Origin: Trypanosoma brucei
Lineage: Eukaryota
DNA: 64,000 bases
NCBI GenBank assembly: GCA_000002445.1
Contig: CP000067.1
Location: forward strand, 96,001-160,000
Direction: 5' to 3'
The notes below the pieces were generated by a model that saw only the letters and a program-made list of their open reading frames with translations, did no database searches and was not told the origin of the DNA. The translations under genes were made by a program, and so were the position numbers. This document shows, one piece after another, positions 1 through 64,000 of this stretch; the first letter of the stretch is position 1, and the number at the start of each line of letters is the position of its first letter.

Positions 1-3000
1 ATTAGTTGCTACAAGCTCACTGATCGCATCAGAGGTTAGCAGCGGAATGCGCGGCCGGTTCATGCTCCCGACTTCCTCATGACAATGTTTTGAAAGATCG
101 GATAAACTCGACGTGAAACGACCTAGGGCACTTACATTCCAACTTTCTGTTCTCTCGTGTGAAACGTGTGCGGATTTGCTCAAAGTTGTACGAACATTTG
201 CCACCGAATGCACACTCGTTGGGGATGAAACACGAGTGACTGGTTCTTCTGTTTGCTGCTGTTCGGCCATAGCGGACTCCAACCGATCTCGTGGGTTGAG
301 TGTATCAAGCAGAAAGCGCGCTCGATCTAGCATTGCTTTTTCATCGCCTTGTTGCAGGGCCTCCAGTATGAGATATGATTTCTTGCGCATAAAGTCGAGG
401 GATTTCTCCACATGCTTTAGCAACGAAACGTTTTTTGTCCTCCGCAAGTGCCAGGCATGGGCCGCGCAGAATGCGCGCATAACATACTCTAAGCGATCCT
501 GGTAAGGAACATGTTTCTTGCGGTACAGTTCTTGCCACTGAGAAAGAAGATCACCAAAACCTTCAAACAGGTCAGTTAGTTCTTTCTGGTCTTCTTTGTC
601 TAGTAGAACTTCGTCACTCATTCCGGGGACGTTATGCTTCTTTAGAACTTCCTCTGAAAGGCCCCCGCGGAATATGCTGTTCTGCGGAAAAACAACGGTA
701 TCAGGTAGGCCTTTGAGAAGCAGCTGCTGAGTGTTATGAAGAATTGCCTGACCTAAAGCAAGACATATATCACTAATCCAGTAAGATAACTCTGTTTGTA
801 GCATCACACGCGCATTAACGGTAATAAGTGACTCTTCCTTTTTGGTATTTGTGACGGTAACCTCCACCCTACCACCGCACTCGATGGTTAGGTGCTCATC
901 ACGCATGGTGACAAAGGTGCGCCGGCCTTCGTTTGTTACAAGGGCAACCCTTACCTTATTGGTTTCCCTTGTTGTCGGATGTTCATGCAATACCTCAATG
1001 CTGCGCGCGTAGCGTAAGTCAAGGGATGTCGTGTGTGTGCATGCGGCAGGAACAAAAATTCGATGTGTTTCTGTCAAATTGTGGTTCACATATTGTGCTG
1101 GAAGTATGTCGGCGTAAGGATACAGGACATTACGAGTCTCGTTGAGTAAAGTGAGCACGTCTCTGGCAATGCTGCTGTCGAGTAGTAGATCTACGAGATA
1201 ATGAACAACAGGAAATACCACAACCCCAATGGCAGTTTGTTTAAGCAAATTCAACTCTTCAGTCCCACCGGTATGCCCCGACGCCACGTTAGAAAAGAGG
1301 CCATTGAACAATCGCATTGTTCCCTTGCACAGAGAATTTAGCAACGCTATGGCCACCAGATGCCACTGGGGGTTGGCCTTTCGTGACAAAATACTGAGAA
1401 GGGTTGGGAGCAAGACACACGAGGGTCTGAATGACGCCCCTTTTCCTGTTAAAATCAACTGCGATTCCGCCAAGCACGCTTCCTTCAGACGATTTAAAAA
1501 CGCCATAAACGGTTTCTTTAAGTCCTTTTCCAATACGCTAGTGACCAACGACGGTATATAGTCGGATACTAAAAGGTCTTTTATGTCCGTCAGTCTTTCC
1601 GTGCTCAAAATTCTTTCTAACAAGTAGTCATAGCTGACGCACTCCATAACTAAAACACGGTGCAGCTCCTTAAAGACAAACTGAGTCTCCATCAAAATAC
1701 CCCTGTCTTCGGGTTCCAACCTGCTAAGTGTCTCAAACATATCCACAATAATAGCCACCAAATGTGGCGGGCATCCCCTCTTAATCCAAGTAAGTTGCTG
1801 AGTCAGCAGCCGACCACACACACAAAGGAGAAGTAGGGAACTGCTGTTCCTCCCAAGAGGTTGTTTGACGCGTAATATTAAGTCCTGTGAAATGTCAATA
1901 AGCCTAGAAACGGTTCGAAGTGATGTGCTATTCCAGGAAAAAAACTGAGGGGTGTACTGTGTGCCGCCGCAACACCTTCCTTCGGCGACCAACACGGCAT
2001 TTAGTCGATGCAGAATAAGGTTCGAGAGTGAAAAGGGTGTCACGATGCCTTTATCACCTTCGAGTTCCAAGAATTTTTCGCTCACAGTTTCTTCATCACG
2101 CATACTTTCAAGTTCTCTCACATGCATGGCGGGTGGTGCTTGCGTATCCACCCAACGAAGACTCAGGCCACTACTTACGTCACAGATAACACTATACATA
2201 CGGCTTGTGAACCCGCATAGAAAATATAGTTCCTTTGGATGAACGTCTGCGGTACACTGCTCCAAAATGCGACCATTTGCATCCATCCAAGTACAAAATC
2301 CATCCTCCACAATGGCAGTCTCGAACGTGTTTGTCACTACGTAGTAGTCTCCTAATGGTGTGTATGGAATTGCTTCCTTCTCTGTAACATCACAGCCAAA
2401 GGGTACTTTGGGGGGTGGACCCCACGAAATGACGCCCTTCCACGTGATGGCGCCGTCACTGCTTCTTAGGCAGCAACCAGAACCCTCATTCATCTTGAAA
2501 GAGCACAGTAAACCACACTGGGAAGCAGGTGAGAGTCTCCCCTTAGCAGAAGTAAGCATATCATTGATGCATTGAGCTCGGTGCCAGATTTGAATATTCG
2601 AGATAAATCCACTGAACGAGCCACGGAGTAGATCTACGGAACCCGTTGTGGAAGTGGAAAGATTGGCCACTTTGCACCTTACAGCACAACTTTTAATCAT
2701 CACCGCATCTTTGTAGACATTCCAAGTGAACACACCATTTGTGTTTTGCAGTGTTGCACTCCAAAGGGCCCACTCACTCCGCAACGGTTCATGAACCTCA
2801 ACACGCAAATCCTCATCATGCCCGAAGCATATTGAGAGCAGAGATGTTTTACTGTTTATAGCCACTTTCACCGAAAGCCACTCCTTATTGAAACATCTCA
2901 CATGAACAAGACCCATCGATGTGCACTGCTCTGCTCGGACGGGACAGAGAAAGAATTGAACACTGAGAGATTCGGCCTCTGGTGGAATCAGCAGTGTGGG

Positions 3001-4722
3001 CGGTCCAACGGTTCCGTGAACAGACATCGATGCACTGAATTTTGCATAGAATGGCGCACTCTTATTGGGATGAAAGTGGGGAATAACAAAGCGGTCCATG
3101 CCACTGTACACGTAAACGCCACTATTCCCATTCGTTTTGCAAGCCTCCAGTACACGGCGTACCTGAAGCGTTTCCGCATCGTAAAACGTCACGACGCCCA
3201 CAGTCTTCGATTGTACAGCAATTTGATTGTTCTCAAGAAAGACGCCACGACAGCCTGTTAGAGAAATATTTTCATTCTTGCAAACTAAGTTATAGGGAGG
3301 CACTAAAAGAACCTTATAAATCCCGCGTGTCGTTAGTACGACTCCGTGCAGTTCACCATTACGTGAAACAACACAAGCCCCAATAACACTGCGTGATATC
3401 TCCATCCCAAGGGAATGTGCTAAGGAAACATCGTGACACTTCACCCACGATGTGGGAAACAACACTCGCATCCGGGGTCTTGCATATGTTTCAATCGAAG
3501 TAATCCAAGGGCGGATGCCCTTCAGTGTAACCCTGTCCGCCAAATCAGGATGCCTATACACCCATCGAAAAATTGATAGTAATGAGTCGATATCCTTTGA
3601 TGCTAAAACCAATTTAAATAGAAGTTCAATGGCACCGAAAAGCCACCGCGAGTCACCTCCACCTCCACTAAAGGAACAACTTTCTTGTTCGACCTGCTGA
3701 AGCAGAATTCTGAAAACCCGCCGCATCCCCCACGAACGAAGAGTCTCATTGGTCGAGTTGATGCCACACCTGTCTATCACCTTGTGAAGCATACGCACGA
3801 CTTGCATGGGGACACGGGGATGCAATGAATCAGAAACCACAGCAATCGCCCAGTCGAAGCTACTTACGGTATCAACATCACTAACCGGTACACCACTTCT
3901 GGAAACACTTTGATCATCCTCAATGTCATCACCATCATCATCACAGGAATTTTCATCCTCCCAAGCTGACCGCACGGGCTCATCAAAGCATGTGCCACCA
4001 GTAAGCGATACGAGTTCCGCTTGTGTCGTTTCAGAGCTAGCAGCAGCCTTCACAAGCAAGCATCGGAGGAAAAGGGGGCTCAGAGTTCTCTGGCGGCGAG
4101 CAAACTCAACTGCTGTAAACCTTATGAAGCGGGCCACTTCTTCCGTGTCCGGGTGATGCACATTCAAAATATCAGGCAACTCAGGAAGCTGTGCAAAGGG
4201 AGCGAACGATGCGCCCTTTACAGGTGCCGGCACCAGCGGCCACGCTCTTGAAAAAAGATCCGCCGGACTGTACCTCACAAGATTATCTAAACTAAGAGAG
4301 ATCCCTCGCTCAGGATACACATTGATGTTTTCACACGGGTCCAGTTCGCTGTTAATATCCCACACGTTTCCATGAACTTGTCTCTTTGAAAAACGATACA
4401 TTTCGGGGACAACAACGGTATGTTTGATATTCCTCTCATCGTTCTCTTCGCGGCTGATTGATGGTCTCAAGGCACGCCGTCGCCGAGGTGGAGCCCTCGT
4501 TGTTTCAGGTAGCATCTGTTGGTGATGCGGCACGCTGGAATAACTATCTGTGCTAACGCTATCCTCCTGCGCGGCCGGAAGCTCCCTTACGTGAGCCTCT
4601 GAAAGCAACACCTCCGGCGGAATGTCTGTTAAGGAAGTCGGAACGGCCAACGCAAAAGGGCCCTCAACGGATGCCACCAGTTGGTGATTTGTGCCCCCTG
4701 CCGCCATTTCGGACTGCGCCAT
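1..4722 (-). CDS. Large hypothetical protein, 5' part only: ATG at 4722-4720, at least 1574 codons, C-terminus beyond window start.
   Basis: Minus-strand frame whose codons end on coordinates divisible by 3 is open from the ATG at 4722 to position 1. I hand-translated stretches around 4722, 2400-2460 and 1010-1080; all were stop-free and coding-like (e.g. MAQSEMAAGG..., SDGAITWKGVISWGPPPKVP, NLTETHRIFVPAACTH). The ORF track lists no minus ORF in this frame, as expected for an ORF with no in-window stop. Only short plus-strand ORFs lie antisense to it. A T16 tract on the transcribed strand sits just upstream at 4791-4806. Product not recognised. Confidence 0.5.
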   Translation of the reverse strand, partial: MAQSEMAAGGTNHQLVASVEGPFALAVPTSLTDIPPEVLLSEAHVRELPAAQEDSVSTDSYSSVPHHQQMLPETTRAPPRRRRALRPSISREENDERNIKHTVVVPEMYRFSKRQVHGNVWDINSELDPCENINVYPERGISLSLDNLVRYSPADLFSRAWPLVPAPVKGASFAPFAQLPELPDILNVHHPDTEEVARFIRFTAVEFARRQRTLSPLFLRCLLVKAAASSETTQAELVSLTGGTCFDEPVRSAWEDENSCDDDGDDIEDDQSVSRSGVPVSDVDTVSSFDWAIAVVSDSLHPRVPMQVVRMLHKVIDRCGINSTNETLRSWGMRRVFRILLQQVEQESCSFSGGGGDSRWLFGAIELLFKLVLASKDIDSLLSIFRWVYRHPDLADRVTLKGIRPWITSIETYARPRMRVLFPTSWVKCHDVSLAHSLGMEISRSVIGACVVSRNGELHGVVLTTRGIYKVLLVPPYNLVCKNENISLTGCRGVFLENNQIAVQSKTVGVVTFYDAETLQVRRVLEACKTNGNSGVYVYSGMDRFVIPHFHPNKSAPFYAKFSASMSVHGTVGPPTLLIPPEAESLSVQFFLCPVRAEQCTSMGLVHVRCFNKEWLSVKVAINSKTSLLSICFGHDEDLRVEVHEPLRSEWALWSATLQNTNGVFTWNVYKDAVMIKSCAVRCKVANLSTSTTGSVDLLRGSFSGFISNIQIWHRAQCINDMLTSAKGRLSPASQCGLLCSFKMNEGSGCCLRSSDGAITWKGVISWGPPPKVPFGCDVTEKEAIPYTPLGDYYVVTNTFETAIVEDGFCTWMDANGRILEQCTADVHPKELYFLCGFTSRMYSVICDVSSGLSLRWVDTQAPPAMHVRELESMRDEETVSEKFLELEGDKGIVTPFSLSNLILHRLNAVLVAEGRCCGGTQYTPQFFSWNSTSLRTVSRLIDISQDLILRVKQPLGRNSSSLLLLCVCGRLLTQQLTWIKRGCPPHLVAIIVDMFETLSRLEPEDRGILMETQFVFKELHRVLVMECVSYDYLLERILSTERLTDIKDLLVSDYIPSLVTSVLEKDLKKPFMAFLNRLKEACLAESQLILTGKGASFRPSCVLLPTLLSILSRKANPQWHLVAIALLNSLCKGTMRLFNGLFSNVASGHTGGTEELNLLKQTAIGVVVFPVVHYLVDLLLDSSIARDVLTLLNETRNVLYPYADILPAQYVNHNLTETHRIFVPAACTHTTSLDLRYARSIEVLHEHPTTRETNKVRVALVTNEGRRTFVTMRDEHLTIECGGRVEVTVTNTKKEESLITVNARVMLQTELSYWISDICLALGQAILHNTQQLLLKGLPDTVVFPQNSIFRGGLSEEVLKKHNVPGMSDEVLLDKEDQKELTDLFEGFGDLLSQWQELYRKKHVPYQDRLEYVMRAFCAAHAWHLRRTKNVSLLKHVEKSLDFMRKKSYLILEALQQGDEKAMLDRARFLLDTLNPRDRLESAMAEQQQTEEPVTRVSSPTSVHSVANVRTTLSKSAHVSHERTESWNVSALGRFTSSLSDLSKHCHEEVGSMNRPRIPLLTSDAISELVATN

Positions 4723-4790
4723 CACAGGCTTTGTCCACAAGCTAATTCTTCGACGGCAAGTTCAGGCGAGAGATATAACAAAATATGTGA

Positions 4791-4806
4791 AGCAAAAAAA
4801 AAAAAA
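4791..4806 (-). promoter_or_regulatory. T16 polypyrimidine tract upstream of the large partial ORF (A16 on plus strand).
   Basis: Plus strand aagcaaaaaaaaaaaaaaaacag at 4789-4810, about 70 nt upstream of the ATG at 4722 on the transcribed strand, with candidate AG acceptors in between. Confidence 0.4.
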
Positions 4807-5306
4807 CAGTCTTAGACGATAATCCCCTTTTCAGATTGTGCTTTTCCTATTCGAATCCCCCTCCTTTCTTTTTCTCTTTGTTTGCGTTTGTACGCACCTT
4901 TAGTACCCTCTGTCCAAACCCGCCGAATAAGAGGAGAAGGGAGAAAAAAAAAGGCAAAAAGTTGTGCTACAGAAAGGGTAAGTGACTGAGTGAATAGCAA
5001 TGGCGACAATTCCTCAAAACCCTTAAATAATATACGGACACATTAACTGACTAGTGGAACTAGTAGGCGCGATCTGACTACACGGTGACTATCATCATCC
5101 CTGCCTAAATGCTTTCTTTATTATGTTAAGCACCGAGTCGTGCAGAGAAATTAACGGGCGCTCACAAAGATACACCAAATAATTATTATCACTTTGCCTT
5201 TTTCGGTACTCCTATATTTAGGCAAAAGAGATGAAGCACGTCCTTTCACTAAACACCCACAAGGTTGGAATATCCACTGCGAATGGGATGGCTCGTCGTA
5301 ACGCTC

Positions 5307-6563
5307 TCAAGGAAGCCCGTTGCGGTTTCCAGTTGCTAAGCTCCTTTCCATATTCTCGCCTCCTCGTTGTGTCGCATCGGAGTTTGCGAGGAGTGGCGTA
5401 TCACCGCACGGGTAGTTCGCTCGCGGGCACCATCTCCAACGAACGTCCGACAAGGCGTACACAAGGACACCGATAATAATCAAGACGTAGGCTGCGAAGA
5501 AAACAGGCGTGGGGTAAATGCGAAAAAAAACCACATTCCATATGATCCCGTATACACTTGTCGCCAGTAGAGATACGTTACCGAAGACTGCGCTTTTCAT
5601 GAAGAACAGAGCTGGGATGCCAGTGTACACAAGCAACATCGAAAAACCAAACAACATCTGATAGAGCCAGTCCTCGGAAGTCCACACTTGCGTTCGCGAG
5701 TTGAAACCGTCCCACTCAACAACAAAAAACTGAATAGTAGCTATAACAAGAGCGAAACAAGACATGAAAGATATGCTTTCAATAACGGGTATGTAGGCTG
5801 GTACGTCCCTTGACTCCCCCTCCCCGGCGACTTCCGTTGCGGTCAACCGCGGGGAGACGTTTACCGTCTCGCCCTCGTGCTTGTGCTCGTTGATGGTTGT
5901 TTCGCAATTACTCTCAGCTATTCGGTCTCGGGGGGTCGAGCCACCACCGGCACTTGGAAACTGAACATTGGAATTGCCCGGTTTAATTAAATACTCCATG
6001 AAAACATTCGACACGGCGTACAAGCTTGCCGCGAGAAGGCATAAGAGATCGCCCTTAAGGGCATTCGGACCAACTTCAGTGCGGGATATACCGTCAGCAT
6101 CTAACAGGATAAGAAGGACCAGACCACCAGTTGCCACAACGCACCCAGTTATATGGGTTATGGAAAACCGCATCTTGAGGATAAAGTAGCTCAAAACAAG
6201 CACACAAGGAATGGAAAAGCAGATAAGTAGCTGAGCCGAGACAAGGTCCGTGTACTGGAAAGCTTTCACAATAACAAAGTTCGCCTGCGAATCTACAAGC
6301 CCAAGAAAAAAGTACTTCCATGGCCTGTAGAGGAGCGTAAAGTTTTTGAACGTTTCATGTCGATGCCGAAGAAATAGAAAGAGGTACAGTGGGCCATAGA
6401 ACGTGAAGATGAATGCGTATGCAGTTAGGGACTGAAGGACTGGATAGCTAGCGTTGTTGTTGATCAATTTGGTGGTCGACACTCCCGTAAAAGAGTTTAA
6501 AAGAGCTACAAGCTGACCAAACAGCACATACAACGGAAGCAACTTCAATGCCGACTTCCTCAT
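5307..6563 (-). CDS. SLC35F1/F2-like drug/metabolite-transporter-superfamily membrane protein (multi-TM).
   Basis: 419-aa track ORF; its first codon is TTG, and the true ATG is at 6563. About 10 hydrophobic segments. The motif FQYTDLVSAQLLICFSIPCVLVLSYFILKMRF resembles the SLC35F1/F2 / DUF914 signature (QYTS...LLDC..IP....LS..FLK.RY). Confidence 0.55.
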   Translation of the reverse strand: MRKSALKLLPLYVLFGQLVALLNSFTGVSTTKLINNNASYPVLQSLTAYAFIFTFYGPLYLFLFLRHRHETFKNFTLLYRPWKYFFLGLVDSQANFVIVKAFQYTDLVSAQLLICFSIPCVLVLSYFILKMRFSITHITGCVVATGGLVLLILLDADGISRTEVGPNALKGDLLCLLAASLYAVSNVFMEYLIKPGNSNVQFPSAGGGSTPRDRIAESNCETTINEHKHEGETVNVSPRLTATEVAGEGESRDVPAYIPVIESISFMSCFALVIATIQFFVVEWDGFNSRTQVWTSEDWLYQMLFGFSMLLVYTGIPALFFMKSAVFGNVSLLATSVYGIIWNVVFFRIYPTPVFFAAYVLIIIGVLVYALSDVRWRWCPRANYPCGDTPLLANSDATQRGGENMERSLATGNRNGLP

Positions 6564-6939
6564 CAATGGCGTTCCCCCCCTGAAAATTGCCCTCCCTTCC
6601 CTGCTTTAGGTGTTACTAACTCGTAGGTAGAATCGTGAATACATACAAACGTGGAAAAAGAATTGTGAGAACAGTTGATTTAATGGAATAGCAGCAAACG
6701 AACCCTGAGGGAGGCTCAAAAACACACGCATGTGCATAATACGCAAAGGCACGCAACACAGTTCAAAGTTAGCAATGTGTGGTGACAGACTACGCCGAAT
6801 ATTATGCGAAAAGTTAAAGCGTAAAGGGGGAAAAAAAGGCGGCGCAACCGTTTGCGTTCCTCCTCGCTCGTACCCGAGCCATGTGCGGTGTAAGACAAAT
6901 GTAGTTACAAAGGCAGTACACCGGAAGGAAACACTACTC

Positions 6940-8079
6940 CTAGAACTTACCCTCACTGTTTAGATCCCTTCTTTTCGACAGTATCGCTTCGAGGAGTTGC
7001 TGATACACGTAGGTCGAGAAGACTGAAGTCAGTTTTCGTTGAAGCCACATTGGAATGTGACTTGGGATGCTGGCGTCGTTCGCAGATGTCATCACCACAA
7101 GAGTCCCGTCCAGTTTCCGGGTTTCTTTGAAATGACTGGTAGTCTCCATGAAAAGATTATACACTGCCTTTGTGTTCTCTTCGCTCACCATACTCCCACC
7201 AAACGACAAGCGATCCGGTTGCTTCCAAACTTGAGCTGTGACATCAGAAATAGGGACGATAAGTACGTGTTGATAATTCATAGAAACAAGAGAAACCTTC
7301 CGCCCTCCGCTGCATGACCGCATCCACTCGGCAAACCGCTCAGACTGTGTCCGCGCATGGTTTAGCATCTCGCCATCTCCACTATAGAGGACATCATACA
7401 TTCTCAGCGGATTGGCGTCGGCCCCCCCTTGCTTTGTGTAACACAAGGAACGACGTTGATAAATAAATAGGCGCTCTGCGATTCCAAATTTTTCCAACAG
7501 CGAGTTCCCCACCCTGTGGGCAAACCAACCGCTGTCGACAACGCAACTGGTGACATCTGGCAACAAGAGACATCTGTCACCCTCACAAACCGGAGTTTTG
7601 CGTGTCACATGCTCCATGGGGCGCCGTATAAGACCCAACGGGTCAATAAACTTCCGCGTGCCGTCGTCCCATCGACAAAACATTGTGTAATTGTGGTCCC
7701 ATTGCCGTCGCAGCTTGAGATCTGTCATGTGGCGGTGAACTTCCTCAGGAGCCACCCCAGGAAGGTAACCAATGAGACGAAGAACTGGCACTCCTCGACC
7801 ACCATTAGACACGGCGGTGTACGTTGTGCTTAGCCGAAGTACCTGCAACCCCGGTTCATTCCCTACGCTCTCTAACTTCGCTGGTGGCGGAAAACTTGTA
7901 CTTTCGATGCGCCACTGCCCTTTGTGTGCATCTAAAAAGTCCATGCATGCTAGAAGTTGCTCAGAACCACTCACAGGAGATGACAGTTCTTGCAGCCACA
8001 CGGAAGAACGCCTGGTGAAGGTGGCAACAGCGGCGGAAACGCAGAGAGTCGCAGTCCTCCTATAGAACGTTCGTGGCAT
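6940..8079 (-). CDS. START-domain (StAR-related lipid-transfer) like protein, with an R-rich N-terminal presequence-like segment.
   Basis: Track ORF starts at TTG (8091); first ATG is at 8079 (MPRTFYRRTATLCVSAAVATFTRRSS...). LKLRRQWDHNY matches the PCTP/START motif DYRKQWD, and RLFIYQRRS matches RDYVYLRQRR. Long ORF with no competing frame. Confidence 0.45.
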   Translation of the reverse strand: MPRTFYRRTATLCVSAAVATFTRRSSVWLQELSSPVSGSEQLLACMDFLDAHKGQWRIESTSFPPPAKLESVGNEPGLQVLRLSTTYTAVSNGGRGVPVLRLIGYLPGVAPEEVHRHMTDLKLRRQWDHNYTMFCRWDDGTRKFIDPLGLIRRPMEHVTRKTPVCEGDRCLLLPDVTSCVVDSGWFAHRVGNSLLEKFGIAERLFIYQRRSLCYTKQGGADANPLRMYDVLYSGDGEMLNHARTQSERFAEWMRSCSGGRKVSLVSMNYQHVLIVPISDVTAQVWKQPDRLSFGGSMVSEENTKAVYNLFMETTSHFKETRKLDGTLVVMTSANDASIPSHIPMWLQRKLTSVFSTYVYQQLLEAILSKRRDLNSEGKF

Positions 8080-8322
8080 AACTGTAGCCAAACACCTGCT
8101 TTCTCACTCTGCGGTGCTACTTACGTCGATTCCATTGGCGCACACAAACACACACAGACGTGAGATTGATTATAGTGGCGAGGACGATACACAATAAATA
8201 ATGAGAGGGAAGTGGTGAATCGGTAAAAGGTGCGGAAGATCAGTTGGATGAAGCGGTCGAGGTGGGAGAAAAAGATAGGCGGAAGAACGTTTGCAAGGAT
8301 TACGAATGTAAGGAACATGCAC

Positions 8323-8340
8323 ATATATATATATATATAT
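8323..8340. repeat. (AT)9 microsatellite.
   Basis: acatatatatatatatatatgcg in the intergenic region downstream of the 229-aa hypothetical gene. Confidence 0.9.
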
Positions 8341-8393
8341 GCGTCTGTGCGTGTAAACCAGCGCCCGAAAAGACTGGATTTGTTGGCGTATTC

Positions 8394-9083
8394 TCACATT
8401 TCACCTAACCTCCCTTCTTTACGCATGAGAAGTACGCATTCGAGTTCCTTCTCCGCTAGTAGTGCGCTTGGGTACATTTGGTCAGCATTAACCAAAGTCA
8501 TAAAAGAACTCGGTGTACGAACCGTCTTTACTGCTTCAGCCAAGCCGCCCATACGAACCGCAATTACAGTGGAAACCCATAGATTAAATGGCCGTGGGCG
8601 AAAGCCTCCACGATGCACGGGGACACTTAGTTGGCACAAGTTCTTGGGCAGGACGAATAGATGACTTACATCTTTGGGTATGTTGTACCAACGCGGTTTA
8701 CCATCGGAAGATGCCGCAGCCGACAACGCCATCAAGCTGCCTTCACCTGAATTGTGTGGCAAAACGCCCCCAGGCGCAAGGAACTCCTTGTTTATTGGGA
8801 ACTTATACAATGTATCGCGTGCTAGCGCGGGTGATGATGCAAGTTGGACAAAACTCTCCCCGGTTAGAGGGGACCAAATGTTTAGAGGGCTGCACATGTA
8901 ACGCAGCGTCAGACCGAGAGCAGACGCAAGTTCACAGCTAAGCCAAAGAGGACTTCCGAGACGGTGCACATGCGCGAAATGGGTTACCTGCCGAACAGTG
9001 GAACAGTCTGTGATAAATTCCCTGGTGTCGAGAAGATACACCACTTGTGAAGAATTGTGACTCCCTCTACTTGTCAAACGCAT
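8394..9083 (-). CDS. Hypothetical protein (229 aa).
   Basis: ATG confirmed at 9083. Non-low-complexity ORF in the transcribed orientation, with spacing consistent with the polycistron. No recognisable domain. Confidence 0.4.
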   Translation of the reverse strand: MRLTSRGSHNSSQVVYLLDTREFITDCSTVRQVTHFAHVHRLGSPLWLSCELASALGLTLRYMCSPLNIWSPLTGESFVQLASSPALARDTLYKFPINKEFLAPGGVLPHNSGEGSLMALSAAASSDGKPRWYNIPKDVSHLFVLPKNLCQLSVPVHRGGFRPRPFNLWVSTVIAVRMGGLAEAVKTVRTPSSFMTLVNADQMYPSALLAEKELECVLLMRKEGRLGEM

Positions 9084-9870
9084 TCTTTCTCGTTAGTTTG
9101 TTCGTTTCCGTCCTAACGGCATGACGTGCGTGTGTGAAAGAAATTCACCATTGTGCAGCAAAAGAGCGCACAAGTAGTGCAAACATTTAAAAAAATAATA
9201 CACAAGTAGATATATATATCAATGTGTTGACGGGGATACAGCAAGTGAAATAGCCGAACTTACTCATCAACATACTTTTCTTCAGTAATCTCTAACGAGT
9301 GAAACTCGTTAGCACACGCCGAGGTGGCGCCTAAGCCCTGTTCCCTCTGCGCCGCATCTCTCTCTCTTTTTCATCGTCTTGGTTAACCCCACGCACTTTC
9401 ATAGCAATACCAACAATATTTGCACAATCCGCTGCGGGCCTTCAATAAATGGAAATTTTCCAGCACACCGAGCACAGTGTTGGTCAAACCGTCACACAAC
9501 AAATTCCAACAATGAAAAACACACTGCTTGCAGATCCTCTCTTGAAACTACACCAAATGGTGTGTCTTTGTCTGCTGCCTGAAATAGTTCTGCGCTTTTG
9601 ACACTGGAAAAGTTAACCAGCATCAACCCAGAGTCTTGTGCACGCCGCACTACAGCAGACACGCGCCCATTCCTACGGAGTTTGCAAATCTCATGTACGA
9701 GATGTTACCTACTGCTTTCAACTCAGTGGCCGCCAATAATAGAGGCGCGCCCAGAAATGTCACGGGAGGTTATGCCACCGTATTTTCCCAGCACATCGCT
9801 GTGGGAAAAAATAACAAATACAAGAAGTTCACATACCCTCTCCTTCCCTGCGAGGGTTCGTATCATGCGG

Positions 9871-11397
9871 TTAATAACCTTTACGTCTTCGTTTACCCAT
9901 CCTCAGAGAGCGCCACACGACCTTTTCAGAATCACTATCGGAGTCCACGAAAAGATCTCCGCCGAGATGCAATTTGAGACACGTTTCCGCCTTCGCATGT
10001 GCGCATTTTAGCAGTGGCAAAGAGAATTGTAATCGACCGCAAGAATACAACGCGGTCGCGAACAACAGATCAGCGCTATTACCTATTAGCTGTTTATCGG
10101 ATACGGACGGAATATCGGCAGACGGCACCGATGCGAAGCGGAACGTATTCTTTTCTGCCTTCCACACCGTCTTGGTATTTGGATTGGATTCCAGGGTGAC
10201 GGATTCGAGAAAGAAAACATCCTCTACTTCGTGCATTTCTGAAGTGTCACTGACCGGCCCAACAGCGAGAGGCTCGGTTAGCACAAGTTGCTCCAACATT
10301 TTACTAAATTCAGCACAACGCGATGCTTTCAGGGGTCTCGAACTTCGAAGAGTTGAGACAATGCTTGTGGCAAGGGTCTCTCCACGTTGTGAAAGCAGTA
10401 AAAGCATGTGTCTGAAGGTACAGGTTCGAATCCACGATTTGGCTCCCAACGCTGGGAGCAAAGAGTACGTGCACGACACATGCGACAGAATAATGGAAAC
10501 CGCTTGCTGGATTACTGAAGATCTAAAGACAGTGCTTCGTTTACCCCAATATTCGATAATGTACTGCAATGCGCTCAATATGGTGTTATGTTTCATTTGG
10601 CAACGATATATGAAAGCAGCGGACGCTTGCTCAACAGAGGTCACACTACGTAACTCTTCCGTTGAAAGCAATAAGACTGCATTTACGGGAGGACGCTGCC
10701 GGCATATAATACGATCATCGTAGTAGGATAGCATCCCCAGCGCAAAACGATTCGCCGCCTCCTCCACAAGGTAGCGACGGTCTTGCAAAGATATTGCAGT
10801 CAGTATAGGAAAGGCCATTTCCAAATTATAGATAGTGATATATGTAGCTGAAGTGCGTGCGAGATAATAGAAAACCCACATCACGAGCTTCTTTAAGAAT
10901 AATTCCATAAACTGAGAAGTGGTACAGAGGCCGTTGCGCTCAGTTCCTGTCAGCATCTGTGCATGAAAACTCCACGAGTTGTGTACGGGTCGAAACATTT
11001 GAGTGTGGCCGCCTTCAGCACTCCCCAAGAACAACAATGCTTCAATGCGTCCGCGCTCGCGTTTTTGTGGAGCGAAAAAGGAGGTTGCGCCATCTTTATG
11101 AGTAAGTTGTATCATTTCGCTCCTCTTCTCACGCCGGAGAATGTCACCCACAACCGGAAAACAAACAGCTGGGGACCGCGTGACATCATGCGAGGACCAA
11201 TGAAGGCAATGGTTTTTCGTTTCACTCACCATTCGCCCAAAACCATGAGGCAGCTGCCCGAAGTATACCCCAGCGCGAGGTGGTGAAATAACAGGCTCGA
11301 CACCCCCACGACGCACAAGAAGTTCCGAAACATCAACAGGAGTCAAATGGGTGACTTGTGACAACACATTTTCTGTGGGTACATTTGCGCTTTTCAT
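9871..11397 (-). CDS. Hypothetical protein (508 aa).
   Basis: ATG confirmed at 11397. Long ORF on the transcribed strand; the antisense ORF 9974-10723(+) is lower-complexity. No recognisable domain. Confidence 0.5.
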   Translation of the reverse strand: MKSANVPTENVLSQVTHLTPVDVSELLVRRGGVEPVISPPRAGVYFGQLPHGFGRMVSETKNHCLHWSSHDVTRSPAVCFPVVGDILRREKRSEMIQLTHKDGATSFFAPQKRERGRIEALLFLGSAEGGHTQMFRPVHNSWSFHAQMLTGTERNGLCTTSQFMELFLKKLVMWVFYYLARTSATYITIYNLEMAFPILTAISLQDRRYLVEEAANRFALGMLSYYDDRIICRQRPPVNAVLLLSTEELRSVTSVEQASAAFIYRCQMKHNTILSALQYIIEYWGKRSTVFRSSVIQQAVSIILSHVSCTYSLLPALGAKSWIRTCTFRHMLLLLSQRGETLATSIVSTLRSSRPLKASRCAEFSKMLEQLVLTEPLAVGPVSDTSEMHEVEDVFFLESVTLESNPNTKTVWKAEKNTFRFASVPSADIPSVSDKQLIGNSADLLFATALYSCGRLQFSLPLLKCAHAKAETCLKLHLGGDLFVDSDSDSEKVVWRSLRMGKRRRKGY

Positions 11398-11995
11398 AGA
11401 TATCCCCTAATGCGAACCTGAAGCGACTATTCAAATACGCACAACAGCCATACTCATCAAAGGGTGGTGGAATCATAAAAGAAAAAAGAAAGGGGGAGGA
11501 AAAGGAGGAGGATGGGAAGACAGAAAGTTACAGCTCGCGAGTATGGGGGCTTGTTAATGCCTCAGCATATTGCACATACGCAAAGCATGTATGCAAGCAT
11601 GTACATACATATATATTGCCCATTAAACGAAAAGACACGACCTACAAAATCTAAGGGAGGTTGTTAAACCTTAAACACTGGGCGCTTATATATAAATATG
11701 TGTACATGTGCAGTAAAAATGAGGGGGTTTCGGTCGTACGGGTTCTGATATGGTTGCAGTGCAATTAACACACATCACAGTAATCAAAAATGGTCTTTTA
11801 ACCATGCCAATACGTATATATATATAAATATATATATGTGCGAAAGGAAGATGCTGTTACACCATTCAATTTCATCACCGCCTACAAACACGTCAAATGA
11901 TAACAACCATAATAACCCGAAGCCGGCACATGGTCATAGCCGACCACTCCCAGACACAAGCGAAAACGTAAACATCTGTTTATATGCATATGTGC

Positions 11996-12003
<8 letters not shown>

Positions 12004-12028
<25 letters not shown>
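12004..12028. repeat. (TA)12 microsatellite.
   Basis: gtacatatatatatatatatatatatatacaag in the intergenic region; further short (TA)n runs at 11815-11835. Confidence 0.9.
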
Positions 12029-12153
12029 CAAGAAGCAGTGATGCATATTCTCCTCCTTCTCCGCTTTTTTTTGCTTATAGTACATACGGTAACAAAGTCA
12101 TCTCAAAGCAACGCACGTGACAGAACGACCGATGCCTCAAAGCTTTCCGTCTC

Positions 12154-12996
12154 CTACCTGAAGCCAAGTTCCTTTCCAACGTTCCCCTTTTTGAGTAACA
12201 TCAAGTAGTTAAGCCGAACTTTCTGCGACTCAGCACGGGGATTACTGCGAAAGATGGGAGCGAACCGTGTGGAATCACGGAAAATTCGGTAGAGAGCAAC
12301 AAAGTCATCTTCGTCCAGCGTTCCTCGTTGATAGAGCCCTGGGGGAAAGACAAACAAGTCACCCGTCTTTGCGTGAATGCGAATCCATTTGTCCTGCTTG
12401 GAACGCACATCAATGAAGCAAGATCCATCGACCACAATGCGTATCTGCTCATCCTCGTTGTAGTGTTCCTGATACCACCGTTCCAAAAACTGTTCATCCT
12501 TACACGTCTGCGAAAGTTTTACCTCATCTGTATGTTTGTAGTTGCGCTCCTTCACAATTTGCCTGACAACAGAGAAGTCGTTCAAGCTCACATTGAAATA
12601 TATTATACCAAGTTCCTTCAACTGTTGTAATGTCGGAACTGGTGCGTCACGCTTCCGACCTTTCTTCAGACTGGCCAGGCACAACTGCGGCTTTGAAGTT
12701 ACATCGTCAAGATACCACATATCTACGAGGCCATCATTCACTACCGAGGGCGGAATGGGTGGAAGGTCTTGAATAATATCCGACCCAAGTCGGCGCCACT
12801 CCTCCTCCTGCCGTTTACGCCTCTTTTCCTCCTCTATTCTCCGTTCCTCCGCCTCACGCCGCCTGTTTTCTTCTGCCTCACGCTCTGCTGCTGCACGGCG
12901 CTCCCGCTCCTCCTTTTCCTTCTGTCGCTTCAAATCACGCTCACGAATCTCCTGCTCTTCTTTGAGTCGTTGCGCCGCATCCGTGTCGGGTTCCAT
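12154..12996 (-). CDS. Acireductone dioxygenase (ARD/ADI1, methionine salvage, cupin fold) with a 92-residue E/R/K-rich N-terminal extension.
   Basis: The C-terminal 188 aa align with human ADI1: MWYLDD vs MVQAWYMDD; QLKELGIIYF vs LRRLGVLYW; ERNYKHTDEVKL vs ERNYSWMDIITI; IRIVVDGSCFIDVRSKQDKWIRIHAKTGDLFVFPPGLYQRGT vs [42 protein letters not shown]. In-frame ATGs confirmed at 12996 and 12720 (the conserved start). The 12721-12996 segment encodes (E/R/K)n from a purine-rich run. Confidence 0.8.
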   Translation of the reverse strand: MEPDTDAAQRLKEEQEIRERDLKRQKEKEERERRAAAEREAEENRRREAEERRIEEEKRRKRQEEEWRRLGSDIIQDLPPIPPSVVNDGLVDMWYLDDVTSKPQLCLASLKKGRKRDAPVPTLQQLKELGIIYFNVSLNDFSVVRQIVKERNYKHTDEVKLSQTCKDEQFLERWYQEHYNEDEQIRIVVDGSCFIDVRSKQDKWIRIHAKTGDLFVFPPGLYQRGTLDEDDFVALYRIFRDSTRFAPIFRSNPRAESQKVRLNYLMLLKKGNVGKELGFR

Positions 12997-14515
12997 TTCT
13001 CACTTACACACGAACAAACTCTATTTTCTTTTTTTTTTAACTTTTACCTTTTCCTTTTTCTTATCTTGTCCTTCCTCCTTTTCTCACTGTGTGTGTATAT
13101 GCTTTTACAAGAATACTTGCTTTATTTGTTTAGCTATTGGCTTCGTCCGTCCTCGGAAAAGGTGTTGTGTTTTTTTTTTTTAAATCCCTGTATTCAACTC
13201 GCCCAGATCAATAATAAAGAACAAAAAAGAATATTATCTCCTTCGGTAATATATTCTTTCGTTTTGCAAGTTGCTGTAGTATTTGACTGTTTTTGTTTTT
13301 GTCGTCTTCTTTTTTTTTTTTGGCTGGTATCTTTTTTTCCTCCCTTTTTTCTTCTTTTAGGCTACTCGGTTGGTTGTGGTTCTACAAGTTGGTGGAAAAA
13401 AAAGGTGTGAAAAATGAGGGACGGTTTCACTTTGAATACGTGCTTTCAGCCATAATTAATATTTAACTTCAATTATTTGAGTTGAACATATTCTTCTGTT
13501 GTTATTATTCTTCACACCTCTTACCATCTATAACTATTGCAGTCAAGCATTCGACCTAGTGTTTAGTCACATAGTATTTTTTTCCTTTTTGTTTTGTTTA
13601 TTCTCTTAGCGTATTGATTTTTTTTTTAAAAAAAGCCTGACTTCTCCCCTTAAAGCAAGAAGGAAAAAAATAGTGACAATAATAAAAGCAACAATTCAGA
13701 CTGAGTTGTATGCAAAATACTATGACTTTTTAAATTATACGTTAATTTGTATACCCACCTGATGCATTTGTTCTCTCAGCAATGAAATTATACGACTGAC
13801 GTCTTTGGGAAAATGTAATAATAAAACGATAATACAAAGACGTATTGCGCGTGTCACAAGTAAATAATTTTTTTTGTTTTTTTACCCTCCAATTTATGCC
13901 TCTACAAGTCGTTGTATCCTCTGATTATGGTTTGTTTTTGTTTGTTTCTTTTTGTTTCTGTGGTTGTTGCATGTTGTCATTTCATACATCAGTCGTGTTT
14001 CACTAAGCGGTTACAATGCGTAGCAAGAACCACAAATGCAAAACGAAAACATATCGAAATGTACATTCAGAATTACGTGAGGATACCTTTATTTGATGTA
14101 AAACCTACCATTTTAAAAAAAAAGAGAGAGAGATTAACCAAAAAAAAAAAACAGTATGAATGACAAAAAAAAACTAACACATGCGCGCAGAGAAAGAGGA
14201 AAGCACAATCATTAACATCAAATAAAGAAATGTCACATGACTACGGCACAAGCCTGGTAAAATACAGAATTATAAGGCGAAATAAAACACAAAAAAACGT
14301 GCACGCTGAGATGCAAAACATATCTCATTTTCTATTGTGTATGTATTTAATACACGATTTCCCTTCCCCTTTCCCTCTATCCGCAACAGAAACACATGTT
14401 TTCCTCCTCTTTTTGGAGGTCGCTCATTCTACAAATACTCCCTCACCATTGGATGGACATCACAACCGGTACATCTCATTTTATTGCACCATCTTATGAT
14501 TTTGGAAATTTGTTA

Positions 14516-15736
14516 TCACAAATGAATACGAATGGATGGTAACATCCGCTTGCGACTCCTTTCGTATTCACGGGAAACCACAAAACAAATCATTGCAGCG
14601 TCGCGGTTTCCAAAAAGAGTCATCGACACATTAGCAAAATGAGTGTTGTAAACGCTGTTGTGTCGGAGTAATACAGCAGAGAGTATTCGATTCCTCACAT
14701 CTGAAACCGACGAAGACAAACGATTTGCCGCCTCCTCTAGGGAAATTTGCGAATATCGATACTTTACGCAAAAACGCTCAGCATTTGATACCATGAGATT
14801 CCAATGTAACGTACGCACAAGCAGCGCTTTCGCTTCACTTGAAGTGGTGTAATCCGCATCACTTAGTAAAACGAGGTGTATGCTCCGTCTCAAATGCTCA
14901 TCTTCAGTTAAAAGTGATTGGCCGTAATCCCTGGCAGCACGCGCGATGGCTTCCACCGTTACCCACGGAAGTTTATGGCCAGCGTTTAGTTTCATCACAA
15001 AGTCTATGAGTGCCCGTGACGTCAAGTCTCCATCATCATCAATTAAAGAAACCGCTTGCTTCAGTACATCTTCAGAGAAATCGGTGCACTGATAATCGCA
15101 ACTAAGCAACTTTTGGTGTCTTCCAGCAAGTTGAAATGCACTGCGACGCCTGCCACACTTCTCAAGTATTTTCCTCTCAAGCTGTTTCCACATCCCGGGT
15201 TCCGGGACATGTTTGTAAATGATGACATCCTCTTCATGCGAAAAGGGCTCTTGTGATGTAGCCATCGTATGGCGAAAATGCAAATAACACTGAAAGGCAC
15301 TTACTGGCTTTACCCTACTCGAGTCGTAATTAAGAGCGTCAGCAACTGTATGCCACTGTTTTGTATATGATTCCGCATTTGCTCCTAAACCGAGACAATC
15401 CGCCTGGCGCTTCAAATGTTGCACCGCACGGTGGCCCCAGCGAGGCTTTGACAACAGCGGTAAGACGTTATGCTGAAGTCTGCCAAATAGTGGAGGGGCA
15501 TAAACCATATTACAGTAATAAAATTTAAACACTATATCCTGATCTGCTCTCATTAACGGTGTCGTCCTATTTACAATTTTAGGTCTGACGCCCTCCGCCC
15601 TCAATGCACGAATGAGGGCAGCCATTGAAGCGAGCCGATGGGCGATATCATCTATTCTTTCACGAAGATGAGTTTGTAATCTCCTGTTGGCTTGCAACAA
15701 TGTTTCAAGGGCAACTAAGTCACCATCTATCACCAT
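14516..15736 (-). CDS. Myb/SANT-like domain protein (406 aa), possibly a SNAPc-type transcription factor subunit.
   Basis: ATG confirmed at 15736. Two Myb-repeat-like segments: WHTVADALNYDSSRVKPVSAFQCYLHFRH, and FSHEEDVIIYKHVPEPGMWKQLERKILEKCGRRRSAFQLAGRHQKLL (pattern F/W-S-x-EED...W...GR...QC..R). The functional assignment is inference. Confidence 0.45.
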   Translation of the reverse strand: MVIDGDLVALETLLQANRRLQTHLRERIDDIAHRLASMAALIRALRAEGVRPKIVNRTTPLMRADQDIVFKFYYCNMVYAPPLFGRLQHNVLPLLSKPRWGHRAVQHLKRQADCLGLGANAESYTKQWHTVADALNYDSSRVKPVSAFQCYLHFRHTMATSQEPFSHEEDVIIYKHVPEPGMWKQLERKILEKCGRRRSAFQLAGRHQKLLSCDYQCTDFSEDVLKQAVSLIDDDGDLTSRALIDFVMKLNAGHKLPWVTVEAIARAARDYGQSLLTEDEHLRRSIHLVLLSDADYTTSSEAKALLVRTLHWNLMVSNAERFCVKYRYSQISLEEAANRLSSSVSDVRNRILSAVLLRHNSVYNTHFANVSMTLFGNRDAAMICFVVSREYERSRKRMLPSIRIHL

Positions 15737-16861
15737 GAGCTGTAAGCATCCGCTCCACTATAATCAAACACATGAGGACGGGAAGAGGAAGAAGAGAAAA
15801 GTTGATCATATAATTAAGAAAAAATGTGTAAACGAAGATACAGTTGTTATTTATTTATTTCTGTTTTTTTTTCTTTTTGTGTGTATGTGGCATGGCGAGT
15901 GATGGCGTAATCGGTCCATGACGCTAAAGGATTGGTAAAATATATAAAAAAAGAAGGAGGAAAAACAATAAGTGGTATCAACTTGATTAAAAACAAATTT
16001 TTGATGGCAATAATATTTTGTTTTCGAAAAAAAAAAACACAGAGAAAAGGAACTCAGTGACTAATGGGGGACGGTCAAAGGTGTAAAACGGTACCCCACC
16101 TTGTGAGTTCATATAGTCACCGAAGTGCGAGTAAATTTACATACAAGTTTTGCAGAAATATATGAATACATACATCCACACGCGGATATATGTGCGTAAA
16201 TGTGTGTGCGCGCGTGGGCTTCATTCCCCCATTCTCATATCTTTCTTTTTTTTCCTTTCTTCTTTTCTCTTTTTTCTCTCCTCTCTTTTTTTTTTTTTAA
16301 TTGTCCTGTTACTTCTCTGCTGGGTGAATTTTCCCCACGGTGGTGAGTTACCCTACACTCTCGGGGAAGGTAAATACAATGATGGAAACACAACAACAAC
16401 AACATAATAATAATAATCTCTCACTTTTTACTCCTTTTCTAACTGTACACCCTCAACATTGCCGCTATATATTTCTTATTTTCCTGTTTCCCCCCTCTTA
16501 TTGGCTCCATATCAACCCACACACCCACACTCATTTCCTCTCCATTTTTGTCTGTTTGTTTGCTTTATTATTATTATTACGATTATTTTTTCTTTCTTCT
16601 GGTGGTGGGTGCGTGTATTGTCATTTGTCAATGGGTTATCGATTGTTTCGTCTCCCCTTCCCATCTCCCATTTTTTTTTAAAAACCCATTCTTTTGTTTT
16701 CTTCCCTCAAGCCCCCACACGGTAAATAAATATCAATGTATGAATATAAAAGAGAAAAAAAAAGGAATATATAATGTATATATCACTCGTGCGTGCCGAT
16801 CAGGTGCGTTAGAAAACGAAGTATCCCCTTATTTGAAGTGCGGAGTCATTACACCAACTAC

Positions 16862-17863
16862 TCACTGCTTTACCGTAGCGAAAAGAAGTTTCCCCTCAGC
16901 ACAAGAAATATACGCATTATTAGGTAAACCCTCGAATATGCTAATATTCATAAGATCATACGCCGAATCGTACGAAGCAATTAGCTGACCGGTTGAGTAC
17001 GATGTCACGAGGACTTTGCTCGGTGATGACGTAATGGTCCAAACCAGACCCGATGTTTTACAGAGGCGTGAACTGAGCGGAATCAACTCCCCTAACGCCA
17101 TGGAAAGGCGGGCCGAGTCGTCCGCCAGTTCCTGACCTGAAACGCAATCAAAAACCTGCAGTTGTTCTTTTTGGCGACGGGAGGCGACGAGTACACAATT
17201 GGTACCGGTAATTAACTCAATACCATCGGAACTCACCTGAGCACCTCTGATTTCCACACGTGCTTCATTCGCCTTTAAATCCCACACTTGCAGTGGTCCA
17301 CCCCAACCACCACTAACTGCAACGCCTTGAGAGACGAAACGTACGGAGAAAATACGACTTGTGTGGGCTAAGCGACTCACACCGCTCTCATCATGTGCCA
17401 TTTGAAGGTTGGCTTTTAGTGTACCATCCGCATCGTAAAGACGGACAGTGCGGTCACTTCCAGCCGTAATGAACATATCACACTCGGGAGAAACCGCTAA
17501 ACATGTTATTTCATTTCCCTTCTCAGGCACTCTGTTGGTTCGATGAAGCGCTGCACCATCCCATTGCCAAATAAAAACTCCCCCCGCACTTGAAACCGAA
17601 ACCAAGCGGTAAAGTCCCCCTTCAGATGATTCAAGCCATTGCACAGCTGTGCATGGCACGTTATCATATCCTTTACCTGCTGCACTGCTATCCAATGCAC
17701 TAAATGTTGAAGGATTAAATATGACAAGGGCACCATCTCCAAACACAGCGGCAAGATACGTACCGTCATGGGAAAGAGAAGATGCGTAAACCTCTTCACC
17801 CTTGTCATTAATTGTTGCAACCTTCACACGCAAGGTACTATCATTCGCATGTTCCTCCGACAT
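16862..17863 (-). CDS. WD40-repeat protein (333 aa).
   Basis: ATG confirmed at 17863. Repeated WD-like units (VSVSSAGGVFIWQWDG, ITAGSDRTVRLYD, AVSGGWGGPLQVWDL). Confidence 0.6.
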   Translation of the reverse strand: MSEEHANDSTLRVKVATINDKGEEVYASSLSHDGTYLAAVFGDGALVIFNPSTFSALDSSAAGKGYDNVPCTAVQWLESSEGGLYRLVSVSSAGGVFIWQWDGAALHRTNRVPEKGNEITCLAVSPECDMFITAGSDRTVRLYDADGTLKANLQMAHDESGVSRLAHTSRIFSVRFVSQGVAVSGGWGGPLQVWDLKANEARVEIRGAQVSSDGIELITGTNCVLVASRRQKEQLQVFDCVSGQELADDSARLSMALGELIPLSSRLCKTSGLVWTITSSPSKVLVTSYSTGQLIASYDSAYDLMNISIFEGLPNNAYISCAEGKLLFATVKQ

Positions 17864-18259
17864 TGGGGCTTTTCCTTACTTGGATGTTCTATTTTATGAC
17901 TGACTCACACGAAAAAGAAAAAAAGACACTGAAACAAGTAGTGGGGCATGCAAGAAATATATTTATATATATAATATGCACAATAATAGTAAGTAACAAA
18001 GAAATAAATTGCAGTGTCCTCCGAGTACATGATGAGGGGGGAAAAGGAAAAGAAAAGAAAATCAAGCGCCATGAGGGAAGTCGAAATGGTGATGCAGAGG
18101 AGAGTTCCTATTCCGCACCGTCCAGATATACGATAACAATTAAAAAAAAGAAAAGAACTGGTAACGCTTGTACAATGCACCTCACTATTTTTCTTTTTCT
18201 TTAAAAATGAAAAGAAAAAAAAGAAGGGTAATAGTAATGTAAAAGGGGTATTCAGCATA

Positions 18260-18610
18260 TCAAAGGGCATGGAGAATAGTTTTCTTTCCCATAGCAAAGA
18301 AACACATATGTACCACCATAATTGTAGTGTAAGTGAGAATCTCCAACAAACTCATGGGTTCAGCTCCAAAAACCCAAAAGACACAACCAATGGCCAAACA
18401 CAATAGTGATAAGGAAAAGAATGCATGGATTAAACCGACTGCAAAATATACCACAGCTATGAGAATCCACTGCCAATTTGTTCGTATAAGACGCCGACAT
18501 GCAAACAAACCCACTGCAACATAAATAACTGCTGTGGCGAGGGTTGAAAAGAGAATTAAGCGGGTCCACACGCCTGAAATGGTGGCATATTCCTTTTGTT
18601 CGTCTCGCAT
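18260..18610 (-). CDS. Small multi-pass membrane protein (116 aa, 3-4 predicted TM helices).
   Basis: ATG confirmed at 18610. Three or four ~20-residue hydrophobic segments. Correct strand and spacing within the polycistron. No family recognised. Confidence 0.4.
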   Translation of the reverse strand: MRDEQKEYATISGVWTRLILFSTLATAVIYVAVGLFACRRLIRTNWQWILIAVVYFAVGLIHAFFSLSLLCLAIGCVFWVFGAEPMSLLEILTYTTIMVVHMCFFAMGKKTILHAL

Positions 18611-18687
18611 ATATTTCCTTTGGTTAATATATGGCTAGTGCTTCATACACCCGCACAATCCTTTCAAGCGGAAGCTTCGGGAGGAGG

Positions 18688-18757
18688 CAAAAAGAAAAAA
18701 AAGAAAAAAAAGAAAAAAAGAAAAGAGAGAGAGACATAACGTGAGATAAGATAAGAT
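18688..18757. repeat. Pure-purine tract (A8G)n followed by (GATAA)3.
   Basis: gcaaaaagaaaaaaaagaaaaaaaagaaaaaaagaaaagagagagagacataacgtgagataagataagataaaag. Polypyrimidine on the transcribed strand, upstream of the small TM gene start at 18610. Confidence 0.8.
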
Positions 18758-19493
18758 AAAAGAGGAAGAACAAAAAAATCATAAAAACCAATGGAACAAA
18801 GAGAACGAATAGATGGAGAAACAGAGAAAGTACATAGAGGGGTAGGAAGGAAAGAGTAATATAAAAAGAAAAAAAATGACAACTGTAGTAAACAACATGA
18901 TCAGTGGATGAAGCGGGAATAGCATGGCATTTAAGTTGTGAAACGACATCCACACACACATACAAAAACACATATACACATTAAAAAAAAAACACACACA
19001 TCACAACGCAACAACAGTGGCCAAAATATCAGATCTTTTCTTCCCTGATCCCCAAGTCATGAAAAAACTACTGTCCAACAAATCCCAGTTATATTTTCCT
19101 TCACAACCCTCTTCTCTCAACAATCAGTTAGTTGGATGTCTTCTTTGTTACGCTTCTGTTTGTGAGAGCTCATTTATTTATTAGTATGTTTGTATTTGTT
19201 GGTTCGTTGTTTTTCTCCTTTTTGTTGTCTGTCCTCCTTATATAAATATATATATAAATTTTTTTTTTAAAGGGCAAAAAAGCAATACAGTTGGCGTGTC
19301 GAAAAAAAAAAAGGTGGGGTAGGGGGTAGAAGGAGTAATGAAAGAACAGTTAACGAAAACGTTGGCCGGAACATGACCTTCGATTCGTCCGTTCACTTAT
19401 GCACTAATAAAAGTTATATAGCGATTTAACCAACCGTTTTTTAATTTTAAAAAAAATTGTTTTCTTCTTTCATTGTTTCCTTCAATTCAACCA

Positions 19494-20648
19494 TTAGGCA
19501 TAAAGCCTTGCCACCAACAACTGACCGTTAGAGAAAACAAGGCCATTCAACTCTTGAACTATAAGCGTATGCATATTACGGTCTGCCATCCGTATCGCTG
19601 CTGCACCGTCTTCAAGAAGCTCCATGGCGCTTACATCTCCATAGCGTTGCAGTAATGATGAAAGAACAGGTTCTGACAATGAAACACCTGAAAGGTGCAC
19701 GTCTCCACTACTGGGAAATGCCTCCGTCTTAGCCTCAAATATCGTTGGCGCAGTGGTAAACATTGGCAGTGGTGGAGACGTCACGAGTGTGGGATAAATG
19801 ACGTGGGGTGAAGGCACCGCCGTTGCGGTCGGGGGCGGCGGATAAAACACGGGCACAGACGTTGGAACGCCAATCATTGGAAACGTTTGCATGGGTGGCC
19901 CCACAGGAACCTGCGGGAAGAATGGAAATGGCGACAGGCGCTGTCGGTATTTGGGAGAGTATTTTTGCCTGTTTTTATTACGCTCCTGTCGTAGTTGCCT
20001 AACTTCCGCCGTCTCAGAATATTTAACCTCCAGCTCAGAATCCAAGCCTTCGATACGAATATTCTTCTTTGCCTCAATCGCGGCTGTTGCCTCCTCAACG
20101 GACGAAAACTGAACAAAACCAGAACCTTTGCATTGCCCGAGGTGATTGGTGAGGACGGCAGCTTCTACAATGGTTCCATATGGTGCAAAACTTTGCTTGA
20201 GATGTTCTTTTGTTGTCCATTGCGCGAGTCCTCTAATGAATATGCGATCATTGGGCAAATCATCCACACCCTCGTCATGCATTGCGATAGACACATGCAG
20301 CTTCACGGGACTATTCGGTGTCGGATGTGTGAGATGCATGGCGTTAATTGCAGCATGTGCGGACTCCGGTTTTCTGAACATCACAAAAGCAAAATGTCTT
20401 TGCCGTACAAGTTTTGTGGATACAATCTCACCAAATTCCTTAAACCTTTGGTACAAGTTGTTTTCATCCCATGTTGGTGGAACACCAGCAACAAAAATGT
20501 TGGTGGAAACATGAGGCGTAACGGATGTCTGAGGGGTTGTTCCAGTGCTCGTGTCTTCGGGAGGTTCAGCTGTTACATCTACGCTTAATGTCGGTTTGTA
20601 AATTTCAGTAAAAACTTCTATTGGTTCCTCAGACGGCATACTTTCCAT
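19494..20648 (-). CDS. RNA-binding protein with two RRM domains and a P/T/V-rich linker.
   Basis: Track start at 20669 is GTG; first ATG is at 20648 (MESMPSEEP...). RNP1-like FAFVMF and GSGFVQF, RNP2-like IFVAGV and IFIRGL. C-terminal divergent RRM-like fold. Confidence 0.65.
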   Translation of the reverse strand: MESMPSEEPIEVFTEIYKPTLSVDVTAEPPEDTSTGTTPQTSVTPHVSTNIFVAGVPPTWDENNLYQRFKEFGEIVSTKLVRQRHFAFVMFRKPESAHAAINAMHLTHPTPNSPVKLHVSIAMHDEGVDDLPNDRIFIRGLAQWTTKEHLKQSFAPYGTIVEAAVLTNHLGQCKGSGFVQFSSVEEATAAIEAKKNIRIEGLDSELEVKYSETAEVRQLRQERNKNRQKYSPKYRQRLSPFPFFPQVPVGPPMQTFPMIGVPTSVPVFYPPPPTATAVPSPHVIYPTLVTSPPLPMFTTAPTIFEAKTEAFPSSGDVHLSGVSLSEPVLSSLLQRYGDVSAMELLEDGAAAIRMADRNMHTLIVQELNGLVFSNGQLLVARLYA

Positions 20649-21270
20649 ACCCAAAGACCAGAAACCCACACAACCTTACGCTCAGTGTGTGCTTCAAAGC
20701 ACTCTCACAGTGCCAACCAACCACCCACGAAAAAAAAATAAAAACAGGGGTAACAATTGGACAAATAAGCGGAGAATGAAAGGAAAAGAAAAGGAGAGAA
20801 ATGCATTCAGAAGGTTTAAAGGAAGAGGGAAAAAAAAGAGTTAAAACATCTGGAGTTTCCAAACATCGGATGGAAAGAAGGGCAAATTCCTAAATTGTCG
20901 TGGAGGCAAGCATAAATAAGAAAGATAATATATGAGCGTGTGTTTGTAGAAGTAAGTGGACACACACGCACAGAATAAAGGTGAGGAGGGTGAATGTTGG
21001 AATGTAGAAAAAGAGGGAGAAAGCAAGAGATAGACGGGGAGCAGGCGAATGTGTGGAATTCAGTTCGTCATGTGATGCTTGTTATTGCTTTGAAAGTACA
21101 CAAACAACAAACTAAAATAGGATGGGGAAGAACCCACCACACTTCGCATTTTCCCCCTTTTTAAAAAGAGGAAAAACTTAAGTTATTCATATATTTCCCT
21201 CCACCTGCACTCTCTTATTTAACTCGCTGAAACTTTTATTACTTTTTTCGCAGCAAATGCAAACATCGGT

Positions 21271-21296
21271 ACACACACACACACACACACACACAC
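21271..21296. repeat. (AC)13 microsatellite.
   Basis: ggtacacacacacacacacacacacacacattt, intergenic between the RRM gene and CAF40. Confidence 0.9.
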
Positions 21297-21384
21297 ATTT
21301 ATATATGTACACACAAACAGGATTTTCTCCCCCTTCCCCTTCCCTTTCCCCCTTTTCCCCTTATATAGACTGTTTCTTAGAAAC

Positions 21385-22335
21385 TCACGCACTGGCATCA
21401 CCGCCTTGTGGCTTCCCACCTGCGAGAAGCGACTCGTGAAGCTTCGTGGCGCCCGCATCACCGATATTTACTAACAACTGAAGCAAATTCCTCACCAGTC
21501 CCGTATTACTCTCAAGTGCTTGTTTGTAAGTGGCATTACGCAGGGCTTGTGGTAAACAACGGCTCAAAGCCTCACGTCCCCTCTGGTTCTCAGAAAGACG
21601 GAGGTAGCAGCGAATAATGTACCTTAACAGACGTGTGCTGCAATCTTTTGATTCCACCAATTTCCCCAGCACCGTAGCCACAGCCGTGAACCGTTCAGGA
21701 GTTAGGCATACATATTTCAAACCTCCCTCTGAGTTAAGGAGCCTCTGCACGATAAATGTCGCCAAAGTTTTTGAAAATTCAGTTCCAGACTCCATGATGT
21801 TGAGGCAAAGGGGGAATATCTCCGTGTTGAGAAGGTACTGAACAACATCATGATCATCTGTTTTTACAAGAGCGCCAATAACACCAAGGGAAGTGAGTCG
21901 CAACCCTTCAGTCCCTTCATTCATCCCACGGAGAAATGGGTAGAGGAAGAGACACATTTGTGAATCGAGAAACATGCGTCGAGTGGATTCATGGAAAGCA
22001 ACAGCTTGCAGAAGAGTCAACACGCTGCTCACACGATTTGCCATTCCCTTGGCAAGAAGATGAGGTGTACTTAACAAGGGATAGACAGAAATTATTTCCT
22101 GCAATAGAACTGACATGATCCCCACGCCATACCACAACGCAGGTCCGAGATGATGATATGATTCGCGATCTTTTGCCAACTCCAAAATGGAGTTCTCACG
22201 CGTCTCAGGTTTGTAAAGCCCTTCGAGGTATTGAAACATACGACGCATATCCTCCGAAACGGGAGGTTGCTGCTTTGCTGCAGCCTGCTGTGGTTGATAA
22301 AACCCGTAAGGCAAATACGCTTGGGTTTGGTGCAT
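21385..22335 (-). CDS. CAF40: CCR4-NOT complex subunit CAF40 / NOT9 (Rcd1 family).
   Basis: Track start at 22341 is GTG; ATG at 22335. Near-colinear match to human RQCD1/CNOT9: [56 protein letters not shown] vs [56 protein letters not shown]; and [28 protein letters not shown] vs [28 protein letters not shown]. Confidence 0.9.
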   Translation of the reverse strand: [316 protein letters not shown]

Positions 22336-23853
22336 GGTCACGAAAATCCTCTACAAATAAAAATAAAAATAAAACAAGAACGCAAAAGGGAAAAAAAAAC
22401 TTGCGAAATCAAAAAATAAAAAAGAAAAGAGGGCAAATGAGGGAAAGGAAGCATTGTAGTAGTGAATAAAGAAAAAATGGGGAGGGAGAAAACAAGAGAA
22501 TCCGTACACATTTCACACAGCCTCACAGTAGCAACAAAACGAAAAAAAAACACTGGCAGGTCGTCCACATACGAACATGAACACAAACGCAGAAACGGAA
22601 GGCGTGAAAGTCACTCAGTTGACAAGTCGCACTTTGATTACCGAGGCAGAATGGGCATGCGGAGGAGTAGATAATGGACAACTTAAATGATGCAGTGAGA
22701 AAATAAGAAGGGAGGGAAAATAAAAACGAGATGACAGTGCCTTCCTTTATTTTAAAACGATAACGGGAGACCAGCAGTTTAGACCCTCTGTGATGGGGAA
22801 AACAACCGGTGCTACAAAAACCCGCAGGGGAAAAACCAAGTCTTTGAAGTATCCCCGTAATTTATCTTCCCATTTCCTTTGTTCTTTCTTTTTCTCTTCC
22901 CCCTTGCTTGCCTTTTTCTCTCCTTTCCATTGTTTTGCTTTGCCCTCTCATGAAACGACAATTTCTTCTCCGACACGGCACGGTACGGGCCAATACTATA
23001 CATCGTGCAAGCCTTTATCTGCTTTCTGAAGGATGGATAAAGCCATACACTCGAAAAAGACAAAAAGCAAAGCAAAACAAAACAGAATAGAACAAAGAGT
23101 CAGCAATAAAAACCACAGTGGCCCTATATTCACTTCCACACACTCAGCTCATGAAAACACGCTAACGCAGCAGAAGTGGACAAGGCAAGGGTGAAAAATA
23201 AGACAAACGTGAAACCGACACGGGCTTCGAATTAACACTCGATGGCAAACACGTTTCATACGAACTAAAGGCCGGTTCATCCATCCCCCCCCCACTCACA
23301 CACACACCTCGTCTTCTTGATAAGTTCCACTTTTATGTCGATCATATTCATAAATCTTTACTCAAGTCGGGTATATCCTGCCACTTGAAGAAGAAAAAAG
23401 ACGTGTCCTCCTTCCTTCACTCACCAGAGGTTTAGCAACTCAATAAATGTTCCTTTAAAGAAAATGCAAAGGCTGCACACAACACGTCCCTTAAGCACGA
23501 TTAAAAGCGAGACACAACCCAACTGCCAGTCGTTTTTTCTTTTTTTTTCCTTTCCTCTCCCGTTTACTCTTTTATTGCTTTCAATGAGTTAACCGAACTA
23601 GTAAAGAGGCGCCACCCCCGCGCCCCGCGTAACCCACCTCTTGTCCACACCTTCACTCCCGTCTGCCACAATCAAAACAACATAACATAGAGCAAACGAA
23701 CCACAACAGAAGGCGCAAAAGAGGATTTCCCCTTATCCAAAAGGCTGAAAATAAAACAATAGAAAAAAACAGACACGTTGCCACATAAGCCAATACCAAC
23801 AGTGTTGTCCAGCAGCACTTAACAACATATCAGAAGTGAACCACAACAACACT

Positions 23854-26800
23854 TTACCAGAACGGATACCAACCCGCCCATGACTGAGCGACGTTAGTAA
23901 TATCTGTCGCCTCAACAATCAGCCGTGCAACCTGTACTTTTGGATCGGTACTTTTGGTGTCGCCTTTTGTTCTTAAGAACTCCTCCCCTTTCAGCTTCGA
24001 TCGAACTCGCTGAAATACCTTAACACCTTTATGAACTACATCGTCATCCGGTATGGATGCACAGCGGGTGAGTTTGGAGTCCACAGTGAACATATCGTCC
24101 CTTACAGGTGCACCAGGAAATGCAACGGATGACATCCGCGGTCCCACCGCTTCACTTTGTTCATCAATGTTTTTATGTACTGTGGAGTCCCCAGGTTCCT
24201 TTTTCATGTGGTTCAATAACCTCCAAGAGATGAGTGGGTCCTGAATAAAGGCCTCAAGAATGGCAAGCACGCTCCGGCTTCCATCGCGCAGAACGCACAT
24301 GGCGGTCTCTGCGATTGAACGAAATGGTCCGTCGACACCAAACACGTCCAATGCATTGCGTATCATTCGTGTCAAGCGGAAGGGCACCCTTTCAGGGAAC
24401 ATTTGACGTGTCATCGCAACTTCAAAGCAGTCACCAAAATCGATATGGACAAATAACCCAGACGTACGTTGAATCATCACATTGTTGGGGTGCCGATCCC
24501 CCAAACCGAGAATATAACCAACCATACACGTGGTTGCCGAAGATGTTGTAAACACCTGCCTTTGCTCAAGCCACATCTCACAATTGGAAGCTGAGGCCCA
24601 CATTGCCTTTCTAACATCGTGACCTGAAGTATGATCTGCAAGGAACTCCATCACCTCAACCTTCGATATCATCGTGAGGTGGTCGTAGGTTTTTGGCCTA
24701 TCGCATACAATGATTTGATTCATCATGCGCAACTCGAGCTCCGGTGGAATACCACGAAACTTCCTGTACTTCGTCACGAGCGTGTGTAACGTGTCACAGC
24801 CGCTAACCCAACCAATAAGACCCACCGTGTCCTTGAGTGGTGTGACAGAATACCGCTGAATCTGGAATCCAGGATTCTTGCAGGTTCTTGAGTCCGTCAT
24901 CATGAGAGTGTTCACAAGTCTAAAGAGTTGCATTACCCTCTCATCAAGACGCAGATCCTCACGACCCTTCAACAAATACTTTTGTGTTTCTCCATCCACT
25001 GTTGTGACGCTAAGCCTCTTAGGTCGCTGTTTACTTCCAATCACAGTGAGTGTGCCGTTAAAGGAGGCAGTACACCTTACCGCACAATCCTCGGATGGCA
25101 TCGCATCGGGGAGTCCCACTGCGAGATTTCTTGCTTCAAACAGCTTTGGACTACAAAATGAAAGGTGCAACTTACTTTGAGACCTTATCTGTTTGTCGAT
25201 TTGTTGATAAACTGCATGGTAAATGTTCCAAGCCGAGTGAAGGTCAGCTATAGATCCCGTTCGGAGGTATGATTGAAGCCACTCTTGGGCCCTATCAAGC
25301 TTATTGCCGAACTTACAAGTAAACTCAGCCTCGACAATAGTATCTGTGGAGAGGTGCAGCTTCTCGTGCAAAGGAAGAAGCACGTCTAGCATACCTTTAT
25401 AGTCGTTTCGGTCAAAAAATGCGGTAGCGGAACATTCCAGCATATGATACCACTGCTCATGCAAGAGGTCCGAAGTCCGCACCAACTCGTCTACAAGGAT
25501 TCGCCCCTGATTAACCACAAGAGGGTGTTTGCTCTGCAGTTTGTCAAGAATTATATTTGCGTACTTCCTCCGCCTCCTAGAGTTGGACATTGCGCACAGG
25601 TTGAGGGGATAAATTAGCGAGAGTGGACAATCAAAACTGACAGTTGTTAGAATCTCCGCGACAAGCTCACAGCTGCCATCGGAACCGGAGTCCAGACGCG
25701 CAATGAGTTGCGGAACCACCAATTTCCAAGCGCGCGGCGACACCTCGAAAACCCGCTTACGTAACTCCTTCAACCCACTTTCCTGATCACAATGACGACT
25801 GAGTAAAGTGAGGAGCTTCAAAACATCCTGAATAATGGTGGAATCTGAGTTTCCCAGTTTAATGCTCTGTATATAGCCTTCAATTGCGGCTGCGCATGTG
25901 GCGTCGGAGAATGTGACATCGAGCATCTCCGCATTCGACTCCGCAAACATGCGCCACGCGTGGAACCATTTAGGGCAATAAGTTGTAGCCGCCTTGTAGC
26001 ATTGCACAGCCTCAGAAAGTTCTGCACTGCTGCCAAGCCTCGCATAAGCGCTCGACAAGAGAAAAGCGTTCTCATTCCTTGAGTGTGTATCGATCATCCT
26101 CTTCAGCAGGTCACGCTCGAGACCATAAGAACTCTTTGGTCCAAGCTCACCGTTTGCAGAGAGAAAACTAATGTACTGCATCACTACACGGGGGTTTGCG
26201 TTGCTGTGCATGAGCTGTTCCGATGTTGGGCAGCGATAACCCAACAACTGACACAAAATGAAACGCTCGTGTTGCTTTGCCTTCTCGCGCCGACAAAGAT
26301 TCACAAAGCGAAGACGTGTAGCAACGTCCTCGCCTGGCGGAATGAGCAAGCCACGCACCCCGAGGACCTCCTTCCATGCAGAAACTGTAGAGGACATCAT
26401 CTCAATGCGTTGGCTCCACAAACGCAGGACGCGGCTCAGATGATGCGTTGAAGACACCACCTCCGCTCGCTTTACCGTCACGATCTCTTCCAATTCAGAC
26501 AGCTTTTGCGCAATAACGAGACCTTCGTACGCGCGAGTGTACGATTGATGCAAAAGCCCTGAAAGATCCTCTAAAAGTAGCTTCCGCCCCTCATTGATTG
26601 CCGAAGTTGCCTCTTCGTAGCGGCGCTTGTGAATGCTAAGCGCAGCACGCGAGACATGGTACGACACAGTATCGTTTAGTTGCCAACGCGTGGTGTCCTC
26701 CAGTGTATCCCACGCCTGCAGGCGTATTGAAGCATCAGCGGCGCACTGTGACACGTAGAAAAGGGTGTTTTCTTCCCTCTTCTGCTCGTCCCTACCGTTA

Positions 26801-29800
26801 TATTTTTGAAACAGTACCTTCCACTGCTCAAGCACTGCATCATAATCACCAGCTTCGCTTAGTGCGTACAATGTATTAACCTCATTTTCCATTTCAGGGT
26901 CTAACTTCACATCCTCACCATTGAAGGAACTGTTGGCATCCGAGCGGGAACGACCACCCACCCCACACATTCGCCGGAGAGACTCCTGCCGCGATAACCA
27001 CTTCACTGAGTACTCGTCGCTGCCATCCGATTCACTACGCTCATTGTCAATACATCCTTGTAGGAGTTTCAAGCTTTCTGAATGTCCAGTGACCATAAGA
27101 AGCCCCGACTGCTGCAATTCACGGTAAAGACTAAACAGGTACTTCGCTGTCCCCCGAGGATCCTTCCTGTATGCCGCTTCGCACCAATAGAGAGCCTTTG
27201 CGAGCATCCCCCGACCCCATGCACATCTAGAAAGAATACTGGGAGCAATGGGAAGTGCCATCCCCACATTGTCCATATATTCCGCGACGGTGAGGAGAGC
27301 GGAGACCACCTCATCGGGTACAGCGGAGGACTCCATGGCTTGTTGTAGAACCTGGAAGAAGAAATCGGCGAGAGACGAGCGAACGGATGCACTCGCAAAG
27401 TTCCAGAGGGCCCGAAACGCGTGCGGAGCGATATCTTGAGTGAACTGGGGTGAGCAATCCACTAGTGGCGAGGTGTTAGCAGTCAGCGGTAGCGAGATAC
27501 ACCGAAAAACTCTGTAAGGGGATTCCTGCATGATGACACAAGAGAAGTCATTGAGCCACCTGAGCCATTCCTCCTTAGTAAGGGGAGCCGTTCTGGTCGT
27601 GCTGATGATCAGCTTCTCAGAGAAGGGAAGGGGGCGCTCTCCATCATCAGAATTCCAGCCCTTCTCGTCCACATTTCCCCGTGTGCTCAACACCTTGTCC
27701 AAATCAGAGACGTGGCGAAGGGCGATGCCTTCACACTCCTTGAGGAGTCGCACCACTTGCTTTTGATGCTCTGTTACAAAACCTTTACTCAAGGTGCAAA
27801 CGCCACCCTTCATTAACGTTCCATGGAGGGTAATTAATTCGTTATTTGATACGCGAAGGGTTTTCAGTGTCCGAAGCACCTCCGATGAATATTTGACAAA
27901 CTCGCTCTGCAATACTGTCATTAAAACGCAAAAAACACCCATGATGCGGCTGACGAACGCGTTTTGCTCCGTCGCCCTCATAGATGTTGAAAGCCGAGTT
28001 TTCAAACAGCTGAGAAGCCCGCGAACAATGAGACCCGCAAATTCATCAACGTGAAGGCGGAAACAAACCACACGGAGCGTCGTTATGACAGACAACGCAA
28101 AATCAATGGGACACCTTTGTGCAGCCCGCAAGAGATTGGTGACAACCGTCTCCACGCACGTTTTCAGTGTTTGTGTATGCTTCAAGATGTACTCTATGAT
28201 GGCATAGCGTAAGGACTCGGATGACTCAATATCGTTAAGAGCGTCAAACTTGATGGGGGACATCCGCATGTTGCTCCTCCTCGATTCCGCCTTACCGTCC
28301 GCTTCAAGGGTGACAAGCGTAAGAGCAAGTCGGACAGCAAGAAAACGATACTTTGACGATTTTACCCATGACTCATCAATCAAATTGTACAGTAAATGAG
28401 CGTGTGAAAGTGCCGCCACCCCAACATACCTTATGATCTGCGTTAGTTCATGCAGCAGAGTGCCTAATAAACGGCACGCACTGAGTTCACTCACGGCACG
28501 AACCACTGGTGGAATCACAACGGCAATTTCTCCCCGCGAGTCGGGGCATGATTCTGCAATGTTGAGAATCGTTTGAATTCCCACACGCAGTACATTATCT
28601 TTTCCCCCCGAAAAACGCTTCTCACTTAGATCCAGCAGAGAAGCGATGGAGCGTATAACCACACGGCAACACATGGCATGGCTAAGAGTGCTCGGCTCGT
28701 TTCGTTTCATTTCCTCATGTCTGCAAGTCCGATTGACGACTGTGGAATGGAAAATGCTGATGTCAAGTGCGCCAATAACTCCGGCGCAGCGTAGTGCCTC
28801 AAGACGAACGTCCAAGTCCTCATCGTTATTTTTCACGATACCGCTTAACTGCTGGTAAAGATGAGGGTACACCTCATACGGCGACCGGCCTTCGATCTGC
28901 GGGCCCAGTGTAGCAGACAGGAACCGAAGACACCACAAACGCAACTCAACAGACTCGCTGTCAAGGGGTAGAGCTTTGAGCAGCATGTACGCACGGTCCA
29001 CTTCTACTCTGAAAATGGCATCGGTATTCCCAAAAAAATGGGCAGCATGCGCTACTGACGTACAGCAACGCAGTAGATGTTGCAAAATAGAAGAGTGGAT
29101 GTTGACCGTTGAGAAATGGTGCCCAAGTGCTTTGATGATACCATCCGCGAAGTTCATGACAAATTGTGGTGCGTTGGATGCGGCTGCATCCAGCAGTTGA
29201 AGCCCACTTTGCACGGCACCTGTGTTGTCGCTAGTGGATACCGTATGTAATATCTGAACAATTTGTTTGCGAAATATTGGTAATATGTGGGATGGGTCGT
29301 GAAAGGTCATGCGGCAGAGCAGTACGGTGGCAGCTACCCGACAACTTATATCCTCATCCCCAAGTGCAGCGTAGATCGAAGTCACAAACTGCACCTCCTT
29401 CAAAAACGGATAAAATGGTTCTGTAAACGAAGAGAGAATTCCTTTCCTAACGACCGGGTCGGGGTTTGACAGCCCAACCACAAGCATACGAGACAAAATT
29501 ACATCAACACATATTCTGCGTGCCATTGTAAGCTCACCCTTAACACCAGGGGGGATTAGCAGCGTGCAAATTGTACGAACTGCCGCGGTGCGAACCGATA
29601 CACTTTCACTGTCGATGAGGGGCAACACCGAGTCCCGCAAGAAGTCACCCATCAGCTCCGAATCGGAAAACCCAAATTGGACTAATGCATCAAGAGCAAC
29701 TGTTATTTGGCTCTCAGTTGGTTCTGACTCCACTTTCATGGTAATGGTACCCTTCGAACCGGGTTGCTGACGAAACGGTAGACCGCACAAAGTTACGGAA

Positions 29801-31092
29801 ATCATATCCAACAAACCCTCCTCTAACCTCGATCGGTACTTAGCGCTAGACGACGCTATGATGTGTGGCATGCTTTCGATAAGGGGCAGCGACAATCCCC
29901 AACGAAATATGTTTTCTATGCAAGGCTCGATGTAGCTCTCCACATCGACAGGTGGGCATACATGGCATATCACTGAAAAGCATCTGACTGCCTCCCAGCA
30001 CGGTTTAGATGACTTCCCAGATACGTAACGCACAGCATTGCATGTTTCATTGACGAACGGACGAAACGCCACGTCTGTAACCAATACAATGATTTCACTG
30101 AGCATATTGAACGACGCGGCAACTTGATAGCCGTTCTCAATTGATTTGAGAGCAAAACCAACCGTGTCCTTCAGTTGATTGGTGATGAACAACGTTGTGC
30201 TATAGCGGCACAGCACGATAAGGCAGCGAAAGAGAAGTTCTCTCAACTCAGCAATGTTGGTGGACCCCCCAGTCATCACATAAGGGACCAGCATAATGGA
30301 CATATCCTCGTATCGAGGTTGAGATGCAGTTCCCACTGAAGTCATCACCACAGTTTCAAAGGCCAGCAAGCCAGCCATGTTGCTCTCTCTAGACTTCGCG
30401 GCGAGATTGAACTTGAGTTGATGAAGCAACGAGTCTACCGTTTTCTTCCTGTTAACTGGAGATCGACTGCAAAGTAATTTTCCGCAATCCATAAAAAGCA
30501 GATGCGAAATCTCCCGTATCATCGCATCTGAAGAGGCTAACATACCCCACAACTTTTCAAATAAGGAATCCAACATGTCGAGAATTCGCATAGGAATTTT
30601 AGTCACCACCTCCTGTAGCATCAACAAGGCGCACACTCTCTGTGCATGAGTTATATTTTCCTTCAAATCTATTGCCAAAAAAGCGCCCTCCACCTGCTCT
30701 TGAACGAAGTCCGACGTCATACTCGTCACGAGTGTCTCTCCAAAAGCACGGGAGGCGACGAAGGCAACTGACACGTCCTGCACATGAGTCAAACAAATGC
30801 TAAGATAACTATTGCACTGAGATACCTGATTGGCTGTAAGGTCTAATTGCAGCAACGTCGCCAGCGTCACGAGCGCGCACTTGACCTCTGCTGTACCACC
30901 CTCAACTACATCAAAGTTTTCCAAACAAAACAATAAACATGACACTAAGTTTTCATATTCCTGCTGATTCTTTCTTTGATTATCTTTTGCCTGCTTAACA
31001 ACCTCAGCGGCGTAAATGACATCACATTTTGAAGAAACCGCAATTGTCCGGATGAGCGCCTCCACTTTCCGCGCATCGTACCCAAGTGACAT
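23854..31092 (-). CDS. TOR2: TOR serine/threonine kinase (HEAT/FAT - FRB - PI3K-like kinase - FATC), 2412 aa from the conserved ATG.
   Basis: FRB-like segment LHEQWYHMLE...LLPLHEKL...AQEWLQSYLRTGSIADLHSAWNIYHAVYQQI vs mTOR WHEMWHEGLE...LEPLHAMM...[31 protein letters not shown]. Kinase core LKGREDLRLDERVMQLFRLVNTLM...GLIGWV..CDTLH...GYILGLGDRHPNNVM...HIDFGDCFEVAMTRQMFPERVPFRLTRM. FATC ending ...WAGWYPFW. The track ORF adds 43 upstream codons (FFPPPLY..FSSFLFLYHLFL) that translate the polypyrimidine tract; ATG confirmed at 31092-31090 (MSLGYDARKVEALIRT). The TOR2 symbol rests on its adjacency to CAF40, which matches my recollection of T. brucei chromosome 4; the sequence alone supports only 'FRB-containing TOR'. 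Confidence 0.9.
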   Translation of the reverse strand: MSLGYDARKVEALIRTIAVSSKCDVIYAAEVVKQAKDNQRKNQQEYENLVSCLLFCLENFDVVEGGTAEVKCALVTLATLLQLDLTANQVSQCNSYLSICLTHVQDVSVAFVASRAFGETLVTSMTSDFVQEQVEGAFLAIDLKENITHAQRVCALLMLQEVVTKIPMRILDMLDSLFEKLWGMLASSDAMIREISHLLFMDCGKLLCSRSPVNRKKTVDSLLHQLKFNLAAKSRESNMAGLLAFETVVMTSVGTASQPRYEDMSIMLVPYVMTGGSTNIAELRELLFRCLIVLCRYSTTLFITNQLKDTVGFALKSIENGYQVAASFNMLSEIIVLVTDVAFRPFVNETCNAVRYVSGKSSKPCWEAVRCFSVICHVCPPVDVESYIEPCIENIFRWGLSLPLIESMPHIIASSSAKYRSRLEEGLLDMISVTLCGLPFRQQPGSKGTITMKVESEPTESQITVALDALVQFGFSDSELMGDFLRDSVLPLIDSESVSVRTAAVRTICTLLIPPGVKGELTMARRICVDVILSRMLVVGLSNPDPVVRKGILSSFTEPFYPFLKEVQFVTSIYAALGDEDISCRVAATVLLCRMTFHDPSHILPIFRKQIVQILHTVSTSDNTGAVQSGLQLLDAAASNAPQFVMNFADGIIKALGHHFSTVNIHSSILQHLLRCCTSVAHAAHFFGNTDAIFRVEVDRAYMLLKALPLDSESVELRLWCLRFLSATLGPQIEGRSPYEVYPHLYQQLSGIVKNNDEDLDVRLEALRCAGVIGALDISIFHSTVVNRTCRHEEMKRNEPSTLSHAMCCRVVIRSIASLLDLSEKRFSGGKDNVLRVGIQTILNIAESCPDSRGEIAVVIPPVVRAVSELSACRLLGTLLHELTQIIRYVGVAALSHAHLLYNLIDESWVKSSKYRFLAVRLALTLVTLEADGKAESRRSNMRMSPIKFDALNDIESSESLRYAIIEYILKHTQTLKTCVETVVTNLLRAAQRCPIDFALSVITTLRVVCFRLHVDEFAGLIVRGLLSCLKTRLSTSMRATEQNAFVSRIMGVFCVLMTVLQSEFVKYSSEVLRTLKTLRVSNNELITLHGTLMKGGVCTLSKGFVTEHQKQVVRLLKECEGIALRHVSDLDKVLSTRGNVDEKGWNSDDGERPLPFSEKLIISTTRTAPLTKEEWLRWLNDFSCVIMQESPYRVFRCISLPLTANTSPLVDCSPQFTQDIAPHAFRALWNFASASVRSSLADFFFQVLQQAMESSAVPDEVVSALLTVAEYMDNVGMALPIAPSILSRCAWGRGMLAKALYWCEAAYRKDPRGTAKYLFSLYRELQQSGLLMVTGHSESLKLLQGCIDNERSESDGSDEYSVKWLSRQESLRRMCGVGGRSRSDANSSFNGEDVKLDPEMENEVNTLYALSEAGDYDAVLEQWKVLFQKYNGRDEQKREENTLFYVSQCAADASIRLQAWDTLEDTTRWQLNDTVSYHVSRAALSIHKRRYEEATSAINEGRKLLLEDLSGLLHQSYTRAYEGLVIAQKLSELEEIVTVKRAEVVSSTHHLSRVLRLWSQRIEMMSSTVSAWKEVLGVRGLLIPPGEDVATRLRFVNLCRREKAKQHERFILCQLLGYRCPTSEQLMHSNANPRVVMQYISFLSANGELGPKSSYGLERDLLKRMIDTHSRNENAFLLSSAYARLGSSAELSEAVQCYKAATTYCPKWFHAWRMFAESNAEMLDVTFSDATCAAAIEGYIQSIKLGNSDSTIIQDVLKLLTLLSRHCDQESGLKELRKRVFEVSPRAWKLVVPQLIARLDSGSDGSCELVAEILTTVSFDCPLSLIYPLNLCAMSNSRRRRKYANIILDKLQSKHPLVVNQGRILVDELVRTSDLLHEQWYHMLECSATAFFDRNDYKGMLDVLLPLHEKLHLSTDTIVEAEFTCKFGNKLDRAQEWLQSYLRTGSIADLHSAWNIYHAVYQQIDKQIRSQSKLHLSFCSPKLFEARNLAVGLPDAMPSEDCAVRCTASFNGTLTVIGSKQRPKRLSVTTVDGETQKYLLKGREDLRLDERVMQLFRLVNTLMMTDSRTCKNPGFQIQRYSVTPLKDTVGLIGWVSGCDTLHTLVTKYRKFRGIPPELELRMMNQIIVCDRPKTYDHLTMISKVEVMEFLADHTSGHDVRKAMWASASNCEMWLEQRQVFTTSSATTCMVGYILGLGDRHPNNVMIQRTSGLFVHIDFGDCFEVAMTRQMFPERVPFRLTRMIRNALDVFGVDGPFRSIAETAMCVLRDGSRSVLAILEAFIQDPLISWRLLNHMKKEPGDSTVHKNIDEQSEAVGPRMSSVAFPGAPVRDDMFTVDSKLTRCASIPDDDVVHKGVKVFQRVRSKLKGEEFLRTKGDTKSTDPKVQVARLIVEATDITNVAQSWAGWYPFW

Positions 31093-31096
31093 CCTT

Positions 31097-31200
31097 GGAT
31101 GTACGCAAGCACAAAGAAAGAGATGATAAAGAAATAGAAAAGAAGAAAAACTATAGAATTTACAGTTATAGAGGGGGGGGGGAAAAAACGCACCTATATG
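31097..31200 (-). promoter_or_regulatory. Polypyrimidine tract / spliced-leader acceptor region upstream of the TOR ATG (C10 run plus CT-rich on the transcribed strand).
   Basis: Plus strand 31100-31200 is almost pure purine (aagaaagagatgataaagaaatagaaaagaagaaaaact...gagggggggggg aaaaaa), i.e. a pyrimidine tract on the minus strand about 10-100 nt upstream of the ATG at 31092. Confidence 0.45.
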
Positions 31201-32071
31201 ATTGTGTAACCTTACGTTCAAAGAAGCAGATCAAGTATTTCCCCTTTCCCCTCTTTTTTTGAGTTATATGCTCCTATTCGTTACAAACTCGCAAAGACAC
31301 AAGCATGCACATGCACGCATATACTTTCTGGAAGCGAGCGTAGGTGTAAGTACAACTTGTGTGTTTGTGTTTGCGTACGTCAACGTGGGTACTCTACTAT
31401 GGGCCAAACACTATAACCTTTTCTTTTTCCCACCCCAAATACACACTTTTATATGTTCTTACCTCTTGCTGTAGGTGAGCCTCTATTCACTCTATTTTAT
31501 GGCAGGCAAGATATGTGTTAATATTGAGGGGTGGGCGGTGGGCGAAAATATTGAATTGATGGTATCAAGTTTACGGAGAAAGAAAGATTTTTAAAAAAAA
31601 TAATAAGAAATAAGTGCGTGTATTTATCGAAAAATTGTATGATGCAAAAGGGCATTGAAAGTAACGAACACATAAAGGAGAAGAAAGACTGCAGAGAAAT
31701 GTCGGGAAAGGGTGTGAGAGTGGGAACAAAAAAAAAAACAAAATCATCGAGGAGAGACAGACAGAAGAAAAAATGCAACGCGCGAAAGCCACACAGAACT
31801 GTGGCATCCAGCCACTCCTCAAACCACACAAACGCGCCTCATATCTTCTTTCTCTTCTTCTCTTCTTCTCTCCTTTTCTTCTTTTCTTCTTTCCTTTGTG
31901 TTTTTTTTTCTTCTTTGAGGGGAGAGGAGTTTTTTTTCCCCATCCGTTTGATCATCATGATGTTTGTTCTCTACTTACTTCTCTTAACATTGCACACAAA
32001 CAAAACAAAACGAAACAAAGTTACGAGCTCCACCCACCCCTCCTGCTTGTTTCCTGCGCAAATTACCGAAC

Positions 32072-32728
32072 TCATCGAATAATGGCTGTTTTCTCAAAGC
32101 AGAACCCCTCATACTCCCAATTTGTTTCTACTTCAAACGGCTTGCCAATCTCCACAGCGTCATTTGTCGCATCTGCAATTTGAAACTTGTTGATGGCGCG
32201 GCACTCCCGGTAGAAAAGAACACGAAGACAGTTTTTGATAACCTCCACCGCCTCCTCACGTGAGAGTCCACCAGGTTTTTCAAGCGCCTTCCGTAGTAGT
32301 GGAATTGCAATATATGCTCCATATCCCGTAGCCACGCAGTCATCCCTCCATTGCGTCCCCACACTGTCAATTCCACCAAGAAATGGAACTCCTCCTTGAC
32401 AACCACAGACAACAAAACTGCAAAGGCATGGCTCAAAATTGGAGCGTTTATGGTAAATATGCCGGTGGAGATAACAAAATATTTCATCAGGCCTAAGCAC
32501 ATCATTGATGTATCTCCGCTGTCGCTCCACATGACTCTCAAGTTGTTCAGTCATATCTTGAAAGTCAGCGTAGTCGCCAGTAGCACACACGGCGGTATGG
32601 GGGCCTATGATTTTAATACGCGGGATATTTGGCCATTTCGCAAGGGATCCATACGATAAAAGTGTGTCGCTAGCCAACAGGACACCACCGTTATATTTCA
32701 GACCAATAACAGATCCTCCAGATGCCAT
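32072..32728 (-). CDS. PSB7: 20S proteasome beta-7 subunit (orthologue of human PSMB4 / yeast Pre4), essentially without propeptide.
   Basis: Track start at 32740 is TTG; ATG at 32728 (MASGGSVIGLKYNGGVLLASD). Matches PSMB4: GSLAKWPNIPRI vs GSLARFRNISRI; ATGDYADFQ vs ASGDYADFQ; ATGYGAYIAIPLLRKALEK vs ATGYGAYLAQPLLREVLEK; CLRVLFYRECRAINKFQIADAT vs [22 protein letters not shown]; ETNW conserved. The gene symbol follows trypanosome PSB1-7 naming by orthology and is not certain. Confidence 0.85.
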   Translation of the reverse strand: MASGGSVIGLKYNGGVLLASDTLLSYGSLAKWPNIPRIKIIGPHTAVCATGDYADFQDMTEQLESHVERQRRYINDVLRPDEIFCYLHRHIYHKRSNFEPCLCSFVVCGCQGGVPFLGGIDSVGTQWRDDCVATGYGAYIAIPLLRKALEKPGGLSREEAVEVIKNCLRVLFYRECRAINKFQIADATNDAVEIGKPFEVETNWEYEGFCFEKTAIIR

Positions 32729-32773
32729 AATGGTGCGCAATAAAAAAGAGGATGTGAAGTGGTTTCTTTACAA

Positions 32774-32809
32774 ATATATATATATATATATTTGTGTGTG
32801 TGTGTGTGT
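32774..32809. repeat. Compound (AT)9(TG)9 microsatellite.
   Basis: caaatatatatatatatatatttgtgtgtgtgtgtgtgtcc, immediately upstream (on the transcribed strand) of the proteasome beta-7 gene. Confidence 0.9.
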
Positions 32810-33596
32810 CCGTGTGTCTTTGTTAGTTTGCTCACTTGTATTTCTGCCTCTCCTCCCTCTTTTTCTCTCTTACGGTGTATATGTGACCTGTTCGACAGAG
32901 CAGATGTCCCTAAACACAGTTGTTGTTGTTTTTTTGGTTTCGTTTGATCTGTGGCGCGGCACTAATATAAAAATTCAAGAGAGGTTTACAAAAAGTTTGT
33001 TCCCTTTTACTTCCTTTTCTTTTCCGGTTCTTCAACTACCTTTTAACTGAACCATATCAAATAACGGGAGGAAAAAGAGAAAAAAAGAATGAAGAAAGGA
33101 AGAAAATAAGAAACTCAGTGGCACCATCGATAATGTTAAAGATGATGCAGTTAAAGCATACGGAAGGAAGAGAGAACCAAAGCAGTTGTGTTGCTTCAAC
33201 CAATAAATCACAATAATAATGATGACCGAAACAGTGAAAAAAAAAAGAAGGATGAATAAATGAGTGAGTGAGTATGTGTTTGTGCATACGTAAGTGCACC
33301 TTCACACTACGCCATGACACAACAATTTACAACACGTCTCGCCCTATTCTAAAACTAAAGACACTCCTCCGACCCATCACCACACACGCGTGAGCTAAAA
33401 TTCTCCCTAAACATTCAGCATTTTCTCCTCCCCCTCCCCTACTTTTTATATTTTATGTGTTTCACCAGTCACACGAAAAAAAAAAGTAGGGGAGCAAATA
33501 TATATATATATCAACACCTACAAATGCTCATTCTCTTTCACTGACTAACGTTACGTAACAAAAATAGTTACAGCAATATCACAAAATACGAAAAAA

Positions 33597-33620
33597 AATG
33601 AATGAATGAATGAATGAATG
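33597..33620. repeat. (AATG)6 tetranucleotide repeat.
   Basis: aaaatgaatgaatgaatgaatgaatggataaatcaatcg. Confidence 0.9.
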
Positions 33621-33796
33621 GATAAATCAATCGACCACAATTGAAAGTTCCTCTTCCTTCATTTATTTTTTTTTCACTTCCCTGCATCCTCATATAAAAT
33701 TTCTTTTAAAAAAAAATTTACTGGCGTTGCGCTACCCACTACTTCACCTAACATGTTCCTAAACTCACACATTGTACTAAGTAATGTTGTAAACCA

Positions 33797-34135
33797 TTAT
33801 CGTCTATCCGGCTGAATATCGCTATCAAACTTCTCTCCCTCTAATATCATAAGTTCCTGCGCCTCCCGTCTCAAACGCATGCGTCGCAATGCCTCTTCAC
33901 GTGCCCAATCCATACGACTGTTTAATTTTGAATAATACGCCCACATGGCAAATTCAACACCCACAATTCCAATTCCAATATGCCAAATTTTTTCCCATAA
34001 TGGCCAGTCATCCCATTGGTAACGGAAAGTTGCACGAGGGGTATAAGGATACGGGTCACCATCACCCCATGCAAGACGCCGGAATTTGGAGCGACGAAAT
34101 GCCATTTTGGCCATTTTTTGGTTCCAACCAGTCAT
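33797..34135 (-). CDS. Small single-TM protein (112 aa), basic N-terminus; possibly a mitochondrial membrane-complex accessory subunit.
   Basis: ATG confirmed at 34135. One hydrophobic helix (IWHIGIGIVGVEFAMWAYY) flanked by W/R-rich segments. Non-repetitive, correct strand. Function is a guess. Confidence 0.4.
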   Translation of the reverse strand: MTGWNQKMAKMAFRRSKFRRLAWGDGDPYPYTPRATFRYQWDDWPLWEKIWHIGIGIVGVEFAMWAYYSKLNSRMDWAREEALRRMRLRREAQELMILEGEKFDSDIQPDRR

Positions 34136-34678
34136 TTTGCTCCTACGGTGGCTACATCATAATATTTATAAAAAAAAAATGTTCGTGGTCAAGTGCAAGT
34201 TACGCCAAAACATAAACACACACCAACAAACAAGAAAAAAAAGAAAAAAAAGAGAGAAAGATGTGTAGGAAAACAGAAGGAAGAGAAAAAAGTACAGTCA
34301 CGACAAAAACAATTACAAGAAAAAAGAGGGGGGAAAACACATGATAGAAATCGATAAGGGAGGGAAGAATGAGCACAATCACCTGTCCGACGTTTTTTCT
34401 TTTCTTCTTTTTTAATTTCTTTTTATTTTGTTATGGCTAGAAGATCTCACATATTCTTCCACGCCATACACCAGCAGTTCGTGGTGGATACCGTCCTTCT
34501 TTTCTCCACCTTACTTCACCTTTGTTCTACGAAGCACTCTTTTTTTTTCTATTCCTTTTTCCTTCTTGTTATCATTTTCCTTCATTTCAGTATAAGGAAA
34601 CTCAGCTAAATGATATAAAAAGAAAAGTTTTCGGAAGCGGCACCAGCTAAAATTATTTTATCTCATACGCAGCCAAAT

Positions 34679-34704
34679 ACACACACACAAACACACACAC
34701 ACAC
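34679..34704. repeat. (AC)n microsatellite with one interruption.
   Basis: aatacacacacacaaacacacacacacacattcc; a second (GT)n copy sits nearby at 34875-34895 (gtgtgtgtgtgtgtgtgt on minus, acacacac... in the 34663-34899 region). Confidence 0.8.
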
Positions 34705-35218
34705 ATTCCCACCCCCTTTTTTCTCCTTCTCAGCAGCCCAAAGACCAGCATACATCTGAGGAGCTTTAGCGACTTGTTTATCCTCACAGTAAGTAAAACA
34801 AAAAAGAAAAATGCCTTCCGTAGCGTGCCGTGTCAAACAAAAGAAAAAGAAAGGTAGAAAAAGAGGAATGATGAAAATCGACGACCTTAATACGAGCATT
34901 AGTTTCCTTTGCTTTTCCTTTTTCTTAGTATGATGAGGGTCCTATTTTTTTTTTTCTTGTTTGACTGTTTGTATATAAAGATATATATATATGTATGTAT
35001 TCGTAAGTTATTATTTTACCATTACTTTTTCTCTTCAACTCAGTTTTCCTCAAAACCTCCTCCTTCCCTCGACACACGGCATGCAAACGGAAACACACAC
35101 CTTTCAACTCATCTCGTTTCATCCATCACTCCACAAAAGCGACCCTCTAACAAATTCATTTATTACTATTATTATTTTTTTGCTTTTACAATGGAAGAAA
35201 AAAGAAAAAAGAAAACCC

Positions 35219-38200
35219 TCACGTACGATTTGCAAGTCCAGAGCAGTCCGCACCAAGAAACGCTATACGACAGACGGGACATATTTCGCCCTTATGTTTA
35301 GGCATAGCAGGGGAAAAGCAGTAACCACATCGAATGGGATCAACTGTTCCCTTGTACATTGGCCTATGAGAAACAGAACAAAGCACAAATGGATTGCGCT
35401 CGTCATAGTCCACAGGTTCAGCATCTGTTGGATTTCTCTCAGCTTCAGCAACAATTGCTGAAGCCTGTGCTGCCTTTTGCTTCGGTGGATCCTGATCCAA
35501 AAGCCTCCTCGCAACCGAAGCTGCTATCTTCAAATTCTTCAACTTGTAGGCTTTACTCATAGCTTGACCAAGGGCCAGAGCAAGATGATTCCGCTGAAGT
35601 TTGAAATGTGTAAAGTAGAGTGACAACTCTAGTGAAAGTTTCGAAGCACCATCAGTACTACGACAGTGTAGCTGTACATTAAGAGCACGCGCATACTCGG
35701 AGGCGGTAGTAACAATCTCTCGAAGAGTAGTAAATTGCTTCTCACCCCTGCAGGTGGTAAACACAGCTTGATGCAATGCGGTAACAAAATGGAGTTGGGC
35801 ATCCGCGAAGTGTCCTCCAACAAACGCAGAATAACCGGAACGCAACCGTTCAGTGAGCTGAGGAATATAATCTGGCAACAACGGAGAGTGAGACGCCGCC
35901 CCACGCTGCTCCTCAGAAGGATATGTTGTCAGAGGGAACATAGCGGACGGAATAAGCCAACTGGGCCGCGACGCATTGACTGTGGCCCACAGATCCAACA
36001 TATGAGTTTTGAGAGGAGCAGGATCCCCTAGTCCAATTTGGCGACGCAATAAACCAAGTGCCGTTGAAAAAGAACCAGCGGCGACGTGAAATGCCGGAAA
36101 TGAAGAGGTTTCAACCCAATGCTGCGTTAGCGGTGGGCGTTCGGTAGGCACAACGTAAGGCGCACCTTCGACTCCGCCCGCAGTCTGTTCTGCAGGAATC
36201 TCAATTTCGAGATCGTCACCCCAACCGTCACCTTCTGCAGCTTCACTGCCCTCAACCCCATCCAAACCGCCACTTCCGTCATCACTGTTAGGAAGCCCAT
36301 CAACATCATCCCACCCTGCACCGGCTTCAGCATATTCCTCTTCCTCAATCCCAACACCAGCACCACTCAGCAAGTTGGGTTCCCTCAGAAACCTGGAGAA
36401 AACAGATTCCTCCACCTGCAACATAGGCCAATTGTCGGTAACTGGTGTTACTGTCGGCGCCTCTAACCGTACTTTGACCTCTGTCTGCCGCATACGTTCT
36501 GCAACATCAGGATCCATTTTTTCGAGGAGCGAAGCTGCTAATTCATCCAACCCAGTTGATTTGGCGGCCACGTACGCCAGCGGAAGTTGTCCAGTATTAG
36601 TCAATGTCTTAACGCGCTGATGAGCATCGTCGAGATACATACCGTAGTGAAGACCGAAGTTCTCATCCCTTACCGTGTTAACCATGTGATCTAAAGCAGA
36701 CATGTTTCCAGTTATGAGAGACAAGAAACTTGCACCATGAAAGTTTCCTGTCTTTGTGTGAGCCAAGAGTGCAAGATGAATATCCCCATATGAGGTTGCC
36801 GCCTCTGCAAGCCTTCTCCACAATGCGGGTTGGTTTAGTTCCAGTGCTGCTGTCTTTGCGACATCCATGGCGCCGCACTCTACCGCTAAGTTGAACCTAG
36901 TTAAGGGGTCTGAGACGAGATACAGCGCAACCTCGTCGTGGCCATGTTTGTGTAGGTAACCAACAAGCGCCTGTCCCCTGAGTTGTTTTTGGCGTATAAT
37001 TTTAATAACATCCCTGTAGGCCTGCTGCTGCAACTTTAGTTTAAAATTAAGTTCCGGATTGTTCAGCTCCATTACAACAACTTTTCCATTGCGGGAAAGC
37101 GCCCAGACCGTATCACCACTCGCACGAACAAGATAAATCGGGGAAGGGAGACACTGAATGATACCGCACTCCCCGTTGCGCAAGTTACAATACTTGAGGT
37201 GGTCACTCGTAGTGTAATAAAGGATATTTCTTTGCTCATCAAATGCCGCGCTCTTAATCCTTATTGATGGTTCCGAAAAAAAGGTAATGCTCCTCAAGCG
37301 CCTTGTCATGACGTGAACGGTGGTAATACCCAAAAACGCCACCTTCGTAAAGTCTTTGTCCCATACAACATATTTAGTCTCCGTTATTGGAACCTCTGCG
37401 GCCACACTCTGCTGAGCCACGTGAAACAACTCCATACCCTCCTCGGTCTGACGTAAAATATATCCTGCAGGCCCTGGAAAGAGGGCCTTTAAATTTTTTT
37501 CGTGCTTAATCACTTTTTCACCATCGCCGTGTGCATTACACAGAATTATATTTTTATTCTTGTCGAGGAACGCGCATTTATTAGGGGCATAAAACAAAGC
37601 GGCAAGAATACCGAGGCGCTTCTTCACATCTGCATCGACTGTACAGCCTGGTTTGGGAATTGTCAAGGTTGATGCACACCCACCATCCTTGTCGTAAAAA
37701 ACAACAGCCATGTTATCCACTGGGTTGCAAGAAAGGGTGAGAGGTGGGTGTAAGTTTCGTGAGAGACTGAACTTGGATTCTGTCTTTGACTCCATGTTAT
37801 ATGAATGGAGCACGTTCCCGTGGACGTAGTGTAGCACGTTACCATTCATAGTCGACGCAGGACGTTCGCGGAAAAGCTTAAATACGTGCACACCGGAGTC
37901 GTGACCAGCAGCAAGAAGGTTCTTTTCTAGTAACGCCGCTAGCATCCAGTAACGGTCAGACTCGCGGCGAAAAAGCATGACTGAGCAACGTGTTTTCACG
38001 TCCCAAACACGGATTGTTCGATCCTCACCGTTTGACACGAGATAATCCTTAGTGTACACAACGCAACTCACATTGTTGGTGTGCCCCCGCAGTTGTACCT
38101 CCTCAGTGCAGGTGGTACTACTAATTCGCCAGACGCGGACGGTGCGGTCGTCTGAGGCCGATGCAATAAGTGGCTGAGTGGGATGAAAGCAAACCCAGTT

Positions 38201-38797
38201 AACGCCTTTATCGTGGCCCTCTAATGAATATTTAAGACCCACATCACTGGTTCCGAGCAGATCTTGAGCAATTCCCGGCTGTTGCTTTCGGACCCGCAAA
38301 CTGGAGATGTCCCACACTCGAATTGTCCTGTCAAGACTCGCTGATACCACAATGTCATCCCGAGGGTGAAATCGAGCACACATAACGTAGTGCGTATGCC
38401 CAGGAAGACAAGCCAAACTGCTTCGGTTCTGCCAATTCCAAATGCGGACGGTGAAATCGTCGGAGGAGGAAACAATCCATGGTTGCTCATGGTGGAAAAA
38501 AGTTGATCGAACATAGTCCATATGCCCCTTTAAAGTAAAGAGGGAACGGCGCGCCTTGTAGTTCCAAACCTTCACCAAGTAGTCATCACCTCCAGAAACA
38601 AATAGAGGTTGCGTATCATGAAAGTCTACACCACGTACCGCACCGCTATGTTCATCATACTTATCAACGCTCGTGTTCACGCGGTAGTCCCAAATTTGCA
38701 CGGTTCCGTTGTGCAGTCCGCAAAGCACCCACGGCCGCGTTTTGTGGAAACTTATCCCTTTCACACGACTGGAGCGAACATCAAATCTCGTCAGCAT
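35219..38797 (-). CDS. COPA: Coatomer (COPI) alpha subunit.
   Basis: ATG confirmed at 38797. The N-terminal WD40 propeller is collinear with alpha-COP (MLTRFDVRSSRVKGISFHKTRPWVLCGLHNGTVQIWDYR... vs [39 protein letters not shown]). Central coatomer WD-associated region and the alpha-COP C-terminal domain present. 1192 aa. Confidence 0.95.
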   Translation of the reverse strand: MLTRFDVRSSRVKGISFHKTRPWVLCGLHNGTVQIWDYRVNTSVDKYDEHSGAVRGVDFHDTQPLFVSGGDDYLVKVWNYKARRSLFTLKGHMDYVRSTFFHHEQPWIVSSSDDFTVRIWNWQNRSSLACLPGHTHYVMCARFHPRDDIVVSASLDRTIRVWDISSLRVRKQQPGIAQDLLGTSDVGLKYSLEGHDKGVNWVCFHPTQPLIASASDDRTVRVWRISSTTCTEEVQLRGHTNNVSCVVYTKDYLVSNGEDRTIRVWDVKTRCSVMLFRRESDRYWMLAALLEKNLLAAGHDSGVHVFKLFRERPASTMNGNVLHYVHGNVLHSYNMESKTESKFSLSRNLHPPLTLSCNPVDNMAVVFYDKDGGCASTLTIPKPGCTVDADVKKRLGILAALFYAPNKCAFLDKNKNIILCNAHGDGEKVIKHEKNLKALFPGPAGYILRQTEEGMELFHVAQQSVAAEVPITETKYVVWDKDFTKVAFLGITTVHVMTRRLRSITFFSEPSIRIKSAAFDEQRNILYYTTSDHLKYCNLRNGECGIIQCLPSPIYLVRASGDTVWALSRNGKVVVMELNNPELNFKLKLQQQAYRDVIKIIRQKQLRGQALVGYLHKHGHDEVALYLVSDPLTRFNLAVECGAMDVAKTAALELNQPALWRRLAEAATSYGDIHLALLAHTKTGNFHGASFLSLITGNMSALDHMVNTVRDENFGLHYGMYLDDAHQRVKTLTNTGQLPLAYVAAKSTGLDELAASLLEKMDPDVAERMRQTEVKVRLEAPTVTPVTDNWPMLQVEESVFSRFLREPNLLSGAGVGIEEEEYAEAGAGWDDVDGLPNSDDGSGGLDGVEGSEAAEGDGWGDDLEIEIPAEQTAGGVEGAPYVVPTERPPLTQHWVETSSFPAFHVAAGSFSTALGLLRRQIGLGDPAPLKTHMLDLWATVNASRPSWLIPSAMFPLTTYPSEEQRGAASHSPLLPDYIPQLTERLRSGYSAFVGGHFADAQLHFVTALHQAVFTTCRGEKQFTTLREIVTTASEYARALNVQLHCRSTDGASKLSLELSLYFTHFKLQRNHLALALGQAMSKAYKLKNLKIAASVARRLLDQDPPKQKAAQASAIVAEAERNPTDAEPVDYDERNPFVLCSVSHRPMYKGTVDPIRCGYCFSPAMPKHKGEICPVCRIAFLGADCSGLANRT

Positions 38798-39155
38798 TAC
38801 TACAATATTTGGTTAAATGCTAATCTTCAGTGCAAAATCGAAAGCGTAATTTAAAAATATATATTTTTGTTTTGAAACAAAAAGGCGGAGGGAGTGTGAA
38901 GGTAAGAAATTAAAACCGAACGCTATTAGGGTAGCGGTGGAAAACCAAATCAATGGAAATGATGGTTTTAATGAGGAACGCCACGGTCAAAGTGCTTATA
39001 CTTCATCCCTCACAAATCTCACAACTTGCAAAAGTTTTGGAACTCGACCGAAAGGAGTCACCGAAGTGCGGCACGTCGGCTTCTGATACATTTAACGGCA
39101 AGACCAAACGACAAACCGGCACATATATGGCTCTGCACACACCTGAACGTAAATA

Positions 39156-40127
39156 TCATTCGTTAAGGAACTCACACCTGTCAGGGTACACCTGTCTTAC
39201 GTTAATATTGACACGCAAATGACGCATCTGCTCCCTCCAGTAAAATTCTCCTTCTTCCTCCTCCGTTTCATTCTGTGGGCACAAGTACTGCGGACAATCG
39301 TCCATAATGCGTGGTACGCCGTGGTAAGCTGTTCGGGAGGCACCGCTCACGACAATAACATCGCCACTACGGAGCCAAAAGGCACACGGCGTATCGTCAC
39401 GAGACTCGGTCCCCATGAGAAAAACACATGAGCATCCCAGAGAAATACTAATGAGCGGCTGTTGCAGCACTTCTTCACTCACATCCTGGTGAGCCATCAT
39501 CATAGCCCCTACCGGGAAGTAGTTGACAATCGAAGTTTGTGGCTCGTAAGGCTGTGAAACGTTACAAAGGCGGGCAATTCGTTCAACACATTTTCGAAGC
39601 CGCCGGGGAAAATGCGAATACTTCTCCTTGCAGTATGATTTAGATGACCATTGATAACTAAACCCCACCGTCGCCCAACGCATTGGTGGTTCATAACGTG
39701 TTGTTTCCCTTGGCTCGCTCGCATGGGTCGAGAGGTGATTGGGGTGCCGCCGAGAATCGCCGTATTCCAGTAAGGCAGCGCGGCAAAATTCCTGCTGCTC
39801 CGCATCCGTGAGAAAATTCGGGAACACCTCCATTCCGGGGACGCCGGCAAATGTGCAACACTTCACGAGCCGGTCATCCTCATGGCACTCCCTGGTGGAA
39901 ATACACGCCAGGTTTGCTGCTGTGTTCGCCTCAAGATTGCGAAAATCAACAACATCGCTAAAGTCCGTTTCAGGAACTTGTAAGCGCCGTGATGTCCGGC
40001 GGTCGTAACGGTAAAGTTTGTAGCGCTTCTCCACTTGTCTAAACGCCGTCAACGGCAACAATTCCCCCTGACTGTAGCCATCGTCTTGCGCGTGTTTCTG
40101 ACATTCGCAGCGCACGGGGTCTTCCAT
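39156..40127 (-). CDS. AlkB-family Fe(II)/2-oxoglutarate-dependent dioxygenase (ALKBH1-like), 324 aa from ATG.
   Basis: The track ORF's first 31 codons (IPLHFNHFHFFLFF...) translate the pyrimidine tract; ATG confirmed at 40127 (MEDPVRCEC). HxD...H...R arrangement: VNYFPVGAMMMAHQDVSE, LRSGDVIVVSGASRTAYHGVPRI (cf. ALKBH1 ...GDIMIMSGFSRLLNHAVPRV). Confidence 0.6.
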   Translation of the reverse strand: MEDPVRCECQKHAQDDGYSQGELLPLTAFRQVEKRYKLYRYDRRTSRRLQVPETDFSDVVDFRNLEANTAANLACISTRECHEDDRLVKCCTFAGVPGMEVFPNFLTDAEQQEFCRAALLEYGDSRRHPNHLSTHASEPRETTRYEPPMRWATVGFSYQWSSKSYCKEKYSHFPRRLRKCVERIARLCNVSQPYEPQTSIVNYFPVGAMMMAHQDVSEEVLQQPLISISLGCSCVFLMGTESRDDTPCAFWLRSGDVIVVSGASRTAYHGVPRIMDDCPQYLCPQNETEEEEGEFYWREQMRHLRVNINVRQVYPDRCEFLNE

Positions 40128-41455
40128 TGGGGAACCGACGAAGAGCCAAAAACAACTGAGGGAAAAGAAAAGAAAAAAATGAAAGTGGTTAAAGTGAAGT
40201 GGAATTAGTGCGGCACCCACTCAATGATATTCGCCGTAGTGCGTGGTATTGGAGCGTATTTTAAGTGCTAAATTGGAACATCAACGGCTAGTTAAAATAA
40301 TAAAGCAAACAGAATAAATTAAATAAAAGGTGGAGCAAAGGGATCCATATACAACTCCGAATTGAGAAGCCCACTTCTACTTGTGAAAAATAAGGGCACA
40401 GGCAGCGCAATCCCACACATGAACGCGGAACTTCAAAAAATAAATAATAAAGACCATCAACTACCTTAGTTGGAGACAAGTTAAATTTTTTTCCTTTTAG
40501 AGAGAAAAAGGAAGGCACGGACACGCATACACCACTGGCAACGCATGGTGGTAAACAGCACCACCGGCACCTTTTGTGACGAAGAGCCCAAATTTATTAT
40601 TATTGTTCCCCACATCCAAGACAGCACACCAGCAAATAGAAAAAAGAGATACAGCACTATCAACAGCGGCATGTCAGTAGAGATCGAAAATGACAGGCAA
40701 AGCCCTACGGTTCTCGTCGTTTTATGGGAGTTTCGAGGTGTTGTAGTGATGCTCGTAACCATCGGCCTGTAAGCAACTCGGAAGCTATCAATGGAGGTCC
40801 GCATTGTTTCAATCCCTCACGAAACCTCGAATATGCGGAAAATAACCCCAGAAACAATGCGGTGTTCATTCAGGAGGTGGGGGTGGACGAACATCAAATA
40901 TGAATGGCATCTCACAGCTACGAGGATATGAAGCATCAACTGTCCAAGTGAAATCAAGTAGTGAGAAAATCAGTTTTTTTAGAAGCGACTCGGAATGCCA
41001 CAGCGATAATCCCTCGACAGCTAGCGTTACTGGAGGAGGGAAATGGATCCAAACACAACCAAGAAGAAATAAATTAAATGTTATGTTTCACATTGTTCTT
41101 GTTGAGGGATGCGTTCTTGAATGAGAGATGCAGAAAGTGGGAAAATAAGTGCAAACCATGAAACAACAATGAATGGGACACAACCGAAACAGCAAGAGCC
41201 AACAAAAAACGTAGCAAAGGAAATAAATTCCTTTCTCGTGTTTTACGGTGAAACTTATTAGAACAGATTCTCACTCGCCGTTTAACATTAAGCGGCTTTT
41301 CTCGTTCCCTTTTATGTCTCTTCGTTTCCTTCATTTTCCTTTTCTTCTTGTGTTACACCCTTTCCTCTCCGTTTACTTGCGCGTCGTTAGCCGAAGTTAC
41401 TACCGATCATGGGTGGCGCAAATAGGTTAAAAGACACCCATCAGCTCCAACTGCA

Positions 41456-42145
41456 TCAAAAACCACGCCCGCGGCCACCAAATCCCCCGCGGCCGCCGCG
41501 ACCGCCACCACCGCCACCAAAGTTTCTGTAGCCGCCTCCGTCTCCTCCTCTGCCGAAACCACCCCGGCCGCCACCACCACCACCACCTCCTCCTCCAAAA
41601 CTCCCGCGACCACCGCGACCGAAGCTTCCGCGTCCACCGCGATCACCGCCCCTTCCGCCACGACCGCCACCCCGCCCGCCGCGGCCGCGTGGCTTCGGTG
41701 GATCAGTGAACATACGCAGAGGACTTATCTGTGTAGGGGATATATATATCGTATCTCCTGCGCTAATGGATTCTGCTTGTATGCCCGGTACCGTTTTGAC
41801 TGAAAACATTACATCGCTCGTGTTGCCCAATATTTCCTCGATCTTACCAATCTTGGCCTTGTTGGCACCATAAACAAATGCGTTGAAACGTGGTACAGAG
41901 TCACTCGCTGTCACTTTGTAGACGAGGTCGCCCTCCGAAGCGGTGAGCAATGTTCCGATGGGTACAATTTGCTCTGGTGGGTCCGGCTCCATGGAACGGC
42001 CACCGCCACCACCTCCTCCTCGACCACCGCCACCGCGTCCACCGCCAAAGCCACCGCCGAAGCCGCCGCCTCGACCACCACCTCCCCGACCACCGCCAAA
42101 GCCACCGCCCCGGCTGCCTCCAAAACCGCCTCCTCCCCGTGCCAT
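41456..42145 (-). CDS. GAR1: H/ACA snoRNP protein GAR1 (core domain flanked by two glycine/arginine-rich domains).
   Basis: ATG confirmed at 42145. Core IGTLLTASEGDLVYKVTASDSVPRFNAFVYGANKAKIGKIEEILGNTSDVMFSVK vs yeast/human GAR1 [53 protein letters not shown]. N- and C-terminal (GGR/FGG)n domains. Confidence 0.9.
   Translation of the reverse strand: MARGGGGFGGSRGGGFGGGRGGGGRGGGFGGGFGGGRGGGGRGGGGGGGRSMEPDPPEQIVPIGTLLTASEGDLVYKVTASDSVPRFNAFVYGANKAKIGKIEEILGNTSDVMFSVKTVPGIQAESISAGDTIYISPTQISPLRMFTDPPKPRGRGGRGGGRGGRGGDRGGRGSFGRGGRGSFGGGGGGGGGGRGGFGRGGDGGGYRNFGGGGGGRGGRGGFGGRGRGF
41459..41690 (-). repeat. Imperfect GGN/CGN triplet repeat encoding the C-terminal GAR domain of GAR1 (plus strand reads ccgcc/accgc repeats).
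   Basis: Visible as ...ccgcggccaccaaatcccccgcggccgccgcgaccgccaccaccgccaccaaag.... This produces spurious proline-rich and arginine-rich ORFs in other frames of the track. Confidence 0.7.
41993..42145 (-). repeat. Imperfect GGN/CGN triplet repeat encoding the N-terminal GAR domain of GAR1.
   Basis: Plus strand ...ccaccgccaccacctcctcctcgaccaccgccaccgcgtccaccgccaaagccaccgccgaagccgccgcc.... Confidence 0.7.
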
Positions 42146-42320
42146 AACTTACCTGCCGGAGTGTTCCTTTCTCTTCTCTTAATAACAAAACAAAAAAAGA
42201 AAAAGAAATATACTGAGAGAGGTATGACAGAAGACAACGATAAGGAGCAGTTGCAGAAGGTAAGCAAACAAACGAATGTTAGGGTGCATGTGCGTGCAAG
42301 CAAAGACATCAGATATGCAC

Positions 42321-42355
<35 letters not shown>
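42321..42355. repeat. (ATAC)3(AT)11 microsatellite.
   Basis: cacatacatacatacatatatatatatatatatatatacaggc, in the short gap between the DCN1-like gene and GAR1. Confidence 0.9.
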
Positions 42356-42427
42356 CAGGCACGCACAGGCAACATTAGGCGACGTCAGCCCAACAGGGTC
42401 CAATAAAAAAGTAGAGAGGGAAACATG

Positions 42428-43126
42428 TCATGGTGTTTCACAGGTCTCCCGCCACTCAGCAAAAAGATCGAAAGCAGTAGGCCATGCATCTTCCTTCCGA
42501 TATGGGGTTGCATTTTCTCCGGTATTGAAAAACAACGCCACATGCCGCCAAATGTCGCGGGTAACCTCGCAATCGTAAAAACCTGTGTACCATCTGATCC
42601 ACTGTGCAACCTGCTGGTCACCCCTAAACAGTACATCCCACGCCCTCGCTGCAGTTTCAGGAAGCATCATGCGCGCACTATCCCCCCTAATGTAATCATA
42701 TAATTCGCTGTAGAACTCAACAAAAGAAGGACCTCTTGCGTCCTTCACCCACTCCCGAAGCCGTCTCTTCAGTTCCACCGGGACCTCAATGTTGTAGTTG
42801 TACACCATGTTCAACCAATCTGAGCGTGGAATGCACCCACCCCTTGTAATCCCAAGCTTCCAAATGAGCGTGTACATCTCGAAGGAATCCCTTTTTATAG
42901 CAAGATCCTCACAGAGATGTTGAATTCCCTTTGGTCCTATAGTTTCTAGGCCTTCTGCAGAGTCCATCGACGCAAAATTCTCAAAATAACGTTCCATCTC
43001 AGTTCGACCGGTCGAAGAGGCAGTGCCTGTGGAAGCCTTAACCGAAGACACAAAGCGTGAGGCTCTCCGTGCCATCTTGTGCGGATCCAACCCGGTGACG
43101 GTTGTCGACATATCCCCCGTTACCAT
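42428..43126 (-). CDS. DCN1-like protein (defective in cullin neddylation; PONY domain), 233 aa from ATG.
   Basis: Track start at 43180 is TTG; first ATG at 43126 (MVTGDMSTT...). C-terminal EDAWPTAFDLFAEW matches DCN1 EGAWPVLIDDFVEF. The preceding helical region fits the PONY fold. Confidence 0.6.
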   Translation of the reverse strand: MVTGDMSTTVTGLDPHKMARRASRFVSSVKASTGTASSTGRTEMERYFENFASMDSAEGLETIGPKGIQHLCEDLAIKRDSFEMYTLIWKLGITRGGCIPRSDWLNMVYNYNIEVPVELKRRLREWVKDARGPSFVEFYSELYDYIRGDSARMMLPETAARAWDVLFRGDQQVAQWIRWYTGFYDCEVTRDIWRHVALFFNTGENATPYRKEDAWPTAFDLFAEWRETCETP

Positions 43127-43980
43127 TATTATTATTTTTTTTTTTGCTTCTTCCTTCCCTCGAACTATATGGGTGCGCAAAAATACAGTTAGTTATATTG
43201 TTGTATAAAAGCAGGCAAGCGCAAGCGCTTGCTTCAGAAACTGCACAGCTGCCACACCTCTTCAACACCAACGAAAGGGACTTTTCACCCGCGCTATAAC
43301 ACAAACACTACAATTACAAAAATAAATAAAGAAACAGCAACAGTGAAGAAAAGAGAGCGCAGCGCAACAGTTTCAGTAGCGGTGATTGTATTAACGATTT
43401 TCAGAAATGGAAAAAAAAATCAAAATAAAGAATTCTTGAAGCACCGAATTTTACGATCGTCTGCGGTTCTTAAAGAGAGCGCTAACACATGACATGTCCC
43501 CGTGATCCCCACCCACCGTTACGGGGCCTCTGCAGCTGATCGGCTCGCAGAAGTGACGATTTTTTTTTTTCACCATCGGCAGTCGAAAAGGGGGGAAAGC
43601 GTAAGGACGCGAAGATATCCACTTGAACTTCACATCACCCATTCACTAAACACCTGCAGAGCTTTGTGAAAGAAAATTCACCGCAGAATACTTCCGAAAG
43701 CATTTGAGATTCGTCATGACAGTGTGAGGTCCATAGGTCATACCACAGGAGGCACCCAACATAGCAAAGTCAACGAGGAATAAAGAGAGCCAAAACGAAT
43801 AAAAATAGATGAGAAAAGGAGGGGTTCTCACATCTCCATTACTCGGCCGCTAAATATATCCATCAAAAGAAGCCTCCGCAACAACAGCACTCCGCCAACT
43901 TTATAAGTAAATAGAGTATAGCGCATCCAAGCTATGGGAAAGGAAACATATGTATATGTAGCTATTTCTGATAAACACAA

Positions 43981-45627
43981 CTAACTATCCGACGATATTT
44001 CTATGCCGTTACATTTGACGACACTCTCAATGATGGTACTCATAGAAACTAACCCGCTTTTCGTCAAGGATCCTGCAGTGCTCTGAAAAAGCAGGAACTC
44101 CTGAAGAATGGCTACAATGAGTTTCATCGGTTTCGATTCCACAGCCTTCCCCGTTTCTGTCCCTTTCGTTGCCTGCGCCACAGCCGTTATGACAGGCACA
44201 CGCAGCTGAACTTTCGGCGTGTCGATGAGGGATAGAACAGCAAGCAGTAGCGCGTAATACCCGGAAACGACGTTCCGCTCCGTTTCCTCTGCGTTGTAAC
44301 ACTGCAAAGTCAATTCTGCAATCCGAGAGAGAAAATCCGGACAATTAACTAAACATCGGGCAAACTCGTCGCATCTAGAAGCGACTTCCCACTTCACAAT
44401 GTTCACTGCAGAGCAGAGGATGAAGGCTGCTACGTTCAAGGGAGTGTTGTCACTCATCAGCCTTTTGGTAGAAAACTCAGCGAGCTGTGACCTCTCACGC
44501 CGACGATTCGAATCCCGCAGTGCATGCGGAACAAGACTCGTGCCATTAACCAAAACCCGCAGAGCAATAGTTAGCACATCATTTTCGCACTTTGTGTCCT
44601 CACGCGCCACCAAACGTATCAAAAGGATAACCAACTCTTGCAAAGCCGCATCATAAGATGGGCACAACCGTTCGCATAATGTCACAACCTCCAGCAGGTG
44701 AAGCACATCTTTGCAGTCCGCGTCGTTCAGCATGGGTGTCACAACCTCAAATCCGCCAAGCTCAGCAAACACAAGGCAAGGGTTAGCTTCCCCTGGAAAC
44801 GAGGTTGCTTGATTGTACCTAAAAATAATGTGGAGTAACGCCTTAAGAGCTAAGGAGGTTGCGGTATCATCTGATTTCCCGCGGCAAAACTTGTCAACAG
44901 CTGACTTCAGTGCTGAATCATCTTGACGCCGTTGCTTAGGTGGCGTCGGGCAATGTGCCCGCTGCGACCAGTGCTTTGATCCAGCTGGTGTTGCAGCAGC
45001 TTCCTCAGCTCGCTTCTCGGAGCTCAGAAGAAAGAATTTCACCAAACTAGCATCGGATAATACCTCATCGTCGCATAGAGTTAACAAGTGGCCGACAAAA
45101 CGAATATAAAGTCCTTCTTTGTTGTCTGTAACGCTGCGTGCGGAGGATTTGCAGAGAGCGCTGAGCAGTTGCGATTGCAGTCCAGCTCGTTTCAAAGATT
45201 GCATTACCATATCTGGCTCATGTTCCATAAAGTAGAGGACAAGTGCCATCAGGGCCTCAGGTGTGCGTGACGATGAGGCGACCTCAGCCAAGTATACGCA
45301 CATATCCGCAATATTTTCCTCTTCCCTGCAAAAGAAGTTCATTTCTGTTTCAAACACGCTCCCCCGCAACCTCGGAGAATCCGCCCTCTTGACCAACCTA
45401 ACCCTTGCCTCATTCACCGTAGGGATATGCATGGTATCAGGACCGGGTACGCTGCCGCCGCTGCTGCTACTACAATTTTCGTTTGAAGTATCACTACGCA
45501 ATGACAGTTGCATAGCTTCACCATCTGAAGATTGGCTTAATGGAGGGGATTCAGCCGTCCGCTTGCATGCCATAAAGGAGTCCAAATAACCAACGACATC
45601 GGCCATGCACCGCTTGCGTTTCGACAT
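43981..45627 (-). CDS. Hypothetical protein (548 aa), largely alpha-helical with S-rich N-terminus.
   Basis: ATG confirmed at 45627. Long ORF on the transcribed strand. No recognisable domain. Confidence 0.5.
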   Translation of the reverse strand: MSKRKRCMADVVGYLDSFMACKRTAESPPLSQSSDGEAMQLSLRSDTSNENCSSSSGGSVPGPDTMHIPTVNEARVRLVKRADSPRLRGSVFETEMNFFCREEENIADMCVYLAEVASSSRTPEALMALVLYFMEHEPDMVMQSLKRAGLQSQLLSALCKSSARSVTDNKEGLYIRFVGHLLTLCDDEVLSDASLVKFFLLSSEKRAEEAAATPAGSKHWSQRAHCPTPPKQRRQDDSALKSAVDKFCRGKSDDTATSLALKALLHIIFRYNQATSFPGEANPCLVFAELGGFEVVTPMLNDADCKDVLHLLEVVTLCERLCPSYDAALQELVILLIRLVAREDTKCENDVLTIALRVLVNGTSLVPHALRDSNRRRERSQLAEFSTKRLMSDNTPLNVAAFILCSAVNIVKWEVASRCDEFARCLVNCPDFLSRIAELTLQCYNAEETERNVVSGYYALLLAVLSLIDTPKVQLRVPVITAVAQATKGTETGKAVESKPMKLIVAILQEFLLFQSTAGSLTKSGLVSMSTIIESVVKCNGIEISSDS

Positions 45628-46453
45628 TGGTTAAGCAGATACAAAGATGGCGGGGCACTTTACCAGCCAAACTCCTCTACCACACAAGTGCAAGAAAAAA
45701 AAAAGATGTCACTTCACTTGGAAACACGAAAAGTAATTTCATACATACACACAAAGGGAACCTGTCAGCAGCATGGGACCAACCAAATCACAGCAGATGT
45801 GGTATAAATACATATAGAATTAATAGATATTACAATATAAAAGAAAGGCAATAAATTTTTAAAAAAAAAGCAACGGAAAAAGTATTACAGATAATTTTTG
45901 GGGAGGAAAGGTTGAAAAAAAAAACGAAAATGAAAGGAACATAATGAAAGGTAAATCATTGCTAGGACCACCGTTACACAGGCGAGTCCTGATGCAACAA
46001 TTTTCATACAGCGTTGTGTCACACACAATTCTCACACGTATTGACAACAGCGCAGATGTGCAGTGCCTAGTGGGTTACACAATACCGAATTTCTTTCGAA
46101 GTAGGAGAAGTGAGGAGACACATAAAATAAATGACAAGGAAACAAATAAATAAAATGAAGGCGCACAAACGAACTTAACAACAGAAAAGTCGGAACGAGG
46201 ATGGAAGCAAAGCGCAAGAGAAAGTAAGATGGATAATGAAACGGGAACAGGCAAACAACCGGACGCCCATTCAACGATAGTACGGTCTCTTTAACAAAAA
46301 AGCCAAAGAGGACTCAAAAAACAAAGTTACAGAACGTGCAAGTATATAAACGTAACTGTTGTTGATTGATGGGTATATATGAAGAAAACAGTAAAATGAA
46401 AGAGCGAAGAGAACGAAATGGGGACGTAGATCGTCGCTCAATTGTAATTGTAA

Positions 46454-47746
46454 TTAAGCTGGAACTTTACCGCGCAAAATGTCATCATACAGTGCTGTCA
46501 GAGTTGCTCCCGTCAATGAGATTACAGATTTGCTTTTGGTTCCTTTGGTGAAAACAACCGCTCCACAGCCGGTCAATATATTCCTGGCAGTACGGCGCCA
46601 CGCTGGTGGAACTTTTTCCAGAGAGAAACGCCTCCCCAGTAGGGCGGGCTTTCCGACGTTTGAAGTAATGACTTGGAAGAGGCGCCCAGCATCGTAGGTG
46701 CAGTTGTTGTGAACTAGCGACGGCGCAAACTGCCTCACCTGTCGCATATCCCCACATGCGAAAAATTCCTCCGTAACAACCGGTATGCCGCGGGCAACGG
46801 CAATGATAAATTTGGGTGTTCGTACGGGTGGGTGATTGATTATAAGAAGATCTGCCATGCAAACATTATCCACAATAGACCAGCAATGCTTCTTCGCAAG
46901 GAACTTAGCCGCCAGCGTCGCTTCTCCACACATCCCTGAAAAGCAAACTTTCACTCGACCCTTCGATTTACTCTTGGGTTTTAGGCGGCTACCTCTTGCG
47001 GTAGTTTCACTTTTAACCGTAGCTGAGGAAGGCAAGCTCTTAACCTTAGATAACCTGTCAGTGGTGTTTTTAATAACGGAGCGGGATCGTTTCCTCCCGG
47101 CGCCAGTACTCTCCGAAAGATACGGAACCACATTTTCAAGTTCGCAAAGAGGTTTGCACAGCACGCCGCAATCCAATTGCACAGAAACAACAGCGCAAGT
47201 TTTTTCATCCGATGCGGCGGTCAGAGTCACCGGCAGCGGGGGTGTTGCATCCGTTCCCGCAAGGGAACAAGAAGCACAAATGGATGAGCACACGGTTCCT
47301 TCAAGACGAAGCAAATCGTTGCTGGCCCCATTCATCCCAGAACCCTGTGATGAATCCATTAGGTTTGCATTTGAGTCGTAGACGGGAACTCTTCCCCCGC
47401 AAACGGCAATAACGTCCCATTCAAAGCGCAATTTCAAGTCACCAAAAGTAACATGGTTACCGCGCTTCAACTGGTAGAAAAACCCCGGCTCCAAGCGTAC
47501 ACTCACACCCGTGTCGGAGTGAAGGAAAGTTCCGTTAGTGCTTTCGCAATCGCGTAGCCACGCCTCCCCATTTTCGCATAGTTTGATGATGGCGTGCGTA
47601 CGGCTCACGTTGATGCATGTGGTGCCGACACAAACAACGTTTGCACCCTTGACTGCTATTTCTGCTCCACGACGGATGATGTTTTCCCCAGTTAGCAGCC
47701 GCATGATCCTCCCAGTAGATTCATCAATGAGAAAATACCTCTTCAT
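46454..47746 (-). CDS. FHA-domain protein with C-terminal tandem BRCT domains (430 aa from ATG); DNA-damage-response type architecture.
   Basis: Track start at 47821 is GTG; ATG confirmed at 47746 (MKRYFLIDESTGR...). FHA hallmarks GR...SR.HA.I.....WL.D.S.NGTF. BRCT1 VKVCFSGMCGEATLAAKFLAKKHCWSIVDNVCMADLLIINHPPVRTPKFIIAVARGIPVVTEEFF, and a second BRCT-like unit to the C-terminus. S/T-rich basic linker between them. Confidence 0.55.
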   Translation of the reverse strand: MKRYFLIDESTGRIMRLLTGENIIRRGAEIAVKGANVVCVGTTCINVSRTHAIIKLCENGEAWLRDCESTNGTFLHSDTGVSVRLEPGFFYQLKRGNHVTFGDLKLRFEWDVIAVCGGRVPVYDSNANLMDSSQGSGMNGASNDLLRLEGTVCSSICASCSLAGTDATPPLPVTLTAASDEKTCAVVSVQLDCGVLCKPLCELENVVPYLSESTGAGRKRSRSVIKNTTDRLSKVKSLPSSATVKSETTARGSRLKPKSKSKGRVKVCFSGMCGEATLAAKFLAKKHCWSIVDNVCMADLLIINHPPVRTPKFIIAVARGIPVVTEEFFACGDMRQVRQFAPSLVHNNCTYDAGRLFQVITSNVGKPALLGRRFSLEKVPPAWRRTARNILTGCGAVVFTKGTKSKSVISLTGATLTALYDDILRGKVPA

Positions 47747-47821
47747 CGGATACCTTAGGTATACCACGAGGGGGTTGCGCCTCCGAGCACTAAACCAAAG
47801 GGCACAAGCATACGCGCACAC

Positions 47822-47866
47822 AATAGGAGGCAGAAAAAGAAAAGTAGGAGAGGATGGGAATGTAAA
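47822..47866 (-). promoter_or_regulatory. Polypyrimidine tract upstream of the FHA-BRCT gene.
   Basis: Plus strand ggaggcagaaaaagaaaagtaggagaggatgggaatg, i.e. a CT-rich tract on the transcribed strand about 80-120 nt upstream of the ATG at 47746. Confidence 0.35.
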
Positions 47867-48165
47867 TGCGTAGACAACTTATACTAACGTGAATGCGCAG
47901 AGTAAGTCCAAAAATTTGATACTATCTACAATGCTCAGCCATGGGTCAGCAAATGCGCAAGCAAACATACGTGTAGAACACACTTCGCTTTGCTCCCACC
48001 CCACCCCCTCCGCACACAAATAAACAACCTCACAACTTCGGTCCGCACCATTGATTCAGGAGGAACCTCAAATCACCACCAACAGCTGTTCGTTTAGTAG
48101 ATGGCAGTCAAGAAAAAGGAACAAACAAGAAAGGAAGCGAAGAGAAATAGTCAAGTGTGTCGCTT

Positions 48166-48483
48166 CTAGCTTTGCTCCAGAGCATCAGACACCGCCCTCT
48201 TCACTACAATGCCAAAGTGTTCATTTGGGCCGGCAATCGTAGTAATGACGTACGCAACATTGTCGAACACCATCGATATGCGTTTGAGTTCCTCCCCAGG
48301 CCTAAGTAATGTGGAGGCTTGTTGTGCTACTGTGTAGGCAAGTAGCCGTTTCTCCTCATTTTGGAAGTCACCACTCCACTCCAGCACTTCACCCACGGAA
48401 GTAAATATGACAAAGTGGTTGGCCCCTTGATTCAGAAGCCGATCCTTCAACAAACTCGCTTGACTCATTGCAGCCACCTCCAT
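48166..48483 (-). CDS. Roadblock/LC7/MglB-fold mini-protein (105 aa from ATG); a dynein light chain LC7 or a Ragulator (LAMTOR)-like subunit.
   Basis: The track ORF's upstream 54 codons (FIFVYVLTYFCLFLLPFHFSS) translate a pyrimidine tract; ATG confirmed at 48483 (MEVAAMSQASLL...). The alpha-beta-beta-alpha-beta pattern LLKDRLLNQGANHFVIFTSVGEVLEWSGD...LLAYTVAQQASTLL...ISMVFDNVAYVITTIAGPNEHFGIVV parallels DYNLRB1 and LAMTOR2 layouts. Assigned by fold-level resemblance only. Confidence 0.4.
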   Translation of the reverse strand: MEVAAMSQASLLKDRLLNQGANHFVIFTSVGEVLEWSGDFQNEEKRLLAYTVAQQASTLLRPGEELKRISMVFDNVAYVITTIAGPNEHFGIVVKRAVSDALEQS

Positions 48484-48881
48484 CCCTTCCCTTTTATAAC
48501 GTGTGTCAAATTGATGGGACGAAGAAAAATGAAAAGGAAGCAAAAAGAGGCAGAAATACGTTAACACATAAACGAATATATAGGTGTGTGTGTCTACGCA
48601 CATGGTGCCAGTAGCGTCATCCAGAAACAAGCGAAACCAACGCACAAAATAGGAAGGTGAGCAAAAACATCAAGAGCAGATACCATCTGGAAAAGGCGTA
48701 AAAATAAAAAAAATGAAACGTTCGAACATCAGGAATAATCCTCTACACGAAGTATGAGATAAAGAAATCATAAGAGAAACCCCCCTACAATTTCACAAAA
48801 AATACGCACATTCACAAAAACACATATATTCATAAGCGCTATTTATTAGTTTTCGTGCACACGAGTATCCCGTCATTATCC

Positions 48882-49493
48882 CTAATAATGTTTCTTGGGT
48901 GTCTTTTTCATTTTTGGTTTTCCTTGGAACTGCACATACATTTGCTCCTCGAAGCTCAGATCCTCCAACAGCACCGGTTTGGGTTTGTTCCGCCAATGTG
49001 GGCCCATAAAATGCTGACGGTCCGTCAACTCCTTATGGCGCATGACCGCATCGGGATCCATGTTTCCGTATCCCCAGTTCGTCATTGGCACAAAGTCACG
49101 ACGCCCTGCGCCATGGGGAAATGCATCCGGACTTTCCCTCTCTTCACGGCGCTGTATTCGCTGTGCGTGGTGCTCGAGAGGGTTTACAACACCCCAATCA
49201 TATTTTTCACTTGCGTTTGGTATGAGACGCAGTCGTTGTTTTGATACGCACATGCGCCCATACGCAATTCTGTCCAAAGCACTCGCCAGCTGAAGCTGCA
49301 ATGTCTGACCGCCATCACCGCGGCTCAGTAGCCACTTTTCCCGAACCTCTACAATTGTGTGTTGTCGCACGAGAGGATCACTAACACTTGAAGCAAGCGC
49401 AATACATTCCTTATACAGTGCCAACTTTGCTATACGGTTGTGTATGTCCTTCCCTTTAGCCAGTGGAAGAGTCTGAAGCAGTTGTTTGTTCAT
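48882..49493 (-). CDS. Hypothetical protein (203 aa), possible LYR-motif family member.
   Basis: ATG confirmed at 49493. N-terminal IAKLALYKECIALASS...VREKWL resembles an LYR-motif helix (L-Y-K...R/F). Weak. Confidence 0.4.
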   Translation of the reverse strand: MNKQLLQTLPLAKGKDIHNRIAKLALYKECIALASSVSDPLVRQHTIVEVREKWLLSRGDGGQTLQLQLASALDRIAYGRMCVSKQRLRLIPNASEKYDWGVVNPLEHHAQRIQRREERESPDAFPHGAGRRDFVPMTNWGYGNMDPDAVMRHKELTDRQHFMGPHWRNKPKPVLLEDLSFEEQMYVQFQGKPKMKKTPKKHY

Positions 49494-49984
49494 AACCCAG
49501 GCATTCCACGGGGACTCCTAACCCAACTATTTGAATTCTCCGATAGGCACCGTGCACACATACATGGACACGCACATTCCATTGCAGTCGAATGAAATAA
49601 AAGAAAAAGTAAAGAACAAAAGAAGAGGATCAAATAAACAACTTAAGAGCAAAGCAAAACAAGTGAGAAAGCATACTTATTTCATGGAGGAGATAAAGCA
49701 GACATTGCTTCTCAGTGCATCTATGTGCAAAACACCGTCCGTAAAGTAGGCAAATGCGTTAAAGCAAACAATCGTAGGTCACGAGATGTCGTGTGTTTGC
49801 ACCCATTCGTATCGATGTATCTATAAACGAAGGTAAAAATATGTGTGGTTCGCCTTTCTTTTTCCCCTTTACCCCCCCCCCTCTTTCCAAGAGGAAAGCA
49901 AAAAAAAGAAATTCTACCTACTAAACAAAATGAAGTGTGCGGAAATATTTGCAAGGGAGAAGGAGCCATCCCTTCCCTCTCGCC

Positions 49985-51517
49985 TCAGCGGTTGGTATCA
50001 GCACTCGGCTTAAGTGCTACTGCACCGAAAAAAGACATTAAATTCTTCTGAGGGGTAGCGCCCTGGCGCTCAACTTTTGGCGGCCCCCTTCGCTCCACCG
50101 CCACTTTTGCAGAAGCTTTGCCCCCACCGCCTACTGCAAGGGGGTTTTTGCTTCCGGCGTCATGTGTTGATTTTTGCTCAGTCGCGACGCACGTTCGCAT
50201 CAACTCAGCGCTTTTCTTATGATATTCCTCTTCAGATAATACCGCACCCGTCTTTACGTGCCGGTACACCACCCTGTCGCTGCAAATGTACTCGCCGCCC
50301 TCAAAAACCGTGTCCGTTTCCAGCTCACGTGAATACTCTTTCTGAAAGGCAATCACCTCCGGTTGAAAGAACCCCGTAAGTTTTGGATGTGCTGAGAGTG
50401 CAGCGTTGCCATTAGCTGCCTGTGTCCGATGTGGATCCCTCTTTAGAGGAGATGAGGTTGGTTCGGGGGCGCAGAATATCATCGGTGGTGCATTGTCACA
50501 CAAAATTATCTCATCATTCTCTGCAGGTGTAAAAGCGACCTCAAGCACAGGTTCAGGGTCATCTAAGAGGCCTTCATCGCGGTGTGGGGAACGGTTTCCA
50601 CGACTGCTGCCATCGGATTGCTCTTCATCATCAAGAATATCTCGAGACGATTTGGCATTGTCTGTATTACAGCCATTTGCAGCTGCAGCTGCGCTTGACG
50701 ACCCAGTAAGGCTGCTCTTCTTGGATGCCTTAGCGAGTTTCATTAAACTTGTAGTGGCTTCACCAACTTTCGCCTCCTTTTTGGATTGGGCGCGGGGTTT
50801 CTTCGCCTTCGGGGACGCCTTCTTGCTATCTTCAATGAGCCGGTCCCGCTTCGCCCCCCCAACTGGCATACCCAAAAGCGTTTGCTGTTTCTTGCCACCG
50901 GACTCCTTTGGAATTAACTTCGGAGCACCTTCCGCTGCCGCCCCACTCAAAGAAACCGGTGCAGGGTTTTTTCCCCTCTCCATCTCATCCATCCTATTCT
51001 TTTCTTCTTCCTCTACATTCTTAACAACATTCTCCTCTTCCAACCGCTTCATCGGTTCCTCTGTCGGAGGGGGTGGAGAGGGCGCCTCCTTCACAGATGG
51101 TTTCGGCTCCGGTGACCTTTCCTTCTTTACTGGAGGCGGAAAGTCATCATTCACCAATACGGGCACAAGTTTGCGTTCCCGCTGTACCACACCGTTTCTT
51201 GGCACCAGAGCGGGACGGGTCTTCCGGGGCTGAAATGCAGACGCGGGACCTCGCTTTCGTAATGCGTACACTTCCACAGAGGCTTCATTGAGTGTTTCCC
51301 GCGTCCATTCAGCTGCAGCAGCACCACTGCACAGATACACAACAGTGCTATGAGGTTCAGTACCGCGGCCGGTAACGGTAAAAAGCACCTCATAACCTTC
51401 CTTTGATGTGGCAATGTTCTCAAATGCCGCGCGCACATCAGCTTTCGGCAGCGGTACCTCAGAGGCGTGAACAAAGTATGAACTTTCCACCTGCTGCAGT
51501 AAATCTAGAGGAGACAT
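49985..51517 (-). CDS. PIP-box protein resembling DNA polymerase delta subunit 3 (POLD3/Pol32): N-terminal folded domain, long low-complexity K/E/P/S/A middle, C-terminal PCNA-interacting motif.
   Basis: ATG confirmed at 51517. Canonical PIP box QKNLMSFF (QxxLxxFF) about 20 residues from the C-terminus, and a second PIP-like HPKLTGFF upstream. Overall layout as POLD3. The antisense 275-aa (+) ORF is S/A-rich and low-complexity. Confidence 0.45.
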   Translation of the reverse strand: MSPLDLLQQVESSYFVHASEVPLPKADVRAAFENIATSKEGYEVLFTVTGRGTEPHSTVVYLCSGAAAAEWTRETLNEASVEVYALRKRGPASAFQPRKTRPALVPRNGVVQRERKLVPVLVNDDFPPPVKKERSPEPKPSVKEAPSPPPPTEEPMKRLEEENVVKNVEEEEKNRMDEMERGKNPAPVSLSGAAAEGAPKLIPKESGGKKQQTLLGMPVGGAKRDRLIEDSKKASPKAKKPRAQSKKEAKVGEATTSLMKLAKASKKSSLTGSSSAAAAANGCNTDNAKSSRDILDDEEQSDGSSRGNRSPHRDEGLLDDPEPVLEVAFTPAENDEIILCDNAPPMIFCAPEPTSSPLKRDPHRTQAANGNAALSAHPKLTGFFQPEVIAFQKEYSRELETDTVFEGGEYICSDRVVYRHVKTGAVLSEEEYHKKSAELMRTCVATEQKSTHDAGSKNPLAVGGGGKASAKVAVERRGPPKVERQGATPQKNLMSFFGAVALKPSADTNR

Positions 51518-52744
51518 TTAATGTGCTTCTAGCTCGATTATGTCTAACTACTCTGTTCTCACGCTGCCTCGGTCTATCTAATTTTAGCTCGCCCTCCCTA
51601 GTTGCTGCTATACCTTTACTGTCGACGTTGTTCCCATGTGAACAGTGCAAGTATGAAAAAAAAGGGGAAAAATGAAGGTGAACGATAGAAAAACAAATTA
51701 TGTAATGACAAACTCTCCTCCGGCTATGTTTAATTCCCCACAATAAACTGGCCAATGCGTTGCATGTAAGAAACAAAAGACGCACATTCCCCCCCCCATT
51801 TGCAACATCATCAACGAGGCTAATATCCGCATAACCAGCCATCACCAAACACAAAGACGCAGATCGCAATAGTTCATATCAAACAAGCCTAACCATATGA
51901 TGCAACAGGAAAGGCAAGGAAGAAAAGAGTAAGAGGGATTTGAAATCTTCCCCTTAAGTACTGTAAAATACTTATCATTACTGTTACTTTTACTGTTATT
52001 ATCATCATTACTATTATGGTCTTTATTTCCGTTTGGCGTTAACTGTAGAACAATATCAATAGCAACGGCAATAATATTAAATTATGTCGATAGATTTGGT
52101 TTGACTTTTCTCCCTTTTACTCCTTCCATTCCTCTATTGATAAGGAAATGGAGGGAAAGAAAAAAGACTAATAAGAAAAAACGGGCGAATTGCAATGATC
52201 ATGGAAATACTTGTTTTCACTGTGGAACTCTACATACGCGGACGATACGTGCACTACCCAGTTCCAAGTGCTGTGCAGTAAAAAAGAAACTCTTCTATAA
52301 CATCTTTTGTATATCAATGGTACCGTTGCGGCTTCATGAAACCTGTATTATCTCCTTTCCTCTTTCCACTAGGAAAATAAGTAAAAGAAACAAAAAAAAT
52401 GTTAACTGAAGGTCATAGAAGTACGTGGGAGCCAGAGGGCATCTAAACAACAAAAGAGGGGAGGATATGTTGCGCCACTGGTGACGCTACGACCTTGAAG
52501 TACTAAAAGAAGAAAATAAAACAATAATGACACGATAGTACGCCAACCGTTACAACAACAACAACAGTAACGTTGCTTATGTACCCACGGTGCGGTTTTT
52601 CATAACTATGCATCTATGTAAATAACCAGATCAATGAATAATAATAATAATAACAACAACAAAAACACATTATCGCCTCAGGAGCAACCCCATCACGTAT
52701 GAAACGCTCTCAAACACTCCTCTGTCATTTTTGGGAACAAACAT

Positions 52745-54292
52745 TTAATCATCGTCCGGATCCACAAAATCCGGCAGTTCATCTAATCCCTCCCATTCCT
52801 CAGGGATATTAATCTCCCAATAAGCTGGCAGGCTAAACACCTCCTCTGGTGAATATTTCTTCAGACATTGCTCCACAACACGCAAAACCTTCTCTAGCCG
52901 CGATTGCATTGTAAAAAAAATTGTGAGGCCTAACATGTTAAAGACAAAAGGGTGTAACACCTTCCGCACATGCGCTACCAGCGGAAGGGTACGATATAAT
53001 GAATCCGGTTCATCATACGCCTTCAGTGCATCATATGTTCCACGCCTGAAGCGGCAAATGGAAATATTCGCTACATTCCCAGAGAAGGGATTATTACTGG
53101 GATCAGCACGTGAATAAAAACCGCTACCGTGATCAAGAAAAGCGTACTTGGCGAGTCCCTTGATGCGTTTGTCCTTCATTGGTCGGTCACAAACGGTTTC
53201 ACGACCGCAGCCACCGTACACAAAGTTGTTGTGGTCATTCATACCGCGATCACTATTACCAATGATGAAGTCGAAAATAAAACGGTCATTAAGCTCACCG
53301 ATAGCCCGCAACCTCGCGCTCTTTGGAGGCCAAAATGAACTTCCTGGAATGAAATACTTCTTGGCAAAGGCATTGTCATACTTATACGGCAGCTCCAAAA
53401 AAGTTTCCAATGCTGGATGGACATCATGCATCCATAGTTGAACAGAAACGTAGGCGCAAAGTGAAGCACGAAACGGTGGGTGTCGTGAAGAATTTGTGCA
53501 AGACACAAAGTCCTCTTTGATGTTCTTATCTTCAAAAATAGTGTTCGACGCCCACTGCGAGAGGAGAGGGGAAGTTGCGGCAGCGGCTTGCATATGCTCC
53601 ACGGGAAGAGCAACTAACACTGTTGTGGGAACTCGTGACAAGTTCAGGGCGCGATCAACACTAAAAGCAGCTACCTCACTACTGGCCTCGAAGTAAAACC
53701 TACCCTGAGAAACCTTCACTAGCGCTTTGATTCCATTATGGGCATATGTAATCCTAAACTTTATCGTGCGCCCGTACAACAGCTTTGACGACATGGCCTT
53801 AATGTAGCGCATGTTGTTCAGATTGCTAAGGTACGCCTTGCAAAGTTCATCACGTTCCACCGTAAACTCTGCGTTGCGTCTATCGCACGCCTCCCATTCG
53901 CCTCGTTTTGATGAATTGACAGTTGCAAGATTGTACGGCAAAGGCACACCCAGCCCTGGCTTGGCAATGATGTCTGTGAACTTACCCGATGGTTGCCAAG
54001 GGTCTCCTTCAATTTCCTTCAGGAGTAAATTGTTCGCAAACGTTCGTAGCGCCTCAACGTACTCTTGTGGGAGAATGTAATCCACTGCAGCCACTTGTGA
54101 ATCTTCTGCAGTTTTTTTGGAAATTGGAGTGGGTGCCTCGCCTACACGGCTGGATGAGCCAAGGGTTTTATATAGTAAGCCACAACATACACACACAGGC
54201 ACCATCAAAATAAGAACAAGGAAAATTAGCACACGGCGCCTCGCACGTGTCCACTTCACGCGGCTACGGCGGCTGAAGTGACGAAAAGACAT
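52745..54292 (-). CDS. FAM20 / Four-jointed family secretory-pathway (Golgi) kinase-like protein, type II membrane topology (515 aa).
   Basis: ATG confirmed at 54292. N-terminal basic stretch followed by the signal-anchor [21 protein letters not shown]. Collinear matches to human FAM20C: GIKALVKV...[20 protein letters not shown] vs GTKALFKP...[32 protein letters not shown] vs [22 protein letters not shown] vs [22 protein letters not shown] vs CCRIRKSTYLRL. Confidence 0.7.
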   Translation of the reverse strand: [515 protein letters not shown]

Positions 54293-54745
54293 ATTTTCTT
54301 CGTTTTGTTATTCTCGTTAAAAAAATCAGCGGAATCGCCACAACTATTTGGATCACGCAGTCGGCAACGAAATTAGATTCATCGTTGCATGAGAGGCAGA
54401 AGGACACAAACAAGTATGACCATCAGGGGGGGGGGAAAGAAAAAAGAAAGGATGACAAAGTGGAAGCAAACATTTGCTCACAAAATAGAGAAATAGGTTA
54501 ATGGGAAATGTATGCATGTTTAAAAATAGAAAAGGATAGGGAAAAAAACCGAAGGCATAACAGGAAACGTGCGTGCAGCAACGAGTGAAATATGCCCAAT
54601 GATAATCACACTAACAACAATGCCAAATAAAAAGTGTCCGACTATACGAAAACAAAAAAAACCATTCAAAGCACCAAAACAATTCCTTTTTTTTCATTTG
54701 AGGGTCCGGTTCCTGGCGCACATGCGATTACGCCAGCCGGTTTAT

Positions 54746-55180
54746 TCACTCCTCAGTTTTAAACGTTTTCTTCGCATTATGTGTGTTGTCCTCCTCTTTA
54801 ATAATGACCTTCATATCGCTCTGCTCTTCACTTTCCCTCTTCACACCGGTCCTGTCTTCCAACCGCTGTTTCTTTTGGCTAACCTCCGCGCGGGCTTCTG
54901 CGACCAACTGCCGCTCCACGCCCTTCACACGCTCTTTATACGCCTCCCACTCTGTTGGTTCCGGCACAAACTCCTGTCGCTGCTGTTTAATGCCCCATCG
55001 CAGCTGTTGAGTTCTACTGAGTCGCGTCGTCGCGGCCCCACGTGATGGCGTTACGCCTTTGCACTCAAATGTCCAATGCGCTTTAGAACCACACTTTTGG
55101 CACGTTTTCTTCGCATTCGAGGTTTCGTCAACTCCGCGAGGGGTGCTATACTTCCGCGGAGGTCCTTTGTTGCCGTACAT
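54746..55180 (-). CDS. CCHC zinc-knuckle protein, ZCCHC10-like (144 aa).
   Basis: ATG confirmed at 55180. CQKCGSKAHWTFEC (C-x2-C-x4-H-x4-C) resembles ZCCHC10 CQKCLEFGHWTYEC. Basic/acidic low-complexity remainder. Confidence 0.5.
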   Translation of the reverse strand: MYGNKGPPRKYSTPRGVDETSNAKKTCQKCGSKAHWTFECKGVTPSRGAATTRLSRTQQLRWGIKQQRQEFVPEPTEWEAYKERVKGVERQLVAEARAEVSQKKQRLEDRTGVKRESEEQSDMKVIIKEEDNTHNAKKTFKTEE

Positions 55181-55602
55181 TTTGCTATAATGCTACAAAA
55201 CAACAATAAAGGATGAAAAAGATGCATTTACAACTAATACAAACAACACCTACAAGACAGAACACCAGCAAAACGATATGCTCATGAAGGAGGTTATACA
55301 AAATACAAAACGAGTAAACAAACAAACAAACAACTCCATTTTTCTTTTTTTTCCTCTCTTCATTGTGTGTTCGAAATGATGTGTTGTGGACATCACTGAG
55401 CAAGTAGCAGGAACATTTTTCATATATTAAGAAGCCATGGCTTCAATTCTTTTCTGGCAATTGGTGTTACCCCCCCCCCCCACCTCCCCTCCTTCCTTTC
55501 TTCCTTCTTTTTCATTCGTTATTACGTCTATGTTACTGGTTTTTATTTTCCGCACAAGCAAAATATGTGAAACGTTAGGCGGAGTGAGCGAAAGAAAGAC
55601 AA

Positions 55603-58600
55603 CTAGGGCTCCAGCACCAGCGCAACACCCGCCAAAATGAAAGCTTTAGCGGCAAGCTCGCTGGCACAGGGTAAATGTAATTCTGCAAGAAACATTTCCT
55701 TCGTGCCATTGGTGTATAACGGTACACCAACAGTGGTTACCGAATCCGGCATTGTGGTCATCCAACCAACATAAGTCTTTGGCATTGGAAATAACGCAGC
55801 CTCGTCCGCTGCCTCAATGGATTGCAATACATTAGACTCATCCAGTACAGCACCTTGCAGCATTAACCCCTCCAAACACACAGGGACTGTTTTACCCTCT
55901 GGTGGTGTAGAAATTGAGGTAACAAGCCGAAGAGCCACGAGAGGTTCGTGAAGGGAATGGGCAGTTTCCTGTCGAAGTGCATGCAAAAACGTGTGCGGTC
56001 GGAACATGGTGGAAATGTTAAGTGAAGACTTGAGAAGATTCCCATTCGTGGCCAACTCGAACAACTTTGCGATTGACGTTGCTCGATGCAACAGTGACTG
56101 CAGCCACGGTAAAATGCGAGGAGAGCCCTGATAATAGTTGTCCCATTGAGCCGGTACCTCGCCAGCGATCATTGTTGAAGCTTCAGCACGCCGATCTTCC
56201 CTCAGCAGAGCTTGACCTTCCAGAACCTTACCCAAGTCCTTCATCGACTCGTCCACAATGCTCACAAGACGCAGTGAAGATGTCATTTCGGCCCCCATGA
56301 AACCGAGAATTGGAGATGCATCCCGTGCAATACTAACTGTTTGCTGCAACAAGTCAGGGTTGGGCCGCATGAGTTCCTCCCACACTTGCAGAATTGGTCT
56401 CAACTTGTTTGCCCACTGTTCACGACTCATGGATGACTCACCTCTTGCTTCAATAAGGAGCTGCAAATCGTCTGTTAGTGCACGAACCTTCGACAACTGC
56501 ACGACGCGATCGGCATTTGGGGGAAGCGAAAAGACGAAAGGAATGTCATTTTCTGGTAGTTCTGATATCACCTTAAGGCAATCCCCATGCTTTCCTGATG
56601 CAGGTACTTTTACCTTTGCAAAGAGATTCATCTGTTGCTTCGCACTGGAGAGCACATTTGGATTAAAAAATTGATCCGTGTACTCCCTGAGGACGCGCAT
56701 GTCATACTCATTTTCCAAGCGAGAGCCATAGATGGCATCCTCCATGAGGCCACGAATAGCACGCCAGTCGGTCTCTCCCTTTGCTTGTTGTAGGACAATA
56801 TCTGAGGCGGACTTAAGATCAGCCGACGTCATTTCGTATGCCTTTGTCCAACCCTGTGGAATGTACGAGCGTCGCTCCTGCAGAATGGCGTGGAACGATG
56901 CCGTGATAAAGAGTAATTGCGTGTGAAGAGTTCCCTTTGCATCGTAAGGACCACTTTCCCAATCCTGGTAAGTGTGAAGAAGGTTTTGCTGTACACCCGG
57001 TGGTGCCTCAAAGGTGATCTTAAGGCACTGAGAAAGAAAAATTGAAGGGAAATCGTCATGCGCCTCGCTTGTGAGGAATAGTCGGAACTTGGAGTCCGGT
57101 TTAAGAACGTTCAGCTCCTTCTGTAGCGCTGTGACCCATGGGATCACAAGGTGCAAATTCTTTAGGAATAGCCAATCACCACTCTCAGCGCAGGCCCGCA
57201 ACAACCGAACAGCTTCCTCAGCCTGTCCACCACCCATAGCAAGTTGGTGGAAGTGATCCCGCCCGACCTTCTGATGAGCAATCGCTTGTAATTCCTGCGA
57301 GGGGTCAGCACCAGTCGTCGTGATTAACAAAATAGGCGTATTTGCCTCCGTACGAGTCAACAGTTGGGCGAGAGTATTATTGTCACCATAAGATTTAACA
57401 TGCAACATGTCACACGCCGTGCTTCTCACCGCCGCCATTAGCCTATCAGGACGAAGAGTCTTAACGACCAGTAATCGCTGAAACCTTGAAAGTTGACTAA
57501 TGAATTTGGGATACGATACCTCTGGGTTGGAGGAACGCATCCACTGCAACCAAACATCAGCCTCATGAAGAGAAAGCTTCGGTGTGAGATCTTCAAATAA
57601 CACGGCAAAGGAGCGATAAAGATCTCTGCTGTCTGGGAGTACCCACGTGGGCACCCGTACTTCGCTCTTCTTTGCTTCAGGGGCGATGGCGCGGTCAAGA
57701 AAGAAGTCCCATTCAGCAGCAGTGCAATCATTAGGGTACAGAGAACGAGCAAGGTGGATCCCGAAGACTGTACGGTGCTCCTTAAACAGGGAAGTGCAAA
57801 CCGAAGACACAACGCTTCGCACAAATGTCTTCGTTAACGCATCAATTTTAGTGTCGATATCGGTACGATCTTCTGCGTGGTGATGCAGTGTGTCGTTGAA
57901 TATCCCCATAAAGAAGCTGAAAGAAAACTGATACATATGCGACAGGGCTTTCAGACTTTTCACAATAAAGAATATTTCACTCGCCGTTTTTGCGAATGGT
58001 CGGTACACATTGCGCTTGGTATCGATTTCCTCCTGAACCTTCTTCGACGTTTCTAGCGCCACACTAATCTCCGCAGCCTGTGTTTTGATTTCGTTAAGGG
58101 AGTCAATCAGCGTTTTGTTATCCAGTAGCGATCCCTTTGACTCCGCTAAGTCTTTGAGGAGCGATTCCTCCAGATCGCTTAGTTGCATTTTCAGTCGCTC
58201 TTCTTTCTGAAGGACGGCAAGTTTCTCCTTCTCCAACTCCGGCTGTTCGTGTTGAATGGTTGCACCCAAAAACTGCCCCTCAAGACCATTTTGAGTTATG
58301 GAGAAGTTAACAGGAGTCAAGTAACTGAGAACGTCTGGGGGAATCCAAAGGTCAGTGGAGTTGGTAACGAGATAAAGTTGGAATCCATCCGCGTAGTCCA
58401 CCGTGCGACGGTCGCCGAACTGAATGACGCGTTTTGTACCCTCGGTCCGAAGTTCTTTTCGGAAGAGCGGGTACATGAACGCCTCAATGCCGTCTACATC
58501 AGTGAGAATAAAGCTCTTACCGAAGCGAAGCGCCAACTCCAAAGAAGATACAAACCGTTCTTCAGACACACTACAAACTTCCACTGATAGGCCCTTGCCT

Positions 58601-61600
58601 TTTAGGTGATTCACCAACCAGGACAGAGCCTGACCAGAGGAATCAATAATAAGCGGCGTTGTAACCTGTTCCTGTATAATCACAGCGTTATCCATGGACA
58701 GTTCATCTCCAGGAAGCCCTTCCGATTTATAGTGTAGTTGCATACTTTCTGGCCTCATAAATGTAAAGAATTCGAAATTGTCAACATCTTTCAACCGCTC
58801 TTTCCACACGTTCAAGGCGGTCCGGCGACCGTCCTCTGTAGCGTTACCAAGGTAGAGTATAAAAGCCGCAGCAAGAAGGCACCGCTTTGGTAAAAGAACC
58901 TGGTTCTCACGTATTACCTTGATCTGTGACACCCACCTGTCATGCTCGGAAGTGAGCTTTGCCAAAAGGTCATGGGCACACGCATACAAGCGCTCAGCCT
59001 GCTCAGCATGATCCTTGAGTCGCTCCGCCTCAGCCGTTCTCTCCCCAAAGTTGCGCTTCAGTCCCTCCACTCGCTCCTCCAACTTTGTTAGTTTCTCCTC
59101 ATACTTCCGCTTCTTCTCACTCCGACTCGCGAGACTCACCTCGTATTCCTTCAACTCCGCCTGCATCGGGCCCATCGTCTGAAGCACGGAAGAATACTCC
59201 AACACAGCCTTAATCCACTCAGCCATGGGGGCTGCAGCTTTTGAGGCACGGCCAATGACTTCTCGCTTGAAGGAGTTCTCGTGGTTCTGCATGAACTGTG
59301 TGACTCGCAAACGTGTTGCCTCCGTGAAACCAGCGATATTAAAATTGATGATCTGTTCCTTAATATCACCCGCTAGGATCTTACGAATGGATGCCCAATT
59401 CGTATCACCGCCACCACCTCCACCAATAGTAATAATGACGGCCTCCATTACGTCTTGCACAGCCGGCGGGGGTTGCTTGAGGGATTTCAACTCTGAAAGA
59501 TGTTCACTTCGGATCGAGCGTACGGCCGAAAGCGCCGCGTCAAGTGTTGGCTGAATGCCACTAAGACGTTCCTCAATCACACTTTTGCGTTCCTCAATGG
59601 CTTTCTGCTCCTTCTCTAGGTCCTTTCGGATCTTCTGAATATTTTTCTTTTGATCACTGGCCGCCTCCATATTAGTCTTTATCTCTTGTAGCGCATCGTC
59701 GGCCTCCTTTTGTTTGACTTCCATCAGTTTTCTCTTTTCAACAACGTCGGTTGCGATTTGGTCGACGTTCTCCTGTGCTTCATCGAGTTTCGACACACCG
59801 GTCTGCAGGCGTGTAATGCCCTCAGAGATCATCCGGCTCTTCTCTTTGAAGATACTCTCGTACGTGAGGCACAGCCCCTTGAAGTGTTGTGGGGAAAAGG
59901 TATTGATGTACTCTTTATGCACATGCACAATCTCCGTCGTCAGACTGAAGTCCTTCTTGTTATCTCGGCTGTCAATAGATTTGAACACATCCCGCATCAA
60001 GAGCCGGGGTATCAGCTTGAAACTGTCCGTGTGCCACGTCCCTACCCAGTAAACGTTGCAGCGCGTGAACAGAGCCGGATTGGAACGGCACTGCGGTTCG
60101 TAATTGGGATTCGTAGGGTCCATCACAACACACACGTGCAGCATTCGGGCAATTCGGTCAACAAAGTACGCATATGCACTCATACCCTCACCCAACGCAT
60201 CCTCCTTGAGTGGTGCGGTCATTGCATCCAGTTCCTCCTGCGCGAATAGTCCAGGAACCTCACCCGAGGCCAGAAGGGAATTGATAGTTTCAAGGAACGA
60301 CGAGTTCACGGTGAAGTTATGGTCCTCCAGCAACAATACAACATGCTGTCCCTCAACACCCGCCTTCATCATAATAGTCTTCAGTTCCGCGTTGAACTGC
60401 TTCATGCTGTACTCGCGGGTGATTCCCAATGTGACAAGTTCCATTCTCAAGCCGTACGCGGCGAGGCGAACAATACCGGCGGCGCACACGCCTGATCGGC
60501 CCACAAGCAGCAAGTTCCCACGTTCCTGCGACAGTACGCGATCCACGCGGGCCATCCAAACACAAACTTCGGGGATAAGTTGAACGTCGAGGTCAGCAAA
60601 CTCGCGCGAGTAACCCAACACAAAATCTTCAGCAGGTTTCTTGAGCTCTTCATTCGCGATGGGAGTCAGCTTCTTCTTCCCAATTGGCGATGTATCCATC
60701 CACGACACAAAGCTTGTCGTTTCTTTTTCACTGAGACCAGATTTGTGGCCAACGAGGAATATTAAGTTGTCGTGTATGACTTTTGATATCTTGGAGCGCT
60801 CCTCAGTAGTGACGAGACGGTCAACAAATATTCGGCGACCCTCGTAGCCGATTGCGTTGGTAACATCTTCTGGATTGTAGTTCAGCAAGTTGAGAACCCA
60901 TGAAGTAACGTCACGCGGGTTAAACATATAGTGGGACGCTACATTGACGGTGTAACGACTTGCCACTGCTTCGTAAACAGTAGTCATAATGCGTGCAATG
61001 TCAACAGCACCTTTTCCAGGAAGGTTGAGTTGAAGGCGGCCGCTCTGAATCATAATATTGAAGAATTCTGTGTATATGTTCTGCATCGCCTCTCGCGAGG
61101 GGTACGACATGGCGAGCACAGAGACCATAGCAAGGAAACGCGGTGCAACAGGGTGGCGTCCCATGCTCCCTGGTGGGTTCATGCTTCCGACAATTTGTAC
61201 CCGCTCCAAACTAATCCACTCCAAGTCAGTGTCATAGAAACCATTGTACAATACAATCTGTTGGAGCAGGGAGTGAAGCTGGACCGTGCCGTACTTATCT
61301 GGTTTCGGAAGATTCATGTCCTTCAAAAGAAGCACAAGGCGCTCCACTTCCTTGGGGCGCAACACTCGCCCTTGATTTGTGTTGTACACTTGACACATTT
61401 GTTTAAGTTTTTGAATAACATGGGTGGCCTCGGTCTGAGCGGAGCAGTTAACGGCGGTTACACGAGTACCAGGCGTTTTTCCAAACAAGTTGGTCAACAA
61501 CATCTTTTTCCCACATCCTTCAGGGCCGACGAGAATGAATGGACGGTATATGCCCGGACGCACTGGCTTCATCCAGGCTTGTAGAATCTTAACATTACGT

Positions 61601-64000
61601 TGACAGTCGACAGTTGCAACCATTGGGTCGCGGTATAGATCCTCCACAGAGAGGTCAGTGCAGGGTTCCACATCAAAAGTCCTATAGCAGTTGCTGGACT
61701 CATCGTAGTAAACATCTAGAGGATTCTTTGGATCAGGGAGTCGCTCCGACATCATGCTATGTATTTCCTTAGCATAATCCTTTCTGTACTCCTCCGTGAG
61801 ATATGAGCCCAAGCCATACACAAGGGCCAGAGCAAACTGTGCTTTACCAGTGCACCCCTGAAGTTGACTGAGTCCCGACGCAACCAAGCCAGTACGAGTG
61901 GTGTCAACAATTAACTTACCGGTGGCCAACAGAGCGTCAATCGCCTTGTAGAAGTAGTCATTAATCCATCTCTCCAACTTATCACGGACATCTTCGGGTT
62001 GCTCCACCAACCACGAGGTGACCATCATCTTGGGATCCACATCCTCCTCCGAAAGGTAAATAATACCCGTGCGTGAGACGGTTGCAGGTGACGCGAATTC
62101 CAGACTGTGCGTTTCAAATATGAAGTTTACGTTGTCTCCAAACTGAATACGCACACCATTCGGCATGGTAAGCAGTTTGTTGTCGTCCAACACTGAGTTT
62201 AGAGACTCCACCCACTCGGGGTCAATATCACCGTCGCAGACAATCCACGACAGTACGGAGGTTTCCTCCTTCACAACTTTACGAGCCGCCTCTGTAAGGA
62301 CACCATCGAACCACTCGCGAGTGTCGTTGTCCATGTAACCAAGCAACTGCGTACGCGGCAAGGCCTTAGGATTCATTATATACTGCGGAATAACCTTACC
62401 AAGTCGTTGCAGGGCGCGGCGAAGAATAAGAAGAAGCGTACTCTTTCCACTACCTCCAGGACCAACCAATACAACACCCATACGCTGTCTGAGGGCCTCG
62501 TACAGTTGAAGAACTTTCTGTATTTGTGCCTCCACAAGCTGCAACTTCAGTTCCTTAACAGATTCTTCAATAGCGGGACGTAGCTCAGCATAGTCAATCT
62601 CCTTTATCGGAGCGCCGGGGAATATGTCAGCGATAAGGTTGTTGTACAGCAGGGCATCATCGAAGGTAAGTTTGGAAAGTGTGTTGACACGTAATGATTT
62701 GATAATAATCTCACTTTCTTTTTCGAATATTTCCTCGGGACTGGGGTTGACTTTTCCACATGCACGTTCTGTAAGGTACTCATGAATTAACGTCCCACCC
62801 AGCCGCAGCACGGCCTTCATGGAACGCAGACCCCAATCGTAATGTGTTTGGAATGACAAGAGGTCTCTCGAGAGCTTAAAAACTTCTACCGTTTTCCGTG
62901 CCAAATCCACCGCATTTTCGAACCCCTCACTAAAGAGAATGGTACGTGTAATGAGTTCGTTATCTGGCACACTCATTGCGACTGAACGGAAGAGTTGCTT
63001 CAAGTTGTCGGGCAGTTTGCTACGGCCACCGTACCGCTTACCCGCAGGGTTTAACGTAACAAAAATACCGGCGTTTGAATCCACGTTGATTTCCTTCCCC
63101 ATGAGATGGCAACGAGGCTCACCATTCTTTATTGCTTCTTGAATCACTTGAATCATCTGCGACACTGCCGACAGTTGATCTACCTTAAGACGGTTAAACT
63201 CATCGAAACAACCCCATGCCCCACACTTGACAAGCCCAGTAAAGATACGACCCATGGATTTGAAGTCAATACCCTCATCACAGTTAAACACAAGCACCTG
63301 ACGACCCATCGCATTACCGAGTGCTTTAACAGACTCAGTTTTTCCTGTGCCCGCAGGTCCATATGGGTTACCACCGTAACCGAGTTGCATACCTTGCGTA
63401 AGCGTCAAATAGCAGCGGTCCGTCAGGGGCGTGTGCACAAGCTTGGGTGCATTACCCTGATACTCGTAACTGTACCGAAACTCCGCACCGACCATCCGGA
63501 GTACACAAGAATCACTGTAATCCATGTAAAAGCGGAGTTGCTTTCGCCACAACCAATCTGTATCCTTCTCAATACCAGCATCAATCAGGGCATCAACAAC
63601 TTCAATATTGTGAATAAGGTCCATAATGAGTGCTTTTACCTTCAGACCAATTACAACGTCACTGTTCCCACCAGCATACGTCGTCAATTCGCGTAGTTGT
63701 GCTTGAAGATTTGCCCTGTGTTTCTTTAACCCACCACTCTTAGCGTCCCGTATAGCATCTTCAGTCTGCTTGGTGAACGTGATCAAACCAGCCGTAGAGA
63801 GAATTTGAGACGAGTATGCGCCAATGTTTACCTTGTCAACACAACGTACTAAGTGTAATTTGAGTGTGTCCTTTACTGCAAGGTCTAACCTCCCCAACCA
63901 TTCTTCTACTTCCTCCGTGATCAAAACAGACTCTTCAATGGGCACCACCTCACCTTCAAGGGAATTGATTTGCAGGATGTGCTCCTTTGCATCGTCAAAC
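55603..64000 (-). CDS. DHC2: Dynein heavy chain, cytoplasmic dynein 2 (IFT dynein)-like; C-terminal ~2780 codons (AAA1-AAA6, stalk, C-terminal domain) within window, N-terminal tail beyond window end.
   Basis: The M at 63948 is internal, and the frame stays open to the window edge. AAA1 GPAGTGKTESVKALGNAMGRQVLVFNCDEGIDFKSMGRIFTGLVKCGAWGCFDEFNRL fits DYNC2H1 (..VLVFNCDEGID.KSMGRIF.GLVKCGAWGCFDEFNRL) better than cytoplasmic dynein 1. Further P-loops: VGPGGSGKST, VGPEGCGKKM, VGRSGVCAAG. Possibly the DHC2.1 paralogue if this is T. brucei chromosome 4; that rests on memory of the locus. Confidence 0.9.
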   Translation of the reverse strand, partial: FDDAKEHILQINSLEGEVVPIEESVLITEEVEEWLGRLDLAVKDTLKLHLVRCVDKVNIGAYSSQILSTAGLITFTKQTEDAIRDAKSGGLKKHRANLQAQLRELTTYAGGNSDVVIGLKVKALIMDLIHNIEVVDALIDAGIEKDTDWLWRKQLRFYMDYSDSCVLRMVGAEFRYSYEYQGNAPKLVHTPLTDRCYLTLTQGMQLGYGGNPYGPAGTGKTESVKALGNAMGRQVLVFNCDEGIDFKSMGRIFTGLVKCGAWGCFDEFNRLKVDQLSAVSQMIQVIQEAIKNGEPRCHLMGKEINVDSNAGIFVTLNPAGKRYGGRSKLPDNLKQLFRSVAMSVPDNELITRTILFSEGFENAVDLARKTVEVFKLSRDLLSFQTHYDWGLRSMKAVLRLGGTLIHEYLTERACGKVNPSPEEIFEKESEIIIKSLRVNTLSKLTFDDALLYNNLIADIFPGAPIKEIDYAELRPAIEESVKELKLQLVEAQIQKVLQLYEALRQRMGVVLVGPGGSGKSTLLLILRRALQRLGKVIPQYIMNPKALPRTQLLGYMDNDTREWFDGVLTEAARKVVKEETSVLSWIVCDGDIDPEWVESLNSVLDDNKLLTMPNGVRIQFGDNVNFIFETHSLEFASPATVSRTGIIYLSEEDVDPKMMVTSWLVEQPEDVRDKLERWINDYFYKAIDALLATGKLIVDTTRTGLVASGLSQLQGCTGKAQFALALVYGLGSYLTEEYRKDYAKEIHSMMSERLPDPKNPLDVYYDESSNCYRTFDVEPCTDLSVEDLYRDPMVATVDCQRNVKILQAWMKPVRPGIYRPFILVGPEGCGKKMLLTNLFGKTPGTRVTAVNCSAQTEATHVIQKLKQMCQVYNTNQGRVLRPKEVERLVLLLKDMNLPKPDKYGTVQLHSLLQQIVLYNGFYDTDLEWISLERVQIVGSMNPPGSMGRHPVAPRFLAMVSVLAMSYPSREAMQNIYTEFFNIMIQSGRLQLNLPGKGAVDIARIMTTVYEAVASRYTVNVASHYMFNPRDVTSWVLNLLNYNPEDVTNAIGYEGRRIFVDRLVTTEERSKISKVIHDNLIFLVGHKSGLSEKETTSFVSWMDTSPIGKKKLTPIANEELKKPAEDFVLGYSREFADLDVQLIPEVCVWMARVDRVLSQERGNLLLVGRSGVCAAGIVRLAAYGLRMELVTLGITREYSMKQFNAELKTIMMKAGVEGQHVVLLLEDHNFTVNSSFLETINSLLASGEVPGLFAQEELDAMTAPLKEDALGEGMSAYAYFVDRIARMLHVCVVMDPTNPNYEPQCRSNPALFTRCNVYWVGTWHTDSFKLIPRLLMRDVFKSIDSRDNKKDFSLTTEIVHVHKEYINTFSPQHFKGLCLTYESIFKEKSRMISEGITRLQTGVSKLDEAQENVDQIATDVVEKRKLMEVKQKEADDALQEIKTNMEAASDQKKNIQKIRKDLEKEQKAIEERKSVIEERLSGIQPTLDAALSAVRSIRSEHLSELKSLKQPPPAVQDVMEAVIITIGGGGGGDTNWASIRKILAGDIKEQIINFNIAGFTEATRLRVTQFMQNHENSFKREVIGRASKAAAPMAEWIKAVLEYSSVLQTMGPMQAELKEYEVSLASRSEKKRKYEEKLTKLEERVEGLKRNFGERTAEAERLKDHAEQAERLYACAHDLLAKLTSEHDRWVSQIKVIRENQVLLPKRCLLAAAFILYLGNATEDGRRTALNVWKERLKDVDNFEFFTFMRPESMQLHYKSEGLPGDELSMDNAVIIQEQVTTPLIIDSSGQALSWLVNHLKGKGLSVEVCSVSEERFVSSLELALRFGKSFILTDVDGIEAFMYPLFRKELRTEGTKRVIQFGDRRTVDYADGFQLYLVTNSTDLWIPPDVLSYLTPVNFSITQNGLEGQFLGATIQHEQPELEKEKLAVLQKEERLKMQLSDLEESLLKDLAESKGSLLDNKTLIDSLNEIKTQAAEISVALETSKKVQEEIDTKRNVYRPFAKTASEIFFIVKSLKALSHMYQFSFSFFMGIFNDTLHHHAEDRTDIDTKIDALTKTFVRSVVSSVCTSLFKEHRTVFGIHLARSLYPNDCTAAEWDFFLDRAIAPEAKKSEVRVPTWVLPDSRDLYRSFAVLFEDLTPKLSLHEADVWLQWMRSSNPEVSYPKFISQLSRFQRLLVVKTLRPDRLMAAVRSTACDMLHVKSYGDNNTLAQLLTRTEANTPILLITTTGADPSQELQAIAHQKVGRDHFHQLAMGGGQAEEAVRLLRACAESGDWLFLKNLHLVIPWVTALQKELNVLKPDSKFRLFLTSEAHDDFPSIFLSQCLKITFEAPPGVQQNLLHTYQDWESGPYDAKGTLHTQLLFITASFHAILQERRSYIPQGWTKAYEMTSADLKSASDIVLQQAKGETDWRAIRGLMEDAIYGSRLENEYDMRVLREYTDQFFNPNVLSSAKQQMNLFAKVKVPASGKHGDCLKVISELPENDIPFVFSLPPNADRVVQLSKVRALTDDLQLLIEARGESSMSREQWANKLRPILQVWEELMRPNPDLLQQTVSIARDASPILGFMGAEMTSSLRLVSIVDESMKDLGKVLEGQALLREDRRAEASTMIAGEVPAQWDNYYQGSPRILPWLQSLLHRATSIAKLFELATNGNLLKSSLNISTMFRPHTFLHALRQETAHSLHEPLVALRLVTSISTPPEGKTVPVCLEGLMLQGAVLDESNVLQSIEAADEAALFPMPKTYVGWMTTMPDSVTTVGVPLYTNGTKEMFLAELHLPCASELAAKAFILAGVALVLEP

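What the first reader, a model, noticed from the sequence alone, without database searches (positions are those of the whole stretch)
12154..12996. Acireductone dioxygenase carrying a 92-residue (E/R/K)-rich N-terminal extension encoded by a purine-rich tract
The conserved ARD cupin core starts at an internal ATG (12720, MWYLDD, aligned to human MVQAWYMDD), but an in-frame ATG exists 276 nt upstream (12996). The intervening codons give RERDLKRQKEKEERERRAAAEREAEENRRREAEERRIEEEKRRKRQEEEWRR, a highly charged, probably coiled-coil or disordered segment. On the transcribed strand everything from 12721 to about 13400 is purine-rich, so no polypyrimidine/acceptor lies between the two ATGs. The nearest pyrimidine tracts are around 13395-13425 and 13640-13700, so both ATGs should lie in the mRNA and scanning would use 12996. 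If so, this would be an unusually extended ARD. The alternative is an annotation trap caused by a low-complexity purine run.
Basis: partly seen in the sequence, partly recalled or inferred. Interest (0 to 1): 0.5.

Follow-up and report, generated by a model that had tools for sequence, protein, structure and literature searches.

The report
ARD-like protein with conserved charged helix
The 92-residue charged N-terminal extension on this Trypanosoma brucei "acireductone dioxygenase" (Tb927.4.360) is real, translated and conserved in kinetoplastids and some diplonemids, but the enzyme domain has lost three of its four metal-binding residues, and published work places the protein in the flagellar axoneme, so it is probably not a methionine-salvage enzyme.

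Summary
ORF 12154-12996 (-) encodes 280 aa: a 92-residue E/R/K-rich extension followed by an ARD cupin core. It is T. brucei Tb927.4.360 and is already annotated at 280 aa.

Published spliced-leader mapping puts the only acceptor at window 13381. That gives a 385-nt 5'UTR with no AUG, so 12996 is the first AUG.

All 72 near-full-length homologues (kinetoplastids, two hemistasiid diplonemids, unnamed environmental sequences) carry the extension. The internal Met93 is Ala in 55 of the 72. dN/dS of the extension is about 0.06. The helix body is exactly 54 residues in 70 of the 72.

AlphaFold predicts one 64-residue helix. Its composition fits an ER/K single alpha-helix, not a coiled coil.

The new point concerns the catalytic site. 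The canonical His-His-Glu-His metal ligands read H-N-Q-Q in T. brucei, and no family member keeps all four. Literature reports an axonemal location, PIH1D1-dependent co-purification with outer-dynein-arm IC1, and an incomplete methionine-salvage pathway in T. brucei.

Best reading: a paralogous, catalytically degenerate ARD-fold protein held on a fixed-length charged helix in the flagellum. It is a new variant of known kinds and of moderate interest.

The parts
13391..13420 (-). Polypyrimidine tract (CCCTCATTTTTCACACCTTTTTTTTCCACC) upstream of the mapped trans-splice acceptor.
   Evidence: Sequence read. It lies directly upstream of the splice-acceptor site published by Kolev 2010.
13381..13383 (-). 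AG acceptor (13383-13382) and first transcribed base (13381), which is the spliced-leader addition site.
   Evidence: Kolev 2010 Table S12 gives a predominant site at chr4:109381, a 5'UTR of 385 nt and a dispersion of 0.02. Subtracting 96000 from the chr4 coordinate gives the window position. The same offset also reproduces the 529-nt 3'UTR.
12997..13381 (-). 5'UTR, 385 nt, 68% purine, with no AUG in any frame.
12154..12996 (-). Complete coding sequence of Tb927.4.360, 280 aa plus the stop codon.
   Evidence: One search lists the ORF. One search finds an exact match to AAZ10627.1, CBH10301.1 and the T. evansi and T. equiperdum entries.
12790..12981 (-). Residues 6-69: a purine-rich tract encoding one long E/R/K-rich alpha-helix (ER/K or SAH type).
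   Evidence: AlphaFold2 predicts helix 6-69 with pLDDT 72-91. The segment is 74% charged and 8% hydrophobic, with no heptad seam. The helix body is 54 residues in 70 of 72 homologues. dN/dS is 0.055.
12721..12789 (-). Residues 70-92: conserved linker LGSDIIQDLPPIPPSVVNDGLVD. L70, G71, I75 and P82 are invariant in the 24-sequence alignment. It includes the C-rich tract at about 12766-12746.
   Evidence: Alignment A1. L70 and G71 are also 72/72. pLDDT is 74-86. The tract is located.
12157..12720 (-). Residues 93-280: ARD-fold cupin core plus the family-specific C-terminal tail (KKGNVGKELGFR).
   Evidence: Pfam PF03079 E 1.1e-24. PDB sequence match to 1vr3 and 4qgn. Foldseek TM-score 0.87-0.88 normalised to the target.
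12445..12465 (-). Degenerate cupin motif 1: H178 (12465-12463), N180 (12459-12457, in place of His90) and Q184 (12447-12445, in place of Glu94).
   Evidence: HMMER alignment to mouse and human ADI1. Codons were read.
12328..12330 (-). Q223 codon (CAA), in place of the fourth metal ligand His133.
11625..12153 (-). 3'UTR, 529 nt, ending at the mapped poly(A) site. It contains a (TA)12 repeat at 12005-12028.
   Evidence: Kolev 2010 Table S13 gives the poly(A) site at 107625 and a 3'UTR of 529 nt. Checked against the sequence.

Best explanation
The gene is Tb927.4.360. Its mRNA is trans-spliced 385 nt upstream of ATG 12996, which is the first AUG, so the full 280-residue protein is made (shown).

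The protein has three parts. Residues 6-69 form a single long, highly charged ER/K-type alpha-helix of about 9.6 nm, and its 54-residue body is fixed in length in 70 of the 72 homologues examined (predicted). Residues 70-92 form a conserved linker, W-x-x-LG-x-D-x-I...LPP(V/I)PPS. The rest is an ARD-fold cupin domain with a family-specific C-terminal tail.

The cupin domain belongs to a paralogous lineage confined to kinetoplastids and diplonemids. In this lineage the canonical His-His-Glu-His metal site is degenerate. It reads H-N-Q-H in most members and H-N-Q-Q in T. brucei, so one of four ligands remains. The protein is therefore most likely not a working Fe/Ni acireductone dioxygenase (inferred).

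Published data place it in the axoneme and show that its co-purification with the outer-dynein-arm intermediate chain IC1 depends on PIH1D1. The most likely mechanism is that the charged helix and linker act as a rigid, fixed-length arm or docking element. This element would hold the globular, non-catalytic cupin domain at a defined place on or near the outer-dynein-arm/doublet lattice, where it would serve a structural or ligand-binding role (inferred; not tested).
For: Start site: the splice-acceptor site is at window 13381 with dispersion 0.02. The 5'UTR has no AUG, and three out-of-frame AUGs precede Met93. An in-frame TGA lies one codon upstream of the start.

Conservation: 73 homologues were found, and all near-full-length ones are about 279-291 aa, apart from three longer database models of 310-363 aa. 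Met93 is present in only 14 of 72 and is Ala in 55. For the extension, dN/dS between T. brucei and T. vivax is 0.062, and pN is 0.107 against 0.078 for the core. Helix identity to Bodo is 0.60 against 0.22 for composition-preserving shuffles, z = 7.8, and the E13-to-W67 distance is 54 residues in 70 of 72.

Structure: the AlphaFold2 model has mean pLDDT 86.4 with a helix at 6-69. The helix is 36% acidic, 38% basic and 8% hydrophobic. The best heptad a/d hydrophobic fraction is 0.28, against about 0.8 for GCN4 and tropomyosin. The core matches mouse and human ADI1 at TM 0.87-0.88.

Active site: the positions equivalent to H88, H90, E94 and H133 are H178, N180, Q184 and Q223. Family counts are H 72/72; N 50, T 14, H 3; Q 68/72; and H 60/72, with no member keeping all four. 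The four ligands are invariant in 19 diverse canonical ARDs.

Paralogy: diplonemids and Euglena also have canonical ARDs. A crude neighbour-joining tree separates the long type from them.

Literature: axoneme localisation and PIH1D1-dependent association with IC1 are reported in bioRxiv 10.1101/2025.07.26.666928. KEGG lacks three methionine-salvage steps before ARD in T. brucei, according to PMC3846528.
Against: No biochemical data exist on metal binding or activity. Asn and Gln can ligate metals in principle. Most non-African-trypanosome members keep two His plus the catalytic Arg (R186, 72/72), so a modified activity cannot be excluded for the family.

The axoneme and outer-dynein-arm link rests on one preprint's statement and its citation of TrypTag. 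I could not find the gene in the held supplement text of TrypTag, the Leishmania flagellar proteome or the APEX2 proteome. The protein is not among the chains of the PDB copy searched, so it is not modelled in any deposited axoneme structure.

The single-helix state is a prediction. AlphaFold tends to draw charged low-complexity segments as helices. The strong position-specific conservation is unusual for a pure spacer and could instead mean the helix binds a partner along its length.
Confidence: 0.65

Rival explanations
1. Annotation artefact. The purine-rich run merely happens to be open, and the real protein starts at Met93 (MWYLDD), as in canonical ARDs.
For: Canonical ARDs begin at the equivalent position. 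A C-rich pyrimidine tract followed by an AG lies just upstream of ATG 12720.
Against: The only mapped splice-acceptor site is 385 nt upstream of ATG 12996, and the gene is not in the published list of misannotated starts. Met93 is Ala in 55 of 72 orthologues. The extension is under purifying selection, has a fixed length and is conserved position by position.
Confidence: 0.02
2. It is a genuine Fe/Ni acireductone dioxygenase of the methionine-salvage pathway, as the databases name it, and the extension only regulates or localises the enzyme.
For: The protein has a strong ARD fold and Pfam match. H178 and the catalytic Arg186 are invariant. Trypanosomatid metabolic reconstructions use it as EC 1.13.11.54. 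In T. cruzi it is listed as a hub gene in the same co-expression module as MTA phosphorylase.
Against: Three of the four metal ligands are replaced in T. brucei, and no family member has the full set, whereas the four are invariant in canonical ARDs. KEGG lacks the preceding pathway steps in T. brucei. The protein is reported in the axoneme. Canonical ARDs coexist with the long type in diplonemids.
Confidence: 0.12
3. The extension is a dimerising coiled coil, or a disordered polyampholyte with NLS-like KRRKR patches. It would drive oligomerisation or nuclear/nucleolar or RNA-related functions, as reported for mammalian ADI1 (own knowledge).
For: The segment is basic-rich (EKRRKRQ). It gives weak compositional Pfam hits to eIF3 subunit and the CAF1A acidic region, with E 0.06-0.5.
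Against: There is no hydrophobic heptad seam: 0.28 against about 0.8 in coiled-coil controls. AlphaFold2 predicts a confident continuous helix. The length is strictly conserved, which is unlike disordered linkers. The reported location is the axoneme, not the nucleus.
Confidence: 0.1
4. Two isoforms exist. The long form starts at AUG 12996, and a short ARD-only form starts at Met93 through leaky scanning or a minor internal trans-splice site at the C-rich tract.
For: Met93 is present in African trypanosomes and Leishmaniinae, 14 of 72. An internal pyrimidine tract followed by an AG is present.
Against: Splice-site dispersion is 0.02, and the gene is not in the alternative-site table. AUG 12996 has A at -3 and G at +4. 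Three out-of-frame AUGs lie between the two starts. Met93 is not conserved in T. cruzi, Bodo and others.
Confidence: 0.05

Closest known systems
Canonical acireductone dioxygenase (MtnD/ADI1; Pfam PF03079; mouse 1VR3, human 4QGN)
   Same: It has the same cupin fold (TM 0.87-0.88) and 28-31% identity. Pfam is well above threshold. The catalytic Arg96 equivalent is kept.
   Different: It carries a 92-residue N-terminal helix plus linker and an extra conserved C-terminal tail. The metal ligands H90, E94 and H133 are replaced by N, Q and Q. F84 becomes W and F135 becomes G. It is reported in the axoneme rather than as a cytosolic salvage enzyme.
'Probable inactive acireductone dioxygenase 2' paralogues in plants and insects (name seen for Nymphaea colorata P0285; the Drosophila case is from my own knowledge of UniProt)
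   Same: These are ARD-fold paralogues thought to have lost catalysis and they coexist with an active ARD.
   Different: They are short proteins of about 190 aa with no charged helix. They have no known flagellar link and are an independent lineage. I did not inspect their active sites here.
ER/K single alpha-helix (SAH) domains, as in myosin VI and X, caldesmon and MAP7-type proteins (own knowledge)
   Same: About 74% E/R/K, dense i/i+4 opposite-charge pairs, no hydrophobic seam, and a predicted continuous helix.
   Different: Typical SAH spacers vary in length and sequence between orthologues. This helix is fixed at 54 residues in 70 of 72 sequences and is conserved position by position. That suggests a measured arm or a binding surface.
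ARD fusion proteins such as Tetrahymena MtnBD (PMC3698126)
   Same: An ARD domain at the C-terminus of a longer polypeptide.
   Different: In MtnBD the N-terminal partner is an enzyme (MtnB), and the ARD keeps His307, His309, Glu313 and His352 and is active. Here the partner is a helix and the site is degenerate.
Other N-extended ARD-like proteins of diplonemids (P0076 Lacrimia, P0101 Artemidia, P0134 Rhynchopus, P0182 Diplonema)
   Same: They have the ARD-like core with H-x-N in place of H-x-H, N-terminal extensions, a related C-terminal tail, and sister positions in the crude tree.
   Different: Their extensions are longer and less E/R/K-rich. Only a W-x-x-LG-like remnant remains (P0076), and the cores are far more divergent.

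Membership tests
ARD/ARD' family (PF03079), structural membership | Sequence match to the family profile above the curated threshold. | tested here: met
   87.8 bits against a cut-off of 27, E 1.1e-24, residues 123-243. E about 1e-26 to mouse and human ADI1.
ARD/ARD' family (PF03079), structural membership | ARD-type cupin fold. | tested here: met
   AlphaFold2 model with pLDDT 86. Foldseek hits 1vr3 and 4qgn with E 3e-15 and 2e-14, TM 0.87-0.88 normalised to the target, rmsd 2.4 A.
Acireductone dioxygenase enzyme (EC 1.13.11.53/54) | 3-His-1-Glu metal site (His88, His90, Glu94 and His133 in human numbering). | tested here: not met
   T. brucei has H178, N180, Q184 and Q223, so one of four is retained. 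None of the 72 family members has all four. All four are invariant in 19 canonical ARDs.
Acireductone dioxygenase enzyme (EC 1.13.11.53/54) | Catalytic Arg (Arg96 equivalent) and substrate-orienting Phe84 and Phe135. | tested here: inconclusive
   R186 is kept in 72/72. The F84 equivalent is W in 71/72. The F135 equivalent is G, A or S. The roles of these residues are taken from PMC3698126.
Acireductone dioxygenase enzyme (EC 1.13.11.53/54) | A methionine-salvage pathway upstream that supplies acireductone. | not testable with these tools
   Literature only. PMC3846528 reports that EC 3.1.3.77 is missing from most trypanosomatids and that the two preceding enzymes are missing from KEGG for T. 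brucei.
Acireductone dioxygenase enzyme (EC 1.13.11.53/54) | Measured Fe- or Ni-dependent dioxygenase activity. | not testable with these tools
   No biochemical report was found for this protein in the literature searches.
ER/K single alpha-helix (SAH) domain | High E+K+R content with dense i/i+3 and i/i+4 opposite-charge pairs. | tested here: met
   36% acidic and 38% basic. There are 0.48 opposite-charge i/i+4 pairs per residue, against 0.10-0.15 in coiled-coil controls.
ER/K single alpha-helix (SAH) domain | No heptad hydrophobic seam, which distinguishes it from a coiled coil. | tested here: met
   The best-register a/d hydrophobic fraction is 0.28, against 0.79-0.80 for GCN4 and tropomyosin. 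The segment is 8% hydrophobic overall.
ER/K single alpha-helix (SAH) domain | A stable monomeric helix in solution. | not testable with these tools
   Only a prediction is available: AlphaFold2 helix at 6-69 with pLDDT 72-91.
Axonemal / outer-dynein-arm-associated protein | Localisation to the axoneme and physical association with outer-dynein-arm subunits. | not testable with these tools
   Literature only. The preprint 10.1101/2025.07.26.666928 reports co-purification with YFP-IC1 that is lost on PIH1D1 RNAi, and a TrypTag axoneme location. The protein is not present in any PDB chain.

The most novel reading that the evidence does not exclude
A metabolic enzyme fold (ARD) was duplicated before kinetoplastids and diplonemids diverged. 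One copy lost its metal site and became a lineage-specific axonemal subunit associated with the outer dynein arm. Its 54-residue charged helix would span about 8.1 nm, one tubulin-dimer repeat. The helix would act as a fixed-length ruler or docking rod, and the dead cupin pocket may serve as a small-molecule or redox sensor that tunes flagellar beating.
Probability: 0.2. Interest if true: 0.65.

Novelty: new variant of a known kind. Interest (0 to 1): 0.45.

Why it matters
There are three consequences.

First, the gene model is sound. The start codon is correct, and the real annotation problem is the enzyme name. "Fe(2+)-requiring acireductone dioxygenase" is propagated in UniRef and NCBI and is used in trypanosomatid metabolic reconstructions. 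Yet the metal site is degenerate in every member examined, and only one ligand remains in African trypanosomes. Methionine-salvage models for these parasites may therefore rest on a non-enzyme.

Second, the protein is a clean example of an enzyme fold recruited to the flagellum. It carries an unusually length-constrained ER/K helix. This makes a tractable test of whether such helices act as molecular rulers.

Third, the protein is confined to kinetoplastids and diplonemids, is conserved across pathogenic trypanosomatids and is linked to the outer dynein arm. That makes it a candidate lineage-specific motility component.

Tried and rejected
1. I tried to learn whether trypanosomatids also have a canonical ARD. 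A profile search with 19 canonical ARDs and a search with one repeat of the Flectonema canonical ARD each list only the best 120 hits. These were plants and vertebrates, with one Euglena sequence (P0391) and no trypanosomatid. The question is unresolved. L. major is reported to have two ARD-like genes, LmjF20.0970 and LmjF34.4600.

2. Four supplement searches for Tb927.4.360 or LmxM.33.4600 found nothing: Nilsson 2010, TrypTag, the Leishmania flagellar proteome and the APEX2 proteome. The held text of long supplement files is often cut, so this is not evidence of absence.

3. A PDB sequence search found no trypanosome axoneme chain matching this protein.

4. The weak Pfam hits of the extension (eIF3 subunit, CDC45, CAF1A acidic; E 0.06-0.5) were rejected as compositional.

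5. I considered a role for genomic neighbours and rejected it. The window is one polycistronic unit of unrelated genes.

6. dS is saturated for all pairs beyond T. brucei-T. vivax and T. brucei-T. cruzi. Only those two pairs give usable dN/dS for the extension. For the core, dS is saturated in every pair, so no core dN/dS was obtained.

7. The neighbour-joining tree has no bootstrap support and should be read only as a sketch.
Full report
**Observation**

The minus-strand ORF 12154..12996 is present and encodes 280 aa. An in-frame TGA sits one codon upstream of ATG 12996, so the ORF cannot extend further.

Purine content on the transcribed strand is 0.76 over 12996-12796 and 0.68 over the 5'UTR. 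It is 0.53 in the cupin core and 0.50 for the window as a whole.

A U-rich tract lies at about 13231-13215. A C-rich pyrimidine tract followed by an AG lies at about 12766-12746, between the two ATGs, where it encodes LPPIPPS.

**Identity**

The exact protein is in public databases as AAZ10627.1 and CBH10301.1 and as the T. evansi and T. equiperdum entries. It is already annotated at 280 aa.

The literature gives the T. brucei gene with this product name as Tb927.4.360. Kolev et al. 2010 list its splice-acceptor site at chr4:109381 with a 385-nt 5'UTR, and its poly(A) site at 107625 with a 529-nt 3'UTR. Subtracting 96000 from these coordinates reproduces both the start (12996) and the stop (12154) of the window ORF. 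The window is therefore chr4:96001-160000 and the gene is Tb927.4.360.

The neighbouring Rcd1/CAF40, TOR kinase and coatomer-alpha genes fit this location. Their gene numbers are from my own memory.

**Transcript and start codon**

The mapped acceptor is the AG at 13383-13382. Its dispersion is 0.02, so this is essentially the only site used in that data set.

A search of all the supplement text held for that paper found the gene's ID only in Tables S12 and S13. It was not found in Table S1 (splice site inside the ORF, hence a misannotated start) or Table S3 (alternative processing sites), and both of those files are held uncut.

The 385-nt 5'UTR has no AUG in any frame. AUG 12996 has A at -3 and G at +4. 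Three out-of-frame AUGs (12980, 12737, 12734) precede the internal AUG at 12720.

**Conservation of the extension**

A search of 5.8 billion proteins returned 73 homologues. They come from Trypanosoma, Leishmania, Leptomonas, Herpetomonas, Strigomonas, Phytomonas, Porcisia, Bodo saltans, Trypanoplasma borreli and a prokinetoplastid, plus environmental sequences. All near-full-length ones are about 279-291 aa, apart from three longer database models of 310-363 aa.

- The internal Met is present in only 14 of 72. It is Ala in 55 of them, including T. cruzi, T. grayi, T. rangeli and Bodo, so those proteins cannot start there.
- Between T. brucei and T. vivax, dN/dS of the extension is 0.062. pN is 0.107, against 0.078 in the core, while synonymous sites are close to saturation.
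- Conservation is position-specific, not only compositional. Helix identity to Bodo is 0.60, against 0.22 for shuffles that keep composition (z = 7.8).
- The distance from E13 to W67 is exactly 54 residues in 70 of 72 sequences, which is unusual for a low-complexity charged tract.
- The extension ends in a conserved motif, EEEW(K/R)(K/R)LG(S/P)D.I..LPP(V/I)PPS. L70 and G71 are invariant in all 72, and I75 and P82 are invariant in the 24-sequence alignment.

**Structure**

AlphaFold2 run on the 24-sequence alignment gives a mean pLDDT of 86.4. It predicts one continuous helix at residues 6-69 (pLDDT 72-91), an ordered linker at 70-91 (74-86), and a cupin core. The core superposes on mouse and human ADI1 with TM 0.87-0.88 normalised to the target.

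The helix is 36% acidic, 38% basic and 8% hydrophobic. It has 0.48 opposite-charge i/i+4 pairs per residue. Its best heptad register has only 0.28 hydrophobic a/d positions, against about 0.8 for GCN4 and tropomyosin.

This is the signature of an ER/K single alpha-helix, not of a coiled coil or a disordered segment. Sixty-four residues correspond to about 9.6 nm, and the 54-residue invariant body to about 8.1 nm.

**Degenerate active site**

In the HMMER alignment to mouse and human ADI1, the four metal ligands His88, His90, Glu94 and His133 align to H178, N180, Q184 and Q223. The table gives counts across 72 family members.

| Canonical ligand | Residue in T. brucei | Residues across 72 members |
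|---|---|---|
| His88 | H178 | H 72 |
| His90 | N180 | N 50, T 14, H 3 (only in the prokinetoplastid and hemistasiid sequences), other 5 |
| Glu94 | Q184 | Q 68, E 3, H 1 |
| His133 | Q223 | H 60, Q 7, R 2, K 1, L 1, V 1 |

T. brucei and T. congolense have Q at the fourth position, and T. vivax has K. No member has all four ligands. In 19 diverse canonical ARDs all four are invariant. The catalytic Arg is kept in 72/72.

T. brucei therefore retains one ligand of four. Canonical Fe/Ni ARD chemistry is very unlikely in this protein.

**Distribution and paralogy**

An exhaustive profile search of 1.84 billion representatives finds the family as a single 50%-identity cluster at 445 bits. Scores then drop to 303 bits or less. 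The next single-domain relatives that also carry N-terminal extensions are diplonemid proteins: Lacrimia P0076, Artemidia P0101, Rhynchopus P0134 and Diplonema P0182.

Hemistasiid diplonemids (Artemidia P0069, Namystynia P0071) have the long type itself. Diplonemids also have canonical ARDs with intact sites, in tandem-duplicated form (Flectonema P0078, Lacrimia P0240). Euglena has a canonical ARD, P0391.

A crude neighbour-joining tree groups all N-extended forms apart from the canonical ARDs. The long type is therefore a paralogue that arose before kinetoplastids and diplonemids separated.

**Function from the literature**

- A 2025 preprint reports that Tb927.4.360 co-purifies with the outer-dynein-arm intermediate chain IC1. 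The association was consistently lost on PIH1D1 RNAi. The preprint also states that the protein localises to the axoneme in TrypTag and that its function is unknown.
- Ribosome profiling ranks it among the genes whose translation is most strongly up-regulated in procyclic forms.
- Alves et al. 2013 note that acireductone synthase is missing from most trypanosomatids. They also note that KEGG lacks the two preceding enzymes in T. brucei.
- L. major is reported to have two ARD-like genes, LmjF20.0970 and LmjF34.4600. The latter is the probable orthologue by synteny, which is my inference.

**Best explanation**

The following are shown or rest on published mapping data:
- The full 280-aa protein is the product.
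- The extension is an ancient, selected, fixed-length feature.
- The ARD fold is kept while the metal site is lost.

The following are inferred:
- The charged helix and linker act as a rigid arm or docking element.
- This element positions a non-catalytic cupin domain in the axoneme, near the outer dynein arm.

The match between 54 residues and the 8-nm tubulin repeat is noted only as a speculation.

The rivals are an annotation artefact, a genuine salvage enzyme, a coiled coil, NLS or disordered region, and dual isoforms. They are weighed in the rival section. The first is refuted, and the others are less well supported.

**Comparison and novelty**

By fold and profile the protein is a member of the ARD family. 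It fails the defining catalytic feature, so it should not be filed as an acireductone dioxygenase enzyme.

Inactive ARD paralogues, SAH helices and ARD fusions are each known. The combination is not described in the papers I could search: only two mention the gene. The combination consists of an ancient kinetoplastid/diplonemid lineage, a length-invariant ER/K helix, a degenerate site and a flagellar location.

I rate it a new variant of known kinds, with moderate interest.

**Dead ends**

- Two database searches failed to show whether trypanosomatids keep a canonical ARD.
- Four supplement searches found no mention of the gene.
- The protein is not in any deposited structure.

Noticed in passing
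window 13629-14104 (-): Kolev 2010 list a novel, unannotated transcript, Tb4.NT.6. Its splice-acceptor site is at chr4:110104 and its poly(A) site at 109629. This places it in the gap between this gene and the next upstream ORF (14516-15736).
   Followed up: partly
window 12005-12028: A (TA)12 microsatellite lies inside the 529-nt 3'UTR of Tb927.4.360.
   Followed up: no
window 12769-13410 (+): A 213-aa antisense ORF rich in L, F and S. It is the mirror image of the purine-rich tract and 5'UTR, and is a mechanical ORF rather than a gene.
   Followed up: yes
whole window (chr4:96001-160000): Every ORF of at least 200 aa with a Pfam hit is on the minus strand, so the window is one polycistronic unit. 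The genes are an SLC35F-like transporter (5307-6566), a WD40 protein (16862-17863), an RRM protein (19494-20669), Rcd1/CAF40 (21385-22341), TOR kinase (23854-31221), a proteasome subunit (32072-32740), coatomer alpha (35219-38797), an AlkB-like 2OG-Fe(II) oxygenase (39156-40220), Gar1 (41456-42145), a DCN1-like protein (42428-43180), an FHA protein (46454-47821), a Fam20-like protein (52745-54292), and a dynein heavy chain (55603-63948) that runs off the window.
   Followed up: partly
proteins P0078 (Flectonema), P0240 (Lacrimia), P0075 and P0232-P0235 (chytrids): Canonical ARDs occur as tandem duplications within one polypeptide in diplonemids and in chytrid fungi. Both copies in the two diplonemid proteins and in chytrid P0075 keep H-x-H...E...H.
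   Followed up: no
window 12715-12798 (residues 67-94) and homologues: The linker between W67 and W94 comes in two lengths. It is 27 residues in 21 family members, among them the aligned Trypanosoma and Leishmania-group sequences, and 30 residues in 47 others. The helix before it is invariant in length.
   Followed up: partly
window 12157-12210 (C-terminal about 18 residues) and homologues: A family-specific C-terminal tail, YLM.LKKGNVA.ELGF, extends beyond where canonical ARDs end. It is conserved from trypanosomes to diplonemids (R261 and Y264 invariant; G271, V273 and F279 at 90% or more). Its function is unknown.
   Followed up: no
database annotation of the window protein: UniRef names the Trypanozoon cluster 'Acireductone dioxygenase (Fe(2+)-requiring)', although three of the four iron ligands are missing. 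This is probably an over-annotation by homology transfer.
   Followed up: yes

What the first reader, a model, noticed from the sequence alone, without database searches (positions are those of the whole stretch)
46454..47821. FHA + tandem-BRCT protein (MDC1/NBS1-type architecture); start codon is 25 codons inside the track ORF
N-terminal FHA domain (GR..SR.HA.I..WL.D.S.NGTF), a ~170-residue S/T-rich basic linker, then two C-terminal BRCT repeats. FHA plus BRCT2 is the architecture of phospho-dependent DNA-damage mediators such as MDC1 and NBS1, and of some fungal mediators. Kinetoplastid orthologues of these mediators are poorly defined. The track ORF begins at a GTG. The first ATG is at 47746 (MKRYFLIDEST...), directly downstream of a CT-rich tract on the transcribed strand.
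Basis: partly seen in the sequence, partly recalled or inferred. Interest (0 to 1): 0.55.

Follow-up and report, generated by a model that had tools for sequence, protein, structure and literature searches.

The report
Compact MDC1-like FHA–tandem-BRCT protein of trypanosomes
This Trypanosoma brucei gene (very probably Tb927.4.500) encodes a small, uncharacterised relative of the animal DNA-damage mediator MDC1, which makes it the best candidate so far for the protein that reads the parasite's unusual phospho-threonine damage mark on histone H2A.

Summary
ORF 46454..47821(-) starts at GTG. The first in-frame ATG (47746) gives a 430-aa protein identical to T. brucei TREU927 XP_844200.1/Q57US5. 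[quoted passage not shown]

Layout:
- FHA domain, residues 1-113.
- Disordered linker, about 150 aa.
- Tandem BRCT, residues 263-430 (AF2 pLDDT 93).

The kinship is with MDC1, not NBS1:
- A family profile searched against all PDB sequences hits MDC1 FHA (2.8e-5) and Mdb1/MDC1 tBRCT (4e-5, 2.5e-4) best, and never NBS1.
- In 1.84 billion representative proteins, the first relatives outside the family are animal MDC1s.
- The MDC1 gammaH2AX-binding residues are kept in 50-51 of 51 family members: S/T270-G271, R309-T310-x-K312.

T. brucei gammaH2A is pThr130-Pro-Ser-Val-COOH, the same register as pSQEY-COOH. The best hypothesis is therefore a minimal MDC1 that reads gammaH2A.

Caveats:
- There are no TQxF or SDTD repeats.
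- BRCT2 lacks alpha2'-beta4'.
- BRCT domains generally prefer pSer.
- The gene is not among MMS-sensitising hits in a genome-wide RNAi screen.
- No experimental work on it was found.

Verdict: new member of a known kind, moderate interest.

The parts
46454..47746 (-). Coding sequence from the ATG at 47746 to the stop at 46454-46456. The 430-aa protein is very probably Tb927.4.500.
   Evidence: Exact match to XP_844200.1/Q57US5. [quoted passage not shown]
47747..47821 (-). The 25 codons between the mechanical GTG start and the real ATG. Most likely 5' UTR or intergenic sequence.
   Evidence: The deposited protein and the orthologue N-termini start at the ATG.
47823..47860 (-). Pyrimidine-rich tract, a candidate trans-splicing signal. 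Candidate acceptor AGs follow at 47791/90, 47782/81 and 47755/54.
   Evidence: Read from the sequence. Use as a spliced-leader acceptor is inferred and has not been mapped.
47408..47746 (-). FHA domain, residues 1-113. Phosphothreonine-pocket residues are R26 (47669-47671), S48-R49 (47600-47605) and S69-T-N71-G-T73 (47528-47542).
   Evidence: Pfam 34.8 bits. AF2 pLDDT about 80. MDC1 FHA is the best PDB hit, 2.8e-5. R26, S48, R49 and N71 are present in 51/51 family members.
46961..47407 (-). Disordered linker, residues 114-262. It has one SQ and no TQxF or SDTD repeats.
   Evidence: AF2 pLDDT about 30. Composition and motif counts.
47111..47131 (-). Conserved short motif V-V-P-Y-L-S-E (residues 206-212) inside the linker. 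Partner unknown.
   Evidence: P208 in 48/51, Y209 in 38/51 and L210 in 42/51 family members.
47081..47095 (-). Basic cluster R-K-R-S-R (residues 218-222), probably a nuclear localisation signal.
   Evidence: Read from the sequence. Similar KR clusters follow the PYL motif in T. cruzi and T. grayi. NLS function is inferred.
46754..46960 (-). BRCT1, residues 263-331. The phosphate pocket is S270-G271 (46934-46939). R309-T310-P311-K312 lies at 46811-46822.
   Evidence: AF2. These residues align with MDC1 T-G and R-T-V-K. Conserved in 50-51 of 51 family members.
46637..46753 (-). Inter-repeat linker, residues 332-370, with a beta-hairpin and a helix.
   Evidence: AF2 domain model, pLDDT above 90.
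46457..46636 (-). BRCT2, residues 371-430. It is shortened to beta1'-alpha1'-beta2'-beta3'-alpha3' and lacks the alpha2'-beta4' segment of MDC1.
   Evidence: AF2 secondary structure. A gap of about 20 residues faces MDC1 'SQDFARCSIPCRIGLPLLS' in the joint alignment.

Best explanation
The gene encodes a minimal member of the MDC1 family of phospho-dependent chromatin adaptors.

Proposed mechanism (inferred):
- After DNA damage, histone H2A is phosphorylated on Thr130. This creates the C-terminal epitope pThr-Pro-Ser-Val-COOH.
- The C-terminal tandem BRCT docks on this epitope.
- S270 (side chain), G271 (backbone NH) and K312 hold the phosphate.
- R309 contacts the +3 residue and the free carboxylate. 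These are the roles of T1898/G1899/K1936 and R1933 of human MDC1 on pSer139-Gln-Glu-Tyr-COOH.
- The N-terminal FHA domain then binds phosphothreonine on a second protein, or on another copy of itself.
- The disordered linker supplies a nuclear-targeting basic patch and a conserved P-Y-L motif for a further partner.
- The protein would thereby concentrate repair or checkpoint factors on damaged chromatin.

What is shown: the domain folds, the specific kinship of both domains with MDC1, and the conservation of the ligand-contacting residues.

What is inferred: the ligand (gammaH2A), nuclear localisation, the partners and the biological role.
For: (1) Both domains point independently to MDC1.
- Family profile against all PDB sequences: MDC1 FHA 2.8e-5 and 1.5e-4, Mdb1 tBRCT 1.9e-4, MDC1 tBRCT about 8e-3. 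The next unrelated FHA hits are at 0.08 or worse.
- The tBRCT-only profile gives Mdb1 4e-5, MDC1 2.5e-4 across both repeats, and then MCPH1 and 53BP1, which are also gammaH2AX binders.

(2) Profile search of 1.84 billion representative proteins.
- 38 family members score below 1e-30.
- The next tier (1e-15 to 1e-7) is made of proteins that their sources name MDC1, from skate, ray, shark, eel, elephant, mussel and beetle.
- 48 of about 115 next-tier hits carry an N-terminal FHA plus a C-terminal tBRCT.

(3) hhalign, family against metazoan MDC1: tBRCT probability 99.2% over 139 columns; FHA 99.5% over 89 columns.

(5) Ligand-contacting residues.
- They align with MDC1: FTG to (F/L)(S/T)G, and RRTVKF to (V)RTPKF.
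- Their conservation is S/T270 51/51, G271 51/51, R309 50/51, T310 51/51, K312 51/51.
- The roles of G1899, K1936, R1933 and E2063 are described in PMC11014961.

(6) T. brucei gammaH2A was defined with the peptide KHAKA[pT]PSV. The phospho-residue therefore sits at -3 from the free C-terminus, as in pSQEY (PMC3334830).

(7) No paper naming a trypanosome gammaH2A reader or MDC1 was found.
Against: - BRCT pockets generally prefer pSer, whereas the trypanosome mark is pThr (PMC10386641; PMC11014961).
- The mid-region motifs through which animal MDC1 works are absent. There are 0 TQxF (RNF8 docking), no SDTD (NBS1 docking) and one non-conserved SQ.
- BRCT2 is truncated.
- In the MAFFT alignment only, the residue aligned with MDC1 T2067 is Asp in 39/51 members, as in BRCA1 D1840. 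The residue aligned with E2063 is Thr in T. brucei. A preference for a free C-terminus therefore cannot be read from the sequence.
- Tb927.4.500 is not in the MMS+/MMS- <0.5 gene set, nor among the stored rows (ratio <=0.77), of the genome-wide RNAi screen (PMC5542689). This is weak evidence: MMS is not a clean double-strand-break agent, RNAi efficiency is unknown, and the table was cut when stored.
- No localisation, binding or phenotype data were found.
Confidence: 0.5

Rival explanations
1. The protein is an MDC1-derived or MDC1-like phospho-adaptor whose tandem BRCT reads something other than gammaH2A. The ligand would be an internal pSer-x-x-hydrophobic motif on a replication, mitotic, kinetochore or telomere protein. 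In that case it is not the gammaH2A reader.
For: - BRCT domains prefer pSer.
- Asp at the position aligned with MDC1 T2067 resembles BRCA1, which binds internal pSxxF motifs.
- There is no strong MMS phenotype in RIT-seq.
- The mRNA is 2.6-fold higher in proliferating bloodstream forms than in procyclics. This fits any proliferation-linked role.
Against: - The Arg (R309) that reads the C-terminal carboxylate in MDC1 is kept in 50/51 members.
- The H2A phospho-site has exactly the MDC1-type -3 register.
- The closest solved sequence relatives (Mdb1, MDC1, MCPH1) are all gammaH2A(X) readers.
- The protein is not among the listed KKT proteins.
Confidence: 0.28
2. The FHA domain, which is phosphothreonine-specific, reads gammaH2A pThr130, with Val133 at the +3 position. 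The tandem BRCT would then recruit a pSer-containing partner. This reverses the division of labour seen in animal MDC1.
For: - The trypanosome mark is pThr rather than pSer.
- FHA domains select pThr.
- All canonical FHA pocket residues are invariant in the family: R26, S48, R49 and N71 in 51/51.
Against: - The FHA is specifically MDC1-like. In MDC1 it binds other partners and itself, not H2AX (PDB titles).
- This reading leaves the near-invariant R309 in the tBRCT unexplained.
- No evidence bears on FHA +3 specificity.
Confidence: 0.12
3. The protein is the trypanosomatid NBS1/Xrs2 subunit of the MRE11-RAD50 complex.
For: FHA plus two BRCT repeats is also the domain content of NBS1.
Against: - The domain order and spacing are wrong. 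The FHA and BRCTs are separated by a 150-aa disordered linker, and the protein ends at BRCT2 with no C-terminal tail for MRE11/ATM-binding motifs.
- No NBS1 chain is hit at E<=10.
- A different gene, Tb927.8.5710, is the assigned NBS1 homologue (PMC7897489).
Confidence: 0.03
4. The resemblance to MDC1 is convergent. An FHA and a tandem BRCT were fused independently in the kinetoplastid lineage, so no MDC1-like function can be inferred from ancestry.
For: - FHA and BRCT are promiscuous modules.
- Overall identity to MDC1 domains is low: 17-28% in profile alignments.
- Fission-yeast Mdb1 and plant BCP3/4 lack the FHA, so an ancestral FHA-tBRCT protein requires several losses.
Against: - The two domains have MDC1 as best match independently of each other.
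- The same N-FHA ... C-tBRCT order, with the RRTxKF motif, occurs in animals and in chytrid fungi.
- Shared sequence strings go beyond the fold requirements: GKNVVGR, DC.S.NGT, ARGIPV.
Confidence: 0.07

Closest known systems
[quoted passage not shown]
   Same: - N-terminal FHA, disordered middle and C-terminal tandem BRCT.
- The phosphate triad and the carboxylate-reading Arg are conserved.
   Different: - 430 aa, against roughly 900-2100 aa.
- No TQxF, SDTD or PST repeats.
- BRCT2 lacks alpha2'-beta4'.
- The presumed ligand is pThr-Pro-Ser-Val-COOH rather than pSer-Gln-Glu-Tyr-COOH.
- Asp replaces T2067.
S. pombe Mdb1 (PDB 7P0J)
   Same: - It is the best single PDB sequence hit for the tBRCT (4e-5).
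- It is a small MDC1-family protein of a unicellular organism.
   Different: - Mdb1 is matched only over its BRCT region here.
- By my knowledge it has no FHA domain.
Chytrid-fungal FHA-tBRCT proteins (e.g. [quoted passage not shown]
   Same: They are non-animal proteins with the same FHA ... tBRCT order and the RRTVKF motif.
   Different: - They are longer (about 600-1080 aa).
- By motif they are closer to the animal MDC1 sequences than to the kinetoplastid family.
Arabidopsis BCP4/BCP3 (plant functional counterpart of MDC1, PMC11014961)
   Same: - A C-terminal tBRCT binds gammaH2A.X with an Arg equivalent to R1933.
- They lack the SDTD and PST repeats.
   Different: - The plant proteins have no FHA.
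- They use Asn/Gln in place of K1936/G1899.
- The trypanosome protein keeps both the FHA and the canonical Lys/Gly.
NBS1/Xrs2 (PDB 3HUE)
   Same: It has the same domain content: one FHA and two BRCT repeats.
   Different: - NBS1 has a fused FHA-BRCT1-BRCT2 supramodule at the N-terminus plus a long C-terminal tail.
- There is no sequence hit.
- A separate T. brucei gene is the assigned NBS1.
T. brucei KKT4 tandem BRCT (PDB 7QRO) and KKT13 FHA
   Same: They show that kinetoplastids use phosphopeptide-binding BRCT and FHA modules.
   Different: - They are different genes. KKT13 is Tb927.7.4860.
- They are kinetochore proteins.

Membership tests
MDC1 family | N-terminal FHA domain (all 119 metazoan MDC1s examined have one; PMC11014961) | tested here: met
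   - Pfam FHA 34.8 bits, above the 20.7 cut-off.
- AF2 fold.
- MDC1 FHA is the best PDB sequence hit, 2.8e-5.
- hhalign 99.5%.
MDC1 family | C-terminal tandem BRCT of the phosphopeptide-binding class | tested here: met
   - AF2 pLDDT 93.4.
- The profile hit to MDC1 spans both repeats.
- Variation: BRCT2 lacks alpha2'-beta4'.
MDC1 family | Phosphate-binding T/S-G in the beta1-alpha1 loop and Lys in alpha2, plus the Arg that reads the +3 carboxylate (MDC1 T1898/G1899/K1936/R1933) | tested here: met
   S270-G271 and R309-T310-P311-K312 align with FTG and RRTVKF. They are conserved in 50-51 of 51 family members.
MDC1 family | Acidic residue on alpha3' that pairs with the Arg (MDC1 E2063) | tested here: inconclusive
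   The aligned position is Thr417 in T. brucei and Asp in 28/51 relatives. The alignment of this helix rests on MAFFT only.
MDC1 family | MDC1 is the nearest relative of both domains, rather than any other FHA or tBRCT family | tested here: met
   PDB-wide profile ranking. The first named hits outside the family in the 1.84-billion-protein library are MDC1. No formal phylogeny was made.
MDC1 family | TQxF repeats in the middle region (present from invertebrates upward) | tested here: not met
   There are 0 TQxF and one SQ. S/TQ motifs are not conserved among orthologues.
MDC1 family | SDTD (CK2/NBS1-docking) and PST repeats (vertebrate and mammalian features) | tested here: not met
   None is present in the linker. 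They are also absent from invertebrate MDC1 and Drosophila MU2 according to PMC11014961, so they are not universal for the family.
MDC1 family | Direct phospho-dependent binding to the gammaH2A(X) C-terminus, and recruitment to break sites | not testable with these tools
   This needs peptide binding and imaging. The ligand register matches: KHAKA[pT]PSV-COOH.
NBS1/Xrs2 family | FHA fused directly to BRCT1-BRCT2 as one N-terminal supramodule | tested here: not met
NBS1/Xrs2 family | C-terminal tail carrying MRE11- and ATM/Tel1-binding motifs | tested here: not met
   The protein ends 4 residues after the last BRCT2 helix. Another gene, Tb927.8.5710, is the assigned NBS1.
Kinetoplastid kinetochore proteins (KKT) | Identity with a listed KKT gene (KKT13 FHA, KKT4 BRCT) | tested here: not met
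   KKT13 is Tb927.7.4860. The only chromosome-4 KKT entry is KKT8, Tb927.4.5110.

The most novel reading that the evidence does not exclude
This protein is the long-missing reader of trypanosomatid gammaH2A. It would be a minimal MDC1 whose canonical tandem-BRCT pocket (or, alternatively, its FHA) has adapted to a phospho-THREONINE C-terminal mark (pT-P-S-V-COOH). It would couple break signalling to homologous recombination and hence to VSG switching.

A corollary follows. The FHA...tBRCT architecture of MDC1 would date back to the last common ancestor of Discoba and opisthokonts, and would not be an animal or vertebrate invention.
Probability: 0.4. Interest if true: 0.6.

Novelty: new member of a known kind. 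Interest (0 to 1): 0.45.

Why it matters
[quoted passage not shown] Yet nothing is known about how the damage mark gammaH2A (pThr130) is read. The kinase is unknown too (PMC5542689).

A concrete candidate with named contact residues (S270, G271, K312, R309) makes the question directly testable. The tools needed are peptides, point mutants and tagging.

There is also an evolutionary point:
- A 2014 survey dated MDC1 to the Vertebrata (PMC3969565).
- A 2024 study concluded that only the tBRCT was ancestral (PMC11014961).
- An FHA...tBRCT protein whose two domains are both specifically MDC1-like is found here in kinetoplastids, and also in chytrid fungi.
- This argues that the full architecture is much older, with FHA loss in plants and fission yeast.

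The pThr/BRCT mismatch is a small but real biochemical puzzle.

Against this, the gene is annotated and its domain content has been public since 2009. Automatic pipelines already call the Leishmania orthologues MDC1.

Tried and rejected
- **Literature.** Searches for a named trypanosome or Leishmania MDC1, or for an FHA-BRCT protein, found nothing specific. The only mention of the gene is one table row in PMC2771046.
- **Gene ID.** It was obtained by guessing IDs around alpha-COP. That alpha-COP is Tb927.4.450 is my recollection. [quoted passage not shown]
BRCT1 scores 20.5 bits, below the 21.3 cut-off, and BRCT2 is not detected. Structure prediction was needed.
- **The afdb50 fold library** was unavailable.
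- **Taxon lookups** for divergent family members returned only unnamed environmental or SRA contigs. The spread within Euglenozoa is therefore unresolved.
- **The RIT-seq supplementary table** was truncated at ratio 0.77. Only a lower bound on the MMS ratio could be obtained.
- **NBS1 identity** was considered and rejected. **KKT13 identity** was also rejected.
- **Not possible here.** A complex with the H2A tail could not be modelled, because chimeric inputs are not accepted and phosphate is not modelled.
Full report
**What is there.**
The minus-strand ORF 46454..47821 is 455 codons long and starts at GTG. The first in-frame ATG is 25 codons in, at 47746. The 430-aa product from that ATG is identical, residue for residue, to T. 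brucei brucei TREU927 XP_844200.1/AAZ10641.1 (UniProt Q57US5). That protein is annotated 'hypothetical protein, conserved / FHA domain-containing' and lies on a 1,590,432-bp record. The product is 99% identical to the T. b. gambiense protein.

Orthologue N-termini (T. cruzi MEQYFLVD, T. grayi MEHYALID) begin at the same position. On the coding strand, a pyrimidine-rich tract (47823..47860) is followed by AGs at 47791/90, 47782/81 and 47755/54. All lie between the GTG and the ATG. The only other upstream ATG (47811) is out of frame.

[quoted passage not shown] Its mRNA is 2.6-fold higher in cultured bloodstream forms than in log-phase procyclics (PMC2771046). I take this to be the same gene. 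The inference rests on the chromosome, the domain content and the neighbouring alpha-COP gene.

**Anatomy.**
- Pfam detects the FHA above threshold (34.8 against 20.7 bits). It detects one BRCT just below threshold (20.5 against 21.3) and does not see a second repeat.
- AlphaFold2 on the full length gives a confident FHA sandwich (residues 1-112), a 149-residue unstructured linker (114-262, pLDDT about 30) and a two-lobed C-terminal domain.
- Modelled alone with 26 sequences, the C-terminal domain reaches pLDDT 93.4 and pTM 0.89.
- BRCT1 has the full beta1-alpha1-beta2-beta3-alpha2-beta4-alpha3 order. A hairpin-plus-helix linker follows.
- BRCT2 is shortened to beta1'-alpha1'-beta2'-beta3'-alpha3'. 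In a joint alignment, a gap of about 20 residues faces the alpha2'-beta4' segment of MDC1.
- The linker is 23% Ser+Thr, and basic only in its last third.
- The linker contains a short motif, (V)-P-Y-L-x-(E/D), that is conserved across the family (P 48/51, Y 38/51, L 42/51). In Trypanosoma species it is followed by a KR cluster, probably an NLS.

**Which family.**
A profile of 13 trypanosomatid orthologues, searched against every PDB sequence, gave this ranking:
- MDC1 FHA domains: 2.8e-5 and 1.5e-4.
- Fission-yeast Mdb1 tBRCT: 1.9e-4.
- MDC1 tBRCT: about 8e-3.
- MCPH1 tBRCT next.
- No NBS1 chain appeared even at E<=10.

A tBRCT-only profile sharpened this: Mdb1 4e-5, MDC1 2.5e-4 over both repeats, MCPH1 5e-3, 53BP1 0.07.

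The same full-length profile was run without a word index against 1.84 billion representative proteins. It found 38 family members below 1e-30. These are 350-620 aa proteins from trypanosomatids and unnamed environmental contigs. The next tier lies at 1e-15 to 1e-7. I looked up ten proteins from that tier:
- Seven are named MDC1 by NCBI and/or UniRef (skate, electric ray, stingray, basking shark, eel, elephant, mussel).
- One beetle protein is called MDC1 by UniRef.
- One beetle protein is labelled ATRX.
- One is unnamed.

Of about 115 next-tier hits, 48 carry both an N-terminal FHA and a C-terminal tBRCT that match the kinetoplastid domain profiles.

Profile-profile comparison with metazoan MDC1 gives 99.2% (tBRCT, 139 columns) and 99.5% (FHA, 89 columns). 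That comparison alone does not discriminate between tBRCT families. The database-wide rankings do.

The two ready alternatives are excluded. KKT13 is Tb927.7.4860 and the assigned NBS1 is Tb927.8.5710.

**The binding site.**
In human MDC1, the gammaH2AX phosphate is held by the beta1-alpha1 loop (T1898/G1899) and by K1936. R1933 contacts the C-terminal carboxylate and E2063 (Stucki et al. 2005, as summarised in PMC11014961; the T1898 numbering is from my own knowledge).

HMMER, hhalign and MAFFT all align MDC1 'FTG' with T. brucei F269-S270-G271. They align 'RRTVKF' with V308-R309-T310-P311-K312-F313, followed by a shared 'ARGIPV'. Across 51 family members the counts are S/T270 51/51, G271 51/51, R309 50/51, T310 51/51 and K312 51/51. 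The FHA pocket residues are equally fixed: R26, S48, R49 and N71, all 51/51.

The trypanosome damage mark was defined with the peptide KHAKA[pT]PSV. The phospho-residue therefore sits three residues before the free C-terminus, exactly as in pS-Q-E-Y-COOH (PMC3334830).

These facts motivate the mechanism I consider most likely. The tBRCT docks on pThr130-Pro-Ser-Val-COOH, and the FHA and the linker motif recruit further factors. Only the conservation and the register are shown. Binding itself is inferred.

**What argues for caution.**
- BRCT pockets usually prefer pSer and FHA domains pThr. The FHA could therefore be the gammaH2A reader, or the tBRCT could read a pSer motif elsewhere.
- The residue aligned with MDC1 T2067 is Asp in 39/51 members, as at BRCA1 D1840. 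PDB entries 3K05 and 3K15 swap exactly these residues.
- The E2063 equivalent is Thr in T. brucei.
- This alignment of the last helix rests on MAFFT alone, so specificity for a free C-terminus cannot be read off.
- The linker has none of the TQxF, SDTD or PST repeats through which animal MDC1 recruits RNF8 and NBS1. SDTD and PST are, however, vertebrate or mammalian additions.
- In the genome-wide MMS RIT-seq screen, Tb927.4.500 is absent from the <0.5 ratio list and from all stored rows up to ratio 0.77. There is thus no strong MMS sensitisation. This is a weak negative.
- Kinetoplastids have reused BRCT and FHA modules at kinetochores. A non-repair role therefore remains possible.

**Comparison and novelty.**
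The protein meets the structural membership criteria of MDC1: an N-terminal FHA, a C-terminal tBRCT, conserved pocket residues, and MDC1 as the nearest relative of both domains. It lacks the middle-region repeats and has a shortened BRCT2. Functional membership (gammaH2A binding) could not be tested.

It is not new as a gene or as a domain combination. UniRef already names the Leishmania orthologues MDC1. No experimental study was found.

A 2014 analysis dated MDC1 to vertebrates. A 2024 study considered only the tBRCT ancestral, because plants lack the FHA. I found the same FHA...tBRCT order, with the RRTVKF motif, in chytrid fungi. The relatives of P0072 include Spizellomyces, Phlyctochytrium and a Lobulomyces protein named MDC1. 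Together with the kinetoplastid family, this suggests that the full architecture is ancient.

I rate this a new member of a known kind, of moderate interest. Its main value is that it turns 'who reads trypanosome gammaH2A?' into a simple experiment.

Noticed in passing
window 47111..47131 (-), residues 206-212: A short motif, V-P-Y-L-x-(E/D), lies inside an otherwise unconserved disordered linker. It is kept across trypanosomatids and environmental relatives (P 48/51, Y 38/51, L 42/51). A KR cluster follows it in Trypanosoma. It looks like a docking motif for an unknown partner.
   Followed up: partly
window 46457..46636 (-), residues 371-430: The second BRCT repeat lacks the alpha2'-beta4' segment found in MDC1. 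It still packs as a tandem pair (pLDDT above 90). This minimal BRCT2 is shared by the whole kinetoplastid family.
   Followed up: partly
window 39156..40220 (-): A 354-aa ORF has a strong 2OG-Fe(II) oxygenase (AlkB-type, PF13532) match, 1e-52. It may be a DNA/RNA dealkylation enzyme. It lies about 6 kb downstream in the same transcription direction. Proximity in a polycistron is not evidence of a shared function.
   Followed up: no
window 35219..38797, 41456..42145, 42428..43180 (all -): Neighbouring genes are coatomer alpha subunit, a Gar1 H/ACA snoRNP protein and a DCN1-like cullin-binding protein. The last is listed from a TTG start, so its true start is probably an internal ATG.
   Followed up: no
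window 48166..48645 (-): The upstream 159-aa ORF also begins at GTG in the mechanical list. It has an internal Met (MEVAAMSQ...) after a hydrophobic, low-complexity N-terminal stretch. This is the same start-codon issue as in the finding. It has no Pfam hit.
   Followed up: no
window 52745..54292 (-) and 55603..63948 (-): A 515-aa ORF has a weak Fam20C (Golgi casein kinase C-terminal) match, 32 bits. A very long 2781-aa ORF runs almost to the window end. Neither was examined further.
   Followed up: no
PMC5542689 supplementary tables (not the window itself): A nearby gene ID, Tb927.4.550 ('hypothetical protein, conserved'), has an MMS+/MMS- ratio of 0.395 in the genome-wide RNAi screen. That places it in the sensitising set. 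I did not establish which window ORF it corresponds to.
   Followed up: no
L001 1001..2911 (Logan SRR29749762 contig) and proteins P0185-P0187: FHA...tandem-BRCT proteins with the MDC1 'RRTVKF' motif occur in chytrid fungi (Spizellomyces, Phlyctochytrium, Lobulomyces). The full MDC1 architecture is therefore not confined to animals.
   Followed up: partly
window 46836..47381 (+), 47538..47873 (+), 46485..46862 (-): ORFs of 181, 111 and 125 aa overlap the gene on other frames or the other strand. They are by-products of the real coding frame and are not genes.
   Followed up: partly
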